Shown in pieces: positions 1 through 64,000 of a DNA stretch of 64,000 nt. Both the position numbers and the translations under genes were made by a program. This stretch comes from an uncultured Acidobacteriota bacterium (GTDB taxonomy: Bacteria; Acidobacteriota; Thermoanaerobaculia; UBA5066; Gp7-AA6), in NCBI GenBank assembly GCA_963764715.1, contig CAVXTP010000012.1, forward strand, positions 96,747 through 160,746, given 5' to 3'. The notes beneath the pieces are model-generated. The model saw only the letters and a program-made list of their open reading frames with translations. It was not told the DNA's origin and searched no databases. Numbering within the stretch: the stretch's first letter is position 1; every line of letters starts with the position of its first letter.

Positions 1-917
1 CGTCCCTCGCAGCGTGCGTCTCGGACGTCCCGCCCCCGGGACTGGTTCCGGCCGGCCCTCCCGTGACCCGCGTCGAAGATCTGACGGGCGACTATTGCTA
101 CTTCGGGCCCGACTACAACGTCCGCTCCTTCGGCCGAACGTTCGACGGCATTCCGTTTCTCCGCGTCGGTGACCTGGGAAGGCCGACGCTCGTCTCCGTC
201 CAGGCGACGGCGCAACGCATCGTCTTCGGTTACACGGACGCGAACGGCGAAGAGAAGAGCCAGGACTTCGAGGTCACGGGCCGGGCCGAATGGCACGGAG
301 CCTCCCTCGTCGTCAAAGAGTCGCAGGGCACGAGTGTTCTTCCCCTTCCCGGGGCGTTCGACGTCACCTCGCACTCCCGCGAAAGTCGGATCTTCAAGCT
401 GGCGGACGGCCGGCTCGTCATGACCGACTCGGCGCGCTCGAAGGGGTACTCGGAAACCGGGAGTTACTCGGTTTCCGAGGGCGGATTCCACGCGACGAAG
501 CAACCGACGTTTCACCGCGAGGAGCGGACGGTGGCCCTGATCCTGGATCCCGCCACGGGAAGCTGCGGGGCGAACGTCGATGGCCGGCCTCGGCAGCCCT
601 GGTTCGAGAAGGGCCTGGATCTGCGCGACCCGGTCTGCGCCGCGCAGCTCGAGGATCAGCTCGCGGCGATCATGGTGCAGAAGGAGGAGGCGCCCGAAGA
701 CGCCGCCCTCGCCGCAAACATGACTCTCCAGTCGTTCTTCCGGGGCGAGTCCACGCTGACCTTCGTCGCCTCGACCCGGCCGGGCTGGCGCTACTTCTTC
801 AAGATCGTCAAGAAGAAGTCGGGGTGCGTCCTCAAGCTCTACTCGCGGCAGAAACCGCACGTACAGCACATGTCCTTCGCGAGCCGGCCGCTTCCCGGCT
901 GCGAATGCAACGACTGA
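1..917 (+). CDS. Hypothetical lipoprotein, 5'-truncated at the window edge
   Basis: Frame is open upstream of the 63 GTG and reads SLAACVSDVPPP, a lipobox-like LAAC; no family recognised. Confidence 0.6.
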   Translation, partial: SLAACVSDVPPPGLVPAGPPVTRVEDLTGDYCYFGPDYNVRSFGRTFDGIPFLRVGDLGRPTLVSVQATAQRIVFGYTDANGEEKSQDFEVTGRAEWHGASLVVKESQGTSVLPLPGAFDVTSHSRESRIFKLADGRLVMTDSARSKGYSETGSYSVSEGGFHATKQPTFHREERTVALILDPATGSCGANVDGRPRQPWFEKGLDLRDPVCAAQLEDQLAAIMVQKEEAPEDAALAANMTLQSFFRGESTLTFVASTRPGWRYFFKIVKKKSGCVLKLYSRQKPHVQHMSFASRPLPGCECND

Positions 918-944
918 GCGCCTGGGCGTCCGGCGCCTCGGTTC

Positions 945-1733
945 TCAGTTCGGCCAGTACAACCCGAAAGCCTTCGAGAGGAACACGGCCATCTGGCCCC
1001 GCGTGACGGGATTGTCGGGGCAGTAATTGCCGCTGCCGCAGCCGCCCGTGATGCCGGAAGCCTTGAGCGCCTCGACGTACTGGAAGAACGCGTGGTCCGT
1101 TGGGACGTCGCCAAAGGACGCGGTGCCGGGCGCCGGGCTGACCTGGAGATGGTAATAGACGATCGCCCGGCGGAACTGCTGGGCATTGGTCGCGCTCATG
1201 CCGGAGTTGATCTCGACGTAGTACGAGTTGTTGAGATTGTCGACCGTGACGTCGAGCCCGCCCACGGTGAAGTAGGTCCAGCCGGGCGTGCCGCCGACTC
1301 CCGAGACGCCGGCGGCGGCGCACGCCGAGCCGGCGGGGTTGCCGCTGCACACCCAGAGGCTTCCCGCCATCGTGCTGCCGGGGTGGTTCTGAAAGACCTC
1401 GAACGCGACCTGATCGATGTGGGCGCCGGTCGGCAGGTTGACCGGGGCGTCGAACCAGACCAAGTCACCGCCGCCCGTGCGATATCGCGTGCCGTTGGCG
1501 AAGGTGTACGTGATGCTCGAGTCGATCGGAATGAACGCGTACGCGGGAATCGAAAGTGTCGCGCTTCCAAGGCCGGCGTTCCGGGGCATCGCGGGAGGCT
1601 GGCTCTGGACTCCATCGCCCGCGAACTCGACTCTCTCCATGCCGCCCGGCTGCGCCGAGAGGAGGTGGGTAAAGAACAGGGCCGCTGCGCCGACGATCGT
1701 GAAGCGGTGGAGCATCCATCGTGAGTTCTGCAT
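945..1733 (-). CDS. Secreted protein with a C-terminal SLH (S-layer homology) domain
   Basis: N-terminal signal peptide; C-terminus FGDVPTDHAFFQYVEALKASGITGGC..YCPDNPVTRGQMAVFL. Confidence 0.85.
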   Translation of the reverse strand: MQNSRWMLHRFTIVGAAALFFTHLLSAQPGGMERVEFAGDGVQSQPPAMPRNAGLGSATLSIPAYAFIPIDSSITYTFANGTRYRTGGGDLVWFDAPVNLPTGAHIDQVAFEVFQNHPGSTMAGSLWVCSGNPAGSACAAAGVSGVGGTPGWTYFTVGGLDVTVDNLNNSYYVEINSGMSATNAQQFRRAIVYYHLQVSPAPGTASFGDVPTDHAFFQYVEALKASGITGGCGSGNYCPDNPVTRGQMAVFLSKAFGLYWPN

Positions 1734-1801
1734 GAGCGCACCTCTCACGAGACTCTGTATTCCTGAACTGCGGGGTTGTCCTGATCCAACTGCATTGAAA
1801 T

Positions 1802-1917
1802 GGGGTCAGCCCTGCATCGCTGACTCCCGGTGCCCGGCCTGCATTCCTGGCGAAAGAGTCAGGAATGCAGGTCAGTCCCCAGGAGTCCCCGAAGTTCAGT
1901 AATTCAGGGCTGACCCC
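1802..1917. repeat. GGGGTCAGCCCTG-family palindromic intergenic repeat (REP-like)
   Basis: GGGGTCAGCCCTG at 1802 and its reverse complement CAGGGCTGACCCC ending at 1917; related copies at 4705 and 6603. Confidence 0.75.
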
Positions 1918-1931
1918 ACGGCCTCCGCGGT

Positions 1932-2414
1932 CTACTGGACGATGACGGTGCCGGACATCATGGCGCCGTGGACCTGGCAGAAGTACGGGAACGTCCCGGC
2001 CGAGGGAAAGAGGTGCGTGAAGGTCATCCCCGCGCCGATTCCCGAGTCGAACTGGCCGTCCGGCGAGCACCCGACGACGCAGGATCCGGACGTCACCGAG
2101 TGCGATCCGGAGACCCACCGCCACTCGACCGTCGTCCCGGCCGGAATCACCGTCGTGTTGCCGCCGGAGACCTGGTCGACGAACGTGGTCCCTCCGTTCT
2201 GGCCGACGTCGACGATCCGGTTGCCCGACTGCTCTGGCGTGGGCGTCGGCGTCGCACCGGTCGGAGGCGTGGGAGTCCGGGTCGGAGTGTTCGCCCCGGG
2301 CACCGTCGCCGTCAGGGTGGGCATCGGCCCGGTGATGTTGTTGTCGTTGTTGCACCGGATTCCCGACAGCATCGCCGCGCCGATCCCCGTGATCACGACC
2401 ATTCTTCGAAACAT
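1932..2414 (-). CDS. Plastocyanin/cupredoxin-domain exported protein, probable lipoprotein
   Basis: Signal peptide ending in Cys, Pro/Thr linker, HSVTS and YFCQVHGAMMSG type-1 copper motifs. Confidence 0.85.
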   Translation of the reverse strand: MFRRMVVITGIGAAMLSGIRCNNDNNITGPMPTLTATVPGANTPTRTPTPPTGATPTPTPEQSGNRIVDVGQNGGTTFVDQVSGGNTTVIPAGTTVEWRWVSGSHSVTSGSCVVGCSPDGQFDSGIGAGMTFTHLFPSAGTFPYFCQVHGAMMSGTVIVQ

Positions 2415-2492
2415 GGGCACCTCCCGGGTTGGAGCAAGACGCCGCCCCGAAGCGGGCGCGCGCCGCCACGTTCGTGGCAACGGCGCAGGCAC

Positions 2493-2507
2493 GCAAGGCA
2501 GATGCCA
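2493..2507 (-). promoter_or_regulatory. Sigma54 (-24/-12) promoter of the cupredoxin gene
   Basis: Minus strand reads TGGCAT-CTGCC-TTGC, about 80 bp upstream of the ATG. Confidence 0.65.
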
Positions 2508-2619
2508 CGGGACCGAATTCGACCGAAACGCTTAGATGTCCTTTAGACAAGCGACCGCCGCAGGTGACGCCGGCCCCGTGGCCAGCGTCGACGACTGCGG
2601 CGGCTCGCGGAATGCGTCG

Positions 2620-4575
2620 TTACTGCAGGTTGAACGTCTTGACCAAGAACACCGCCATCTGTCCGCGGGTATTCGAGTTCGTCGGGCAGTAGTTGCCGCC
2701 GCCGCACCCGCCGGTGATCCCCTCGGCCGACAGCCGTTCGATCCAGTCCGCGAAGAGGCTCGGGCAGGTCACGTCGCCGAACGCGCCCGCGCACGGCGGC
2801 GGGACGTACGCCGAGCCGTGCTCGGCCTTCAGCAGGAACACCGCCATCTGATTGCGCTGGACCGGGTTCGCGGGGCAGTAGTTGCCGTTGCCGCACCCGC
2901 CGGTGATCCCCTCGGCAGCGAGCTGCTCGATCCAGTCGGCGAAGGTCGACGGACACACGACGTCGCCGAAGACCCCCGCGCAGGCCGGCGGAACGTAGAT
3001 CGACCCGTGCTTCGCCTTGAGCAGGAAGACCGCCATCTGGGCGCGCGTCACGGAGCTGTTGCGGCAGTAATCGCCCGCGCCGCAGCCGGCGGTGATTCCT
3101 TTGCGGAAGACCGACTCGATGAAATCGTGAAAGCTGTCGGCCGGCGGGACGTCGAGGAAGTCGGCGAAGAAACCGCCGCGGATCGACCCGATCGTCTTGT
3201 CGACGTTGGTCACGATCACGTCGTTGAGGCTCCCCGGCGCCAGCGCCGGCGTGCTCCCGGTGATCTCGGTCGGCGCGATCGAGATCCCCGTCGGCACGGC
3301 CCCTCCGATCGTCACTGCGGCGAGGCTCTGGAACAGCGTCCCGGCGATCGTCACCGGCGTGCCTCCGGCGGCCGGGCCGGAGCTCGGCGTGATCGACTGG
3401 AGCTTCGGGTTCGCGAAGCGGTAGGCCACGCCGACGGCGTTCGCGCCGCCGGCTTCCGTCGTTCCGTACAGCGCGCCGTCGTTGCCCGCGAGGACCGCCG
3501 CGTGGGGATGGTCCCCCGTCGCGGACGCGAAGCTGCGGACGACGTCGAACAGCGTGGCCGCGCGGGTCAGGTGGAACAGCGTACCCCCGTTGTTGGCGCC
3601 GTCGGCGTAGGCCGTGCCCCAGAGCAGGGCCTGGTCTTCGACGAGGGGGCCGCGGGGACGCGAGCCGTCCGCGCCGCCGAGCGACTTGAGGACCACGAAG
3701 CCGTTTCCGTCCCGGCCCAGCGCGAAGACGATTCCGCCGTTCGCGGTCCCGCCGAACTCGGTCGTGCCGTAGAGGACGCCATCCGAGCCTTCGAGGAGCT
3801 CCGCCGAGGGAGTTTCGCCGTCGTCCGGGGCTCCGGCGAAGGTGTGGATCGTCGTCAGGGAGCTGCCGTCGAGGTTCGCGCGGAAGACCGTCCCGTTGCC
3901 GTTCTGGACCGCGGCGAACTCGGTCGTGCCGAAGAGCCGGCCGTCGCTCGCGAGGATCAGGCCCGCCATCGGCCGCGTGCCCTCGGTCGACGCGCCGAAC
4001 GCGTGCAGTACCGCGAAGGCGGTGCCGTTGAGGGCGACGCGATAGAGCGTCCCCGCGTTGTGGGCGCCTCCCGAGTGGGTCACGCCGTAGAGCATGGTGT
4101 CGGACGCCTGGACGAGCCGCCCGCGCGGCTCTTCCCCGTCGGTGTCGCCGTCGAAGTGGCGGACCGTCGCAAAGTTGCCGCCCGCCGTATCGATCTTGAA
4201 GACGGTCCCCTTGCCGAACGTGCCGCCGCCGGACGTCGAGCCATAGAGGAGCCCGTCGGAGGCGAGGATGAGGCCCGCCTCGGGCTGCGTGCCGTCGGTC
4301 GTGTTGAAGTCGTGGATCACCGCGAAGTTGTTTCCGTCGGCGTCCATCTTGAAGACCGTGCCGACGGCGTGGGCGCCGCCGGCCGACGTCACGCCGTAGA
4401 GGAATCCGTCGCCCGGATTCCGGAGGAGGGGCGCCGTCGGGCTCGCGCCGAGCGGCGTGTCGAAGGGATGGATCGCGCTGTAGCCCTGCGCCAGCGCCCC
4501 GGGGGGCGCGAGCAGCAGGAGCGCCGGAAGGACGAGGGCGACGAGGGCGATCGGGTTCGGGTGCCTGCGGTTCAT
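2620..4575 (-). CDS. Secreted tandem-repeat (GloVer-type beta-propeller) protein with an IPT/TIG domain and SLH repeats
   Basis: Repeats of DG.LYGTT..GG....GTVF, then an SGPAAGGTPVTIAGT IPT motif and three GITxGC..YCP..R.QMAVFL SLH units. Confidence 0.85.
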   Translation of the reverse strand: MNRRHPNPIALVALVLPALLLLAPPGALAQGYSAIHPFDTPLGASPTAPLLRNPGDGFLYGVTSAGGAHAVGTVFKMDADGNNFAVIHDFNTTDGTQPEAGLILASDGLLYGSTSGGGTFGKGTVFKIDTAGGNFATVRHFDGDTDGEEPRGRLVQASDTMLYGVTHSGGAHNAGTLYRVALNGTAFAVLHAFGASTEGTRPMAGLILASDGRLFGTTEFAAVQNGNGTVFRANLDGSSLTTIHTFAGAPDDGETPSAELLEGSDGVLYGTTEFGGTANGGIVFALGRDGNGFVVLKSLGGADGSRPRGPLVEDQALLWGTAYADGANNGGTLFHLTRAATLFDVVRSFASATGDHPHAAVLAGNDGALYGTTEAGGANAVGVAYRFANPKLQSITPSSGPAAGGTPVTIAGTLFQSLAAVTIGGAVPTGISIAPTEITGSTPALAPGSLNDVIVTNVDKTIGSIRGGFFADFLDVPPADSFHDFIESVFRKGITAGCGAGDYCRNSSVTRAQMAVFLLKAKHGSIYVPPACAGVFGDVVCPSTFADWIEQLAAEGITGGCGNGNYCPANPVQRNQMAVFLLKAEHGSAYVPPPCAGAFGDVTCPSLFADWIERLSAEGITGGCGGGNYCPTNSNTRGQMAVFLVKTFNLQ

Positions 4576-4704
4576 GACGGCCTCCTTCGGTGTCGGCGGG
4601 CATCGCATTCGTTGCCCGCTGCCCGCAGTCTTCTCCCGGATCCCGCACAGAGGCCGCCGACTAATGATCCCGTAAATGAGCGCAAATCGGCCGACCCGGC
4701 ACCC

Positions 4705-4765
4705 GGGGTCAGCCCTGAAAGAATGAAACTCGGCGGCGAAGTGTCAATCTTGCAGGTCAGGCACC
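4705..4765. repeat. GGGGTCAGCCCTG-family palindromic repeat
   Basis: GGGGTCAGCCCTGAAAGAATGAAACT...AAGTGTCAATCTTGCAGGTCAGGC imperfect inverted repeat. Confidence 0.75.
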
Positions 4766-4792
4766 GGCGATATCCTCCGCGCCGAGGTTCCG

Positions 4793-6598
4793 ATGAACAG
4801 ACGCACGTTCCTGAAACAGCTCGGGGCGGTCCCCGTCCTGCCCGGACTCGCCTCCCTCGTTCAGGACGCCCGCGCCGTCGCGAAGCGTCCGATGCGCCGG
4901 GTGCGGCCGTCGGACGCGGCGTGGCCCTCGGCCGCGCGCTGGGAGAAGCTCAAGGCCGAGGTCGGCGGAAATCTCGTCCCCGTCGTTTCTCCGTATGCGC
5001 CCTGCACGAGCGCCCCGGGAAGCCCGGCCTGCGCGGCGCGGATCGTCGAGCTGACGAACCCGTACTTCGTCGGTGAGCAGCCGGGCGGAACCCAGACCTC
5101 GGGCTGGCTCGACGCCTGGATCTCGGCCCCGAGCGTTTACGCCGTCGCCGCGCGCAACGCGGCCGACGTCGCCGCGGCGGTCAGCTTCGCGCGCGACAAC
5201 AACCTCCGGCTCGTCGTCAAGGGCGGCGGCCACAGTTACCAGGGCACGTCGAACGCGCCGGACTCGCTGCTCGTCTGGACGCGCGCCATGAACGCCATCA
5301 CGCTCCACGACGCCTTCGTTCCGAAGGGCACCCGCGCGGCCCCGCGGCCCGCGGTCTCCGTCGAGGCCGGGGCGCGATGGTTGCCCACGTACGAGGCCGT
5401 CACGACGCGCGCGGGCCGCTACGTCCAGGGGGGCGGCTGCGCGACCGTCGGGGTCGCCGGGCTCATCCAGAGCGGAGGGTTCGGAAGCTTCTCCAAGAAC
5501 TACGGCATGGCCGCCGCCGGTTTGCTCGAAGCCGAGGTCGTCACAGCCGACGGACGGATCCGGGTCGTCAACGCCTCGTCGGAGCCGGACCTCTTCTGGG
5601 GATTGAAGGGCGGAGGCGGCGGCAGCCTCGGCGTCGTGACGCGGGTGACGCTCGCGACCCACGCGCTGCCCGACAACTTCGGCGCGGCCGAGGGACAGGT
5701 CCAGGCGAAATCGGACGCGGCGTTCCGCCGCCTGGTCGGCGAGTTCGTCCGCTTCTACAAGGCCTCGCTCTTCAACCCGCACTGGGGTGAGCAGGCCGCC
5801 TTCGGCAACGACAACTCGATCCGATTGCGCTTCGTGATGCAGGGGCTCGGCCGGAACGAAGCCGAGGCCGCGTGGAAGCGCTTCCGCGATTTCGTCGCGG
5901 CTTCCCCGCAGGACTTCCAGTGGACCGAGCCGCTCGAGGTGTCGACCTTTCCGGCGCAGCACTGGTGGGACGCCGCGTACCGCCGGGAGAACGACGCGAG
6001 CTCGATCATCGCCGACGGCCGTCCCGGGGCTCCGGCGGGCAACGTCTGGTGGGCGGGCAACGCGATCGAGGTCAACGTCTACATCTACGGGTACGAGTCG
6101 CTGTGGCTTCCGGCTCACCTCCTCGAGACGCCGGACCGGCTGGCGGACGCCCTCTTCGAGGCGACGCGGAAGTTTCCGGTCGTCCTCCACTTCAACAAGG
6201 GCCTCGCCGGCGCGCCCGCCGAACGGGTCGCGGAGGCCCGCGACACCGCCATGAACCCGGCCGTCCTCGACGCCTTCGCCCTCGCCATCATCGCGACCGG
6301 AGCCCCGCACAGCGCGCCGGGTATCCCGGGCCACGAGCCCGATCCCGCGGCGGGCCGCGTCCAGGCCGCTGCGGTCGGGGCGGCGGCCGAGCGCCTGCGC
6401 GCCGTCGTGCCGGCTGCGGGCGCCTACGTGTCCGAGTCGAACTACTTCGACCGCTCGTTCCAGAAGTCCTACTGGGGGTCGAACTACCCTCGGCTCCAGG
6501 CCGTGAAGAAGAAGTACGACCCCGACGGCCTCTTCTTCGTCCACAACGGCGTCGGAAGCGAGGACTGGAGCGCCGACGGATTCACGCGGGTCCGGTAG
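4793..6598 (+). CDS. Tat-exported FAD-binding oxidoreductase, berberine bridge enzyme-like
   Basis: NRRTFLK Tat motif, KGGGHSY FAD site, LFWGLKGGGGGSLGVVT, C-terminal YWGSNYPRL..VKKKYDP BBE motif. Confidence 0.9.
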   Translation: MNRRTFLKQLGAVPVLPGLASLVQDARAVAKRPMRRVRPSDAAWPSAARWEKLKAEVGGNLVPVVSPYAPCTSAPGSPACAARIVELTNPYFVGEQPGGTQTSGWLDAWISAPSVYAVAARNAADVAAAVSFARDNNLRLVVKGGGHSYQGTSNAPDSLLVWTRAMNAITLHDAFVPKGTRAAPRPAVSVEAGARWLPTYEAVTTRAGRYVQGGGCATVGVAGLIQSGGFGSFSKNYGMAAAGLLEAEVVTADGRIRVVNASSEPDLFWGLKGGGGGSLGVVTRVTLATHALPDNFGAAEGQVQAKSDAAFRRLVGEFVRFYKASLFNPHWGEQAAFGNDNSIRLRFVMQGLGRNEAEAAWKRFRDFVAASPQDFQWTEPLEVSTFPAQHWWDAAYRRENDASSIIADGRPGAPAGNVWWAGNAIEVNVYIYGYESLWLPAHLLETPDRLADALFEATRKFPVVLHFNKGLAGAPAERVAEARDTAMNPAVLDAFALAIIATGAPHSAPGIPGHEPDPAAGRVQAAAVGAAAERLRAVVPAAGAYVSESNYFDRSFQKSYWGSNYPRLQAVKKKYDPDGLFFVHNGVGSEDWSADGFTRVR

Positions 6599-6602
6599 AA
6601 CC

Positions 6603-6681
6603 GGGGTCAGCCCTGCAAGATTGACACTTGGTTCCAGGCCTGAAGGATCGAAGGAAGTTTCATTCTTGCAGGTCAGGCCCC
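6603..6681. repeat. GGGGTCAGCCCTG-family palindromic repeat
   Basis: GGGGTCAGCCCTGCAAGATTGACACTT...AAGTTTCATTCTTGCAGGTCAGGCCCC, between convergent genes. Confidence 0.75.
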
Positions 6682-6691
6682 TCAGTCGCCA

Positions 6692-9376
6692 TCAGTCGGA
6701 GCGGAGGGCGAGGAGGGGGTCGACGCGGGCGGCGCGGCGCGCCGGCACCCAGCAGGCGAGGACGGCGACGGCGAGTAGCAGGGCCGAGAGTCCGCCGAAG
6801 GTCCAGGGGTCGATCGGCCGCACGCCGTAGAGGAAGCCCGACATCAGCCGCGTCACACCGCCCGCGGCGAGGAGGCCGAGGACGATCCCCGCGCAGGCGA
6901 GGCGGGCCCCCTGCCCCACGACCATGCCGAAGACGTGCCCGCGCGTCGCGCCGAGCGCCATCCGCACGCCGATCTCCCGCGTGCGCTGGGCCACCGAGTA
7001 CGAGATCACGCCATACATCCCGATCATCGCGAGAACGAGCGCGAGCCCGCCGAAGGCCGCGACGAGCGTCATCGAGAATCGCGGCCGTGCCATCGACTCC
7101 CCGACGAGGGAGCTCAGCGTCGCGACCCGCGCGAGCGGCAGGTCCGGATCGACGCCGCGAAGCGCGCGCTTGACGCTCGCGGTGATCGCCGCCGGGTCCG
7201 CGGCCGTCCGGACCGCCGCCTGTAGCGTCTGCATCGGCGGCCAGATCCGGATCTCGTTCTGGGTGTACGGCACGTACATCTCGGGCGCCGGCTCCTCGCG
7301 GAGCGAGTAGTGCTTGAGGTCGGCCGTGATGCCGACGATCCGCCGCGTCGGCCAGCGCGTGTCCGCCACGCCGACCTCGCGGCCGAGCGGGTCCTCGCCC
7401 GGCCAGTACTTGCGCGCCATGGCCCCGTTGATGATCGTGACCGGCCCGGAGTCCGCGGTGTCGGTGCTCTGGAAGTCGCGCCCGCGCGTCAGCCGCGCGC
7501 CGATCGCGTCGAGATAGCCCGGCGAGGCGAAGGAGTAGTTCGCGAACGGCCGCTCGCGCTCGTCGGCCGGAGCATGGCCCGGAATCCGGATGACGGTGCT
7601 GTCCGGCGCGCCGCCCATCGGCACGGCCGACGAGAGCCCCGCCGCGCCGACGCCCGGCACCTCGCGGAGCGCGGAGAGTGCGCGCGTGTAGAGCTGCGCC
7701 ATGCGGTCCGGATCGGGATACTTCGAAGCCGGCAGCGTGAGCTGAAACGTGAGCACCCGCTCGGGCCGGAAGCCGCTGTCGCTCTCCCGCATCTCGACGA
7801 AGGTCCGCACCAGGAGCCCCGTCGCGATGACGAGCACGAGGGCGAGCGCCACCTCCGAGACGAGGAGCCCGCCGTGAATCCGCCGCGCCAGTCCGGAGCC
7901 GACCGTCCTCGCCCCGTCCTGCTTGAGAGAGTCGACGACCCGTCCCCGCGCCGCGCCGAGCGCCGGCAGCAACCCGACGAGGAGACCCACGGCGAGCGTG
8001 ACGACGAGCATGAACCCGAAGGCGCGCGCGTCGAGCCGCACCTCCTCGAGCCGGGGAACGTTGGGCGGGCCGTACACGCGGACCGCGAGAAGGCAGGCTT
8101 TCGCGACGAGGCCGGCGAGAAGGCCGCCCGCCCCCGCGAGGATCAGGCTCTCGGTCAGAAACTGCGCGACGAGCCTCCCCGGCGAGGCTCCGAGCGCCCG
8201 CCGCAGGGTGATCTCGCGGCGGCGCGCGAGCGAGCGCGTGAAGGTCAGGCTCGCGACGTTGCAGGCCGCGATGAGAAGGACCACGCCGACGGCGCCGAAG
8301 ATGAGCCGCAGCGGCCGGCGCACGTCGCCGGAGACCTGGCGGGGCAGCGGCGTCGCCCGCGACCGCCACCAGCCCTTCCCCGCCGGGATCTCCCGGTCGA
8401 GCCGGCTCGCGAAGAGGTCGAGCTCCGCCTGCGCCCCTTCGAGCGTCGCCCGCGGCGCGAGCCTTCCGAACACGGCGAGCTCCGACGGCCCCCGCTGCGC
8501 CGGCGCGAGGCGGAGCGGCACCCAGACCTGCGGCCGCGGCGGGTAGGCGAGGGACGCGGGCATCTCCCCGGCGCGCGGAAACGCGAAGAGGGGCGGCATG
8601 ACGCCGATGACCATCCAGGGCTCGCCGTCGAGCGAGATCGGACGGCCGAGAACCCCGGGGTCGCCGCCGAAGCGGTCGCGCCACGTCCGGTCGCTCAGGA
8701 CGACGACCCGCTCGCCGTCGGGACGGTCCTCGGCGGCCGTGAAGGCGCGGCCGAGCGGCGGCCGGACGCCGAGCGTCTCGAAGAAACCGGCCGACGCGCG
8801 GATGCCGTCGAGCCGCTCGGGCTCCCCCGTTCCGGTCAGGTTGAACGACGCCGGCTTGAAGGCCGCGAGCGTCGAGAACGTCCTCGCGCTCGCCGCGAGG
8901 AGCTGGAAGTCCCGGGCTCCCCAGGGAAGCTGATCGTTGCCGAAGATCTCGGCGATCGGCGCGCGGCGCCACGGCACGAGAATCCGCTCGGCCTGCGGGT
9001 ACGGCAGCGGCTCGAGAAGCACCGCGTCGACGACGCTGAAGACCGCGGCGCTCGCCCCGATCCCCAGGGCGAGCGTCGCGACGGCGACGAGCGTGAAGCC
9101 GGGCTGCTTGCGCAGGAGGCGCAGCGCCTGGCGGACGTCCCGGCCGAAAGTCTCGAGGACCCGCACGCCTCGCGCGTCCCGGCACTCCTCCTGCACCTGC
9201 GCGACGCCGCCGAGCGCCAGCGCCGCCTGGCGCCGGGCCTCCCCGGGAGGCACGCCCGCCTCGATCCGCCGTTCGACCTCGTGCTCGAGATGCGCCGCGA
9301 GCTCCTCGTCGAGCTCCTGCTCGACGGCGTCGCGGCGGAAGAGCGCGCGCAGCCGGAATCGAAGGTCGCTCAGCAT
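6692..9376 (-). CDS. ADOP-family duplicated ABC permease (MacB/FtsX repeats)
   Basis: MLSDLRFRLRALFRR..ELDEEL..HLE start, two MacB-FtsX halves, EIGVRMALGA, ARRAARVDPLLALR end. Confidence 0.92.
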   Translation of the reverse strand: MLSDLRFRLRALFRRDAVEQELDEELAAHLEHEVERRIEAGVPPGEARRQAALALGGVAQVQEECRDARGVRVLETFGRDVRQALRLLRKQPGFTLVAVATLALGIGASAAVFSVVDAVLLEPLPYPQAERILVPWRRAPIAEIFGNDQLPWGARDFQLLAASARTFSTLAAFKPASFNLTGTGEPERLDGIRASAGFFETLGVRPPLGRAFTAAEDRPDGERVVVLSDRTWRDRFGGDPGVLGRPISLDGEPWMVIGVMPPLFAFPRAGEMPASLAYPPRPQVWVPLRLAPAQRGPSELAVFGRLAPRATLEGAQAELDLFASRLDREIPAGKGWWRSRATPLPRQVSGDVRRPLRLIFGAVGVVLLIAACNVASLTFTRSLARRREITLRRALGASPGRLVAQFLTESLILAGAGGLLAGLVAKACLLAVRVYGPPNVPRLEEVRLDARAFGFMLVVTLAVGLLVGLLPALGAARGRVVDSLKQDGARTVGSGLARRIHGGLLVSEVALALVLVIATGLLVRTFVEMRESDSGFRPERVLTFQLTLPASKYPDPDRMAQLYTRALSALREVPGVGAAGLSSAVPMGGAPDSTVIRIPGHAPADERERPFANYSFASPGYLDAIGARLTRGRDFQSTDTADSGPVTIINGAMARKYWPGEDPLGREVGVADTRWPTRRIVGITADLKHYSLREEPAPEMYVPYTQNEIRIWPPMQTLQAAVRTAADPAAITASVKRALRGVDPDLPLARVATLSSLVGESMARPRFSMTLVAAFGGLALVLAMIGMYGVISYSVAQRTREIGVRMALGATRGHVFGMVVGQGARLACAGIVLGLLAAGGVTRLMSGFLYGVRPIDPWTFGGLSALLLAVAVLACWVPARRAARVDPLLALRSD

Positions 9377-9387
9377 TCCCGCCTCCT

Positions 9388-9717
9388 TCAGGCCGTCCCG
9401 AGGACCTGCGCCACGGCGGCGGCGAGCCGCCTCCAGTCCCGCTTCTTGCGCTCGAGCAGCGACCGGCCGCGCGCCGTCAGCTCGTAGAACTTCGCGCGCC
9501 GGTTGGCGGGCGTCGTGCCCCACGCGTGCGTGACCCACCCGCGCCGCTCCAGACGGTGGAGCGCCGGGTACAGGGAGCCCTGCGCGACGCGCAGCGCGTC
9601 GCCCGAGATCTGCTGCAGTCTCGCGGCGATCGCCCAGCCGTGCTGCGGCGAGAGCGCCAGGGTGCGCAGGATGAGGAGGTCCAGCGTGCCCTGCGGAAGC
9701 TCGATCCGGTCGCGCAT
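9388..9717 (-). CDS. PadR-family transcriptional regulator, acidobacterial type
   Basis: QGTLDLLIL, HGWAIA, GSLYPALHRLE, NRRAKFYELT; directly upstream of the ADOP permease. Confidence 0.92.
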   Translation of the reverse strand: MRDRIELPQGTLDLLILRTLALSPQHGWAIAARLQQISGDALRVAQGSLYPALHRLERRGWVTHAWGTTPANRRAKFYELTARGRSLLERKKRDWRRLAAAVAQVLGTA

Positions 9718-9732
9718 CGTGCTCTCCCCTGT

Positions 9733-9777
9733 CGCTTCGACAACAGCGAGCCTAGCAGCCGTGTTGTCGAAGCGCAA
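9733..9777 (-). promoter_or_regulatory. padR promoter overlapped by a 13-bp inverted repeat (candidate operator)
   Basis: CGCTTCGACAACA-N16-TGTTGTCGAAGCG; minus strand TTGCGC-N17-TAGGCT. Confidence 0.6.
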
Positions 9778-9848
9778 GGGAAGACGCCGGCACGCGACGC
9801 CAAGAAGTTCCCGAGGATGCGGCCTCGCCGCGAGGCTATGCTGGCGGC

Positions 9849-11156
9849 GTGAGATCGCCTTCGCGGAGGACGCGCGGCGCGGCGTGGAGTCTCGCGGCGG
9901 CGCTATCCGTCCTCGCGCTCGCCGCGGCCTCGTCCCGCGTCGCCCCGGCCGCGGAACCGCCGGGCAGCTTCGCGATCGTCCATGCCTCCGTCGTTCCGAT
10001 GGACGCCGAGCGGGTGCTCCGCGACCAGGTCGTCCTGGTCTCCGGCGACCGCATCGCGGCCGTCGGGCCGGCGGAAGAGGTCGCGATCCCGCCCCGCGCC
10101 GGCATCGTCGACGCGCAGGGCGCCTACGTTCTCCCCGGCCTCGTCGACATGCACGTCCACATCCGCCGGGCCGAGCTCGCGGCCTACGTCGAGAACGGGG
10201 TGACGTCGGTCCGGAACATGTGGGGATACGCGAGCCTGCCGCCCGTGATCGCCGACGTTGCGGCCGGCCGCCGCCTCGGCCCGACGATCTACTCCGCCAG
10301 CCCGGGCCTCGACGGGACCCACGCGGTCTGGCCCGAGACCCGGATCGTCGACGACCCCGCCGCCGCCGAGGCCGCCGTCGCGGACCAGGTCGCGGCCGGC
10401 TGGCGTTTCATCAAGGTCTACAACAGTCTCTCCCTCGCGTCCTACGACGCGATCGTCGCGGCGGCGGGAAGCCGCGGAATCCGGGTCGTCGGCCACGTCC
10501 CGAATTCCGTGCCGATCGAGCACGCTCTCGACTCGGGGCAGGCCTCGATCGAGCACCTCCGGGGCTACGACCTCGTCCTCACGCGCTCGGGGCAGGCGAA
10601 TGCGGCCGCGTGGGCGGACATCGACCCCGCGCGGATTCCGGACCTCTCCGCGCGAACGGCCGCGGCGGGAACCTGGAACTGTCCGACGCTCGCAATCTAC
10701 GAGATCTTCTCGCGGAGCCTGCCGGGCGGAGCCCGCGAGCGCGCCGTCGCGAACCGCGGCGCCGTCGTCCGGGCGCTCCGCGACGCCGGAGCTCCCCTGC
10801 TCGCCGGAACGGACGCCGGGATCGATCAGACCGAAGCCGGGACTTCGATCCACGACGAGCTCGCGCAGCTCGTCGCCGCCGGGTTGACCCCGTACGAGGC
10901 CATTCGCGCCGCGACCTCCGGCGCCGCCGAGTTCCTCCGGGAGCAGGCCGAGATCGGCCGCATCGCGCCCGGCCTCCGGGCCGACCTACTGGTCGTCGAC
11001 GGGAACCCGCTCGAGGACGTCGGCGCGCTGCGCGCGATCGGGGCCGTCGTGCTGCGCGGCGCCTGGCGCTCGGTCGGGGGCGGCCGCTCCCCGGTGATCC
11101 CGGCGGCGCCGCGCGACGGACGCGGTCCCCGCCCGCAGCCCCGCCCGCCGGCGTAG
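9849..11156 (+). CDS. Secreted amidohydrolase-family protein
   Basis: PGLVDMHVH, IKVY, GH, EH, AGTD metal ligands and G.RADLLVVDGNP; start uncertain. Confidence 0.88.
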   Translation: MRSPSRRTRGAAWSLAAALSVLALAAASSRVAPAAEPPGSFAIVHASVVPMDAERVLRDQVVLVSGDRIAAVGPAEEVAIPPRAGIVDAQGAYVLPGLVDMHVHIRRAELAAYVENGVTSVRNMWGYASLPPVIADVAAGRRLGPTIYSASPGLDGTHAVWPETRIVDDPAAAEAAVADQVAAGWRFIKVYNSLSLASYDAIVAAAGSRGIRVVGHVPNSVPIEHALDSGQASIEHLRGYDLVLTRSGQANAAAWADIDPARIPDLSARTAAAGTWNCPTLAIYEIFSRSLPGGARERAVANRGAVVRALRDAGAPLLAGTDAGIDQTEAGTSIHDELAQLVAAGLTPYEAIRAATSGAAEFLREQAEIGRIAPGLRADLLVVDGNPLEDVGALRAIGAVVLRGAWRSVGGGRSPVIPAAPRDGRGPRPQPRPPA

Positions 11157-11168
11157 CCCGGGCCCGGC

Positions 11169-11594
11169 TCAGCTGCGCCTTCTCGTTCCCCGCAGCTCCG
11201 GCTTGATGTCGACGACCGGCGTGCCGTCGATCGCCTCGATCGGACCGACGCGCAGGCGGTTGCCTTCGATCGCCCGCACCGTCACGGGATGGAGGCCCAG
11301 TGGATTCGGGCGGTCCGGGGAACGCGTGGCGAAGACGCCCGTGAGCGGATTCCGCGGGTCGGACCGCGGCCGGACGCGGAGGACATCCCGGCGGGCCCGA
11401 TGAAGCCACGTGACGACGAGGATCCGGTCGCCCGGGGCGAGGCCCCGGAGGCCTCTCGCGGCCCACGGCCGGATCTCGAGCCAGGCGTCGGGCGCTCCCT
11501 CCGAGCCCTGCATCGGCGCCTCGCCGCGCTTCTTCAGGACGGACCGGATCGTGCCGACCGTCCGCAGCTGCGCCGCCGGAGCTGCCCGGCTCAT
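11169..11594 (-). CDS. tsaA: TsaA/TrmO-like SAM-binding tRNA methyltransferase domain protein
   Basis: GVFATRSPDRPNPLG and DGTPVVDIKP motifs. Confidence 0.82.
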   Translation of the reverse strand: MSRAAPAAQLRTVGTIRSVLKKRGEAPMQGSEGAPDAWLEIRPWAARGLRGLAPGDRILVVTWLHRARRDVLRVRPRSDPRNPLTGVFATRSPDRPNPLGLHPVTVRAIEGNRLRVGPIEAIDGTPVVDIKPELRGTRRRS

Positions 11595-11758
11595 CGGCCA
11601 AGCATCACCCTCGCCGTGCTTCCTCATGGGCATGACAGGCGAAACCTAGCAAATCGGACGAAGAGATCGTCGCCGTCGGGAGGCTCGCGGCCGAGCGGCT
11701 GCGCTCCCAGGCCCGTTCGGGAAGGTTCCCGGCTCCAGACCTGTTATTCCCGGCCGAG

Positions 11759-12418
11759 ATGAAACGCCAGACAACCTTCTTCCTTGCCCTGTTCTCCTGC
11801 GCGCTCGCGGCGCAGGCCGGCCAGGACTCGAAGCCGGCCCGGCCGTCCGACTGGGCGACCCCCGTCAGTGGCACCAGCGTCGGAAACCTGTATCTAATCG
11901 AGGACGGCTTCTACCGTGGCGCCCAGCCGAGCGCCGCCGGCTTCCAGGAGCTCGCCACTCTGGGGGTGCGGAGCGTTCTCGACCTGGCCGGAGGCGCCGG
12001 AGACGGGCAGGTTGTCCGCGACGGTTCCGTGAAGCTGTTTCACGTTCCCATGAGCGCCTGGGGCCTCCACGACGATCTCGTTCTCCAGGCGCTGCGGATC
12101 ATGATCGACCCGCAGAACCGGCCCCTGATGATCCACTGCCAGCACGGCGCCGATCGGACCGGAGCGCTGGTGGCGTTGTACCGCGTCGTCGCCCAGGGCT
12201 GGAGCAAGGAACAGGCGGTCCGCGAGATGAGCCGGGGCGGCTACCACCACAACGCCCTCTGGAGGAACCTCGACCGGTACGTCCTCAAGGCGGACGTCGC
12301 GGCGTTGCGCCGGGAGCTCGGGCTGCCGGCCGCCCCCGTGCCGGCGTCCGTCGAGCCCAGGACGGACCTTCCCGTGCTCGCCGTGATCCCGGGCGTCGCG
12401 ACCGGGTCCCCGCAGTAG
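11759..12418 (+). CDS. Secreted dual-specificity/tyrosine phosphatase-family protein
   Basis: YRGAQP and IHCQHGADRTG (CX5R) motifs; signal peptide. Confidence 0.88.
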   Translation: MKRQTTFFLALFSCALAAQAGQDSKPARPSDWATPVSGTSVGNLYLIEDGFYRGAQPSAAGFQELATLGVRSVLDLAGGAGDGQVVRDGSVKLFHVPMSAWGLHDDLVLQALRIMIDPQNRPLMIHCQHGADRTGALVALYRVVAQGWSKEQAVREMSRGGYHHNALWRNLDRYVLKADVAALRRELGLPAAPVPASVEPRTDLPVLAVIPGVATGSPQ

Positions 12419-12546
12419 TCCGGGTCCCGGGTTCGTCAGGGAACCCGCCGCCTCAGGCTCCGCCCCGTAAGCGACTCATGAAGTCCCGGACGACTTGCGC
12501 GATTTGATCCACCGCCGTGTCGACGGACTCGGGGAGCGTCGTCTCG

Positions 12547-13236
12547 TCACAACGGCAGTTCACCTCCGGACTGCTCCGCCGCCATGTACGCCGCGTACCA
12601 GTCGGCCCAGTTTGCGTCGCGCTGCCCGGTGCGCTTCTCGTGCTCGCCGTGCGCGGCCTCCGCGCGCCGCATCGCGCTCGCGAGATCCGGCACGGAAGCG
12701 AACGTCGTGGCGTTCGAGTCGATCCGGCCCGGGAGACGCGTAGTGATCTCCTGCAGCAGCCAGCCGTTGCCGTCGGGATCGCTGAACGAGGCGAACGAGC
12801 GATAGCTGCGGTGCTCGGGGTCCGGACCGCTGACCCGGACCCGCCCGAACAGGTAGGCCTCGTCCGAGCCCGTGAACCTGTCGCCCGCACCGTGGAACAC
12901 CTCGCTGACGTCGACGCCGCGGTGGACCAGCTCGGCCCGGGCGGCCTCGATGTCGGAGACAATCAGGTACAGACCCTGGGCGGAGCCGGGTGCCGCCCCG
13001 GTCACGTTCTTTCCGAAGATGACCGAGCACCCGGAGCCCGGCGGCGTGAACTGCATCGCGCGGTAGTCGTCGCCGGAGGCGAACTCGGCGTCGAGCCGCC
13101 ACCCGAGCCTCCCGTAGAACTCTTTCGCGCGGTCGACATTGGAGACGGGGATGACGACGATCTCGAGCTTGGTGTCGATCTTTGCTGCACGCGGGTCGGT
13201 GGTCGCTTCATCACGGACGGTTGCGGTGGTACTCAC
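12547..13236 (-). CDS. VOC/glyoxalase-family protein
   Basis: KLEIVVIPVSNVDRAKEFY and FSDPDGNGWLLQE. Confidence 0.9.
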   Translation of the reverse strand: MSTTATVRDEATTDPRAAKIDTKLEIVVIPVSNVDRAKEFYGRLGWRLDAEFASGDDYRAMQFTPPGSGCSVIFGKNVTGAAPGSAQGLYLIVSDIEAARAELVHRGVDVSEVFHGAGDRFTGSDEAYLFGRVRVSGPDPEHRSYRSFASFSDPDGNGWLLQEITTRLPGRIDSNATTFASVPDLASAMRRAEAAHGEHEKRTGQRDANWADWYAAYMAAEQSGGELPL

Positions 13237-13431
13237 GCCTGCCTCCTGGTTTTGTTGCCCGGTCCAAGGGCATTTCCAGACCGTTGTTTATCACGCGAAC
13301 AGGGTCGAGATCCCTCTGCAGGTCGCGTCGGAACCCGACGCCGGGTCAAATGGCGAGCATATGAAGACGAAGCTGCAGGATGGGGTCCAGGACGCTCGTG
13401 CACGGGAGGGCCCCGAGGGCGGAAATCTCGT

Positions 13432-13466
13432 TGGAACGAGAAGCAGGATCGAACCCGCGACGTCCA
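13432..13466 (-). mobile_element. Degenerate tRNA-Gly 3' half (att-like scar)
   Basis: Minus strand GTCGCGGGTTCGATCCTGCTTCTCGTTCCA versus tRNA end GTCGCGGGTTCGATCCCCGTTTCCCGCTCCA, same orientation. Confidence 0.7.
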
Positions 13467-13486
13467 GCCCAGGGCGACCCGGCCTC

Positions 13487-13517
13487 AAAAGAAAAGCGCC
13501 CGATTTCTCAGGCGCTT
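13487..13517 (-). terminator. Rho-independent terminator
   Basis: AAGCGCC/GGCGCTT stem followed on the minus strand by a T-rich tract, downstream of the 13575-15050 gene. Confidence 0.6.
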
Positions 13518-13574
13518 GCGACGGTTGCCGGCGCTGCCGGAGCCGGCCTTCCGCGACGATTTACCCGGCGCTGC

Positions 13575-15050
13575 TCAGTGAACGTTGACCGTGATCGGCG
13601 AGGAAGGAATTCCGTTGGTGACGACGACCAGATCTCCCAACCCGGTCTCCATTCCGATCGGCACGTCGTACTGGGTCGAGGCGATCCCCGTGTAGGCGAC
13701 CGCCATCGTGCTGTGATCGTGCGTGCGCGCGTAGAACACGTGTCCCGTCGCGCGGTTCGTGATCCGCACCAGCGGATAGTTGGTTGCGGCCTGAGCGTCG
13801 TCCCCGTAGGCGGCGCCCTGGGAGAAGCCATTGAGCTTTCGTCCGCTGAGCGGATACGTGGATCCCCGGTTGACGTCCGTCACGCCCGGGCCGCCGACGA
13901 TCGTCGGCGCCCACGCGGGATTGGGCGCGCCGCTGGAAGCGTAGACCCAGGCGTTACCGCTGATGTCCGTCCAGAGGATCTCGCCCGTGGGAAGGACGAG
14001 CATGTTTCCCAGGTACGAGGGCTCGCCGTGGGCGGGCGGCGGAGCGGGGACCTTGAGCAGGGTCAGTCCGTTCCATTCGAAGAACTTGGAGCCCGGCCTG
14101 AAAATGCGCGGGCTGACCTGCACCAGGACGTTGCCGTTCGGAAGCAGAGCCGCCGGACCGTCGGCGCTGTCCCGGTTGGACGGGAAGTCCGGGCCCGGCG
14201 TCCACGTGCCGGTGTGGGTATCGAAGATCGACGTGTGGCCGGAACCGCTCGGCGCACCGTTTGCGCCCGTCGCGAATACCGTTCCGTCCGGCCGCAACAC
14301 CGCGGGCCCGAGCTCGTACGATGCATGGTTGGCGTCGGGAAACGAGTCCCAGAGCTGGACGATCGTGCTGCCCGCGCTGGTCCAGGCTCCCGTCGCGGGA
14401 TCGTAGACCTCCGAGTTCGTTCCGTCGGCGTCGTACGAGAAGACGTAGGCATCGACGGTCAGCACCTTGCCGCTCGGAAGCAGAGTCCACCCCTCTTCGT
14501 CGTTGACGGTGAGCTTCCCCGCTCCGGTCGCCGTCCAGCTCAAACTCGTCGCGTCGAGCAGGGCCGTCTCCGTGGTGCAGCAGTTGGCCAGCATGTACGT
14601 ACCATTGGCGAGGACGGTCCCCTGGGCATCGCCGATGGTCGACCAGCCCGCGGGAGGATCGACCGGGGCCCAGGAGTCCGCTAGCGGATCGTAGATCGCC
14701 CCGAGGTTGCTCCAGACCGGGGTGCAAAAGTTGTATTCGCCGCCCTCGACGATCACGCGCCCGTCCGCGAGCACGGCCGAACTGAAATAGAGAGGGCCGT
14801 ATCCCTCGGGCAGGGGCGCGATCTCACTCCAGGTGCCGTTGACGTAACTGCCGCTCGCGTCGGGAGTGAGACGCCACCAATCGCGGGCGCAGCCGTCGTG
14901 CGCGATGACGGTGCCGTCCGTGAGCAGCAGGGGGTTGCTCGCTGCGAATGTTGGCTGGCTGGCCAGCGGCGTCCACGTCTGCGCGCCGGCGAGGCCCGAC
15001 TTCAGCAGAAACACCGATACGACGAGACCGACGATTCGTAGAGTTCGCAT
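13575..15050 (-). CDS. Secreted kelch-like beta-propeller protein with a C-terminal Ig-like domain
   Basis: Signal peptide; repeated (V/L)L.DG.V...G and IYDP..xxWT blades. Confidence 0.75.
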   Translation of the reverse strand: MRTLRIVGLVVSVFLLKSGLAGAQTWTPLASQPTFAASNPLLLTDGTVIAHDGCARDWWRLTPDASGSYVNGTWSEIAPLPEGYGPLYFSSAVLADGRVIVEGGEYNFCTPVWSNLGAIYDPLADSWAPVDPPAGWSTIGDAQGTVLANGTYMLANCCTTETALLDATSLSWTATGAGKLTVNDEEGWTLLPSGKVLTVDAYVFSYDADGTNSEVYDPATGAWTSAGSTIVQLWDSFPDANHASYELGPAVLRPDGTVFATGANGAPSGSGHTSIFDTHTGTWTPGPDFPSNRDSADGPAALLPNGNVLVQVSPRIFRPGSKFFEWNGLTLLKVPAPPPAHGEPSYLGNMLVLPTGEILWTDISGNAWVYASSGAPNPAWAPTIVGGPGVTDVNRGSTYPLSGRKLNGFSQGAAYGDDAQAATNYPLVRITNRATGHVFYARTHDHSTMAVAYTGIASTQYDVPIGMETGLGDLVVVTNGIPSSPITVNVH

Positions 15051-15276
15051 CTGACTCCTCCATGGATTTGCGCCATCTGCTCAGTGATCGGCCAGCCGGA
15101 ATGTACTCCGCAAAGCCATCGGGTCAAACTCGAATCGTAGGCTCCGGCAAGATGCTCTCCGAGCGGCCAAGAAAAGTCCAAGACGCGAACAAGGAGATTC
15201 CGAGCTGAGGACGGCGATCGAGATCGCGCATCCGGACTTCCGCCCGGAGCGGATCACCGCGGCGAAGGAACCGGCG

Positions 15277-15561
15277 CTATATCTTCTGAGATCTCTCCGC
15301 GGGCGGAGGGAAGCTCAGCTCGACGAGCGCCTGAACCCTCTCGAAGACCGCGGCGCACGCGTCGCACTGGCGGTGAACGCTCACGCAGGGGACGCCGTCG
15401 GCCTGCGCCTCGGCGCAGCAGGGCTCCTGGCCGATCTGGATGAGGCGGTCCACGACCTCGAGCAGGCGGTGCCGGAGCGGGGAGTCTGCGATGGCGCGGA
15501 GTCCGTAGATCAGGCCTCGCTCCGGGGCGGTGAGCGGGACGGGGAGCAGGGCTTCGGTCAT
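15277..15561 (-). CDS. Small Cys-rich hypothetical protein, last gene of the oxidoreductase operon
   Basis: ATGA overlap with the upstream stop; 94 aa with EPCCAEAQADGVPC..CDAC. Confidence 0.7.
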   Translation of the reverse strand: MTEALLPVPLTAPERGLIYGLRAIADSPLRHRLLEVVDRLIQIGQEPCCAEAQADGVPCVSVHRQCDACAAVFERVQALVELSFPPPAERSQKI

Positions 15562-17000
15562 GGCAAAACTCCTTCGGGGCAGGGGACCGCGCTCGGGACG
15601 GCCTTCGCGCCCCGAGCGAAGGCCTCCTCGTTGACCGGAATGAGCGCGGCTTTCGCCGCCAGCGCCTGGCGGAGCACCGCCAGGAAGGTCTCCGCGGGGA
15701 AGAGGCGTGTCGCGGCGCACAGAGCGCCGAGCGCGACGATGTTCTTGACCACCGGCAGGCCCAGCTCCACGGCGATGGCGGTGAAGGGGACGCCGATCGC
15801 CGTCACGCCGTTGCCGAAGTCCGGCGGATCGGCCATGACCGAGCGGTCGTAGAGAATGGTGCCTCCCGGCGCGACGCTCGCTCCGAATTTCGCGAGGCTG
15901 GGCGCGTTGAATGCGATCAGGATGTGCGGATTCGGGGACGCCGGAGAGAGGACTTCCCCGTCCGCCACGTGGATGTCGGCATAGGAGGTTCCGCCGCGCG
16001 ATTCCGGTCCGTAGCTCGGGATGTGCGTGGCGTCGAAGCCCTCGTTGATGGCGGCACGCGCGATGAGCATCGCCGCGGTCTGGGCTCCGTCCCCGCCCGC
16101 GCCGGCCAGCTTCAAGGAGATGTCGTTGGCATGGAGATGGCGCGGGAAGCCTCGACCGAAGCGCTCGGTCGGGGTCGTCGTGCCTCCCAGGGCGGCGACG
16201 AGCTTCTCGGGCTCGAAGACGGGGGGAGACAGATGGAACCAGGGATCCGAAGCCGCATCCTTCTTCACCCCGAGTGGAAAAACCGGGAGCATCTGTTCCT
16301 TGACCCACTTCTCGGCCTCTTCGGGGGTCTTCTTCAGATGGGTCGGGCACTCGGCCAGGACCTCCACGAAGGCGAAGCCCTTCCCTTCGACCTGCAGCTG
16401 CACCGCCTTCTTGATGGCTTTCTTGGCCCGCACGCGCTGCTTCGCGTCGAACAACGCCACGCGCTCCACGTAGACCGGCCCGTCGAGCTGGGCGATCAGC
16501 TCGGCCATCTTCATCGGACTCCCCATCAGGCGCGTGCGGCCCTCCGGGCTCGTCGTGGTCTTCTGCCCCATCAGCGTTGTGGGAGCCAGCTGGCCGCCGG
16601 TCATTCCGTAGATCGCGTTGTTGACGAAAACCACCGAGAGCGGGATGCCCAGTTGAGCCGTGGACACGATCTCCGCGAGGCCGATGGAAGCGAGATCGCC
16701 GTCGCCCTGGTAGCTGATCACGATGGAGTTGGGGTTGGCGACCTTGTGCCCCAGAGCCACCGCCGGGGCGCGTCCGTGAGCGGCCTGCGTGTTTCCGACG
16801 TCGAAGTAGTAGTAGAGGAAGACCGCGCAGCCGACGGGTGAGACGGCAATCGTGCGGTCCTGGATACCGAGCTCCTCGATCGCCTCGGCGAGGTACTTGT
16901 GCGCCAGCCCGTGCCCGCAGCCCGGGCAGTAGTGGGTCGCGTGGCCCTTGAGCCCTTCCCCGTGGGAGTGTCGCTCGAACCTCTCGTAGAAGACGCTCAT
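15558..17000 (-). CDS. 2-oxoacid:ferredoxin oxidoreductase, fused beta-gamma subunit
   Basis: YCPGCGH, SPVGC, GDGD..NN TPP motif, then gamma domain GAGGDGAQ and SYGPESRGG. Confidence 0.92.
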   Translation of the reverse strand: MSVFYERFERHSHGEGLKGHATHYCPGCGHGLAHKYLAEAIEELGIQDRTIAVSPVGCAVFLYYYFDVGNTQAAHGRAPAVALGHKVANPNSIVISYQGDGDLASIGLAEIVSTAQLGIPLSVVFVNNAIYGMTGGQLAPTTLMGQKTTTSPEGRTRLMGSPMKMAELIAQLDGPVYVERVALFDAKQRVRAKKAIKKAVQLQVEGKGFAFVEVLAECPTHLKKTPEEAEKWVKEQMLPVFPLGVKKDAASDPWFHLSPPVFEPEKLVAALGGTTTPTERFGRGFPRHLHANDISLKLAGAGGDGAQTAAMLIARAAINEGFDATHIPSYGPESRGGTSYADIHVADGEVLSPASPNPHILIAFNAPSLAKFGASVAPGGTILYDRSVMADPPDFGNGVTAIGVPFTAIAVELGLPVVKNIVALGALCAATRLFPAETFLAVLRQALAAKAALIPVNEEAFARGAKAVPSAVPCPEGVLP

Positions 17001-18403
17001 GCGGCGGCCTTTCGCCCGTTGAGGACATGCGCGACGATCTCGCTCTGCTGCGGCAGGATTCCGCCGAATCGCCGGACGGACTCGATCGGCGGATGGTCGC
17101 GGAGGCCGGCGTGAGAGAGGGCGAGGCGCATCTCGTCCTCGAGCTGCCCGGGGGACGCCTCCACGACGACGATCCGCTCGGCGTTGTGCAGCAGCGGCTC
17201 CAGCTTCGCGATCGGGAAGGGCCAGAGAGTGATGGGCCGGAAGAGGCCCGCCTTGACGCCTTCCTGGCGCAGCGCCCGGACGGCTCCCTTGGCCATGCGG
17301 GCCGGGGTGTTGCAGGCCACGATCAGCACTTCGGCGTCCTCGAACTCGAAGAGGTCGGCGCGCTGTTCGGTTTCCATCCGCCGGTACTTCTCGTTCAGGA
17401 GCCGGTTGCGATTCTCCAGATCCGCCTCGCAAAGGTAGATCGAGTTGATGAGATTGGAGCGATGAGACGCGTCGCCGAAGACCGCCCACTCGGGGATCCC
17501 CGGCTTCACCATGTGGCGCGGGAGAACGACTTTTCCGGTCATCTGACCGAGATACCCGTCGCTCAACACGACGACCGGATTCCGGTACCGAAAGGAAAGC
17601 TCGAAGGCCAGCAGCGTCAAGTCGAGCATCTCCTGCGGCGTGGAGGGCGCCAGCACGATGCCGTGCGAGTTGCCATGGCCCAGGCCCCGGCAGGCGAGCT
17701 TTATGTCCGACTGCTCGGGGGCGATGTTTCCCAGCCCCGGACCGCCTCGCATGACGTTCACGAAAACGGCGGGGACCTCGCTGCCCACCATGTAGGAAAT
17801 CCCTTCGAGCATGAGGCTGAATCCGGGCGACGAAGTGAACGTCATGCAGGGCAGTCCCGCGCCGCCGCACCCGTACATCATGTTCACCGTCGCGACCTCG
17901 CTCACGGCCTGCAGGAAGACGCCGTCGAGCTCCGGCAGGAGCTTCGCCATCAGCTCGGCTCCCTCGGTCGAGGGCGTGATCGGGTAACCGAAGACATGCC
18001 GGCAGCCGGCCAGGAGCGCGCCGATGGCCGAGGCGTAGTTGCCTTTCACGACGAGCGGCTCGAGCGGCGGTAGCAAAAGGAGCTGGTCGGGGATCGGGAC
18101 GGGCCTCACCGCGGTGGAGCCCCGGGAGCCGAAGAGTTTCTCGGGATCCTGTAACTTGAACTCCGTGGACTCGGCGGCCGAGGGCATCTCCCGGAGTCCG
18201 TAAGGCTCGGGGCAGGCGTCGAGGCACAGCCCGCAGGCCGTGCAGTCCTCGAGGTGGAGCACGACCGGCACGAGACCGGTTTCGGGGTTGATTCCCTCCG
18301 CGAGCTCGATGCAGTGCTTCGCGCACGCCTCGATGCATCTCCCGCAGCCCTTGCAGAACTGCGGCAGGAGGAAGGGCTTCTGCTTCTCTCTGCGGTTGGA
18401 CAT
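16997..18403 (-). CDS. 2-oxoacid:ferredoxin oxidoreductase, fused ferredoxin(delta)-alpha subunit
   Basis: CKGCGRCIEAC and CTACGLCLDACP, then GYPITPS, TSSPGFSLM, RGGPGLG. Confidence 0.92.
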   Translation of the reverse strand: MSNRREKQKPFLLPQFCKGCGRCIEACAKHCIELAEGINPETGLVPVVLHLEDCTACGLCLDACPEPYGLREMPSAAESTEFKLQDPEKLFGSRGSTAVRPVPIPDQLLLLPPLEPLVVKGNYASAIGALLAGCRHVFGYPITPSTEGAELMAKLLPELDGVFLQAVSEVATVNMMYGCGGAGLPCMTFTSSPGFSLMLEGISYMVGSEVPAVFVNVMRGGPGLGNIAPEQSDIKLACRGLGHGNSHGIVLAPSTPQEMLDLTLLAFELSFRYRNPVVVLSDGYLGQMTGKVVLPRHMVKPGIPEWAVFGDASHRSNLINSIYLCEADLENRNRLLNEKYRRMETEQRADLFEFEDAEVLIVACNTPARMAKGAVRALRQEGVKAGLFRPITLWPFPIAKLEPLLHNAERIVVVEASPGQLEDEMRLALSHAGLRDHPPIESVRRFGGILPQQSEIVAHVLNGRKAAA

Positions 18404-18770
18404 TACAACTCCGCTCGACAACGAGGGGCAACGCCCCTCCTTGGGCAATGTAGCGACTCTCCCGAACGCGGCAATCGTGCAAATGCATCAGACCAGAGCG
18501 CACCGGACTCGGTTGGGAGAGGGAGTGGATCCGGAGCTCAGTCAGGCTCCATGCGTAGAGGAACCAAACGCCTGCCGTTGATTTTCGCAGCAGGCTCTCA
18601 AGCCGCTGACTGTTAATGACTTACGTGAACAAATCTACAAAACGACCTGTCCCGGTTGTTGAGGTTCTCAGCGATCTTCCCTTTCGAGCACTGGGCACGG
18701 CCCGCCCTCCATCGCCATAAGGGGCGATGAATCAGTGGTTTAAACGCATCACGGCGCTCAACACCTCGTG

Positions 18771-18785
18771 TGGCACCGTCGTTGC
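18771..18785 (+). promoter_or_regulatory. Sigma54 promoter of the GcvH-like/NrfCD operon
   Basis: Consensus TGGCAC-CGTCG-TTGC 25 bp before the ATG; IHF-like AATCAGTGGTTTA at about 18730; a sigma54 activator is in the operon. Confidence 0.85.
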
Positions 18786-18810
18786 GATTACCAGGGATCG
18801 AGCAAACACG

Positions 18811-19608
18811 ATGAACACCCAACAGGAGAGAGACGCAAGCCCCGGCCTTCGAGGATTCGAAGCGTCCTCGCTGAAGTGCTGCTGGATGATCGCCGGGATC
18901 GTCGACTACAAGCTCTGCGACCGGGACTACGAGTGCGACGACTGCGGCTTCGACCGGGCGATGCGAAACCCGGGACGCCTCGCCGCCGCGGCCGGACTCG
19001 CTCGGTGCCCCTCGGCGGCCGCCGCCACCGAGTCACTTCTCTTCCACCCCCGCCACGTCTGGGCCCGGTTCGAAACGGGAGGCCGCGTTCGGACGGGCCT
19101 CGACGATTTCGGACGGCGCCTGGCCGGGCGCATCTACTGCGTTGCGCTTCCCGAGCCGGGGACGCGAATCGCCGCGGGCGAGCCCGCCTGGACCTTCGTC
19201 CATTGCGACGGAGAGGTCTCGGTGGCCGCGCCGGTCTCGGGGATCGTGGCCGAAACGAACGAGAGGCTTCGCCACCAGCCGTCGCTGGTGAACGAGGATC
19301 CCTACGGCGCGGGCTGGACGGTCGTCCTGACTCCCACCGACCTCGGCGCCGACCTGCGGGATCTGTGTTTCGGCGCCGAGACCGCGCCCTGGATCGCCGA
19401 GGAGTCTGAAAAGCTGAGTCGTGAGCTGACGAGTGCGGGCGAGTCGCTCCCGACTCTCATGGACGGTGGATGTCTCGTCGACGACCTCCACCAGGCCATC
19501 CCTGCCGAAGCCCGTTCCCGAATCCTGGACCTTTTCCTGTCCGCTAACAAGAGCCGTCCGTCCGATCCTCCGACCACGGGTTCGGCCGGCGACGCAGAAG
19601 GGAGATGA
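18811..19608 (+). CDS. GcvH-fold protein with a Cys-rich N-terminal domain and no lipoyl lysine
   Basis: CCWMIAG..YKLCDRDYECDDC, FHPRHVW, RTGLDDF, APVSG, PSLVNEDPYGAGW. Confidence 0.85.
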   Translation: MNTQQERDASPGLRGFEASSLKCCWMIAGIVDYKLCDRDYECDDCGFDRAMRNPGRLAAAAGLARCPSAAAATESLLFHPRHVWARFETGGRVRTGLDDFGRRLAGRIYCVALPEPGTRIAAGEPAWTFVHCDGEVSVAAPVSGIVAETNERLRHQPSLVNEDPYGAGWTVVLTPTDLGADLRDLCFGAETAPWIAEESEKLSRELTSAGESLPTLMDGGCLVDDLHQAIPAEARSRILDLFLSANKSRPSDPPTTGSAGDAEGR

Positions 19609-20282
19609 TCGTCATGGTCGCCATTCTCGTCGTTCTCTTCATCCTTCTCATGCTGGCGATCGATTCGCTGGTTCATCGCAACGAAGCGGCGCCCCTGGTC
19701 CAGCCGGTCCGACGGCAGATCGCGCTACCCGCCGGTCTGTTCCTCGATTCCGGCCACACCTGGACCGCCCTGGAGCCGTCCGGCCGGATCCGTGTGGGGC
19801 TCGACGACCTCGTGCGCGGCGCGGTCGGCCGCATCGACAAGCTGGAGCTGCCGGAGCCGGGAACCGAGGTGAAGCGCGGCCAGCCGCTCTTCGCGCTCGT
19901 CCAGGGAGGCCGCCGTGCGGCTCTCCTCTCCCCCGTCGACGGCGTGGTGCGCTCCGTCAACCCGCTTCTCGCCGAGACGGCGGGCCCCGTGGCGGCGGAC
20001 CCCTACTACAGAGGATGGGTCTGCGCGCTTTCGCCGAAGAACCTGGGCGCCTCCCTGCGCCGCCTGAAGGTGGCGGAAGAGGCCGTCGAGTGGCTGCGCG
20101 CCGAGCGCGGCCGCTTCGAGAAGTTCGTCGCCGCCCAGGCGTGGCGCGCTCCGGTGCCCGGAATGGCGATGGCGGACGGCGGGAAGCCTGCCGACGGCGT
20201 GCTCGGACACCTCGACGACGAAGCCTGGGCGACCTTCGGCCGGGACTTCCTCGTGCCGGAGGATCCGCCGGTCGCGGAGTGA
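19605..20282 (+). CDS. Membrane-anchored GcvH-fold protein with no lipoyl lysine
   Basis: N-terminal hydrophobic helix, GHTW, RVGLDD, SPVDG, DPYYRGW. Confidence 0.85.
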   Translation: MIVMVAILVVLFILLMLAIDSLVHRNEAAPLVQPVRRQIALPAGLFLDSGHTWTALEPSGRIRVGLDDLVRGAVGRIDKLELPEPGTEVKRGQPLFALVQGGRRAALLSPVDGVVRSVNPLLAETAGPVAADPYYRGWVCALSPKNLGASLRRLKVAEEAVEWLRAERGRFEKFVAAQAWRAPVPGMAMADGGKPADGVLGHLDDEAWATFGRDFLVPEDPPVAE

Positions 20283-20312
20283 TGGTGACGGGTTGGAGGT
20301 GAGAGAAGAGCC

Positions 20313-21101
20313 ATGATCACGAACCCAGAGAGAAAGGCCCTCCTTCTCGACACCACGCGCTGCATCGGCTGCGGAGCCTGTTCCCAAGCCTGCAAGGAGC
20401 GGAACAGGCTCCCCCGCACTTCGGAGGACGTTCTGACGGACAAGCTGTCCGACAGGACGTTCACCGTCGTCAATCGTCAAGGGTCGCGCTTCGTGCGGCG
20501 GTTGTGCATGCATTGCGAGGTCCCGAGCTGCGTTTCGGCCTGCCCGGTCGGCGCGTTCCAGAAGACCGCCGCCGGTCCGGTCGTGTACGACGAGAACCGG
20601 TGCATGGGCTGTCGCTACTGCATGCTGGCCTGCCCGTTCAACGTGCCGAAGTACGAGTGGGGCAAGACCCTGCCGCGGGTCCGCAAGTGCGACATGTGCG
20701 CGGAGCGTCTGGCCCAGGGGCTGGCCACCGCGTGCGCCACGGCCTGCCCGACGGGGGCCACGAAGTTCGGCACCCGCGCCGCGCTCCTCGCCGAGGCGCG
20801 CGCCCGCATCGCGGCCGAGCCGAACCGCTACTACGACTACGTGTACGGGGTGGAGGAGGTGGGGGGCACGTCGGTGCTCATCATCTCCGATGTCCGGCCG
20901 GACCAGCTCGGGCTGCGGACCGACCTGGTCAACGAGCCCCCTGCGATGCTGACCTGGCGGGTGCTGAACAAGATTCCCAACGTCGTGGCCATGGCCGGCC
21001 TGGTCCTCGGCGGGGTTTACTGGATCACCAAGCGGAGCGACGAGGTCGCCCGCGCCGAGGTGCAGGGCACGCAGGGGCCCGACGCCGGTGACGCGCCGTG
21101 A
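20313..21101 (+). CDS. HybA/NrfC/FdnH-like 4x[4Fe-4S] electron-transfer subunit with a C-terminal TM helix
   Basis: CIGCGACSQAC, CMHC..PSCVSACP, CMGCRYCMLACP, KCDMC..ACATACP; no Tat signal. Confidence 0.92.
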   Translation: MITNPERKALLLDTTRCIGCGACSQACKERNRLPRTSEDVLTDKLSDRTFTVVNRQGSRFVRRLCMHCEVPSCVSACPVGAFQKTAAGPVVYDENRCMGCRYCMLACPFNVPKYEWGKTLPRVRKCDMCAERLAQGLATACATACPTGATKFGTRAALLAEARARIAAEPNRYYDYVYGVEEVGGTSVLIISDVRPDQLGLRTDLVNEPPAMLTWRVLNKIPNVVAMAGLVLGGVYWITKRSDEVARAEVQGTQGPDAGDAP

Positions 21102-21114
21102 GCGGAGGTGCTCG

Positions 21115-22716
21115 ATGAGAAGGCTCGCGCTTCCACGTCTCACGTTCTGGCGGTCCGTCCTGGTCGTTCTTCTCGTCGCCGGGTTCTACGGCGCGTTCGT
21201 CCGTTTCTTCCGCGGGCTCGGCGCGTCGACGAACCTCTCCGATGCCTTCCCCTGGGGTCTCTGGGTCGGCTTCGACATCCTCTGCGGCGTCGCGCTGGCC
21301 GCCGGCGGCTTCACCGTCAGCGCCATCGTCTACATCTTCCGTCTCGAGCGCTTCCGCCCGATCGTCCGACCCGCGATCCTGACCGCGTTCCTCGGCTACA
21401 TGCTGGTCATCGGCGCCCTCCTCTTCGACCTGGGGCGGCCGAATCGCGTGTGGCACCCCCTGATCATGTGGAACCCGCACTCGGTCATGTTCGAGGTCGG
21501 CTGGTGCGTGACCCTGTATTCGATCGTGCTCGCGCTCGAGTTCAGCCCGATGGTCTTCGAGCGGTTCCGCATGAAGCGCGCGTTGAAGGTCGTTCACTTC
21601 GTCATGCTGCCGCTGGTCGTGATGGGCGTGCTCCTGTCGACCCTGCACCAGAGCTCGCTCGGATCCTTCTATCTGATCGTTCCCTCCAAGCTCTACCCGC
21701 TCTGGTACACGCCCTGGCTCCCGGTCTTCTTCTTCCTGACCGCGCTGATGCTGGGCTGCGCGATGACCATCGTCGAGTCCTTCATCAGCGCCAGGGCGTT
21801 CAAGAAGGAGATCGAGATGGGTCTCCTCGCCGACCTCGGCAAGGTGACCCTGGTGCTGGTCGGCGTCAACCTCCTGGCCAAATACCAGGACCTCTCGGCC
21901 CGTGGGGTTCTGCGGCTGGCCATCCAGCCGAGCTACGAGGGGCGGCTCTTCCTGGCCGAGGTCCTCATGGGGTTGATCGCCCCCGCCCTGCTGCTCGCGG
22001 TTCCGGCGATCCGCAAGAGCCCGCGCGGCCTCTTCTCCGCGGCGCTCTTAGTCGTCCTCGGGGTCATCATGAACCGCCTGAACGTCTCCATCACCGGCAT
22101 GGAACGCTCGTCCGGAGTCTCCTACGTGCCGAGCTGGACCGAGGTATCGGTCACGCTGATGGTCGTGGGGACCGGCTTCGCGCTCTTCACCCTGGCGGCC
22201 AGGTACCTTCCGGTTTTCCAGCACGACACGAAGGCGCCGCAACCGGAGACCGACTGGGCTGACTCGAGGCCTCTCCGCGGGTTCCGGTTCGCCCTGACCG
22301 CCGCGGCGGCGAGCCTGGCCGGTCTCCTCTTTGTCAGCGCCATCGGCTTGACCTGGGACGGCGTGATGCGGCGGGAGCCCCCTCCCCCCCGGCCCGTCGC
22401 TCAGAACCCCTCCGAGCAGCAGAAAGCCTGGGCGCGAAGCAGTTTCCGGATGCCACCGGACGTGACCTTCCCACAAGCGCCCGACAGCCCGGCGCCCGTC
22501 ACCTTCCGGCATGCCTCTCACGTGGACGCCACCGCCCCGGACTGCCTCGGCTGCCATCGCGGGGATTTCTCGTTCCTGAAGGCCGCATCGCCGCGAAAGC
22601 CGGCCGCGTCCGGCGCCATGCATCAGATGTGCGGCCAGTGTCACGACGGCACGTCCGCGTTCTCCGTCGAAGCGGACTGCGAGAACTGCCACGGAGGGAC
22701 CGCTGCCAAGGAGTGA
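21115..22716 (+). CDS. NrfD/HybB-like integral membrane subunit fused to a c7-type triheme cytochrome
   Basis: TNLSD..PWGLW, DLGRP, LSTLHQSSLG, ~10 TM helices; C-terminal FRHASH, CLGCH, CGQCH, CENCH. Confidence 0.9.
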   Translation: MRRLALPRLTFWRSVLVVLLVAGFYGAFVRFFRGLGASTNLSDAFPWGLWVGFDILCGVALAAGGFTVSAIVYIFRLERFRPIVRPAILTAFLGYMLVIGALLFDLGRPNRVWHPLIMWNPHSVMFEVGWCVTLYSIVLALEFSPMVFERFRMKRALKVVHFVMLPLVVMGVLLSTLHQSSLGSFYLIVPSKLYPLWYTPWLPVFFFLTALMLGCAMTIVESFISARAFKKEIEMGLLADLGKVTLVLVGVNLLAKYQDLSARGVLRLAIQPSYEGRLFLAEVLMGLIAPALLLAVPAIRKSPRGLFSAALLVVLGVIMNRLNVSITGMERSSGVSYVPSWTEVSVTLMVVGTGFALFTLAARYLPVFQHDTKAPQPETDWADSRPLRGFRFALTAAAASLAGLLFVSAIGLTWDGVMRREPPPPRPVAQNPSEQQKAWARSSFRMPPDVTFPQAPDSPAPVTFRHASHVDATAPDCLGCHRGDFSFLKAASPRKPAASGAMHQMCGQCHDGTSAFSVEADCENCHGGTAAKE

Positions 22717-22870
22717 ACCGGATGCGCGCCGTGCCTCGCCGGGCGGGGACCGGTCCCCGGCCGGGAAGGTCTCGTCCGACTCGACCGCCACGGTCGATTC
22801 GGGAGCGCTCGACACGGCCGCCTCCTCCCGGGTACGGCTCTTCCACCCCCGGAGTCTCAGCGTCAAGCTG

Positions 22871-24484
22871 GTGCTCTACCTGGTGGCCGGCCTGGGGCTG
22901 GTCTTCGGGCTCATTGGCTGGCAGCACACCCGCCTCCATCGCCGGGACCTCGAGGAGCGGACGTTCGCCGCCGCCGACCGGATCAGCGAGACGATCAAGC
23001 GCAGCGCCCGCTACAGCATGCTGAACAACCACCGCGACGAGGTCTACCACATCATCACGACGATCGGCGCCCAGCCCGGCATCGGGCGCATCCGGATCTA
23101 CAACGAGCAGGGGCGGATCAGCTTCTCGACCGACGAGCACGAGGTGGGCACCTTCGTGGACAAGAGAGTCGAGGCCTGCGTTTCCTGCCATGCCCAGGAG
23201 CAGCCGCTGACGCGCCTGAACCGGCCCGACCGCCTGAGGATCTTCCGCAACGAGAAAGGGGAGCGGCTGGCCGGCTTGATCAACCCGATCGAGAACGAAC
23301 CGAGCTGCTGGAAGGCGGCGTGCCACGCGCATCCCGCCGACCAGCAGGTCCTCGGCGTCCTCGACGTCACGGTTCCCCTGGCCAGCCTCGACGAGACGAT
23401 CGTACGCGGCGCACGGCGCATGGTGGGCAACACGGCCATCGGCATCGGCGTCGTCTCGCTTCTGGCGGGCGTCCTCACATGGCTCGTGGTGCAGAAGCCG
23501 GTGACCCGCCTCGTCCGCGGCACTCGCCGGGTGGCCCAGGGCGACCTCGACGCGAAGATCCCGGTCGATTCGCGCGATGAGCTGGGACTGCTGGCCCGCT
23601 CGTTCAACCTGATGACGGAAGACCTGCGCCACGCCCGCGACGAGCTCAACGGCTGGACGCAGACCCTGGAGAGCCGCGTCGAGGAGAAGACCGCCGAGCT
23701 GAAGAGCGTGCACCAGCAGATGCTGCAGGTCGAGAGGATGACCTCCATCGGAAAGCTGGCGGCGATCGTGGCCCACGAAATCAACAACCCGCTGGCGGGG
23801 ATCCACACCTATGCCCGCCTGTTGATGAAGCAGGCGGACCGCGGCGACCTGAGTCTGGACCAGGCGCGGGAGAACCTCGCGGTCATCGCGTCGGAGTCCG
23901 CCCGCTGCGGCGAGATCGTCAAGGGGCTGCTGCAGTTCGCCAGCCCCAACGCTCAGACCGAGATGACGCCCAATGACATCAATGAGACGGTGCGACAGTC
24001 CCTCCGGCTGGTCGACCACAAGATGGCCTTGATGGCGCTGCGGACGCGGGTCGACCTCGCTCCCGACCTCCCGGCCGTCGCCTGCAACAAGCAACAGGTG
24101 ATCCAGGCGCTCGTCGCCCTGCTGATCAACGCGTGCGAGGCGATGACGCCCAATGAGGGGGAGCTCGAGGTGACGACCCGGGCGGTGACCGGCACCGGCG
24201 GCCGCGCCGGCGTGCAGATCCGCGTGCGCGACAACGGCTCCGGGATGGACGCCGAGACGCGGACCCGCATCTTCGAGCCGTTCTTCACGACGAAGCGCGG
24301 CGAGAAGAGTCTCGGAGTTGGTCTGGCGGTGGTGATGAGCATCCTGACCCGGCACCTGGGCGAGATCGAGGTCGACTCCGCTCCGGGAGCGGGGACGACA
24401 TTCACGCTGCGGTTCTTCGAGCGGCCCGGAGGGGACGCGGGTGTCCCGTTCGAGCCGGCGGCCGCGGCGCCGGAACGGACATAG
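22871..24484 (+). CDS. HAMP sensor histidine kinase with heme-c-like motifs in the periplasmic domain; true start probably upstream
   Basis: CVSCH and CWKAACH between TM helices; AHEINNPL H-box; DNGSGM, FEPFFTTK. Confidence 0.9.
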   Translation: MLYLVAGLGLVFGLIGWQHTRLHRRDLEERTFAAADRISETIKRSARYSMLNNHRDEVYHIITTIGAQPGIGRIRIYNEQGRISFSTDEHEVGTFVDKRVEACVSCHAQEQPLTRLNRPDRLRIFRNEKGERLAGLINPIENEPSCWKAACHAHPADQQVLGVLDVTVPLASLDETIVRGARRMVGNTAIGIGVVSLLAGVLTWLVVQKPVTRLVRGTRRVAQGDLDAKIPVDSRDELGLLARSFNLMTEDLRHARDELNGWTQTLESRVEEKTAELKSVHQQMLQVERMTSIGKLAAIVAHEINNPLAGIHTYARLLMKQADRGDLSLDQARENLAVIASESARCGEIVKGLLQFASPNAQTEMTPNDINETVRQSLRLVDHKMALMALRTRVDLAPDLPAVACNKQQVIQALVALLINACEAMTPNEGELEVTTRAVTGTGGRAGVQIRVRDNGSGMDAETRTRIFEPFFTTKRGEKSLGVGLAVVMSILTRHLGEIEVDSAPGAGTTFTLRFFERPGGDAGVPFEPAAAAPERT

Positions 24485-24493
24485 GAGGAAGCG

Positions 24494-25861
<1,368 letters not shown>

Positions 25862-25880
25862 GCGAATCGAGGTCCCGCGC

Positions 25881-26405
25881 ATGCCGAACATCCAGCTCGT
25901 CGCCGTCGGAAGGGTGGAGCCGGCGATCCTCGACTACCTCGCGCTGGTTCTTCCCGAGAGCGCCGGCGGCCGGGCCACTCTCTCCCGCCAGGCGATCGAC
26001 CCTCGCGAGGCGTTCGATCCGGCCCGCCAGCAGTTCCACTCCACGTGGATCCTGACTCGTCTGGCCGGCCTGGCCAGGAACCACGGCGAGCGAGTCGTCG
26101 GCGTGGCCGACGTCGATCTTTTCATCCCGATCTTCACTTTCGTCTTCGGCGAGGCGCAGCTCGGGGGGGCGGCGGCCCTCTTCTCCGCCACCCGCCTCCG
26201 GCAGGAGTTCTACGGCCTCCCGGCCGACGAGGTCCTCTTCTACGAACGCTGCGAGAAGGAGGCCCTGCACGAGCTGGGACATACGCTCGGGCTCGTCCAC
26301 TGTCCCATCCACTCCTGCGTGATGCACTTCGCCAACTCGATCGAGGAGGTCGACCTGAGGAGCGCCGTCTGGTGCCCGGAGTGCGACGCGAAGCGGTCGC
26401 TCTAA
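25881..26405 (+). CDS. Archaemetzincin-family Zn metalloprotease
   Basis: [12 protein letters not shown]....CVM...CPEC; FVFGEA. Confidence 0.9.
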
Positions 26406-26565
26406 AGGTCTGCCTGGAGGCGGTATCGGGCAAATGAAACTTGCCGTGGAAAACCTCAGGCCGGTTTTGGGAATCCGCCTTGAACTCGGATTTGAACTCG
26501 CGGCGCTGGTCGGCATGAAGCCCGGCAGGACGCCGGGCCTAACTCTCTGGGACTTCAGGAATTGT

Positions 26566-26640
26566 TGGAGCGGGAAACGGGGATCGAACCCGCGACTTCC
26601 ACCTTGGCAAGGTGGCGCTCTACCGCTGAGCTATTCCCGC
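26566..26640 (-). tRNA. tRNA-Gly(GCC)
   Basis: GCGGGAATAGCTCAGCGGTAGAGCGCCACCTTGCCAAGGTGGAAGTCGCGGGTTCGATCCCCGTTTCCCGCTCCA cloverleaf with encoded CCA. Confidence 0.97.
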
Positions 26641-26707
26641 TCGGGGAGGCGAAGGATAGCCGACCCCCGGGCCGTGGGTCAAGAAAGCGGAAAGGGCGGG
26701 CCGGAGG

Positions 26708-27427
26708 CTATTCGAGGTCTCCGGGAGCGGCGTGAAGGTCGCCCGCGGTTCCGCCGCAGTGGGCGCAGACCCGAAGGCTCGCGCCCCCGAATTTCTTCTC
26801 CTCGGCGCACTCCTCGCAGAGCGGCCGGCCGGTATCGGCGCACTGAAAGTGGGCGACGCGGTCCGTGTGCGCGGGGCAGACCGGCGGGGGCGTGATGCGG
26901 GCGGTTCTGCGGAGCTCGAACAGGGACTTGAGCTCCGGGATCGAGTCCGCGCGGGCGGCGACGTCGGTTCCGACGGCCACGAGGTCGCCCTCGTTGATCG
27001 CGGCCGTCCGGATCAGCGTGCGCATCGCGCGGCGGTCGAACTCGTCGTGCTCGAAGCCTTTCTTCTGGACGCGATAGGTCTTCCCCGACTCCGTGCCCGT
27101 CCCGTCCATCGGGTCGGCCGGCGGCGTCCGGGGCCTCGCGGGAGGCGCCGGAGCGGAAGCGCTGGCGACGGGCGGCGCGGGCGCGGCGGCCGGCGGACGA
27201 GTCGGGGGCGGAGGGGGCGGGGCCGCGCCGGACCCTCCCCCGTCGGCCTGGAGACGGATGTAGACCCGGGCCTCGTCGCGCGACGGAAAATCCATCGCCT
27301 TCGCGCACTTCGGGCAACTGAACCGGGCCTGGACGGGAGGGATCTTGGCGAGGCTGATCGAGAAGCTGCCCGAGCAGCTGGGACACGAGAAGGTGTAGCG
27401 AAGATCCTCGTCGTTGACGGCGCTCAT
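26708..27427 (-). CDS. Zinc-ribbon / B-box-like hypothetical protein
   Basis: CPSC..CPKC ribbon, Pro/Ala linker, CPAH..C..LCEEC..CAHC. Confidence 0.75.
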   Translation of the reverse strand: MSAVNDEDLRYTFSCPSCSGSFSISLAKIPPVQARFSCPKCAKAMDFPSRDEARVYIRLQADGGGSGAAPPPPPPTRPPAAAPAPPVASASAPAPPARPRTPPADPMDGTGTESGKTYRVQKKGFEHDEFDRRAMRTLIRTAAINEGDLVAVGTDVAARADSIPELKSLFELRRTARITPPPVCPAHTDRVAHFQCADTGRPLCEECAEEKKFGGASLRVCAHCGGTAGDLHAAPGDLE

Positions 27428-27462
27428 TGAGGGCGGATGGATTTTAGCACGCGCGAACGCGT

Positions 27463-27870
27463 TCACGGCCGGCCACGACGCGCCTCGGGCATCGGGAACG
27501 CGTCCGGGAAGATCGTGACTTCGGGGCGCCCGCCCGCGTCGAGGACCGCGACGACGTCGAAACGACAGCGCGTCGAGGGCCCCAGGCGGCGCCGGCGGAG
27601 GTACTCCTGCGCCGCGCGAGCGATGCGCCGCTGCTTGGCTTTCGTCACGGCCTCGGCCGGCGGACCGAACCCGGTCCCGCGCCGGCCCTTGACCTCGACG
27701 AAGCAGAGCACGCCGCCGTGCGTCGCGACGATGTCGATCTCGCCCGTGCGGCCGCGGTAGTTGCGCTCGCGAACGACGTACCCGGCGGCCTCGAGACGCC
27801 GGGCGGCGAGCTCCTCCCAGCGTTGCCCGGCTCCGCGGGTGCCGCGGTATCGAGGGGGGCGGCCGCGCAT
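27463..27870 (-). CDS. yraN: YraN/UPF0102 nuclease-fold protein
   Basis: RNYR...GEIDIVA, FVEVKGR, EAVT..KQ, RFDVV. Confidence 0.9.
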   Translation of the reverse strand: MRGRPPRYRGTRGAGQRWEELAARRLEAAGYVVRERNYRGRTGEIDIVATHGGVLCFVEVKGRRGTGFGPPAEAVTKAKQRRIARAAQEYLRRRRLGPSTRCRFDVVAVLDAGGRPEVTIFPDAFPMPEARRGRP

Positions 27871-27945
27871 GACCGCCGCGAGCAGATGATCGAGCAGCCG
27901 CCGGGGAGTCACGACGGGACCCCGGCGCTCGGTGAACCCGCCCCG

Positions 27946-28215
27946 CTACTCCCGGACCCGAGAGCGGAGCGGAAACCTCTCCGGGTGCTCGATCGACTCG
28001 ACCGACAGGTCGACGTCCAGATCGGGCCAGCGCAGGTGGTCCTCGCTCGGCCTCTCGACGTGGACGATCGCCGCGACCGACGCATCCGAGAACCAGGGAA
28101 ACTCCGCGAACGGCACGAAAAGCTCGCGGCCATCGAGCAGAATCCAGAATCCCTGCGGGGAGATGTTCTGGACTTCAACCCGTGAAGTGGCGGCGCCAAG
28201 CTTGTCGAACCTCAT
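27946..28215 (-). CDS. DUF2442 protein, putative TA-module partner
   Basis: NISPQGFW, ELFVPFAEFPWF, HLRWPDLDVDLS...IEHPERFPL. Confidence 0.85.
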   Translation of the reverse strand: MRFDKLGAATSRVEVQNISPQGFWILLDGRELFVPFAEFPWFSDASVAAIVHVERPSEDHLRWPDLDVDLSVESIEHPERFPLRSRVRE

Positions 28216-28414
28216 CCTGACGCTCCTCGAGAATACGGACGATTCTAGCAACCTCCCTCTCCGTGAAACCGAAGTTGGCGGCGAGCTCGATTGCGGGCTC
28301 CATCCAGAACTTCGCTTCTCCCTCGGGAGACCGCACGTGCACATGCATCCTGGCCTCCTCTCGGGAGAAGAAGAAGACTCGTATCGCGCCCTCCCAGAAG
28401 ACCGTAGGGCTCAG
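28175..28414 (-). CDS. DUF4160 protein with a CTG start (absent from the ORF track)
   Basis: Hand translation (M)SPTVFWEGAIRVFFFSREEARMHVHVRSPEGEAKFWMEP...QAWRRHFTG; AGGAGG 6 nt before the CTG. Confidence 0.85.
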   Translation of the reverse strand: MSPTVFWEGAIRVFFFSREEARMHVHVRSPEGEAKFWMEPAIELAANFGFTEREVARIVRILEERQDEVRQAWRRHFTG

Positions 28415-28477
28415 GGGCGCCCTCCTACCTCCTTATTGTCGCGAGACGGGTCGGCCGACGGGATTTCGGGGAGTGCC

Positions 28478-30490
28478 CTACCCCATCGCGCGCCGCGCGA
28501 GCTCCAGCACGTCGAAGGGCTGGGTCGACACGGCGAGCTCGTCCTTGGCGTTGCCGATCATGACCATGCAGAAGGGGCAGGAGACGCCGACCGAGGAGGC
28601 CCCCGAGTCCGCGATCTCCCGCATCCGCTCCTGGTTGATGCGCGAGCCGAGCTTTTCCTCCATCCACATCCGGCCGCCGCCGGCGCCGCAGCAGAGGCCC
28701 TTCTCGCGCGAGCGCTCGAGCTCCTTCAGCTCGAGCCCGGGGATCGCGCGGAGGATCTCGCGCGGGGCCTCGTAGGCGCCGTTGTAGCGGCCGAGGTAGC
28801 AGGGGTCGTGGAACGTGACCGTCTCCGGGATCGCGGTCCCGAGCTTGACGCGGCCGGCCCGGATCAGGTCCGACACGAGCTGGGAGCCGTGGACGACCTC
28901 GTAGTGGCCGCCGAAGTCCCCGTACTCGTTCTTCAGGCAGTTCATGCAGTGGGGGCAGTTGGTGACGACCTTGCGGACCTTGTAGTTGTTGAGCGTCTCG
29001 ACGTTCTGCTGGGCGAGCATCTGGAAGAGGTACTCGTTGCCCATACGCCGCGCCGAGTCGCCGGTGCAGGTCTCCTCGTTGCCGAGGATCGCGAAGGACA
29101 CGCCGGCGGCGTCCAGGATCTCCACGAGCGCCTTCGACACCCGCTTCGCGCGGTCCTCGTAGGAGCCCGCGCAGCCGACCCAGAAGAGGACCTCGATCTC
29201 GCGCTCCCCGAGCTCCGCCATGCGTCGTGACCGGCAGGCCCTTCGCCCAGTCGGCGCGGGTCGCCGCGGAGATGTTCCAGGGATTGCCGTTGGTCTCCAT
29301 GCCGCGGAAGGCCGTCTGGATCTCCTTCGGGAACTCGGCCTTGTCGAGGACGAGGTGGCGGCGCATCTCGGTGATCTTGTCGACGGCCGGGATGATGAAG
29401 ACGGGGCAGGCCGTCGTGCAGAAGCCGCACATCGTGCAGGCCCAGATGGTGTCCTCGGAGATCCAGTCCCCGATCAGCTCGCGGCGCGCAAGGCCCCCCT
29501 CGCCCCGCCCCGACGACTCGGCGAGGATCGCCGGCGTCGCCTCGTAGACGGCGTCGCGCACCCGGCCGATGAAGATCTTGGGGTCGAGCGGTTTGCCCGT
29601 CAGGGCCGTCGGGCAGACGACGCGGCAGCGGCCGCACTCGGTGCACGTGTACCCGTCGAGCATCTGCTTCCACGTCAGGTCCTCGACGCGCGAGGCGCCG
29701 AAGCGCTCGGAATTCTCGAGGTCGACCGTCGCGAGCCGTCCCATCGGCTCGAGGTTCATGAAGAAGATGTTCGGGATCGCTGCGAGGATGTGGAAGTGCT
29801 TCGAGTACGGCAGGTAGTTGCCGAAGAAGAGCAGGTCGACGAGGTGGGTCCACCAGCACCATTCGTAGATCCCCTGGAGCGTCGCCGGGGCGGCGCCGGC
29901 GAGCGCCCCAGCGATCGCGGCCACCACCGGCGCCCACGGCGTCGCGTGGCCCGGAGCGAGAGCCGTGCGCGCGCCCTCCGCCACGAGATCGGTGACCATC
30001 AGGAAACCGATCAGGAACAGGATCAGCCAGGCGTCCCAGGTCAGGTCGAGGCGCTTCGGCCGCGCGAAGGCCCGCCGGAAGACGGCGAGCAGCACGCCGG
30101 CGAGCGTCAGCACCTCGAAGACGTCTTTGACGAGCGTGTAGGCGTTGCCCGCCGCGCCCGGGAGGAGCACGAACCCGGGGATCAGTCCCTCGACGACGAG
30201 GGCGAGCGAGCGGACGGTCAGGACGACGAAGCCCCCGAAGATGAGGATGTGGAAGAACCCCGCGTACGGGTCGCGGAACATCCGCCGCTGCGCGAAGGCG
30301 TATTCGAGGGTCTTCCCGATCCGCTCCGGGATGCGCGTGAACCGGTTGTCGGGCCGGCCCGCCATGAGCACCCGGATCCGCTTCGAGACACCGAGTAGAC
30401 GAAGAACGCGATCGCCGCGAGGACGAGAAGACCGAAAACCGTTCGGCCCGGAAGGCCGAGGACCAGCCGTTCGGTCGGGAGCGGCGGCAT
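28478..30490 (-). pseudogene. FadF/HdrD-like membrane Fe-S oxidoreductase (TM + 4Fe-4S + CCG domains) split by two frameshifts, possibly sequencing errors
   Basis: CTECGRC..CP, CTMCGFCTTACP, CTGD, TNCPHC, HDPCYLGR, CCGAGGG across three frames; breaks near 30390 and 29222. Confidence 0.85.
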
Positions 30491-30602
30491 GCGGCCGCGA
30501 GTTTAACCCGAGCGCCGGGCGACCCGCTCGAGGCGTCCAGCCTCCCCGATGACCTTCCCGAAGCTCGGCGCGCCGCCGAGTGCTACCCTCCTCCGACCAC
30601 AC

Positions 30603-32021
30603 ATGGCGCGTCACCGTCGCCCGCAGCTCCGGCCATGGTTCGCAACGTTCGCGGCGTTTGCCCTATTCGGAGCCGGCGCGCTCCGCGTTCTCGGCCGCCT
30701 GTCGGAGACGAGCCTCGAGTCGGACTCGGATCGAAACGCCAGTCGCTGGCCGGGGACCCAGGCCGAGGTGTCGATCGCGGCCGATCCCGCCAACCCGTCC
30801 GTGGTCCTCGCAGCGGCCATGAACCTGTCCGACGGCCGTCTCCTCGCCATGTCCTCCCGGGACGCCGGCGAGACGTGGACGCGCGTTCCCGTTCCCCTCG
30901 GCGAAGGGTCGAGCCTCGACAACGACCCCATGGTGGCCTTCGACAGCCGCGGCGCGGCCTATCTTGCGCGGATACCCGCCGGGCCCGGCGGGACGGGTGT
31001 CGACATCGTGCGCTCTCCCGACGGCGGCCAAACCTGGCAGCCTGCGGTCCGCATCGCGGAGCTCGCCCAGAACGACAAGGTCGCGCTCGCCGTGGACGAC
31101 GACCCGGACAGCCCGTATCGCGACCGCGTCTACGTCGCCTGGAAGTTTCCTCGGGGCGGCGTCTTCATCTCGCGCTCGCTCGACTCGGGGCAGACATTCA
31201 CGCCGCCCCGGCTCGTCGAGCAGGCCGTCGTGACCGGACTCGACCTCGCGGTCTCGGCCGACGGCCTTGTCTATCTCGCGTTCCACGACAACCCGCGGCG
31301 CTCGATCCGCGTGATGCGATCCCGGGACGGCGGCGAGACCTTCGAGCCGTCGGTCGGGGCGGCGCCGGTGCGCGCCGGCTGGTACCTCGTTCCGCCCTCG
31401 CACTGCATCCGCCCGGCCATCGTTCACGCATCGGTCTCCGTCGACCGCTCGACGGGCCCGCGGCGCGGCGGCGTTTACCTCGCCTGGGCGGACTACCTTC
31501 CCGGCGTCGCACGCGAGCAGTGTCCCGACGCTTGCGGCGCTCCCGGGATCTGCGTCCCCGACGTGTATTTCAGCCGGTCCGACGACGACGGCCTCACCTG
31601 GTCCGAGCCGGCGCTCGTCGACGGCGAGCGGACCGGCGAGGTCGACCGCTACCACCAGTGGATCCGGGTCGATCGATCGAGCGGCGCCGTCTCCGTGGCT
31701 TACAAGGACTCGCGCAACGATCCCACGCGCGCCGGGGCGGACGTCTACCTGAGCCGTTCATTCGACGGGGGCGCGACGTGGGAGCCGGCGGTGCGCCTCT
31801 CGAGCGCCACGAGCCGCGCGAACACGCTCATCCAGTTCGGCGACTACCAGGGCGTGGCGTCGGAAGGCGGCAGCACCTACGCCGCCTGGACGGACTATCG
31901 CGACAACCCGCTCGAGGGCGAGATCTACGTCCGCCGCGTCGCCGCTCCCGTCGCCCCCGCCGACCGCGGCGAGGTCACGCGCGTCGGCCGCGACCGCCCC
32001 CCACCCCGCATCCGCCCCTGA
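30603..32021 (+). CDS. Secreted sialidase-like BNR/Asp-box repeat protein
   Basis: Six S.D.G.TW/F Asp boxes; FGDY near the C-terminus. Confidence 0.85.
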   Translation: MARHRRPQLRPWFATFAAFALFGAGALRVLGRLSETSLESDSDRNASRWPGTQAEVSIAADPANPSVVLAAAMNLSDGRLLAMSSRDAGETWTRVPVPLGEGSSLDNDPMVAFDSRGAAYLARIPAGPGGTGVDIVRSPDGGQTWQPAVRIAELAQNDKVALAVDDDPDSPYRDRVYVAWKFPRGGVFISRSLDSGQTFTPPRLVEQAVVTGLDLAVSADGLVYLAFHDNPRRSIRVMRSRDGGETFEPSVGAAPVRAGWYLVPPSHCIRPAIVHASVSVDRSTGPRRGGVYLAWADYLPGVAREQCPDACGAPGICVPDVYFSRSDDDGLTWSEPALVDGERTGEVDRYHQWIRVDRSSGAVSVAYKDSRNDPTRAGADVYLSRSFDGGATWEPAVRLSSATSRANTLIQFGDYQGVASEGGSTYAAWTDYRDNPLEGEIYVRRVAAPVAPADRGEVTRVGRDRPPPRIRP

Positions 32022-32049
32022 CAACTCTTCGGCCATGTTGCCGGTTACG

Positions 32050-32195
32050 TTCGCAGCGCGAGGAGTCTCCCGAAGGGAGGAGCCTCGCGCTGCGGGAGCG
32101 AGAGCGAGCGAGGGATCAGGCGAGCGGTCGAGCCCTCGGCGAGCCGCTCGCCGGTGCGCCCAAAGGGCGCAGATCCCGAGCGAGCGAAAGCGACG
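32050..32195. other. Multi-hairpin structured intergenic element
   Basis: GCAGCGCGAGG/CCTCGCGCTGC stem, then GGGATC/GATCCC enclosing GGCGAGCGG/CCGCTCGCC and TGCGCCC/GGGCGCA stems. Confidence 0.55.
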
Positions 32196-32196
32196 A

Positions 32197-33162
32197 TTAC
32201 TCGGCCTTCGCCGCCCGGACCGCTTTCGCGAACTCGGGGACGATCTGGAAGAGGTCCCCGACGACCCCGTAGGTCGCGACCTTGAAGATCGGCGCCTCGG
32301 CGTCCTTGTTGATCGCGACGATGACCTTGGAGGTCCCCATGCCGGCGAGGTGCTGGATGGCTCCGGAGATGCCGATGGCGACGTAGAGGGTCGGCGAGAC
32401 GACCTTGCCGGTCTGCCCCACCTGGTACTGGTGGTCGATCCAGCCGGCGTCGACGACCGCGCGGGACGCGCCAAGCGCCGCGTGGAGCGCCTGCTGGAGG
32501 TCCCGGATGACCGGCCAATTCTCGGGGCCCTTGATGCCCCGGCCGCCGGAGACGATGACGTCGGCCTCGGAGACGTCGAGCTCCTTCGACTCGGAGGCCT
32601 CGATGCGGACGACGCGGGCCCGGGGCGCGATCTCGCCGAGCTCGAGAGTCTCGACCTTCGGCTCCGGCGCGTCCGCCGTCTCGGCCGGGAAGACGTTCGG
32701 CCGGGTCGTCGCGATCTGCAGCTTCGCGGCGCCGCAGTCGACCTCGGCTCGGGCCTTTCCGGAGTACACGGGACGGGAGCCGATCAGCCGTTCGCCCTCG
32801 ATCCGCAGGTCCATGACGTCGGCCATGACCGAGACGTCGTGGCGGGCGGCGTAGCGCGGGGCGAGGTCCTTGCCCATCGAGGTCGCGGCGATGAGGACGG
32901 CGTCGGGAGAGACGGCTTTCGTCGCCGCGTCGAGCGCGCCGACGTAGCCCTTGTTGGAGTAGAGCGCGAGCTCCGCGCGATCGGCGACGTACACCGTCCC
33001 CGCGCCGTGCTTGCCGAGGTCCTTCGCCAGAGCGGTCACGCCCTGGCCGGCGATGACGGCCGCCGCCGGGCCTCCGCCGAGCTTGCGGGCCAGGGCCAGG
33101 GCCTCGAGGGACGCCTTGCGGATCTTGCCTTCGCGCTGCTCGATGAAAACGAGGAATTTCAT
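32197..33162 (-). CDS. etfA: Electron transfer flavoprotein alpha subunit
   Basis: [30 protein letters not shown]. Confidence 0.97.
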
Positions 33163-33190
33163 GTCCTGCCTGTTCTGCTCGCGGCTCCTC

Positions 33191-33267
33191 GGGCGGCCGC
33201 AAGGGCCGCCCCTACGCCCCGAGGCCCGGAGGCCCCCCGGTCGTAGGGGCGGGGCTTGCCCCCGCCC
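33191..33267. repeat. GTAG-type REP doublet
   Basis: GGGCGGCCGCAAGGGCCGCCCCTAC ... GTAGGGGCGGGGCTTGCCCCCGCCC. Confidence 0.8.
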
Positions 33268-33282
33268 CGTTCGCCGGAACGA

Positions 33283-34068
33283 CTAAATCACTTTCGCCTC
33301 TTCGCGCAGCAGTCGCGCGAGCTCCTTGCCGGCGGCCGACGGATCGTCGCCGGGCACGAGCTTGACGGCCTGCCGCGCGGGCGGCAGCTCGAGCTTCCTC
33401 CAGCGCATCCTGGCCTGCGCCGGGTCGGCTTCGGGCACGCCGAGCTCGGCGAGCTTCTTCTCGGTGATCGTCTTCTTCTTCGCCGCCATGATGCCCTTGA
33501 GCGACGCGTAGCGCGGCTCATTCAGGCCCTTCTGGGCGGTCAGCACGACCGGCAGCGGACACTCGACGACCTCGTGAGCGCCTTCGATCTCCCGGTGGGC
33601 GGTGATCTTCCCGTCGCCGACCTCGAGCTTGACGATGCTCGCCACGTGGGGAACTCCCGCGAGCTCGGCGAACATCGGGCCGACGAGCCCTTCGTCCGGG
33701 CCCACGGCCTTCTGGCCGAACCACATGAAATCCCAGGAGCCGCCCTTCGCCACCGCGGCGAGCGCCTTGGCCGTCCCGAGCGCGTCGAGCGACGGGACGC
33801 CCGTCGAGTCGATCCAGATCGCCTCGTCGGCGCCGCGGGCGAGACACTCGCGCAGGCCCGTCTTCGCCCGCTCGGGGCCGACGGAGACGACGGTCACGGC
33901 GCCCGCGCCCTTGGTCTCCTTGATCTTCAAGGCCTCTTCGAGCGCGTACTCGTCGTACGGCGAGACGATGAACTTGACGTCCGCCTCGTCGATCGACTTT
34001 CCGTCGGCGCCGATCTTGATCTTCGTCTCGGTATCGGGAACGTAAGCGATGCAGACCAGAGAGTTCAT
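33283..34068 (-). CDS. etfB: Electron transfer flavoprotein beta subunit
   Basis: VPDT, PYDEYALEEAL, NEPRYASLKGIMAAKKK. Confidence 0.97.
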   Translation of the reverse strand: MNSLVCIAYVPDTETKIKIGADGKSIDEADVKFIVSPYDEYALEEALKIKETKGAGAVTVVSVGPERAKTGLRECLARGADEAIWIDSTGVPSLDALGTAKALAAVAKGGSWDFMWFGQKAVGPDEGLVGPMFAELAGVPHVASIVKLEVGDGKITAHREIEGAHEVVECPLPVVLTAQKGLNEPRYASLKGIMAAKKKTITEKKLAELGVPEADPAQARMRWRKLELPPARQAVKLVPGDDPSAAGKELARLLREEAKVI

Positions 34069-34075
34069 GGGATGC

Positions 34076-35335
34076 CTAGTCCATCCTCTTCAGGATCAGG
34101 CAGCCGTTGGTGCCGCCGAAGCCGAAGGAATTCGAAAGAACGTACTCGAGCTTCGCCTCGCGCGCCGTGTTCGGCACGTAGTCGAGGTCGCACTCCGGGT
34201 CCGGGGTCGTGTAGTTGATCGTGGGCGGGATCACGCCGTGGAAGACGGCGAGGGCGCAGATGGCCGTCTCGAGCCCGCCGGCCGCGCCGAGGAGGTGCCC
34301 CGTCATCGACTTGGTCGAGGAGACGGCGAGCTTCCGGGCGTGCTCCCCGAAGACCGTCTTGATCGCCAGGGTCTCGGCCTTGTCGCCGAGCGGCGTCGAG
34401 GTTCCGTGGGCGTTGATGTAGTCGATCCGGTCGGCGTCGATTCCGGCGTCGGCGAGGCAGTTGCGCATGACGCGGGCGGGGCCGTCGCCGTCTTCGGACG
34501 GCGCCGCGATGTGGTACGCGTCGCCCGACATGCCGTAGCCCGCGAGCTCGGCGTATATCCGCGCGCCGCGCTTCCTGGCGGCCTCGAGCTCCTCCATCAC
34601 GATCAGCCCCGCGCCTTCGGCGATGACGAAACCGTCCCGGTCCTTGTCCCAGGGACGCGAGGCATGGAGCGGGTCGTCGTTGCGCGTCGAGAGCGCCTTC
34701 ATGACCGAAAATCCGCCGACCGCGAGCGGCGTGATCACGGATTCCGTGCCGCCGGCGATCGCGGCGTCGGCCTCGCCGTGCTGGATCATCCGGTACGCCT
34801 CGCCGATCGCGTGCGCGCCCGTCGTGCAGGCCGTCGCCGTCGTGAGGTTCGGGCCCTTCAGGCCGTACTTGATCGAGATGTTCCCGGCCGCCTCGTTGAC
34901 GATCAGGCCGGTGATGAAGAACGGCGAGATGACTCGCGGATTCCCGCCGCCCTCCACGTACCGCCTCTGGGTGTCCTCGATGAGCGGCAGGCCGCCGATC
35001 CCGGAGCCCACCACGACCGCGAACCGCTCGCGGTTGGCGTCGGTCGCCGGATGGCCCGCGTCCTCCATCGCGAAGTGGGCCGCCCCCATCGCGTAGTGGA
35101 TGAAGGTGTCCATCTTCTTGATCTCTTTACGGTCGATGTACAGCGACGGATCGAAGCCCTTGACCTCCCCGGCGATCCGGGAGGCGAAGCGGGAAGCGTC
35201 GAAGCGGGTGATGGGACCGAGCCCGCAGCGTCCGGCGGTCAGCGCGTCCCAGTTTTGCGCGTTACCGATGGCGAGCGGCGAGACCAGGCCCACCCCCGTC
35301 ACGGCCACGCGGCGCGGGGTGGAAATTCGGGGCAT
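34076..35335 (-). CDS. fabF: 3-oxoacyl-ACP synthase II
   Basis: [34 protein letters not shown]. Confidence 0.97.
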
Positions 35336-35340
35336 CAGGT

Positions 35341-35580
35341 TCAGTTTTTCGAGGAGTTCTTCTCGATGTAATCGATGGCGTCCTTGACCTTCTGGATTTT
35401 CTCGGCGGCCTCGTCCGGAATCTCGATGTTGAAGGCTTCCTCGAAGGCCATGACGAGCTCCACGGTGTCGAGCGAGTCCGCGCCGAGGTCATCGACGAAA
35501 GACGCCTCCGGAGTCACCTCGTTGGCGTCCACGCCGAGCTGCTCGACGATGATGCTCTTCACCTTTTCTTCGACGGCCAT
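35341..35580 (-). CDS. acpP: Acyl carrier protein
   Basis: [14 protein letters not shown]. Confidence 0.98.
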
Positions 35581-35659
35581 TCCTCTCCCCTTTCTCGAAT
35601 CGGCAGGTATCGAAAGACGCCGTATTCTTCCCTAGATGCCCCCCCGGGGCAAGGGATCA

Positions 35660-35741
35660 GGAGGCCGGCGGCGGGAAGCAGGAAGCAGGCGGTTTACGGG
35701 CTCGTTTCACCGGCCTCCTGCGGCCTGCCTCCTGCCTCCTA
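35660..35741. repeat. Inverted heptamer tandem repeats
   Basis: (GGAAGCA/GGCGGCG)n followed by (CCTCCTG)n. Confidence 0.65.
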
Positions 35742-36482
35742 CATATACAGCCCCCCGCTGACGTTGACGACCGTCCCGGTCACGTAGGACGCCTCGTCCG
35801 AGGCGAGATACGCCACGGCCGCCGCGACGTCCTCGGGCGTTCCGAGCCGTTCGAGCGGAATCTGGGCCGTCATCTTCGCCTTCGCGTCGTCGGTCATGCG
35901 GTCGGTCATCGCCGTGGCGACGAAGCCCGGCGCGACTGCGTTGCAGGTGATGTTGCGGGAGGCGAGCTCGCGGGCCACGGACTTCGTCAGGCCGACGAGA
36001 CCGGCCTTGGACGCGGCGTAGTTGGCCTGTCCGGCGTTGCCCATCAGGCCGACGACCGACGTCACGTTCACGATCCGCCCGTAGCGCTTGCGGACCATGC
36101 CCTTCACGACCGCCTGCGTCAGCAGGAAGACGCCGGTCAGGTTGGTCGCGAGGACGCGGTCCCAGGCCTCGCGGCCCATGCGCAGGATGAGGTTGTCCTC
36201 CGTGACCCCGGCGTTGTTGACGAGAACGTGGATCTCCCCATGCGCCGCGAGCGCGCCCTTGACCGCGGCCTCGATCGAGGCCGGATCGGCGAGGTCGAGC
36301 GCGAGGGCCGAGGCCCGGCCGCCCGCCGCCTCGATCTCCGACACCACGCGGGCCAGGGCATCGGCCGACCGCGCCGCCGCCAGGACCGTCGCGCCCTCGG
36401 AGGCGAGGCGCTTCGCGATGGCCTCGCCGATTCCGCGCGAGGCGCCGGTCACGAAGGCGATCTTTCCGGTGAAGCGGGTCAT
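35739..36482 (-). CDS. fabG: 3-oxoacyl-ACP reductase
   Basis: TGASRGIG, NNAG, YAASK; in the fab cluster. Confidence 0.96.
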   Translation of the reverse strand: MTRFTGKIAFVTGASRGIGEAIAKRLASEGATVLAAARSADALARVVSEIEAAGGRASALALDLADPASIEAAVKGALAAHGEIHVLVNNAGVTEDNLILRMGREAWDRVLATNLTGVFLLTQAVVKGMVRKRYGRIVNVTSVVGLMGNAGQANYAASKAGLVGLTKSVARELASRNITCNAVAPGFVATAMTDRMTDDAKAKMTAQIPLERLGTPEDVAAAVAYLASDEASYVTGTVVNVSGGLYM

Positions 36483-36539
36483 GCCGGGCGGAGCTTACCT
36501 TGGTCGTGGTCGTGCCAGCGGGGCTCGAGGCCGCCTTGA

Positions 36540-36564
36540 GGGCGGGGACAAGCCCCGCCGCTAC
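36540..36564. repeat. GTAG-type REP, single copy
   Basis: GGGCGGGGACAAGCCCCGCCGCTAC overlapping a stop codon. Confidence 0.7.
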
Positions 36565-37499
36565 TCTGGTTTCTCCGTAATTTCCGGCAAGTCCCGGCTC
36601 CAGCCGTCGACGATGGTCCGGGACAGGTCGGCGATCGCGAGCACGGACGGGTGGTCCGGTCCCCAGCCTTCGGCCTTGCTGCCGTCGGTGAGGACGACGA
36701 GAACGAACCGGCCCTTCTTCGTCCGCAGGATCCCGGAGTCGTTGCGGACCCCGGACATCGAGCCGGTCTTCCCGGCCCAGAGATCGCTGGGCGGGAACCG
36801 GCGCGCGATCCGCAGCCGGCTCGGGTCGGTGTCGAGATAGTCGAACATCCGCTTCGAGGTCGCGGGGTCGAGGAGGCGTCCCGTCGCCACGAGCTCCATC
36901 CACCGCGCAACCTCGTCGGGCGTGAGGGTCCCGAGCCGGAATCCCTTCCAGCGCGAGGGCACCGCGTCCTTGTCCGACAGCCAGGGGATCGTGCCGAAGA
37001 GCCGGATGTGCTCGAAGCCGAGGGACCCCATCCGCGCGTTGATCGCCACGACGGACAGGCGCGTGATCCAGGCGTTGGTCGCGGTGTTGTCGGACGGACC
37101 GATCATCAGGGTCGTCAGGTCGTTCCAGGTCGGGTTCAGGCCGGCGTCGAGCATGAAGAGCGTGCCCGAACCGTCGGCCTTGTTCTGCGCCGTCAGCTCC
37201 CAGCGCTCGGCCAGGTCGATCGTCCCGTCCCGGACCCCGGCCATCGCCTCGGTCAGGACGGCGATCTTGATGACCGACGCCGACTCGAATTCCGCCGCCC
37301 CGTTGTGGGAGTACGTGCGGCCGCTCTCCAGGTGCTTCGCCGAGACCCCGACGCGGCACTGGCAGCGGCCCTCGGCCGTCGCAACGGCGGCGTCGAAGGC
37401 GGCCGGCGTGCCGGGCCCGGTCGGACGCGAGGTCGCGCAGCCGGCGCCGAGCGCGGCGACCGCCGCGAGCGCGAGGAGCAGGGCGCGGGGCCTACGCAT
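36561..37499 (-). CDS. Class A beta-lactamase-like serine hydrolase lipoprotein
   Basis: Lipobox GAGC; SVIK (SxxK), SDN and KTG motifs. Confidence 0.88.
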   Translation of the reverse strand: MRRPRALLLALAAVAALGAGCATSRPTGPGTPAAFDAAVATAEGRCQCRVGVSAKHLESGRTYSHNGAAEFESASVIKIAVLTEAMAGVRDGTIDLAERWELTAQNKADGSGTLFMLDAGLNPTWNDLTTLMIGPSDNTATNAWITRLSVVAINARMGSLGFEHIRLFGTIPWLSDKDAVPSRWKGFRLGTLTPDEVARWMELVATGRLLDPATSKRMFDYLDTDPSRLRIARRFPPSDLWAGKTGSMSGVRNDSGILRTKKGRFVLVVLTDGSKAEGWGPDHPSVLAIADLSRTIVDGWSRDLPEITEKPE

Positions 37500-38394
37500 G
37501 GCCCTCGACCTTGATCGAGCGGTCGATGCGGCGCACGAGGCCGGCGAGCACGTTGCCCGGCCCGATCTCGAGGGCGTGGTCGACGCCCTCGCGCGCCAGG
37601 CGCTGCACGCTCTCGACCCAGCGCACGGGAGAGTCGACCTGGCGCACCAGCGCGTCGCGAAGCCTCGCGCCGTCCGACTCCGGAGACGCATCGACGTTGG
37701 TCACGACCGGCGTGGCCGCGGGAGAGAACGTCGTGCGCTCGAGGAGCGGCCGCATCCTCTCGCGCGCGGGCGACATGAGCGGCGAATGGAACGGCGCCGA
37801 GACCGCGAGCGCGATCGCCCGCTTCGCTCCCCGCGCGAGGCAGGCCTGCGACGCCCGTTCGACGGCGGCGGCGTCCCCCGCGATGACGGTCTGCTCCGGC
37901 GAGTTGTAGTTGGCCGGCGCGACGGTCTCGCCCTGCGCCGCTTCGCGGCACGCGGCCTCGACGCCCGCGGGGTCGAGGCCGACGATCGCCGCCATCGCCC
38001 CGACGCCGGCCGGCACGGCCTCCTGCATGAACTGCCCGCGCGCGCGCACGAGGGCGACGGCGTCGGCGAAGGCGAGCGCGCCGGCCGCCACGTTGGCCGA
38101 GTATTCGCCGAGCGAGTGGCCGGCCGCGAAGGCGGCGCCCTCGAGCTTCTCGGGCGAGCGGGCGCGCAGGTCCGCGAGCGCGGCGATCGAGTGGGTCAGG
38201 ATCGCGGGCTGCGTGTTGGCCGTCAGCCGCAGCTCCTCCTCGGGGCCCTCGAAGCAGAGCCGCGAGAGCGGGAACCCGAGGACGCGGTCGGCCTCGTCGA
38301 ACACGGCGCGCGCCGCCGGCGACGCCTCGCACAGCGCCTTTCCCATGCCCACGGCCTGGGAGCCCTGACCGGGGAAGAGCAGCGCGAGCGTCAT
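37492..38394 (-). CDS. fabD: Malonyl-CoA:ACP transacylase
   Basis: FPGQGSQ, GHSLGEY, SAPFHS. Confidence 0.97.
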   Translation of the reverse strand: MTLALLFPGQGSQAVGMGKALCEASPAARAVFDEADRVLGFPLSRLCFEGPEEELRLTANTQPAILTHSIAALADLRARSPEKLEGAAFAAGHSLGEYSANVAAGALAFADAVALVRARGQFMQEAVPAGVGAMAAIVGLDPAGVEAACREAAQGETVAPANYNSPEQTVIAGDAAAVERASQACLARGAKRAIALAVSAPFHSPLMSPARERMRPLLERTTFSPAATPVVTNVDASPESDGARLRDALVRQVDSPVRWVESVQRLAREGVDHALEIGPGNVLAGLVRRIDRSIKVEGHA

Positions 38395-38410
38395 CGCGGT
38401 CGAGCGGCCT

Positions 38411-39394
38411 CTACCAGCGCACGAGGACCGAGCCCCAGACGAGGCCGGCGCCGAAGGCCGTCATCAGGACGAGGTCGCCCGTCTTGATGCGGCCCTCGCG
38501 GACGCACTCCTCGAGCGCGATGGGGATCGAGGCCGCGGAGGTGTTGCCGTAGCGGTCGATGTTCTTGTAGACCTTCTTCGGCTCGATCTTCATGCGCTCG
38601 CCGACGGCGTCGATGATGCGCAGGTTCGCCTGGTGCGGGATGAAGAGGTCGATGTCCTCGTGCGTGAAGCCCTGCTCGGTCAGGAGCTCCTGCGTCACGT
38701 CGGTCATCGCCTTGACCGCGACCTTGAAGGTCTCGTTGCCCTTCATCTTGATGAACGGCAGCTTCTGCTCGATCGATTTCGGATCGTTGGCGGGATGGTC
38801 CGAGCCGCCTCCCGGCATGCAGATGAAGTCGTGGTACGCGCCGTTCGACTTCATCAGGCTGCCGAGGATGCCGTGGTCGCCCTTCGTCGGCTGCAGGACC
38901 ACGGCCCCGGCCCCGTCGCCGAAGAGAACGCACGTGTTGCGGTCGGTCCAGTCGACGTAACGCGAGAGGATCTCGCCGCCGATCACGAGGACGTTGCCGG
39001 CCTTGCCGGACTGGATGAGGCCGTCGGCCATGTGGAGGGCGTAGAGGAACCCGACGCAGGCCGCGCCGACGTCGGAGGCCGCCGCGCGGGTGGCCCCGAG
39101 GTTGCGCTGCACGAGGCAGGAGGTCGCCGGGAAGGGCATGTCGCCGGAGATCGTCCCGACGAGGATCATGTCGAGCTCCTCGGGCTTCAGGTGGGCGCGC
39201 TTCAGGGCCTGCTCGGCGGCGCGGGTGCAGAAGTCCGAGAAGTGGTCGGTGTCCGCGGCGATGTGCCGCTCCTGGATGCCGGTGCGGGAGGTGATCCACT
39301 CGTCGGAGGTCTCGACGAGCTTCTCGAGGTCGGCGTTGGAGAGGATCTTCTTCGGGACGAAGGAGCCCGTGCCCGCGATGCGCGCCCGACTCAT
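38411..39394 (-). CDS. fabH: 3-oxoacyl-ACP synthase III
   Basis: AACVGF, PHQAN, GNTSAAS. Confidence 0.97.
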   Translation of the reverse strand: MSRARIAGTGSFVPKKILSNADLEKLVETSDEWITSRTGIQERHIAADTDHFSDFCTRAAEQALKRAHLKPEELDMILVGTISGDMPFPATSCLVQRNLGATRAAASDVGAACVGFLYALHMADGLIQSGKAGNVLVIGGEILSRYVDWTDRNTCVLFGDGAGAVVLQPTKGDHGILGSLMKSNGAYHDFICMPGGGSDHPANDPKSIEQKLPFIKMKGNETFKVAVKAMTDVTQELLTEQGFTHEDIDLFIPHQANLRIIDAVGERMKIEPKKVYKNIDRYGNTSAASIPIALEECVREGRIKTGDLVLMTAFGAGLVWGSVLVRW

Positions 39395-39398
39395 GCGC

Positions 39399-40418
39399 TC
39401 AGGCCTTCACGAGTCGCGCCTCGCGCGCGTGCAGCTCGGCGATCTGGGCCTGGATCTTCTCGGCGAGGCCCTGCCGCGCGAACTCGGAGGCGAACCGGAT
39501 CGCGTTCTTGATCGCCTTGGCCGAGGAGCGGCCGTGGCAGATGATGACGCACCCCTTCACGCCCAGAAGCGGCGCGCCGCCGTACTCGGAGTAGTCGATG
39601 CGCTGCTTGAATCGCCGGAAGGCCGACTTCGAGAGCAAAAAGCCGACCGAGGCCTGCAGCGTCCGCTTGATCTCCTCGCGGAGCATGTTCTCGACCATCT
39701 CGGCCAGGGCCTCGGAGACCTTCAGGATGACGTTGCCCGTGAAGCCGTCGGTGACGATGACGTCGACCTTGCCGTTGAAGACGTCGCGCCCCTCGACGTT
39801 GCCGATGAAGTTGAGCCCCGTCTCCTTCAGCGTCTTGAAGGCCTCCTTGGACTGCTCGTTGCCCTTGGAGTCCTCCTCGCCGATCGACATCAGCCCGATC
39901 GACGGTCTCTTCTTGCCGAAGACGAGCTCGGCGTAGATCGAGCCCATGACCGCGAACTCCCGGAAGTGCGGCGTCTTCAGGTCCGGATTGGCGCCGACGT
40001 CGAGGAGAAGGCAGTGGCCGGTCAGGTTCGGGAGGACGGTGGCGAGCGCCGGCCGATCGACCCCCTCGATCGTGCCGACGACCATCTTGGCCGAGACCAT
40101 GGCGGCGCCGGTGTGGCCGGCCGAGACGAGACCCTGGGCCCGGCCGTCGCGCACGCAGTTGGCCGCGATCCGGATCGAGGAATTGCGCTTCTTGCGGATC
40201 GCGGCGGTCGCCGGGTCGTCGAAGGTCACGACCTCCGCGGCGTCGACGATCTCGATGTCCTTCCCCGTGTACCCGGAGTCGGCGAGCAGGGGCTCGAGCT
40301 CGGCCCGGCGGCCCACGAGGAGCGATGCGATGCCGAACTCGCGGGCGGCGGCGACGGCGCCGTCGACGTTGACCCGCGGCGCATGGTCGCCCCCCATGGC
40401 ATCGACCGCAATCCGCAC
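39399..40418 (-). CDS. plsX: Phosphate acyltransferase
   Basis: DAMGGDHAP, DGFTGNV, HGRSS. Confidence 0.97.
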   Translation of the reverse strand: MRIAVDAMGGDHAPRVNVDGAVAAAREFGIASLLVGRRAELEPLLADSGYTGKDIEIVDAAEVVTFDDPATAAIRKKRNSSIRIAANCVRDGRAQGLVSAGHTGAAMVSAKMVVGTIEGVDRPALATVLPNLTGHCLLLDVGANPDLKTPHFREFAVMGSIYAELVFGKKRPSIGLMSIGEEDSKGNEQSKEAFKTLKETGLNFIGNVEGRDVFNGKVDVIVTDGFTGNVILKVSEALAEMVENMLREEIKRTLQASVGFLLSKSAFRRFKQRIDYSEYGGAPLLGVKGCVIICHGRSSAKAIKNAIRFASEFARQGLAEKIQAQIAELHAREARLVKA

Positions 40419-40463
40419 GTCAGCCCCTCTGTCCTGAATGAACCACGAGTGGCGGGATTATAC

Positions 40464-40535
40464 GAGGAGGCAGGCGGCAGGCGGCAGACGGCAGGGAGAT
40501 CGGGCCTGCCTCCTGCCTCCTGCATCCTGCCTCCC
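40464..40535. repeat. Inverted heptamer tandem repeats
   Basis: (GGCAGGC/GGCAGAC)n then (CCTGCCT)n. Confidence 0.75.
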
Positions 40536-40540
40536 GGAGG

Positions 40541-40714
40541 CTAGGTATTGATCGCCTGCTTGCCCTTGTAGTACCCGCAGCGGGAGCAGACGCGGTGCGG
40601 CTGCTTGGGCTCGTGACAGTTCGGGCACTCGGAGAGGGCCGGCGGCGTCAGCGCGTCGTGCGCGCGGCGCTTGTCGCGGCGGGCCTTGCTGTGGCGTCTC
40701 TTGGGATTGGGCAT
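40541..40714 (-). CDS. rpmF: 50S ribosomal protein L32 (Zn-ribbon type; not in the ORF track)
   Basis: MPNPKRRHSKARRDKRRAHDAL...CPNC..PHRVCSRCGYYKG. Confidence 0.96.
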   Translation of the reverse strand: MPNPKRRHSKARRDKRRAHDALTPPALSECPNCHEPKQPHRVCSRCGYYKGKQAINT

Positions 40715-40721
40715 CGTGCTC

Positions 40722-41255
40722 CTACACTTTCTCCTTGAGGGCCTTCAAGGCCTCCCAGCGGGGATCGATCGTTTCATGCGTGCAGGCGCACGCGCCGAGG
40801 TTCAAGTCCTTGCCGCAGGTCGCGCACAGCCCCTTGCAGTCGGGCTTGCAGAGCGGCTTCATCGGGAGCGCCATCTGCACGCGTTCCTCCGCCAGCGGGG
40901 CGAGGGGGACGACGGGATCGTCGTAGAGGTGGACGTCGAGGTCCTGGCGCGAGAGCTCGACCTCGGCCTCGGATGCCCCGGCGCGGGGATACAGGACGAG
41001 CGAGAACGTCTCGTCCTCCTGGAACGGGTACGCGGCCAAGCAGCGGCTGCACTCGAGCTCGCCCGAGTAGACGAGCTCGGCATCGAGCGCGTATCCCCCT
41101 TCGATGCGCCGGACGTCCCCCGAGATCCTGAGCGGCGACAGGGAGAGCAGGGGCTCGCGGTCGAGCGCGGACACGGGGACGTCGAGCTCGCCGCCGAACC
41201 GCACGGGTTCGTCGAGCACCGCTTCGAGCGACAGGGAGTCGGGGCGCATGGTCAT
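40722..41255 (-). CDS. yceD: YceD/DUF177 protein
   Basis: ECSRCL, PMKPLCKPDCKGLC..CG..LN, DPRW; upstream of rpmF. Confidence 0.93.
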   Translation of the reverse strand: MTMRPDSLSLEAVLDEPVRFGGELDVPVSALDREPLLSLSPLRISGDVRRIEGGYALDAELVYSGELECSRCLAAYPFQEDETFSLVLYPRAGASEAEVELSRQDLDVHLYDDPVVPLAPLAEERVQMALPMKPLCKPDCKGLCATCGKDLNLGACACTHETIDPRWEALKALKEKV

Positions 41256-41397
41256 GGCAATCGGCAGAACCGCGCATTTTAGCCGTAAGGGGCCGGCAGT
41301 CAAATCCTCCCGAGGTCCGTCGCGCCAGGCGGCGGCGGCCGGAACCGCCTCCGGCTCAACCTGTTGACGCCGAACCGGGGACTGTAGACTCCGCCTC

Positions 41398-42516
41398 GTG
41401 AGAATCGCCATCGACGCGAGAGCGCTCCTCCACGAGCGAACGGGCATCGGGACCTACACCGACGCGATCGCCCGGGGCCTCGCGGCGCGCCCGGGGGTCT
41501 CCGTCGGCCTCTTCGCCCCCCGTCCCCTCCCGGCGACGGTCAACGACTCCGGGGCCTTCAGCCTGCAGACGGACCATCACCCCTTCGGGATCGTCTGGCT
41601 CCAGTCGACCCTGCCGCAGCGGGTCGCAAGCTGGGGGGCGGACGTCCTCGTCTCCGCCCTCACGATCGGCCCGGCCCGCGGCCAAACCCCGTTCGTCTCG
41701 ACCGTCCACGACCTGACGCCGCTGACGCACCCCGAGTGGCACGCCGCCCGGACGCTGGTCGGGTTCCTCCCCCTGTGGGAGCGCACCGTCGAGCGCGCGG
41801 CGCGTTTCCTGTGCGTCTCGCAGACCACGGCGACCGACCTCGTCGACCGCTACCCGGAGACCCGGTCCCGGGTCCGCGTGACGCCGAACGGTGTCGACCT
41901 CGCGTACTTCACCCCGGGCGAGGACCCGGCGGCGAAGCGCCGGACACGCCAGCGGTATTCGGCGGGGCAGCCGTTCATCCTGTATCTGGGGACGCTCGAG
42001 CCCCGCAAGAACGTGGAGGCGCTGGTCGTCGCCTGCGAGCGGATCTGGGGCCGCCGGCGGTCGCGGCCGGATCTCGTGCTCGCCGGCGGCGCCGGCTGGA
42101 AGACGGCCGGCCTCCATCGCCGCATCGCCCGCTCCCCCTTCCGCGACAAGATCCACGTCGCCGGGTACGCCGCCCGCGACGCCGCCCGCGAGCTCTACCG
42201 GGCCGCGGAGGTCTTCGTCTACCCCTCGCTCGCGGAGGGCTTCGGCCTGCCGGTGCTCGAGGCCATGGCCTGCGGCACCCCGGTCGTCGCGTCCACGGCG
42301 GACGCCCTCGTCGAGGTCGGCGGCGAGGCGGCCCTCTACGCTCCCCCGCGCGACGTCGAGGCGCTCGCCCGGGCGATCGAGCAGGCCCTCGAGGACGCGC
42401 CGCTGCGCGAAAAGCTCTCGGCGGCCGGACGGGAACGGGCCGCGCAGTTCCCGTGGGACGTCGGCGCCGCCGCCACGGCCGAGGCCGTCGCCGAAGCCGC
42501 CCGGGAGGCCCGGTGA
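41398..42516 (+). CDS. GT4 glycosyltransferase
   Basis: GTLEPRKN, EGFGLPVLEAMACG. Confidence 0.93.
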   Translation: MRIAIDARALLHERTGIGTYTDAIARGLAARPGVSVGLFAPRPLPATVNDSGAFSLQTDHHPFGIVWLQSTLPQRVASWGADVLVSALTIGPARGQTPFVSTVHDLTPLTHPEWHAARTLVGFLPLWERTVERAARFLCVSQTTATDLVDRYPETRSRVRVTPNGVDLAYFTPGEDPAAKRRTRQRYSAGQPFILYLGTLEPRKNVEALVVACERIWGRRRSRPDLVLAGGAGWKTAGLHRRIARSPFRDKIHVAGYAARDAARELYRAAEVFVYPSLAEGFGLPVLEAMACGTPVVASTADALVEVGGEAALYAPPRDVEALARAIEQALEDAPLREKLSAAGRERAAQFPWDVGAAATAEAVAEAAREAR

Positions 42517-43682
42517 GGCGAGCGCGTCCGCGCGTCGGGATCGACGCCCGCAAGCTGACGGACTTCGGCATCGGCTCCTACGTCCGAAACCTCGTCGGGT
42601 CGATCGCCCGCCGGCCGGAGGCGCAGGCGTACGCCTTTCGGATCTACGTCCGCGGCGAAGACCGCGGAGCGCTGCCGGAGCTGCCCGAGAACTTCACGGT
42701 CGTCGAGGAGGATTCGCCGGGCTACTCGATCTCGGAGCTCACCCGTTTCGCCTGGCGCCTGCTCCGCGACCGGCTCGACCTCTTCCATGCCACCCACTAC
42801 GTGATCCCGCCGCTCGCGCGGGCGCGCGCCGTCGTCACGATCCACGACATCATCCACGTCCTCTACCCGCAGTTCCTGCCCAACCGCGCGGCCCTCATCT
42901 ACGCGCGGGTCATGATCCGCCGGGCCCTGAAGCGCGCCGACCGCATCGTGACGGTCTCGTACAACAGCAAGCGCGACCTCGTCGACTACTTCGGGATCCC
43001 GCCGGCGCGGATCGACGTCGTCTACAACGGCGTCGCATCGCAGTTCCGGGCCGACGTGCCGCGCGCCGAGCGCGACCGCGTCGCCGCGCGCTACGGGCTG
43101 CCCCGGCCGTACCTCCTCTTCCTCGGCGGCGAGAAGCCCCACAAGAACGTCCGCAACGTGATCCGGGCGTTCGCGGAGGCGCGCCGCGAGCGCGCGCTGC
43201 CGCACGGCCTCGTCCTCGCCGGCCCGATGCCCAGGAACCGCAACCGCGTCGAGGCGCTGATCTCCGCGCTCGAGCTCGACGGGTGCGTGCATCGGCCGGG
43301 CATCGTCCCCGAGGAGGACCTGCCGGGGCTCTATGCCGGCGCCGACGCGTTCCTCTACCCCACGCTGTACGAGGGGTTCGGCCTGCCCGTCATCGAGGCC
43401 ATGGCCTGCGGCGTCCCCGTGCTGACCTCCTCGACCTCCGCGCTCCAGGAAGTGGCCGGCGGCTACGCCTATCTCGTCGACCCGATGGACGTGTCGGCGA
43501 TCGCCCGCGGCATCGTGACCCTCGCGACCGATCCGGCGCGCCGGGCGGAGTTCGCCGACCTCGGCCGGCGCCGGGCGCGCGACTTCTCCTGGGACCGCGC
43601 CGCGGAGCAGACGCTGCAGATCTACGCCGAGGCTCTTCAGCCAAGGAGGCAGGAGGCAGGAAGCAGGAGGCAGGGACCTTGA
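42513..43682 (+). CDS. GT4 glycosyltransferase
   Basis: GIDARKL.DFGIG, KPHKN, EGFGLPVIEAMACG; GTGA overlap with the upstream gene. Confidence 0.93.
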   Translation: MRRARPRVGIDARKLTDFGIGSYVRNLVGSIARRPEAQAYAFRIYVRGEDRGALPELPENFTVVEEDSPGYSISELTRFAWRLLRDRLDLFHATHYVIPPLARARAVVTIHDIIHVLYPQFLPNRAALIYARVMIRRALKRADRIVTVSYNSKRDLVDYFGIPPARIDVVYNGVASQFRADVPRAERDRVAARYGLPRPYLLFLGGEKPHKNVRNVIRAFAEARRERALPHGLVLAGPMPRNRNRVEALISALELDGCVHRPGIVPEEDLPGLYAGADAFLYPTLYEGFGLPVIEAMACGVPVLTSSTSALQEVAGGYAYLVDPMDVSAIARGIVTLATDPARRAEFADLGRRRARDFSWDRAAEQTLQIYAEALQPRRQEAGSRRQGP

Positions 43683-43766
43683 TCTCCCCCCGGCCTGCCG
43701 TCTGCCTCCTGCCGTCTGCCGCCTATCGCCTGCCGCCTGCCTCCCGCCGCCGGCCGCCTGCCGCCT
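43645..43766. repeat. Inverted heptamer tandem repeats
   Basis: (GGAGGCA)x4 then about ten (TGCCGCC/TGCCTCC/TGCCGTC) units. Confidence 0.8.
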
Positions 43767-43767
43767 G

Positions 43768-44850
43768 ATGAAGACCGCCGTCGTCCACGACTGGCTGAAC
43801 GGCATGCGCGGCGGCGAGAACGTGCTCGAGGCGATCCTGCCGCTCGTGCCGGAGCCCACGATCTTCACGCTCTTCCACGTTCCGGGGTCCGTGTCGCTGG
43901 CGATCGAGCGCCACCCGATCGAGGCCTCGTTCCTGAACCGCCTGCCCTTCGCCCGCACCCGATATCGCAACTACCTCCCGCTCTTCCCGCGCGCGGTCGA
44001 GTCATTCGACCTCTCGGGCTTCGACCTGGTCGTCTCGTCGTCCCACGCCGTCGCCAAGAGCGCGATCGCGCCTCGGGGCGTTCCGCACCTCTGCTACTGC
44101 CACACGCCGATGCGCTACGCCTACGAGCAGTTCGATCTCTATTTCCCGCCGGGACGCACGCGGTTTCTCCCCCTCAAGGCCGCGACGATCGCCCGGCTCC
44201 GGCGCTGGGACATCGCGACCGCCTCGCGGCCGACCCGCTACCTCGCCAACTCGACCGCCGTCGCGGAACGCATCCTCCGCCACTACGGGCGCGAAGCGAC
44301 CGTGTGTCACCCCCCGGTCGACGTGGACTTCTTCGCTCCGGGCGACGGGCCCCGCGAGGACTTCCTTCTCGTGGTCGGAGCGTTCGTGCCGTACAAGCGT
44401 TTCGAGGCTGCGGTCGAGACCGCCTCGCGCCTTCGCCGCCGGCTGGTCCTCGTCGGGACCGGCCCCGACGAGAAGCGGCTGCGCGCCATCGCGTCTCCCT
44501 CGGTCACCTTCCGTCCGCGCTGCAGCCGCGAGGAGCTCCGGCAGCTCTACCGGACCTGCGCCGCGTACCTCCAGCCCGGCGAGGAGGACTTCGGAATCGC
44601 CGCCGTCGAGGCCATGTCCTGCGGGGCGCCCGTCGTCGCGCTCGGCCGCGGCGGCGCCCGCGACATCGTGCGCGACGGCGAGACCGGCGTCCTCTACGCG
44701 GGGGACGGCGCGAAGGCGCTGGCCGAGGCCGTGCAGCGGGCCGACGGCACGAAGTTCGATTACACTCGATTGCGGAGCTCGGCGCTCGCCTTCCGGCCGG
44801 AGCGATTCGCCGAGCGGTTCCAGGCCGCGCTGAGAGAGCTTCTGCCGTGA
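43768..44850 (+). CDS. GT4 glycosyltransferase (WbaZ-like)
   Basis: HDWL.GMRGGE, CHTPMRY, EEDFGIAAVEAM. Confidence 0.92.
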   Translation: MKTAVVHDWLNGMRGGENVLEAILPLVPEPTIFTLFHVPGSVSLAIERHPIEASFLNRLPFARTRYRNYLPLFPRAVESFDLSGFDLVVSSSHAVAKSAIAPRGVPHLCYCHTPMRYAYEQFDLYFPPGRTRFLPLKAATIARLRRWDIATASRPTRYLANSTAVAERILRHYGREATVCHPPVDVDFFAPGDGPREDFLLVVGAFVPYKRFEAAVETASRLRRRLVLVGTGPDEKRLRAIASPSVTFRPRCSREELRQLYRTCAAYLQPGEEDFGIAAVEAMSCGAPVVALGRGGARDIVRDGETGVLYAGDGAKALAEAVQRADGTKFDYTRLRSSALAFRPERFAERFQAALRELLP

Positions 44851-46250
44851 TCCGAAACTCCATGCGGCGCATCGCCGTGCTGCTCGCCGTTTCCGACGTC
44901 GGGGCCACGCTCGCCGCCCTCGCCGCGGCCTACTTCCTCCGGTTCCGCGCCGAGATCGTCCCGGTCACCAAGGGCATCCCCGATCCCGCGTCCTATTACC
45001 GGCTCTTCCCGCTGATGGCCGTGCTCTGGCCCATCGTCTATTACTTCTACGGGCTCTACCAGGTCCGCCGCAACCGCTCCCGGGTCGAGGAGGGCCTCTC
45101 CGTCTTCGTCGCGACGGGCCTCGCGACGCTGCTCCTCGCGGGGCTGGCGACCTTCTACCGGGGCTTCTCCTACTCGCGGCTCGTGCTGCTCTTCTTCTTC
45201 GCGCTCGACGTTCTCTTCGTTTTCGCCGGACGCACGGCGATCCGCCGCTACCTCGAGGAGGCCTGGCGCCACGGCGTCGGCGTGCGGCGCGTCCTCGTCG
45301 TCGGCGCGGGCCGCCTCGGCCGGGCCGTCGTCGACAAGTTCCTCGAGCACCCGGAGGCGGGACTGCGCGCCGTCGGTTTCGTCGACGACGACCCCGGCAA
45401 GCGCGCCACCAGCCACCGCGGGCTGCCGGTCCTCGGCACGACGGCCGACGTCGCGTCGATCGTCGACGCCCGCGGCGTCGACACGGTCTTCCTCGCCCTC
45501 CCGCTCGACGCCCACCGCACGATGCTCGCCGTCCTGCAGGAGGTGGGACGGACGGTCGCCGACGTGCGCGTCGTGCCGGACCTCCTGCAGTACATCACCT
45601 TCCGCGCGGGAGTCGAGGACCTCGACGGCCTGCCCGTCGTCCACCTGACGCAGGTGCCCCTGACGGGCTGGATGAGCCTCGTCAAGCGCGTCCTCGACGT
45701 CGCGATCTCGGCGGCGGCGCTCGTCGTGCTGGCGCCCGTCTACGCCGCGATCGCGCTGGCGATCCGGATCGCCGACGGCTCCCCCGTCCTCTACCGCCAG
45801 CGCCGCATGGGGCTCGACGGCCGGCCGTTCGACATCCTCAAGTTCCGCTCGATGGTCGTCGGCGCCGAAGAGGAGTCGGGCCCGACCTGGGCGAGCGCCG
45901 AAGACTCGCGCCGCACGCACCTCGGCAGCTTCCTGCGGCGGTGGAGCCTCGACGAGCTGCCCCAGCTCGTCAACGTGCTCCGGGGGGAGATGTCGCTCGT
46001 GGGACCGCGGCCCGAGCGCCCCGAGTTCGTGCGGGAGTTCAAGGAGAAGTTCCCGCAGTACATGCTGCGCCACCGGGTGCGCGCCGGCGTCACGGGCTGG
46101 GCCCAGGTCCACGGCTGGAGGGGCAACACGAGCCTCTCCAAGCGCATCGAGTACGACCTCTACTACATCGAGAACTGGTCGCTCGCGCTCGACATCAAGA
46201 TCCTGTGGATGACGCTGCGCCACGGCCTGCGCCACCGGAACGCGTACTGA
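44847..46250 (+). CDS. wcaJ: Undecaprenyl-phosphate glucose phosphotransferase
   Basis: N-terminal TM helices, KFRSM, DELPQL.NVL.GEMSLVGPRPE, GVTGWAQV. Confidence 0.88.
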   Translation: MIRNSMRRIAVLLAVSDVGATLAALAAAYFLRFRAEIVPVTKGIPDPASYYRLFPLMAVLWPIVYYFYGLYQVRRNRSRVEEGLSVFVATGLATLLLAGLATFYRGFSYSRLVLLFFFALDVLFVFAGRTAIRRYLEEAWRHGVGVRRVLVVGAGRLGRAVVDKFLEHPEAGLRAVGFVDDDPGKRATSHRGLPVLGTTADVASIVDARGVDTVFLALPLDAHRTMLAVLQEVGRTVADVRVVPDLLQYITFRAGVEDLDGLPVVHLTQVPLTGWMSLVKRVLDVAISAAALVVLAPVYAAIALAIRIADGSPVLYRQRRMGLDGRPFDILKFRSMVVGAEEESGPTWASAEDSRRTHLGSFLRRWSLDELPQLVNVLRGEMSLVGPRPERPEFVREFKEKFPQYMLRHRVRAGVTGWAQVHGWRGNTSLSKRIEYDLYYIENWSLALDIKILWMTLRHGLRHRNAY

Positions 46251-46300
46251 TCCCGTGACCGGGACGTTTCGTCGCGTTCTTCCGGCGGCAGCCCCGATGG

Positions 46301-47368
46301 GTGCTCGTGGCGGTCGGACTCGCCTGGGTCGCGATCCTCGCCATCCTCGACTACTTCGCGCCGCTCGAGATCTCCTTTCTCACCTTCTACGTCGCCCCGG
46401 TCCTCTTCCTGGTGTGGTTCGTGGGCCCCGGCGCGGGCTTTCTCGGCGCTGCGGTCAGCGCCGCCTTCTGGACGTGGGAGGACATCTTCTCGGCCCATGC
46501 CCACCCCACAATCACTCTCCAGATCACCGACTGGAACCTCGCCGTGCGCGCCGCCTTCCTCGCGCTCTTCGTCTGGGTCGTCGCGGCACTCAAGCGCGCC
46601 CTCGAGCGCGAGCGGCACGCCGTGCAGGAACGCCTCGAGCGCGACGTCGCGATCGCCCGCGAGGTCCAGGAAAGGCTCTTCCCCCGCAAGGACCCCGAGA
46701 TCCGGGGTCTCGAGTGTCACGGCGCGTGCCGGCCGGCCCGGGGCGTCGCCGGCGACTACTACGACTTCCTGCGCCTCGACGCTGCGCGGGTCGGCATCGC
46801 CGCCGGCGACGTCGCGGGCAAGGGGCTTTCGGCGGCGCTCCTGATGGCGAGCCTGCAGGGCGCCGTGCGCAGCTTCGCCTCGATGTCCATCGCCGGGGAC
46901 GGACCGGCGAGCCTGGCGCGGGACCTGAACGCCCAGATGCACGCCCTGACCGCGACCAACCGCTTCGCCACCTTCTTCTGGGCGGTCTTCGACGAGAACG
47001 CCCGGACGCTGACCTGGGTCAACGCCGGCCACAACGCGCCCATGCTCCTGCGCGCGACGGGCGACCTCGAGCGGCTTCGGGCGGGCGGCCCGCCCCTCGG
47101 GGCGATCGCCGGTGCGACCTACCGCCAGGCGACGACCGCCCTCTCACCGGGCGACCTGCTGATCATTTTCACCGATGGCGTGACCGAGGCGGCGAATACC
47201 GCCGAGGAGGAGTTCGGCGAGGCGCGGCTCGAGCAGCTCCTGCGCGACAACGCCGGCTCGCCGGTCGGATCGCTCTGCCAGCGGATCGTCGACGCCGTCG
47301 AGGCCTTCGAGGCGGGACTTCCCCAGCTCGACGACGTCACCGTCGTGGCCGCCCGCGCGACGCGGTAG
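46301..47368 (+). CDS. Membrane-anchored SpoIIE/RsbU PP2C phosphatase
   Basis: Several TM helices, GDYYD, DVAGKG, FTDGVTE, DDVT; true start probably 46255 through a 1-nt indel. Confidence 0.9.
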   Translation: MLVAVGLAWVAILAILDYFAPLEISFLTFYVAPVLFLVWFVGPGAGFLGAAVSAAFWTWEDIFSAHAHPTITLQITDWNLAVRAAFLALFVWVVAALKRALERERHAVQERLERDVAIAREVQERLFPRKDPEIRGLECHGACRPARGVAGDYYDFLRLDAARVGIAAGDVAGKGLSAALLMASLQGAVRSFASMSIAGDGPASLARDLNAQMHALTATNRFATFFWAVFDENARTLTWVNAGHNAPMLLRATGDLERLRAGGPPLGAIAGATYRQATTALSPGDLLIIFTDGVTEAANTAEEEFGEARLEQLLRDNAGSPVGSLCQRIVDAVEAFEAGLPQLDDVTVVAARATR

Positions 47369-47371
47369 GAA

Positions 47372-49369
47372 TCAGGCGAGCTTGCGAAGGCGCCGCACGC
47401 GCGCGCCGAGCCCGCGCTCCTCTTCCGGGTCGAGCGCCGCGCCCCCGAAGGCGCTCGCGCAGTAGAGCGTGACGACGGCCTCGGCGTCCTCGCGGGCGGC
47501 GGGAACCTCCTCGGCGAGGAGGCGGGCGACCTCGGCCGGCGGAACGGATTCGGGGAGCGGTCCGCGCCGGCGCGACACCAGCCGGCGCACGGCGAGGTAG
47601 GCGCGGGTCGCGGCGGGCGTCCGAACCGCGGCGCGGCGCGCCAGGGCCGCGATCAGCCAGACGAGCGCCGCCCCGGCGAGGAGGCCGGCCGCCGCGCGGG
47701 CGGTCAGCCACTCGCGCGCCGTCTGCCGCAGCGAAGCGAGCCCCGCCGCCGCGTCCGAGATGGACTCCCGCAGCGACTCGACCGCGCCGAGCTGGTCGCC
47801 GGCGTCGAAGCCGAGCACGCGCCGGTCGTAGAAGAACTCGATCTCGCGGCCGAGGGCGACGAGGCGCGAGAGGATCGAGAAGCTCGTCCGCTCGGGGGGG
47901 ATCCCGGCTGCCGGCGTGGGATCGAGGACCCGGAAGCCCGTCCCGTCGAGGTCGGCCTCGACCCAGGCGTGCAGGTTCTCCGCGCGCACGACCATCGACG
48001 AGGAGAAGAGGCCCTCCTCGCCGCCGTAGGAGCCCGTCACGAGCCGCGCCCGGATGCCGCGCGCCGTCAGCATCATCGCCGCTGCCGACGCGAAGTACTC
48101 GCAGTGCCCGGCCTTCGAGCGCAGCAGGAAGTGGACGAGCGGGTCGCCCTGGGCCTTCGGCGCGTCGAGCGTGTAGACGAAGTCCCGCGCGAAGTGGTCC
48201 TCGATGCGCTTGTAGATCTCTTCCGGGTCGGTCAGGTCCCCCGTCAGGCGGATGGCGTACTGCTGGACCTCGACGGGAACGTCTCCCGCGAGGATGGCGC
48301 TCTCCCCCGCGCCGCGCGCCGGCTCGCGCCGCACCTTCGCCGTGTACCTCACCGGGCCGCGGCCCGAGGCCACCTGCATGACGCCGTCCGGGATCTCGCT
48401 CGCGCGGCTGCGCTCGACGTCGACGGCCGCCGTGCCGTACGGAAGGAACAGGAACCCCTGTCCGTAGATGTAGAGGTCGGCGTCGACCGTCCAGGCGACG
48501 TCGCGCGGATCGGCGTCCGCGGCGCGGCCGTAGACCTGGGATTCGCGGCGGCGCGGGCCGCGCCAGGGGTTCCGCAGCCAGCTTCCCTGCTGGTAGTCGG
48601 TGAAGACGGCCTCCCGCAGCCGGAGCGGCGCGTCCCGGGCGATGTCGGGCCGCGAGGAAAGCCGCAGGACGACGCGGTCGCTGCGCTTGGCGGCCCCGAA
48701 CGACTCGAGATCGACGCGGTCGGCCGACATCGTCTTCGCGAAGGCGTCCTCGATGCGGAACGGCGCGACGACGAAGGGCCCGTGAAGGCGCGGCAGGGCG
48801 AAGAAGAGCGGGGTCGCCGCGAGCACCCCGCCCACGATCGCCACGGCCGACAGGCCGGCGGTCGGCACGCTCGAGAGGACGCGCTCGGGCGGGGCCTCGT
48901 CGAAGTCCGCGAGGACCGCGACCCGGGCGAGCGTGCGGAACCCGAGCCACGACATCGCGGCGAAGTAGGCGAGCGAGGAGACGTGCGTCGACGAGGACGC
49001 CGACGCGAGCGTCAGCAGGAAGACGATGAGCAGGGCGAGCCGGGCCTCCCCCGGCCGCTTCATGGACGCCAGCTTCGCGAGGGCGGTGAAGAGGAGCAGG
49101 TGCGCGACCGAGGGCAGGAGCCCCGTGCGAAGCGTCACCGCCGAGAACGCGAGCCAGCCCATGTAGACGAGGCCGAGCACGTTCTGCGCGGCGTCGGAGA
49201 GCCCGACCGGGCGGCCCTGCCGGGCGCGCCACCAGAGCAGGGCGACGGCGGCAACGTACGCCAGCACGGCCTTGCGGCTGGCGGCGCCCGTCCAGAGCAG
49301 CGGCAGCGGGGCGACCAGGGCGGCCGGGGCGAGGGCCAGCACGTAGGCGCGCCGCAGGCCCTCGGGCAT
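47372..49369 (-). CDS. TgpA-like membrane transglutaminase-domain protein (DUF3488)
   Basis: TM region, GHCEYFASA, HAWVE, DPTP catalytic triad. Confidence 0.9.
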   Translation of the reverse strand: MPEGLRRAYVLALAPAALVAPLPLLWTGAASRKAVLAYVAAVALLWWRARQGRPVGLSDAAQNVLGLVYMGWLAFSAVTLRTGLLPSVAHLLLFTALAKLASMKRPGEARLALLIVFLLTLASASSSTHVSSLAYFAAMSWLGFRTLARVAVLADFDEAPPERVLSSVPTAGLSAVAIVGGVLAATPLFFALPRLHGPFVVAPFRIEDAFAKTMSADRVDLESFGAAKRSDRVVLRLSSRPDIARDAPLRLREAVFTDYQQGSWLRNPWRGPRRRESQVYGRAADADPRDVAWTVDADLYIYGQGFLFLPYGTAAVDVERSRASEIPDGVMQVASGRGPVRYTAKVRREPARGAGESAILAGDVPVEVQQYAIRLTGDLTDPEEIYKRIEDHFARDFVYTLDAPKAQGDPLVHFLLRSKAGHCEYFASAAAMMLTARGIRARLVTGSYGGEEGLFSSSMVVRAENLHAWVEADLDGTGFRVLDPTPAAGIPPERTSFSILSRLVALGREIEFFYDRRVLGFDAGDQLGAVESLRESISDAAAGLASLRQTAREWLTARAAAGLLAGAALVWLIAALARRAAVRTPAATRAYLAVRRLVSRRRGPLPESVPPAEVARLLAEEVPAAREDAEAVVTLYCASAFGGAALDPEEERGLGARVRRLRKLA

Positions 49370-49383
49370 CGGGGGCCCCGACC

Positions 49384-50370
49384 TCAGGAGACGAACCACC
49401 GCAGGTCTCCTTTTCGCATCGGCGGGAACTCGGGCGCGGCCTCGAGCGGCACGACCTCGAGGCGAGCGAGCGCGTCGAGGATGCGGACCCGCTGCGCCCG
49501 CCCGCCGCGCGCCGGCACCTTCACGCCGCGCGCGTGGAACCCGACCTCGCCTCCCCGCGAGAGCAGCAGGAGCGCCTGGCCGGCGCAGCGCGCGACCGCG
49601 TTCTCGAACCGCGCGAGCGCCTCCGAATCGGCCGGCACGGGCAGCGCGTTGTCGACCGCGAGGAAGAGCACGCGGTCCCGCTCGGCCTCGCGCTCGCGCA
49701 CGATCCAGCGGCGCATCCGGGCCGACTGCTTCCAGTGCAGGTCGCGCGGGTCGTCGCCGGGCGAGAATTCGCGGAGCGTGCGGATGTCGGAGCCGCTGCC
49801 CCGGCCGCGGTGGAGCGTCCGACCGCCTCGCGCGTCTTCCGGCGGGACCTCGGGCGCCGAGGTCGCGATCGGCAGCGGATAGACCACGATCTCCCGGCCG
49901 AGACGCGCCTTGCGGTATTTGCGGAAGAGGCCCAGCGGAAAGCGCGACAGCAGCCCCGCATCCGCTTCCCGGTAAACGCCGCGGCGCGGGAAGGTCCCCT
50001 CGACGACCATCTCGCGCTTCTCGCCGGGGGCGAGCGGGTCGATCCAGAGCGGCCCCGGCAGCGCCTCGTGGAGGAAGAACAGGGCCTGCGCCTTGCCCGC
50101 CCGGAGCCGGTTTTCCAGCCGCAGCCGGAGCCAGGCCGGCCGCGTCGCCACGATTTCCCCGACGGCCTCGACCTCGCAGGCGACGCCCCGCACGTTGCGG
50201 CGCGAGAGCATGCCCGACACGATCATCGCCGCGAGCATCGCCGCCAGCACCATGTAGAGGCCGTTGTTGCCGGTGTTCGTCGCCGCGATCGCGACGACGA
50301 GGCACATGAGGATGTAGCCGAGCCCGAAGTTGGTGATCCGGATCTCCCAGTCCGGGATGAGACGGGTCAT
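49384..50370 (-). CDS. DUF58 protein
   Basis: AATNTGNN, SRFPLGLF, LREF.PGDD.R.LHWK.SAR. Confidence 0.92.
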   Translation of the reverse strand: MTRLIPDWEIRITNFGLGYILMCLVVAIAATNTGNNGLYMVLAAMLAAMIVSGMLSRRNVRGVACEVEAVGEIVATRPAWLRLRLENRLRAGKAQALFFLHEALPGPLWIDPLAPGEKREMVVEGTFPRRGVYREADAGLLSRFPLGLFRKYRKARLGREIVVYPLPIATSAPEVPPEDARGGRTLHRGRGSGSDIRTLREFSPGDDPRDLHWKQSARMRRWIVREREAERDRVLFLAVDNALPVPADSEALARFENAVARCAGQALLLLSRGGEVGFHARGVKVPARGGRAQRVRILDALARLEVVPLEAAPEFPPMRKGDLRWFVS

Positions 50371-50377
50371 GCCGAGG

Positions 50378-50465
50378 GAAGGAGGCAGGACGCAGGACGC
50401 AGGAGGCAGGACGAGGCTCGATTCGACGTCTTTCCCGCCGCCTGCCGCCCGCCGTCTGCCTCCCG
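50378..50465. repeat. Inverted heptamer tandem repeats
   Basis: (GGCAGGA/CGCAGGA)n then (CCGCCTG/CCGTCTG)n. Confidence 0.7.
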
Positions 50466-50470
50466 ATTCT

Positions 50471-51412
50471 TCACACCGGCACCGGGACCTGCGCCAGGAT
50501 CTTCCGCACGATCTCCTTCTCGCGGCCCCCGGCTCCGAACCCGTCCGACGAGACCGAGAGGATCCGATGCGCGAGGACGGCCTCCGCGACCGCGTGGGCG
50601 TCGTCCGGCGTGGCGTAGGTGCGTCCCTGGAGGAGGGCGTGGGCCTGGACCGCCCGGTAGAGCGCCTGGGCGCCGCGGGTCGAGACCGGCAGGCGCAGCT
50701 CCGCGGTCTTCCGCGTCGCCTGCACGATCGCGTGGAGGTAGTCGAGCAGGCGCTCGGCGACCGTCACGGTCTCGGTCGCGTCCTGGAGCTCGAGGACCTG
50801 CGCGGGCGACAGGACCGCCGGGATCGCGGCGAGCACCCGCTCGGTGCCCCCGCGGCGCAGGAGCATCTTCTCTTCCTCCTCGGCCGGGTAACCCAGGGAG
50901 AGGCGGAGGAAGAACCGGTCCATCTGCGACTCGGGCAGCGGGTAGGTCCCGAGGTACTCGACGGGATTCTGCGTCGCGACGACCATGAAGGGGTGCGGCA
51001 GCGGCCGGCGCTCCGACTCGACCGTGACCGCTCCCTCGTTCATCGCTTCGAGCAGGGCCGACTGCGTCTTCGGCGTGGCCCGGTTGATCTCGTCGGCGAG
51101 GACGATGTTGGCGAAGATCGGCCCGGGGTGAAACTCGAACCGGTCGCTGCCCGCGTGGAAGACCGAGATGCCGATGACGTCGGCCGGCAGCGTGTCGCTC
51201 GTGAACTGGATCCGCCGGAAATCGAGCGACAGGCTGCGCCCGAGCGCCCGGGCGAGCGTCGTCTTGCCGACGCCGGGCACGTCCTCGATCAGCACGTGCC
51301 CCCGGGCGAGCAGGGCCGTCAGCACGAGGTCGACCGCCCGGACCTCGCCGCGGTACGCCAGGCCCACGTTCTCGCGCAGGCGCGCGAGGGCCGCAGCCGT
51401 CGGAGTCGTCAT
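50471..51412 (-). CDS. MoxR-family AAA+ ATPase
   Basis: DVPGVGKT, RIQFT.D, DEINRA, GTYPLPESQMDRF. Confidence 0.95.
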   Translation of the reverse strand: MTTPTAAALARLRENVGLAYRGEVRAVDLVLTALLARGHVLIEDVPGVGKTTLARALGRSLSLDFRRIQFTSDTLPADVIGISVFHAGSDRFEFHPGPIFANIVLADEINRATPKTQSALLEAMNEGAVTVESERRPLPHPFMVVATQNPVEYLGTYPLPESQMDRFFLRLSLGYPAEEEEKMLLRRGGTERVLAAIPAVLSPAQVLELQDATETVTVAERLLDYLHAIVQATRKTAELRLPVSTRGAQALYRAVQAHALLQGRTYATPDDAHAVAEAVLAHRILSVSSDGFGAGGREKEIVRKILAQVPVPV

Positions 51413-52365
51413 CGGCGGGAATTCTCCTCGTCCTTGAGCCGGGCGACGGCCGCCCGCAGCTCCGTTTCGCGCTCGAAGGGCATCACGAGGAGGCCGTCCT
51501 CGCCCGAGACGATGGCCGTGTCGCGCACCCCCGGCGCGAGCACCGGCACGTCGGAGAGGACGAGGTTCCCCTCCGCGGAGGCGCCGCGCAGGTCGCGCAC
51601 CGAGCGCCACGTGCCGACGTCGCTCCAGCCCGCGTCGAGCGGCACGGCGCGCACCCCCGCGGCCTTCTCCATCACGGCGAAGTCGAACGAAATGTCCGGA
51701 AGGCCCGCGTAGTCGGCGCCGGCCCCGCTCGCGACGTAGCGCTCGACGCCGGCGAGCAGCTCGGGCGCGACGCGACGGGCCTCGGCGAGCAGGCGCGAGG
51801 GCCGGAAGACGAAGATGCCGGCGTTCCAGAGGTGGCGGCCGGAGCCGGCGAGCGCGCGGGCGTTCTCGCGGTCCGGCTTCTCGACGAAGCGGAGGACCGC
51901 GCCGTCGCGCACTTCGATGTACCCGAAGTCCGTCTCGGCGCGGCTCGGCGGGACGGCGAGGATCACGACCGACGCGCGGTCCGCCTCCTTCCCGGCCTCG
52001 TCGAGCGCGCGGCGCAACGCCTCGTCGTCGCGGACGGTCTGGTCCGTCGGGATCGTGGCGGTGACGGGGTCGCCGTCGGCCGAAAACCGAGCGGCGGCCG
52101 CGAGGATCGCGGGCCCCGAGTTGCGCCGGACGGGCTCGGCGAGGATGCGGTCGGCCGGCATGTCCGGGAGCTCGGCGGCGACCAGGGGGGCGTGGCGTTC
52201 CGAGGTCGCCGCCCAGACGTCGCGCGAGAGCGGCCGCACCCGTGCGTGAGTCTCGGCGAGGAGGCTCCGGTCCGACAGCAGCGGCAGAAACTGCTTGGGG
52301 CGCGCCTCCGTCGAAAGTGGCCAGAGCCGCGTTCCCCCGCCGCCCGCCATGAGGAGGATCCTCAT
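51409..52365 (-). CDS. manC: Mannose-1-phosphate guanylyltransferase (no isomerase domain)
   Basis: AGGGGTRLWPLS..PKQF, FVEKP, WNAGIF, GWSDVGTW. Confidence 0.88.
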   Translation of the reverse strand: MRILLMAGGGGTRLWPLSTEARPKQFLPLLSDRSLLAETHARVRPLSRDVWAATSERHAPLVAAELPDMPADRILAEPVRRNSGPAILAAAARFSADGDPVTATIPTDQTVRDDEALRRALDEAGKEADRASVVILAVPPSRAETDFGYIEVRDGAVLRFVEKPDRENARALAGSGRHLWNAGIFVFRPSRLLAEARRVAPELLAGVERYVASGAGADYAGLPDISFDFAVMEKAAGVRAVPLDAGWSDVGTWRSVRDLRGASAEGNLVLSDVPVLAPGVRDTAIVSGEDGLLVMPFERETELRAAVARLKDEENSRR

Positions 52366-52374
52366 GGCTCGACC

Positions 52375-52457
52375 GGGCGGGGACGAGCCCCGCCCCTACG
52401 ACCGGGGGAAGGTCTCCTCGCGGCCTTCGTTCGTAGGGGCGGCCCTTGTGGCCGCCC
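52375..52457. repeat. GTAG-type REP doublet
   Basis: GGGCGGGGACGAGCCCCGCCCCTAC ... GTAGGGGCGGCCCTTGTGGCCGCCC. Confidence 0.8.
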
Positions 52458-52462
52458 TCTCT

Positions 52463-53365
52463 TCACTCCCATTTCACGCCCAGCATTTCCACTTCGGGCA
52501 ACAGGGTAACCCCGAACTTCGCCCGGACCGCGTCCCTCATCCTCCGCATCAGGACGAGGACGTCCTCGGCCCGCGCGCCGCCCGTGTTCACGATCACATT
52601 GGCGTGCCGCGGCGAGATGAGCGCCCCGCCCTCCCGTTCTCCCTTCAGGCCGCAGGCCTCGATGAGCCGGCCCGCGTAGTCGCCCTCCGGGTTCTTGAAG
52701 ACGCTGCCCGCGTTGGGCTCGGACGGCAGCGCGCCCCGGCGCTTGTCCGCCACCGTCCGGGTCTTCGCCTGGATCTCCGCGCGCGGGGCCCGCGCGAGCT
52801 TCAGCACCGCCAGGCTGACGATCTCGCGCGTCTCGATGAGCTTCGACCACCGGTAGCCGTGCGGGACCTCCGACGCCGCCACGGCGCGGCTCTCCCCCGA
52901 TCGCGAGACCAGGCGCAGGCTCTCGAGAACGTCGAAGATCTCCCCGCCGTACGCGCCGGCGTTGATCCTCACGGCCCCGCCGATCGACGACGGGATCCCG
53001 GAGATCGCCTCGAGGCCCGAGAGCTCGGCGCGCGCCGCCGCCGCGCACACCCCGCCGAGCGGAGCGCCGCCGCCGGCCCGGACCGTCTCGCCCTCGATCT
53101 CGACCTTCAGGAAGTCGCCCTCGAGCCTCAATACGTAGCCCGGGAAGCCCGCGTCGGAGACCAGGATGTTGGATCCCATCCCCAGGATCGTCAGCGGCTC
53201 GCCGGTGCGGAACACCTCGGCGAGAATCCGCCCGAGGCCGGCCTCGGTCCTGACGCGGCAGAAGAAGCGCGCGGGCCCGCCGATCCGCCAGGTCGTGTGG
53301 CGCGACAGCGGCTCCTCGCGCTCGACCGAGCCCTCCCCGGGCGCGAGGTCCGGACTCAGGCCCAT
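52463..53365 (-). CDS. murB: UDP-N-acetylenolpyruvoylglucosamine reductase
   Basis: HTTWRIGGPA, GSN, NAGAYG, AGSVFKNP, HANVIVN. Confidence 0.95.
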   Translation of the reverse strand: MGLSPDLAPGEGSVEREEPLSRHTTWRIGGPARFFCRVRTEAGLGRILAEVFRTGEPLTILGMGSNILVSDAGFPGYVLRLEGDFLKVEIEGETVRAGGGAPLGGVCAAAARAELSGLEAISGIPSSIGGAVRINAGAYGGEIFDVLESLRLVSRSGESRAVAASEVPHGYRWSKLIETREIVSLAVLKLARAPRAEIQAKTRTVADKRRGALPSEPNAGSVFKNPEGDYAGRLIEACGLKGEREGGALISPRHANVIVNTGGARAEDVLVLMRRMRDAVRAKFGVTLLPEVEMLGVKWE

Positions 53366-53856
53366 CGGGAGGCGATCGCGAGCAGGGCCGCAGCGTAGGC
53401 GCCGCCGAGGAGGTCGTCGGCGACGACTCCCCAGCCGCCCGGAAGGTCCTGGAGAGGTCGGATCCCGAGAGGCTTGACCACGTCGAAGAAGCGGAAGAGG
53501 AGAAACGAGGCGGCCCAGGACCACCAGGGCGCCCCGGCGACAAGGACCGCGCCGGCGCACGCCACGAGCTGGCCGGCGATCTCGTCGATCACGATGCAGC
53601 CCGGGTCTTCCGTCCCGAGGGCGAGGCTCACCGGCCCCGAGACGGCGACGCCGACGAGCCCGACCGCGAGCCCGGACATCAAGAGTCCGACCGGCGAGCC
53701 GACAATCGACCCGTGGGACGCGAGAAACCAGGCGCCGGCGAGGCCGACGAGCGAGCCGGCGGTGCCCGGAGCCACCGGCGAGAGGCCGGCGCCGAAGCCG
53801 GTGGCGAGCAGCGCGGCGAAGGGTCGCGCGGCGAAGGCGCGGCGGGCCTGCGACAT
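53356..53856 (-). CDS. pgpA: Phosphatidylglycerophosphatase A
   Basis: PVAPGTAGS, DPGCIVIDE, FRFFDVVKP, GVVADD. Confidence 0.93.
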   Translation of the reverse strand: MSQARRAFAARPFAALLATGFGAGLSPVAPGTAGSLVGLAGAWFLASHGSIVGSPVGLLMSGLAVGLVGVAVSGPVSLALGTEDPGCIVIDEIAGQLVACAGAVLVAGAPWWSWAASFLLFRFFDVVKPLGIRPLQDLPGGWGVVADDLLGGAYAAALLAIASRWA

Positions 53857-53979
53857 TGACACCGGGTCGTGCCGGAGAGAAGATCCGTGTGTCCTCATCG
53901 CGTCCTGCGGTGCCTCTTCCGAAGTCTATAATCGCGCGGAATCGCGCGGAGTTTCTCTTCCAGCCAGAAAGGTGAGGAC

Positions 53980-55065
53980 ATGTCCAGCGTGAAAAGCAAC
54001 GAGAAGTGGCGCGCCGTCGAAACGGCGCTGACGCAGATCGAGCGGCAGTTCGGCAAGGGTTCCATCATGCGCCTCGGCGAGCGGCCCGAGCAGGTCATCG
54101 CCGTGATCCCGACCGGTTCGCTCGGGGTCGACGTGGCGCTCGGCGTCGGCGGCATCCCGCGCGGCCGCGTCATCGAGATCTTCGGCCCGGAGTCGTCGGG
54201 CAAGACGACGCTCTCCCTGCAGGTCATCGCCCAGGCCCAGAAGGCCGGGGGCCTCGCGGCCTTCGTCGACGCCGAGCACGCGCTCGACGCCGACTACGCG
54301 AAGAAGCTCGGGGTCGACACCGACAACCTCCTCGTCTCGCAGCCCGACAACGGCGAGCAGGCCCTCGAGATCACCGAGATGCTCATCCGCTCCGGGGCGA
54401 TCGACGTCGTCGTCATCGATTCGGTCGCGGCCCTCGTGCCGAAGGCCGAGATCGAGGGCGAGATGGGCGAGGCGCAGATGGGCCTCCAGGCCCGCCTGAT
54501 GTCCCAGGCCCTGCGCAAGCTCACGGCGATCGTCTCCAAGTCGCGCACGAGCCTGATCTTCATCAACCAGATCCGCGAGAAGATCGGCGTCATGTTCGGC
54601 AACCCCGAGACGACGACCGGAGGCCGGGCGCTCAAGTTCTACTCGACGATCCGCATCGACATCCGCCGGATCGCGTCGCTGAAGGACGGCGACACGGTCG
54701 TCGGGTCGCGGACCAAGGTCAAGGTCGTCAAGAACAAGGTCGCCTCGCCCTTCCGGCAGGCGGAGTTCGACATCAACTACGGCGAAGGCATCTCCCGCGA
54801 GGGCGAGCTCATCGACATGGGCATCGAGGCGAAGATCGTGGAGAAGTCGGGGGCGTGGCTGTCCTACGGAGATCTGCGCATCGGCCAGGGACGCGAGAAC
54901 GCCAAGCAGTTCCTGAAGGACAACCCCGAGCTCGCCGCCGAGATCGAGCGCAAGCTCCGGATCAGCCTCGGCATCCCCGTGGCCGAAGCGCCGTCGCCGG
55001 CCCCGGCGGCCCCGCCGCCGGCGATCGCCGAGGCGGTCAAGGAGAAGGAGAAGGCCCGGCGGTAG
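53980..55065 (+). CDS. recA: Recombinase RecA
   Basis: [37 protein letters not shown]. Confidence 0.99.
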
Positions 55066-55115
55066 CCGACAACCGGCGGGAATCGGGAACAACCTTTGCT
55101 TTACTGTCGTTCCCG

Positions 55116-57887
55116 ATGACGATGAAATCGCCTCCAAGCGCCCGCCTCCTCGCGGGCGCTTTTCTTTTGCTCGCCGCCGCCGCGCCGGCCCGGGCCGCGG
55201 AGCCGCTGAAGCTGGCGCTCGAGCGCCCCGGCGGGCCGTGCGAAACGCCCGCGCCCGGAACGGCCTTCGGCTTCCTGCCGCTGGCGGAAAAGCGGCCCGA
55301 GGGAGCCGGGGCCGCGGGCTGCGTCGTCGAGGTCTCGCTCGCCGGACTGACCGACGAGGAGCTCGACGACGCGGCGGCCCGGCTCACGACCGCGAGCTCG
55401 TCGCCCGCGCTGATCCTGACGATCCCGGCCGCGGAGCTCGAGCGCACCGTCTACGCGATCAAGCGGCTCGCCTCGTCCTTCCGCGCCGCGTCGCTCGAGG
55501 GGAAGATCGGCCTCGCGCGCGGCGAGCCCCTCCCGCCGGAAACGGACGAGGAGCTCGCGGCCTACGTCGATGCCCTGGTCCTCGCGCCCGGCGGACGGCT
55601 CCCGGCCGACTCGGCCCGCGCGGCGTGGGTCCGGACGCCGGCGTCGGAGACGCTCTCCCCGATCGCCGCCGCCCTCCAGGCGCTCCAGTCGACGCCCGGC
55701 GCCGCCCTCGTCGCCGTGCCCTCGGGAGGACGCACCGTCACCGACGCGGACACCGCCACCCTCTCGCGCCTGCAGCGGTACTTCACGGGCGACGTCTCGC
55801 CTGACCCGACGGCGACGACGCGGACGCGCCGCGACGGCTCGACCGCTCCGGTGCTGCGCTACTTCGACGCCAAGGCCTTCACGCCGATCCTGTTCCTGCC
55901 GGACGATCCGTCGGGCGAGGCGCGCATCGCGCTCTCGGGCGGCCCGTTCCAGAAGGCGTCGGTCGAGAACCTCGCGAGCGGCGTGCGCCGCGACTTCGAG
56001 CTCAAGGGCGCGCCGGTCCTCACGCTCGACCTCTCGCGGGGCCCGCTCGCCGTCGTGCTGACGCCGGCGGCCCGACCCGGCGGCGAGACGAAGGCGGCCG
56101 TCGACGTCGGCGCCGTCCGCGGCCTGACCGCCGACGAGATCGTGGCCCGCGAGCGCGGCTGGGAGGCCGGCCAGCGCGAGAAGGTCCGCACGTACACGGC
56201 GCTGATGGAGTCGTCCCTCCGGTTCCGCGTGGCCTCGCTGCCGGGAAGCCTCGACCTGACGATCCGCGGCCCGTACTTCTTCGAGCGGGGACAGGCCCCC
56301 GACTGGGCCTGGGAGGAGTTCTACCTCAACGGCGTGCGCTGGAAGGGGCGCACGATCCCGAAGCTGCCGATCCTGCAGCCCGACAAGGTCACGACGCTTC
56401 CGCTCGACATCCGGCTGACCGAGGAATACGAGTACGAGCTCGCCGGAGAGACGACGGTCGACGGCCGGCCGGCCTACCGCGTGGACTTCCGCCCGCGCTC
56501 GACCGTCGGGGACAAGCCGATCTACCGGGGCACGGCGTGGATCGACCGGGAGACCTTCGCGCTCCTGCGCCGCGAATCGATCCAGCTCAACCTCAAGGGC
56601 GACACCCTCTCGAACGTGCAGACCGAGTACTACCGCGACGTGCCGGACAACCCGGGCCTCGTGCTGCCGCTCGAGATCCGGGGCCAGCAGGTCTTCTCGA
56701 CGGCCGGGCGGACGACCGCGATCGAACGCAGGGTCACCATGACCGGCGTCCGGCTCAACCCGGAGGACTACGCGGAGCGTCTCAAGGAGGCTTACGCCTC
56801 GAAGTCGCAGATGGTCCGCGACACCGACGACGGCCTGCGGTATCTCGTCCCGGACCCCGACAAGCCGGAGGAACGCCAGGTCGAGAACAAGCTGACCCGC
56901 AAGAGCCTCATCGGCGTCGTCGGCGCCTTCTACCAGCGGGGCCAGGACTACCCCTTCCCCCTCCTCGGCCTCCAGTACTTCAACTTCGACATGTGGGGGA
57001 AGAACAAGCAGCTCTCGGTGTTCTTCTTCGGCTCGATCCTCTTCGCCAACTACACGGACCCGTCTTTCCTGGGGACCCACTTCGACCTCGGCATGGACGC
57101 CTTCGGCGTGGCGATCCCGTTCGTCGAGACCGAGTACCGCGACGGCATCGAGTTCAAGTCCGGGTCCGTCAAGCACCTGCCCGAGTACCTTTCGCTGAAC
57201 ATGGGCCATCCGCTCGGCCCGTACCTGAAAGCGTCGCTCAACTTCTTCTCGCAGTACGACGGCTACAAGGCGACCAACGACACGTCGCCCGAGTTCGTGG
57301 TTCCCGTCGACACCTTCACGCTCGGCGCGGGGCTGCGGCTGAACTGGAGCCAGGACGGCTACAACCTCGCGGCCAACGCCGGCTACTACTCGCGGCAGAA
57401 GTGGGAGCCCTGGGGCGACCCCCTGTACTTCAGCTACGAGCCGACGCAGAAGGACTACTGGAAGTACTCGGTCGAGCTGACGAAGGGCTTCTACTTCGAG
57501 AACTTCCGGAAGCTCCTCGTCAAGCTGTCGTACCTCGACGGCCAGGACCTCGACCGCTGGTCGCAGTGGGACTTCGGCCCGTTCTCGTCGACCGCCCTGA
57601 CGGGATTCCCGAGCGGCACCGTGCTCGCCGACCGGGCCTACGAGGCGATCATCTCCTACGGCATCAACATCCAGGAGATCGTCCGCTTCGAAGTCGAGTA
57701 CGGCCAGGCCGTCGTCACGAACCGGTTCGCGGGCGACACCAACGCGTACTACTCGGGCATCGGCATCACGACGTCGTTCAACGGTCCGTGGGACGGCACG
57801 CGCATCCGCGCCGACGCCGGCTACCCGGTCGTCGCGCGGGGCGTCCACGGCTTCACGATCAACGTCCAGCTGCTCAAGGTTTTCTAG
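55116..57887 (+). CDS. Large secreted/outer-membrane protein with a LolA/MucB-like middle region and a C-terminal beta-barrel
   Basis: Signal peptide APARA, alternating aromatic beta-strands, terminal Phe (INVQLLKVF). Confidence 0.7.
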   Translation: MTMKSPPSARLLAGAFLLLAAAAPARAAEPLKLALERPGGPCETPAPGTAFGFLPLAEKRPEGAGAAGCVVEVSLAGLTDEELDDAAARLTTASSSPALILTIPAAELERTVYAIKRLASSFRAASLEGKIGLARGEPLPPETDEELAAYVDALVLAPGGRLPADSARAAWVRTPASETLSPIAAALQALQSTPGAALVAVPSGGRTVTDADTATLSRLQRYFTGDVSPDPTATTRTRRDGSTAPVLRYFDAKAFTPILFLPDDPSGEARIALSGGPFQKASVENLASGVRRDFELKGAPVLTLDLSRGPLAVVLTPAARPGGETKAAVDVGAVRGLTADEIVARERGWEAGQREKVRTYTALMESSLRFRVASLPGSLDLTIRGPYFFERGQAPDWAWEEFYLNGVRWKGRTIPKLPILQPDKVTTLPLDIRLTEEYEYELAGETTVDGRPAYRVDFRPRSTVGDKPIYRGTAWIDRETFALLRRESIQLNLKGDTLSNVQTEYYRDVPDNPGLVLPLEIRGQQVFSTAGRTTAIERRVTMTGVRLNPEDYAERLKEAYASKSQMVRDTDDGLRYLVPDPDKPEERQVENKLTRKSLIGVVGAFYQRGQDYPFPLLGLQYFNFDMWGKNKQLSVFFFGSILFANYTDPSFLGTHFDLGMDAFGVAIPFVETEYRDGIEFKSGSVKHLPEYLSLNMGHPLGPYLKASLNFFSQYDGYKATNDTSPEFVVPVDTFTLGAGLRLNWSQDGYNLAANAGYYSRQKWEPWGDPLYFSYEPTQKDYWKYSVELTKGFYFENFRKLLVKLSYLDGQDLDRWSQWDFGPFSSTALTGFPSGTVLADRAYEAIISYGINIQEIVRFEVEYGQAVVTNRFAGDTNAYYSGIGITTSFNGPWDGTRIRADAGYPVVARGVHGFTINVQLLKVF

Positions 57888-57957
57888 GAGCGCCGGGATC
57901 CGCGGCGGCGCGCCGGGCCGCCGGATTCCGGTTTCGCCCCTGCTATAGTCCGCGCGC

Positions 57958-59532
57958 ATGGTCGAGCCGATTCCCATGCCCTCCGCCGTGACGCCCGTGC
58001 GGCGCGCGCTCGTCTCCGTGTACGACAAGGTCGGGATCGCCGAGCTCGGCCGCGCCCTCGCGGCCCGCGACATCGAGATCGTTTCGACCGGCGGGACCGC
58101 CGCGCACCTGAAGGAGGCCGGCGTCCCCGTCGCGCTCGTCGAGGAGAAGACGGGCTTCCCCGAGATCCTCGGCGGCCGGGTCAAGACGCTGCACCCGAAG
58201 ATCTTCGGCGGCGTGCTCGCCGACGACTCCCGCGACGACCACGCGAAAGACCTCGCCGCGAGCGCGATCGAGGCCGTCGACCTCGTGGTCGTGAACCTCT
58301 ACCCCTTCGAGAAGACCGTCGCGGCCGGCAAGGGGCGCGCCGAGGTCGTCGAGATGATCGACATCGGCGGGCCCGCGATGATCCGGGCCGCGGCCAAGAA
58401 CCACGGGCGGGTCGCGGTCGTCGTCGACCCGGCCGACTACGAGGCCGTGCTCGAGGAGATCCGGCTGACGGGCGGCACGAAGCTCTCGACCCGCGAGCGC
58501 CTGGCCGCCCGGGCCTTCGCCCGCACCGCCTCCTACGACGCCACGATCGCCGGCTACTTCGCGAGCTCCGTGCGCGAGCCGTACGACTTCCCGGAGAGCC
58601 TCGTTTTCGCCTTCGACCGCGTGGGGGCCCTGCGCTACGGCGAGAACCCCCACCAGCGAGCGGCGCTCTACGCCTTTCCGTCGGCCCCGCCCGACGCCCT
58701 CGTTCGCTTCCAGATGCTCCAGGGCAAGGAGCTGTCCTTCAACAACCTCCTCGACCTCGACTCCGCCGTGCAGCTCGCCCGCGACTTCGAGGGCCCGGCC
58801 GCGGTCATCGTCAAGCACAACAACCCCTGCGGCGTCGCCGTGGGCGACACGATCTCCGAGGCGTTCGGCCGCGCCTTCGCGTGCGACCCGCTGGCCGCCT
58901 TCGGCGGGATCATCGCGATCCGCGGCCAGGTCGACGGCGCGCTCGCCTCGCTCGTGCTCCAGCACTTCGTCGAGGTCGTCGCCGCCGACGACTTCACCGA
59001 CGAGGCGCTCTCCTACTTCGCCAAGAAGCCCAACATCCGCCTCCTCCGCGTGCCGGTCTCGCGCCGGCCGGCGCACGGCCTCGACTGGAAGCGGATCGAG
59101 GGCGGGCTCCTCCTGCAGGACGCCGACTCGGAGCCCGACGCGAGCTCGGCCTGGAAGCTCGTCTCGCAGCGCAAGCCCACGGCCGTCGAGCGCGCCGCCC
59201 TCGAGCTCGCGTGGAAGGTCGCGCGCCGCGTGAAGTCGAACGCCATCGTCCTCGCCAACGCCCGCCAGACGATCGGCATCGGCGCCGGCCAGATGAGCCG
59301 CGTCGACGCCTGCCGCCTCGCCGTGACCAAGCCCGTGCTTCCGATCGTCAACTGCGGCGCGGCCTCCGACGCGTTCTTCCCGTTCCGGGACGGCGTCGAC
59401 ATCCTGGCGGAAGCCGGAGTCACCGCCGCGGTCGCGCCGGGCGGCTCGATCCGCGACGCCGAGATCATCGCCGCGGCCGACGAGCGGAACATGGCGTTCC
59501 TGATGGCGCCCCGCCGCCACTTCCGGCACTAG
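57958..59532 (+). CDS. purH: Bifunctional AICAR transformylase/IMP cyclohydrolase
   Basis: RALVSVYDK, GRVKTLHP, LRYGENPHQ, RHFRH. Confidence 0.98.
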   Translation: MVEPIPMPSAVTPVRRALVSVYDKVGIAELGRALAARDIEIVSTGGTAAHLKEAGVPVALVEEKTGFPEILGGRVKTLHPKIFGGVLADDSRDDHAKDLAASAIEAVDLVVVNLYPFEKTVAAGKGRAEVVEMIDIGGPAMIRAAAKNHGRVAVVVDPADYEAVLEEIRLTGGTKLSTRERLAARAFARTASYDATIAGYFASSVREPYDFPESLVFAFDRVGALRYGENPHQRAALYAFPSAPPDALVRFQMLQGKELSFNNLLDLDSAVQLARDFEGPAAVIVKHNNPCGVAVGDTISEAFGRAFACDPLAAFGGIIAIRGQVDGALASLVLQHFVEVVAADDFTDEALSYFAKKPNIRLLRVPVSRRPAHGLDWKRIEGGLLLQDADSEPDASSAWKLVSQRKPTAVERAALELAWKVARRVKSNAIVLANARQTIGIGAGQMSRVDACRLAVTKPVLPIVNCGAASDAFFPFRDGVDILAEAGVTAAVAPGGSIRDAEIIAAADERNMAFLMAPRRHFRH

Positions 59533-59534
59533 CG

Positions 59535-60146
59535 ATGCTCGCGGCCATCCTGGCCCTGACCCTGGCCGCGGCGCCCGAGAGCCCGGCCGAGGCCATGGCC
59601 CTGCTCGCGAAAGCCGCCGCGGCCTACGGCGACGGCTCCGCGCACGCCGCGGCCTTCACGCAGATCTACACGCCGGCCGGCTTCGCGACCTCCCGGCGCG
59701 AGTCGGGCGAGGTCTGGATCCAGGCCCCGCAGCGCCTTCGGTTCGACTACGCCGCACCCGACAAGAAGACCTACACCTACGACGCCGGCGAGGGCCGCTT
59801 CTTCTCCCCCGAGGACAAGCAGCTCACGATCCGCAAGCTCACGCCGGACGAGCAGGCGCGCCTGCCCCTCGTGTTCCTCGGCAAGCCCGAGGACCTCGCG
59901 ACGCGCTACGACATCCAGAAGGACGCCTCCGGCGCCGTTCTCCTGAAGCCCCGGTCCGCGGACTCCGACCTCGCCTGGTTGAAGCTCGTCGTCGCCGCCG
60001 GCGGCATGGTCGAGAACCTCTCCTACGAGGACACGGCCGGCAACCGCAGCGAATTTCGCTTCGAGGGCTGGAAGCCGTCGAGCCCGCGCCCGGCGGCCGA
60101 CTACCGCATCACCGGCCCCAAGGGCACCCGGATCGTCGAGAACTGA
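59535..60146 (+). CDS. lolA: Outer-membrane lipoprotein carrier LolA
   Basis: Signal peptide, FTQ, SGEVWIQAPQRLRFDY..P. Confidence 0.75.
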   Translation: MLAAILALTLAAAPESPAEAMALLAKAAAAYGDGSAHAAAFTQIYTPAGFATSRRESGEVWIQAPQRLRFDYAAPDKKTYTYDAGEGRFFSPEDKQLTIRKLTPDEQARLPLVFLGKPEDLATRYDIQKDASGAVLLKPRSADSDLAWLKLVVAAGGMVENLSYEDTAGNRSEFRFEGWKPSSPRPAADYRITGPKGTRIVEN

Positions 60147-60177
60147 CGGGGGGCCCGGCCTCTCATAGAATGGCCCC

Positions 60178-60675
60178 ATGGCTCAGGAGTTCTCGTTCGA
60201 CGTGGTCAGCAAGGTCGACCTGCAGGAGGTCTCGAACGCCGTCCAGCAGGCGTCCAAGGAGATCTCCACGCGCTTCGACTTCCGGGGCTCGAAATCGAAG
60301 ATCGAGTGGAACGAGAAGGACCTCGCTCTGACCCTGACCTCCGACGACGACCACAAGCTCAAGTCCGTGGTCGACATCCTCGAGACGCGCCTCGTCAAGC
60401 GGGGCATCGCCGTCAAGTCGCTCGACTACCAGAAGATCGAGCCCGCGGCGATGGGGACGGTGCGCCAGGTCGCGAAGATCCAGCAGGGCATCGCGTCGGA
60501 GAAGGCCAAGGAGATCGTCAAGGCGATCAAGGACCAGAAGCTCAAGGTCCAGGCGTCGATCCAGGCCGACCAGGTGCGCGTCGTCGGCAAGGCCAAGGAC
60601 GAGCTCCAGGCCGTGCAGGCGCTGCTGCGGGGCCGCGACTTCGGCGTTCCGCTGCAGTTCACGAACTACCGATGA
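60178..60675 (+). CDS. yajQ: YajQ nucleotide-binding protein
   Basis: [27 protein letters not shown]. Confidence 0.96.
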
Positions 60676-60688
60676 GGCACGCGAGACG

Positions 60689-61693
60689 ATGAGCCCGTCG
60701 CCGATCGAAAACCTGCGCCTCAAGCGCGCCTACGACCTGATCAGCGACAAGCTCGCCCGGGTCGAAGAGGAGCTCCTCATCCACTTCCGCTCGCCGATCC
60801 CGACGATCGACCGGATCGGCACCTACCTCGCCCAGGGCGGCGGCAAGCGCATCCGGCCGGCCCTGATGCTCCTGTCGGCGCGGCTCCTCGACTACCGCGA
60901 GGGCGACAAGGACGTCCACTACGCCGCCGTGATCGAGTTCATCCACACGGCGACTCTGGTGCACGACGACATCATCGACGAGGCGCGGCTGCGCCGGGGC
61001 CGGACCTCCGCCAACGCCCGGTGGGGCAACAACCTGACGGTCCTCTTCGGCGACTACCTCTACACGATGTCCATGGGAATCGCGCTCGACGAGGGGGACC
61101 TGACGATCCTCAAGGTCCTCTCGGACACGACCCTTTCGATGATCGAGGGCGAGATCCTCGGAATCGAGAAGGAAGGCTCCATCCACGTCTCGCGCGAAGA
61201 GGCGCTCGAGATCACGCGCCGCAAGACGGCGGACCTGTTCTCGGCGGCCTGCCGCCTGCCCGCCCACTTCGCCCCGCGCGGCGACCTCGTGGCGGCCGAG
61301 CGGCTGGCCGAGTACGGACGCTGCCTCGGAATGGCGTTCCAGCTCATCGACGACCTGCTCGACTACACCGGCAGCGTCGAGGAGGTCGGCAAGCCCGTCC
61401 TGAACGATCTCCGCGAGGGAAAGCTGACGATGCCGCTGCTCCTCGCTCTGCCGAAGGCCTCCGCGGCCGAGCGCGACAAGGTGGCCGCGGTCCTGCGCGA
61501 GCGCGACTTCAAGAGCGTCGAGCCGTCGGAGATCCTTTCGATCGTGGACCGCTACGACGGCATCCCGGAGACGCGGGCGCTGGCGCGCGATTACGCCGGC
61601 GCGGCCCGCGTCGCGCTCGGCGCCTTCGCCGATTCCGACGCGAAGGAAGGGCTGCTCCTCGCGACGGAATCGGTCATCGACCGCATCCGCTGA
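60689..61693 (+). CDS. Polyprenyl diphosphate synthase (IspB-like)
   Basis: GGKRIRP, HDDIID..RRG, FQLIDDLLD. Confidence 0.93.
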   Translation: MSPSPIENLRLKRAYDLISDKLARVEEELLIHFRSPIPTIDRIGTYLAQGGGKRIRPALMLLSARLLDYREGDKDVHYAAVIEFIHTATLVHDDIIDEARLRRGRTSANARWGNNLTVLFGDYLYTMSMGIALDEGDLTILKVLSDTTLSMIEGEILGIEKEGSIHVSREEALEITRRKTADLFSAACRLPAHFAPRGDLVAAERLAEYGRCLGMAFQLIDDLLDYTGSVEEVGKPVLNDLREGKLTMPLLLALPKASAAERDKVAAVLRERDFKSVEPSEILSIVDRYDGIPETRALARDYAGAARVALGAFADSDAKEGLLLATESVIDRIR

Positions 61694-61838
61694 GCCGGGA
61701 CGCCCGGAAACGGCGGGACAGGGCCCGGCTAATTTAATTAGCATTTCTAACCAATTTTCCTTAATTCATTAGGTACCCGACTGCGACCGGATCGCCCATA
61801 CAAAAAAAGGATTTCGAGTCCTTCCATCTAAATTTTTA

Positions 61839-61866
61839 TTGAGATCTGGCGAAAGAGTCGTACACT
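61839..61866 (+). promoter_or_regulatory. Sigma70-like promoter within an AT-rich tract
   Basis: TTGAGA-N16-TACACT just upstream of the ATG at 61875. Confidence 0.5.
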
Positions 61867-61874
61867 CTCTCCAG

Positions 61875-62252
61875 ATGGCATCCAACGGCAACACTTGGTC
61901 CACGCTCGCCTCGACCCTCCGGAACCTCTCTCAACTCCTTCCAGGACAGTCAGATCCGACCGGAGAGGCCGATCTCTACTACCGCCGGGCCTGCCTCGCG
62001 GCGGCCGAGGAGCGCTACGACGTGGCCCTGGTTTTCTGCACCAAGGCGGTCGAGGTCGCGCCCCGCCACCTCGCCTCGCGCCTCCTGCTCGCGAAAATCT
62101 ACGACCGCGGCCTCGGCAACCTCGAGGCGGCCGTCGCCGCCTACCGCAAGGTCATCGCGCTCGCCGGCTACGACGGCGAGAACGCCCAGTGCGTCGCGGC
62201 TCGCGAGGCGCTCGACCAGCTCGTCCACAAGGCCGAGCTCGCCAGCGTCTAG
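61875..62252 (+). CDS. Small TPR protein
   Basis: TPR helices (KAVEVAP, LLAKIY, AVAAYRKVIAL). Confidence 0.8.
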   Translation: MASNGNTWSTLASTLRNLSQLLPGQSDPTGEADLYYRRACLAAAEERYDVALVFCTKAVEVAPRHLASRLLLAKIYDRGLGNLEAAVAAYRKVIALAGYDGENAQCVAAREALDQLVHKAELASV

Positions 62253-62255
62253 CGC

Positions 62256-62885
62256 TCAGCGCTCGCCGCCCCGCTTTCCTTCGATCTCGTCCGGCCTCGG
62301 CATCCGCGGAAATCCCCACGGGTACTGGGGCGGGGGCCCCCACACCACGGGACGGTAGCGCCCGGGCCCCGTGATCGCGTCCCTCGACGTGTCGACCCGC
62401 CACGCGCCGTCGGTCACGAGCGCGTCGCGTCCGAAGCCCTGAATGTCGACCGACATCAGGATCCCGCCGAGGCCCGTCGGACTCGCGGCCTCGATCGTCA
62501 CGCGGTTCTCTCCCGCCTGCAGGAACGACGCGATCTCGTAGAGCGCGAGCGCGTCGCCGGGCCGCTGCTGCCCCGCCGCGCCGGCCCGCTCGCCGTTGAC
62601 CCAGAGAACGTGCTCGTCGTCCACGAAGAGCTTGGCCAGGGCGCGGTCCGGCTTCTCGGGCAGCTCGAAGGCGCGGGTCGCGAAGAAGCGGATCGGCGCC
62701 GGTTGCGTCATCCGGTTCGTGTACCAGATCCACTCCGCGCGGCCCGTCGCCCCGTGCATCCGGTCCGCGTGCGCCCGCACGAGGGCCCGGGCCGCCGCGG
62801 CGCCGACGACGGCAACCGCCAGGACGTAGAGCCACGCGACTCCGGGACGCGCGAGACGCGAGGCGGGAAGCGTTTCTTGACGCAA
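62256..62885 (-). CDS. Membrane-anchored hypothetical protein resembling the alpha-L-rhamnosidase N-terminal beta-sandwich
   Basis: AEWIW, VDDEHVLWVNG, L..GEN, VTDGAWR; start uncertain. Confidence 0.65.
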   Translation of the reverse strand: MRQETLPASRLARPGVAWLYVLAVAVVGAAAARALVRAHADRMHGATGRAEWIWYTNRMTQPAPIRFFATRAFELPEKPDRALAKLFVDDEHVLWVNGERAGAAGQQRPGDALALYEIASFLQAGENRVTIEAASPTGLGGILMSVDIQGFGRDALVTDGAWRVDTSRDAITGPGRYRPVVWGPPPQYPWGFPRMPRPDEIEGKRGGER

Positions 62886-62923
62886 GAGCGATCGCGAGGA
62901 TACTATTGAGTCCCGATGATCGC

Positions 62924-63691
62924 ATGTTCGTCATCGGAGTGATTCCCGCGCGTTTCGCCTCCGTCCGCTTCCCCGGCAAACCCCTCGCTCCCCTCGCAGG
63001 CCGCCCCATGGTTCTGCACGTGTGGGACGCGGCGCGGGCGGCGAAGCGGCTGGGCCGGGTCGTCGTCGCCACCGACGACGTCCGCATCGCCTCCTGCGTC
63101 CGCGAGGCCGGCGGCGAGGCCGTCATGACGTCTCCCGCCGCGGCGAGCGGCACCGACCGCGTGGCCGAGGTCGCCCGGGCGATGCCGGCGGACGCCTACG
63201 TCAACCTCCAGGGCGACGAGCCGCTCATGCCGGCCGAGAACGTGGACCGGGCCGTGGACGCGCTCTTCGCGGAGACCGGCCGCTCCCTCGCGACGCTCGC
63301 GATCGCCGCCCCCCCCGAGGCCGCCGCCGACCCCGACTGCGTCAAGGTCGCCGTGGCGCGCGACGGCCGGGCGCTCTACTTCTCACGCTCGCCGATTCCG
63401 TACTTCCGCAACGGCGAGCCGTCGTATCGAAAGCACCTCGGGATTTACGCGTACCGGGCCTCGACGCTCGCGGAGGTGGCGGCGCTGCCGCCCTCCCCGC
63501 TCGAACGCGCCGAGTCGCTCGAGCAGCTTCGATGGCTGGAGGCGGGTTATACGATCTGGGTGGGCGAGGCGGCGGGGGACTCGATCGGCGTCGATACGCC
63601 GGCCGACCTCGCTCGTGCCGAAAGCCGTCTCAAGGAAGTCGAGCGGCGTCTCAATCGAGTCGAGGGTCTGAAAGAGGAGGCGGTGTCATGA
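62924..63691 (+). CDS. kdsB: CMP-KDO synthetase
   Basis: [36 protein letters not shown]. Confidence 0.96.
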
Positions 63692-64000
63692 GCACGAAGT
63701 ACGTTTTCATCACGGGCGGGGTGGTCTCCTCTCTCGGCAAGGGCATCGCGGCGTCCTCGATCGGGGCCCTCCTCGAGGCCCGGGGGTTCTCCGTCGCGAT
63801 GGCCAAGTTCGACCCGTACATCAACGTCGACCCGGGGACGATGTCGCCGTTCCAGCACGGCGAGGTCTACGTCACCGACGACGGTGCCGAGACGGACCTC
63901 GACCTCGGCCACTACGAGCGGTTCACCTCGATGACGGGCTCGAAGATCAACAACACCACGGCGGGCCGGATCTACGCGACGGTGATCGAGCGCGAGCGCC
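63688..64000 (+). CDS. pyrG: CTP synthase, 3'-truncated at the window edge
   Basis: [35 protein letters not shown]. Confidence 0.97.

Follow-up and report, generated by a model that had tools for sequence, protein, structure and literature searches.

A conserved seven-gene NrfC/NrfD cassette with a haem-motif sensor kinase and a sigma54 activator, found beside a 2-oxoacid oxidoreductase in an acidobacterial genome

We identified a discrete seven-gene cassette at positions 18466-26404 (forward strand) of the window (the whole 64-kb stretch of DNA that was analysed). The cassette (a sigma54 promoter and genes for two GcvH-fold proteins, a 4x[4Fe-4S] protein, NrfD, a kinase, an activator and an archaemetzincin; Table 1) is a conserved unit, and we lean slightly towards regarding it as self-contained and horizontally mobile, rather than as a system coupled to the neighboring 2-oxoacid oxidoreductase (OFOR). 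With a little more confidence than doubt, we read its products as an inducible, Qrc/Hmc/Cbc4-type oxidoreductase acting between quinone and a periplasmic cytochrome, under its own haem sensor, with the GcvH-fold proteins as regulated accessory parts. All of the genes listed in an earlier reading of this DNA made without database searches (the sequence-only reading) are present, according to ORFs, Pfam, and NCBIfam, with two gene models corrected (the frame of the OFOR beta-gamma subunit and the start of GcvH1). Its description of an NrfC/NrfD-cytochrome operon that lacks a catalytic subunit and brings a dedicated haem sensor and sigma54 activator is supported; as for its wider interpretation, the conserved sensor-controlled NrfCD unit stands, but the OFOR link, the adaptor role of the GcvH-fold proteins and the cytoplasm-facing electron input do not.

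Table 1. Positions of the cassette genes and neighboring features in the window, with the evidence for each assignment.
Feature	Position	Strand	Evidence
Putative genomic island: Kelch protein, OFOR, cassette	13430-26640	.	Bracketed by tRNA-Gly(GCC) and partial repeat
95-aa Cys-rich ORF, no family	15277-15564	-	ORF, without family match
OFOR beta-gamma: TPP_enzyme_C + POR	~15558-17018	-	Frame of 981-aa ORF
OFOR delta-alpha: Fer4 + POR_N + PFOR_II	16997-18448	-	Pfam; NCBIfam VorB subfamily 407 bits, cut-off 399
Sigma54 -24/-12 promoter-like site TGGCACCGTCGTTGCG, TGGCAC-N5-TTGC	18771-18786	+	25 nt upstream of GcvH1 ATG
GcvH-fold type 1 (GcvH1): N-terminal four-Cys motif, GcvH barrel, C-terminal extension with DGG motif	18811-19608	+	Pfam GCV_H 5e-20
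GcvH-fold type 2 (GcvH2): transmembrane helix from Met1, then basic residues, GcvH barrel, DGG extension	19605-20282	+	Pfam GCV_H 5e-16
HybA/HmcB/FdnH-like 4x[4Fe-4S] subunit (NrfC) without Tat signal, C-terminal anchor helix then conserved NRR-x-EV	20313-21101	+	Pfam Fer4_11
HybB/HmcC-like NrfD (10 helices) + 11th helix + trihaem c7 domain	21115-22716	+	Pfam NrfD + Cytochrome_C7
Sensor histidine kinase: periplasmic PDC/sCache-like domain, HAMP, HisKA, HATPase	22871-24484	+	Pfam
NtrC-type response regulator: REC + sigma54 AAA+ + Fis HTH	24494-25861	+	Pfam, NCBIfam
Archaemetzincin, HExxHxxGxxH + four Cys	25881-26405	+	Pfam Peptidase_M54; NCBIfam archmetzin 156.6 bits, cut-off 145

A metagenome contig (locus L084, positions 5669-13585) matches the cassette at 94.4% DNA identity over 7946 alignment columns (blastn), and the match of a contig from run X1 likewise ends at 26404. 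The flanks of the L084 cassette have no blastn match to the window flanks, and one shares 72-80% identity with other contigs of the source genome. At E<=1e-100, the NrfD-c7 fusion protein was found in none of 24 congeners and in none of 16 further genomes from its order. A putative 13-kb island at a tRNA-Gly gene contains the cassette: tRNA-Gly(GCC) is located at 26566-26640 (reverse strand), a partial repeat of its 3′ end (~38 nt) is found at ~13430-13467, homology to three congeners ends at the tRNA 3′ end, and GC content is 0.66-0.68 within the island vs 0.70-0.745 outside.

The fused two-subunit OFOR (15277-18448, reverse strand) is a neighbor, outside the cassette. Another ORF considered for its beta-gamma subunit, at 15277-17028, had no Pfam match; it is the reading frame of the 981-aa ORF that encodes the domains. 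The sequence-only reading had proposed that electrons pass from the OFOR through the GcvH-fold proteins to NrfCD and, from there, to quinone and haem, a model to which we give almost no credence. OFOR and cassette are divergently adjacent in the window and share one putative island, both being missing from the congeners, and in one related locus (L057) an OFOR lies 0.5 kb downstream of the cassette; but this is the only adjacent case in 80 related loci, no OFOR is found beside the 94%-identical cassette of L084, and, as described below, the GcvH-fold proteins are without the lipoyl lysine and the Fe-S subunit is most likely oriented outward. A lack of linkage in other genomes is the very finding that the sequence-only reading had set against its own model.

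The cassette gene set recurs in most of the 80 related loci, from other genomes, which is above chance. Among the 56 well-flanked loci (at least 3 kb upstream and at least 5.5 kb downstream), NrfC is found in 56 (adjoining NrfD in every one), the kinase in 51, the activator in 50, a GcvH-like gene in 47, the archaemetzincin in 46 and OFOR in one, with NrfC, kinase, activator, and archaemetzincin together in 45; these counts overstate the support, because loci of the same lineage are not independent. The carriers belong to about ten phyla (including Acidobacteriota, Bacteroidota, Ignavibacteriota, KSB1, Latescibacterota, Calditrichota, and Myxococcota), many of them being soil and sediment bacteria; all of the related loci come from metagenome-assembled genomes (MAGs), and no cultured carrier was found among them. 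A full-text literature search found no paper pairing the cassette parts, but a system with NrfCD and a small cytochrome that lacks a catalytic subunit has already been described (Geobacter Cbc4, see below). Contigs from a single RNA library align to 18880-20469 and 21224-21415 with 90-99% likeness, and one crosses the GcvH2/NrfC junction; expression of the cassette is possible, although such a library may contain DNA as well.

The NrfC-like subunit has 16 cysteines that are invariant in the orthologue alignment, and its NCBIfam scores are below the cut-offs for both HmcB (257 bits, cut-off 420) and HybA (204, cut-off 263); its closest solved relative is FdnH (1kqf_B, 7e-34). In the NrfD-c7 protein, eleven helices precede a c7 domain with three CxxCH motifs, which matches GSU1996-type chains (NCBIfam: HmcC 321 bits, cut-off 550; HybB 292, cut-off 450; nanowire_3heme 52, cut-off 40). 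All eight aligned sequences share the HybB residues D58, R89, Y99, D109, S129, E133, E148, and H184, to which roles in the quinone site and proton path are assigned (PMC8076601). The c7 domain is fused to NrfD in 26 of the 80 loci; among the 54 without the fusion, the sole cases of a cytochrome beside NrfC are five loci with a 107-aa signal-bearing monohaem cytochrome directly upstream, and the periplasmic partner is usually outside the cluster.

Comparison of N-termini found no Tat signal on ~80 NrfC orthologues, nor does the cassette encode a partner with such a signal; on biogenesis grounds alone, the Fe-S protein would be expected to be cytoplasmic. Homology, anchor charge, and the accompanying cytochromes, however, suggest that it most likely faces the periplasm: it aligns to E. 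coli HybA through the anchor, the basic residues flanking the anchor helix average 3.5 after vs 1.65 before (n=78), as in E. coli HybA, and a natural NrfC-NrfD-c7 fusion retains the anchor helix and a Lys-rich linker. The eleven helices before the c7 domain, and the Tat signal of an anchorless [NiFe] hydrogenase encoded within the cluster of one locus (L013, below), point to the same side. The cytoplasm-facing electron input of the sequence-only reading does not sit well with a subunit built like the periplasm-facing HybA and FdnH. The SoeABC complex faces the cytoplasm, and the Fe-S protein, being signal-less, might likewise stay there together with the GcvH-fold proteins, fed by a cytoplasmic donor (for which OFOR is not needed); we judge this very unlikely. 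Besides the missing Tat signal, it has in its favor the cytoplasmic placement of the GcvH-fold proteins by the charge rule and the precedent of SoeABC, named as an NrfD complex in PMC8076601, but it has to face the charges of the anchor helix, the homology to HybA through the anchor, the helix parity in the natural triple fusion, the HybB topology with its quinone site on the outer side, the cytochrome fused or adjacent on that side, and an NrfD without a cofactor for carrying electrons across the membrane.

Hydrogenase genes were absent from the flanks sampled with a single exception (1 of 80 loci), L013, where a [NiFe] hydrogenase (small subunit with Tat signal and no anchor, large subunit, and protease) is inserted between kinase and activator; a Pfam scan of 76 flanking or gap ORFs found no molybdoenzyme. 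With NrfC beside NrfD in 56 of 56 well-flanked loci, this indicates that the cassette is not a deletion remnant, the outcome that the sequence-only reading had weighed against itself; the hydrogenase findings given next for the source genome and for 30 cassette genomes likewise speak against a hydrogenase remnant. FdnH is also signal-less, has a C-terminal anchor and rides with FdnG, and the module could similarly serve as the HybAB-type anchor of an enzyme encoded elsewhere (hydrogenase, formate dehydrogenase, or other), whose Tat signal would export the Fe-S subunit. The L013 hydrogenase, with its anchorless small subunit, would fit such sharing, as would the high-scoring [NiFe] large subunit in 8 of 30 cassette genomes; but we consider it quite unlikely, given that the other 22 genomes lack such a subunit (the MAGs may be incomplete), that the sole [NiFe] hydrogenase of the source genome comes with a cytochrome b of its own, that partner enzymes are as rare in and around the cluster as just described, and that the cassette moves as a unit without a partner-enzyme gene.

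Counting both strands, the 64-kb window has four sigma54 promoter-like sites of this kind. The position of the one in front of the cassette makes 18811, not 18727, the likely GcvH1 start. In 20 of 75 loci, a similar site lies no more than 300 nt ahead of the first gene of the cluster (background 0.022 per 310 nt). The kinase carries the haem motifs CVSCH and CWKAACH in its periplasmic domain, and a CxxCH and Cx4CH pair is present in 65 of 67 sequences. Its AF2 model (pLDDT 85) gave Foldseek matches to WalK/KinD/DctB/CitA and to the haem sensor GSU0935; the periplasmic domain is of PDC type and most likely carries two c-type haems. The sensor matches Pfam Mcp40H-20_sensor weakly (0.0012, below the cut-off) and is not assigned to that family.

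In our preferred reading, the kinase periplasmic domain would sense a periplasmic redox or ligand signal and the kinase would phosphorylate the NtrC-type activator, which, as the site and domains suggest, would switch on the sigma54 promoter before the operon. The induced products would form a minimal HybAB/HmcBC/QrcCD-type module, the ten-helix NrfD and a one-helix-anchored, periplasm-facing four-cluster Fe-S protein, through which electrons would pass, one way or the other, linking the quinone pool with a periplasmic c-type cytochrome, which in this cassette is the fused trihaem c7. Sequence is the basis for what is said here on haem binding by the kinase, on the promoter, and on which way electrons flow. 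It is also conceivable, if unlikely, that NrfCD(-c7) is the input of the kinase rather than a respiratory enzyme, coupling quinone-pool redox state to the periplasmic haems of the kinase, with the regulon of the sigma54 activator or REC-GcvH proteins as output. In favor of this, 51 of the 56 well-flanked loci have a kinase linked to NrfCD, the kinase is the only haem protein of the cluster in most loci, and REC-GcvH fusions would be signalling outputs within the cluster; but a complex of ten helices and four Fe-S clusters, with its proton-path residues conserved, would be a costly sensor, a sigma54 site directly before the NrfCD operon is typical of an induced enzyme, and one locus has a hydrogenase within the cluster.

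The lipoyl lysine is substituted in 5 of 5 GcvH-fold sequences aligned to the true GcvH, which is encoded elsewhere in the source genome. Judged by these alignments, the GcvH-fold proteins cannot be lipoylated, which argues against the acyl or electron adaptors for 2-oxoacid oxidation that they had been taken for. The AF2 model of GcvH1 (pLDDT 78) matches GcvH structures at a Foldseek TM of ~0.9. By the charge rule, both proteins are predicted to sit on the cytoplasmic side, where one would be tethered by its helix and the other would present its four-Cys motif. Because both are fused to receiver domains beside the kinase in some lineages, they probably serve the NrfCD module as accessory parts under regulation. 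Such REC-GcvH fusions were found in five loci (L011, L018, L020, L048, and L064), all of which lack the archaemetzincin. The archaemetzincin is the sole PF07998 match in the source genome, and its motifs were checked in 58 orthologues.

The GcvH-fold proteins resemble the GcvH of glycine cleavage and lipoate-binding GcvH-like proteins in their barrel and Pfam match, but differ in having no lipoylation-site lysine and in their N-terminal Cys4 motif or membrane helix and DGG extension. The sensor is similar to the haem-c PAS-like sensors GSU0582/GSU0935 (Foldseek 3b42, E 1.2e-4), periplasmic PDC/PAS-like domains with a c-type haem motif, but has two motifs and is on a histidine kinase. FdnH, the beta subunit of E. 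coli formate dehydrogenase-N, has cytochrome b and molybdoenzyme partners, whereas the cassette subunit has an NrfD partner and no molybdoenzyme. In Geobacter, the redox-responsive sigma54-dependent regulator BccR induces the inner-membrane quinol oxidoreductase CbcBA from a -24/-12 promoter (10.1101/2021.04.15.440034), but CbcB, as described there, is a dihaem cytochrome b and not NrfCD; the proteins are unrelated, and the analogy is one of logic only.

The cassette shares with QrcABCD and HmcABC(DEF) of sulfate reducers, and with HybA-HybB of E. coli Hyd-2, a ten-helix NrfD of the HybB/HmcC/QrcD kind with conserved quinone-site and proton-path residues, and a four-cluster Fe-S partner with a C-terminal anchor (HmcB/HmcC and HybA/HybB being the best NCBIfam matches); it differs in scoring below the NCBIfam cut-offs, in the missing Tat signal of the Fe-S subunit, and in lacking a hydrogenase, a QrcB-like subunit, and a large cytochrome. 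Its nearest relatives act as quinone reductases, with protons drawn from the cytoplasm. According to PMC6303296, the Qrc, HybB, and HmcC relatives are fed from the periplasm. Cbc4 of Geobacter sulfurreducens (CbcS-CbcT-CbcU, GSU0068-0070) likewise lacks a catalytic subunit and combines an integral membrane subunit with a 4x[4Fe-4S] protein and a small cytochrome of the multihaem kind; a quinone:cytochrome c oxidoreductase function has been proposed for it, and its role is still open (10.1101/2025.04.14.648717). The available text of that account has no mention of GcvH-fold proteins, a haem kinase, a sigma54 activator, or an archaemetzincin, and the CbcS that it describes is a separate NapC/NirT-type tetrahaem cytochrome, whereas the cassette has a c7 trihaem domain fused to NrfD.

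The genes that the sequence-only reading had listed are all present in the window: a 2-oxoacid:ferredoxin oxidoreductase (OFOR) on the minus strand and a set of seven genes, the cassette, on the plus strand (see the table). The alpha, beta, gamma and delta domains of an OFOR were all found by Pfam, in two fused proteins, and the match to the VorB subfamily reaches 407 bits (NCBIfam cut-off 399). From the position of the -24/-12 element we place the start of the first cassette gene at 18811. With its REC, Sigma54_activat and HTH_8 domains, and a GG-N10-GC element upstream of its target, the activator would be an NtrC-type sigma54 activator. In 20 of 75 related loci, similar elements stand no more than 300 nt ahead of the gene that opens the cluster (0.022 expected per locus), and a second scan with different anchoring found them in 16 loci, eight of them additional. 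A terminator scan of 18300-26900 gave no signal over that of shuffled sequence and did not fix where the operon ends.

Features of the window around the cassette
Feature	Position	Strand	Content
Phosphatase-like protein	11759-12418	plus	dual-specificity/tyrosine phosphatase-like; just beyond the putative island
Partial repeat of tRNA-Gly(GCC)	about 13430-13467		about 38 nt of the tRNA 3' end, 13.1 kb away from the tRNA
Kelch-repeat protein	13575-15050	minus	secreted; within the putative island
Cys-rich ORF	15277-15564	minus	last 95 codons of ORF 15277-17028; neither has a family match
OFOR beta-gamma	about 17018 down to 15558	minus	TPP_enzyme_C + POR; in the frame of long ORF 15558-18503
OFOR delta-alpha	16997-18448	minus	Fer4 + POR_N + PFOR_II (Pfam)
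-24/-12 element	18771-18786	plus	TGGCACCGTCGTTGCG; sigma54 promoter-like site
GcvH1, GcvH2		plus	first two of seven closely packed genes; GCV_H (Pfam)
NrfC		plus	third cassette gene; Fer4_11 four-cluster protein
NrfD-c7		plus	fourth cassette gene; NrfD fused to Cytochrome_C7
Kinase		plus	fifth cassette gene; HAMP-HisKA-HATPase, with CVSCH and CWKAACH in the outer domain
Activator		plus	sixth cassette gene; REC-Sigma54_activat-HTH_8
Archaemetzincin		plus	seventh cassette gene; Peptidase_M54
tRNA-Gly(GCC)	26566-26640	minus	160 nt beyond archaemetzincin

The OFOR stood at the centre of the sequence-only reading, which proposed that it works together with the cassette, and comparison with other genomes, a test that this reading had itself named, refutes this. 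We collected related loci from one-genome-per-species contigs by alignment of the NrfD-c7 protein, kept the best 80 of at least 590 stretches that match two signature peptides in such collections, and compared all ten window proteins with them; the 80 loci are all from metagenome-assembled genomes. An OFOR lies close to the cluster in only one of these best 80 loci (L057, downstream). In addition, all seven cassette genes occur at 91-96% protein identity on L084, a metagenome contig of 15.3 kb, whose 6 kb upstream of the cassette contain no match to the OFOR. At the DNA level this contig matches the window at 94.4% over 18466-26404, with no other nearby match; the match begins immediately beyond the start codon of the OFOR and closes with the final codon of archaemetzincin. 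The flank of L084 is only 72-80% identical to other contigs of the genome holding the window (G000); the cassette is therefore more alike than the surrounding genomes, and sits at a different location. The L084 gene adjoining the cassette belongs to a large repeated family, of which G000 contigs C6 and C26 hold dozens of stretches at 66-85% identity and the window one more, at about 8982-9111.

Next to the cassette, the tRNA-Gly(GCC) gene and the partial repeat of its 3' end enclose a segment of lower GC, and homology in three congeners (genomes of the same genus) ends at the 3' end of this tRNA. The NrfD-c7 protein was found in none of 24 congeners and none of 16 genomes of the same order (E ≤ 1e-100), nor the OFOR in any of 25 congeners (E ≤ 1e-60); no integrase was seen at the island ends in ORF and Pfam scans of the neighbours. 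It is likely that in G000 the cassette sits in a genomic island, along with the OFOR and the Kelch protein. Only the seven cassette genes move together in other genomes, and the OFOR adjacency is an artefact of this putative island.

The cassette itself is conserved. In the 56 loci that extend 3 kb or more upstream and 5.5 kb or more downstream of NrfD, NrfC is found in all 56, a GcvH-like gene in 47, the kinase in 51, the activator in 50 and archaemetzincin in 46; NrfC, kinase, activator and archaemetzincin occur together in 45, and all five genes in 36. The c7 fusion is present in 19 of these 56 loci (26 of the best 80). By their record titles the loci come from Acidobacteriota, Bacteroidota, Ignavibacteriota, KSB1, Latescibacterota, Calditrichota, Myxococcota, Verrucomicrobiota and other phyla. 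In two of them a complete cassette is followed, a few kb downstream, by another, paralogous set of activator, GcvH2-type, NrfC and NrfD genes (L052:15885-20165 and L066:15883-20278).

The earlier description of an operon that lacks a catalytic subunit stands, and the cassette is not the deletion remnant of a hydrogenase or molybdoenzyme operon, because the scanned neighbours are unrelated: Pfam scans of 76 neighbour ORFs (48 flanking ORFs in nine loci, and 28 gap or downstream ORFs in ten more) found no molybdoenzyme, and the one exception is L013, where a [NiFe] hydrogenase small subunit, large subunit and HycI maturation protease (14159-17332) are inserted between kinase and activator. No other hydrogenase was found in the cluster among the best 80 loci; the small subunit in L013 has a Tat signal and no C-terminal anchor. 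That the module serves in G000 as the missing anchor of a hydrogenase is a weak alternative, since the only [NiFe] hydrogenase of this genome has a cytochrome b of its own and an anchored small subunit with a Tat signal. Among 30 carrier genomes, eight have a high-scoring [NiFe] large subunit, three have none, and the remaining 19 have weak matches only. Elsewhere in G000 we noted two NrfD-family matches with identical scores near contig ends (C1:2491-3459 and C4:5269-6237), which may stem from a recent duplication or from a double assembly of a single locus, and two molybdopterin-enzyme matches (C11:66792-68063 and C18:38529-40130) with one in-frame TGA each, which may encode selenocysteine; a further NrfD gene is found some 2 kb away from the match on C18.

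In the membrane module, NrfD (PF03916, 77 bits, cut-off 25.8) has ten helices as read from the sequence and aligns over its full length with E. coli HybB; it belongs to the HybB/HmcC/QrcD branch of the NrfD/PsrC family. HybB residues D58, D109, S129, E133, R89, Y99, E148 and H184 are invariant in all eight aligned sequences; the accessible part of a family review assigns the first four to the quinone site and the last four to the inner proton path, and places both ends of a ten-helix NrfD inside and the quinone site outside (PMC8076601). NrfC contains 16 Cys in four cluster motifs, invariant in 24 sequences; among solved structures FdnH is nearest to it and PsrB next. The c7 domain carries the motifs CLGCH, CGQCH and CENCH (PF14522, 41.8 bits, cut-off 24.8; TIGR04257, 52 bits, cut-off 40).

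Four lines of sequence evidence point to an outward-facing Fe-S domain. Firstly, the ends of a ten-helix NrfD lie inside and its quinone site outside, and an eleventh helix here carries the c7 domain out. Secondly, a natural NrfC-NrfD-c7 fusion (P0113, 819 aa) retains the NrfC anchor helix and a Lys-rich linker, so that twelve helices would lie between its Fe-S and haem domains; this protein also has an extra weakly hydrophobic stretch of 20 residues ahead of the first NrfD helix. Thirdly, a conserved NRR-x-EV follows the anchor helix, with 3.5 basic residues after the helix vs 1.65 before it (n = 78); in E. coli HybA, RR likewise follows the anchor helix. Finally, cytochromes go with the module, either as the c7 fusion or, in five Acidobacteriaceae-type loci, as a monohaem cytochrome c of 107 residues with a signal peptide and CAACH, encoded directly upstream of NrfC (L062:8733-9056, L074:4197-4520, L075:8706-9029, L076:8554-9030 and L077:8731-9054); these five loci have neither the c7 fusion nor an adjoining GcvH-like gene. 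The main weakness of the outward-facing reading is that NrfC has no twin-arginine (Tat) signal of its own in about 80 orthologues, which start about 10 residues before the first Cys motif, and this absence is also the main support for two of the rival readings. Longer NrfC N-termini occur only in over-extended high-GC ORFs, the 38-residue signal of E. coli HybA has no counterpart in the cassette NrfC, and the cassette encodes no partner with a Tat signal.

The outer domain of the kinase contains A-C-x-x-C-H and C-x4-C-H-x-H in 65 of 67 sequences, which suggests that haem is attached there. It is modelled (pLDDT 85) as a PDC/sCache-type domain between two helices, similar in fold to the sensor domains of WalK, KinD, DctB and CitA, with the haem-c sensor GSU0935 at rank 7; the Pfam match to the GSU0935-type haem-c sensor family is sub-threshold. 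A profile of this sensor domain, searched against 1.84 billion representatives, matched 497 clusters (50% identity) under a cut-off of E ≤ 1e-30 and 1649 under E ≤ 1e-10; nearly all hits are N-terminal, in proteins about 500-560 residues long.

Nearly identical DNA occurs in two DNA runs (labelled soil and biofilm), covering 29 and 30 of 30 bins. In one RNA library, 18880-20469 and 21224-21415 are covered by contigs, among them one that spans the GcvH2/NrfC junction; this is no more than a hint of expression, as such libraries can also hold DNA. These data are at contig level and give no transcript start, strand or level, and parts uncovered in the RNA library do not mean silence. Very high depth at 24201-25886 and 26449-26700 was set aside, since it looks like cross-mapping of similar sequences from other organisms.

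Both GcvH-fold proteins match GCV_H (Pfam, 5e-20 and 5e-16) and have the H-protein barrel (Foldseek TMt 0.8-0.9), and they score below the cut-off for the glycine cleavage H protein (PRK01202, 73 and 52 bits, cut-off 117). Aligned to the true GcvH of G000, which has VESVKAVSE and is encoded on another contig, both have D or G in place of the lipoyl-lysine of the V-E-S-V-K motif; in three aligned orthologues this position is D, R or G. Type 1 (GcvH1) has an invariant N-terminal motif, C-x-W-M-x-A-G-x-V-x-Y-K-L-C-D-x6-C-x2-C, to which no fold could be assigned (AF2 pLDDT below 50). Type 2 (GcvH2) starts with a membrane helix from Met1, and because basic residues follow this helix its barrel should be cytoplasmic; both types share an invariant D-G-G in a C-terminal extension. 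Cluster look-up of GcvH1 returned GCV_H clusters labelled hypothetical, commonest in Thermodesulfobacteriota, and the names of its homologues are only automatic 'glycine cleavage system H' labels, none from a cultured organism. A complex prediction of NrfD(1-390) with NrfC and GcvH2 as partner gave scores of 0.57, 0.00 and 0.00, which speak neither for nor against binding. Two joined forms were also seen: P0124, a candidate GcvH1-GcvH2 fusion, was rejected, as its sequence reads as a frameshifted call, and L009:7553-9088, where a single frame runs through GcvH1-type and GcvH2-type and keeps the type-2 membrane helix between them, was set aside as a lone case that may be due to misassembly or read-through.

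The archaemetzincin matches its family above the cut-off (NF033823, 156.6 bits, cut-off 145). HExxHxxGxxH is present in the window protein and in 44 of 58 orthologues, the other 14 having HExxH-x5-H, and the Cys4 site is found in all 58. It is the sole archaemetzincin of G000; 28 of 30 other carrier genomes have one or more, 21 of them exactly one, and among 14 control genomes the family matched in archaea only. Five loci (L011, L018, L020, L048 and L064) encode, beside the kinase, GcvH-fold proteins with an N-terminal receiver domain, three of them with both copies fused, and archaemetzincin is absent from all five. The same effectors may thus be placed under the kinase in two ways, by induction or by phosphorylation, the receiver-fused loci being few and related; the protease would belong to the induction way.

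The cassette is thus a variant of the NrfCD-cytochrome module that is widespread, mobile and under the control of a sensor, and it has three odd traits: GcvH-fold partners without the cofactor site, a dedicated archaemetzincin, and a signal-less Fe-S subunit that probably faces outward. A bolder proposal, which we think unlikely though worth stating, is that the GcvH-fold proteins are cytoplasmic regulatory subunits of a new kind for a proton-coupled NrfD, controlled by the kinase through their abundance or through fused receiver domains. They would dock on the inner face, at the NRR-x-EV tail or where the proton path begins, and so switch the NrfD complex between open and closed. Sigma54 induction would raise their abundance, with the linked archaemetzincin as their dedicated off-switch protease, and in other lineages the kinase would act directly via the fused receiver domains. 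If true, the complex would act as a respiratory valve gated by a sensor, and a bacterial archaemetzincin would for the first time have an assigned role. NrfCD modules rank among the most widespread building blocks of anaerobic and aerobic respiratory chains, and versions without a catalytic subunit are poorly understood. Here a metabolic carrier fold, GcvH, has been recruited without its cofactor site into a mobile cassette that brings its own putative haem sensor, which offers a handle on how, in bacteria other than the model metal and sulfate reducers, periplasmic cytochrome pools connect to quinones, on the export of a signal-less Fe-S protein, and on what bacterial archaemetzincins do.

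A search of openly accessible main texts found no published report pairing the cassette components looked for, and the accessible part of the NrfD family review (PMC8076601) lists no such group, although the supplements of NrfD surveys may. According to the accessible part of PMC6303296, quinone reduction in the HybB/HmcC/QrcD branch uses electrons from the periplasm and protons from the cytoplasm. L013, the locus with the hydrogenase, fits this direction, although electrons at the cassette may run either way. For sigma54 control of a quinol oxidoreductase there is a precedent in BccR-CbcBA of Geobacter, as described in the accessible text of a preprint (10.1101/2021.04.15.440034). By sequence, HmcB/C and HybA/B come closest, each with a score under its NCBIfam cut-off (HmcB 256.8 vs 420, HybA 204.2 vs 263, HmcC 321.2 vs 550, HybB 291.5 vs 450). 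By description, the closest kind is Geobacter Cbc4, which, in the available portion of its preprint, consists of the NapC/NirT-type tetrahaem CbcS with CbcT and CbcU (10.1101/2025.04.14.648717). Cbc4 likewise lacks a catalytic subunit and joins a multihaem cytochrome of small size to a four-cluster protein and a membrane subunit, and in that portion it has no assigned role; compared by description, the two differ in that the cassette cytochrome is a c7 trihaem domain fused to NrfD.
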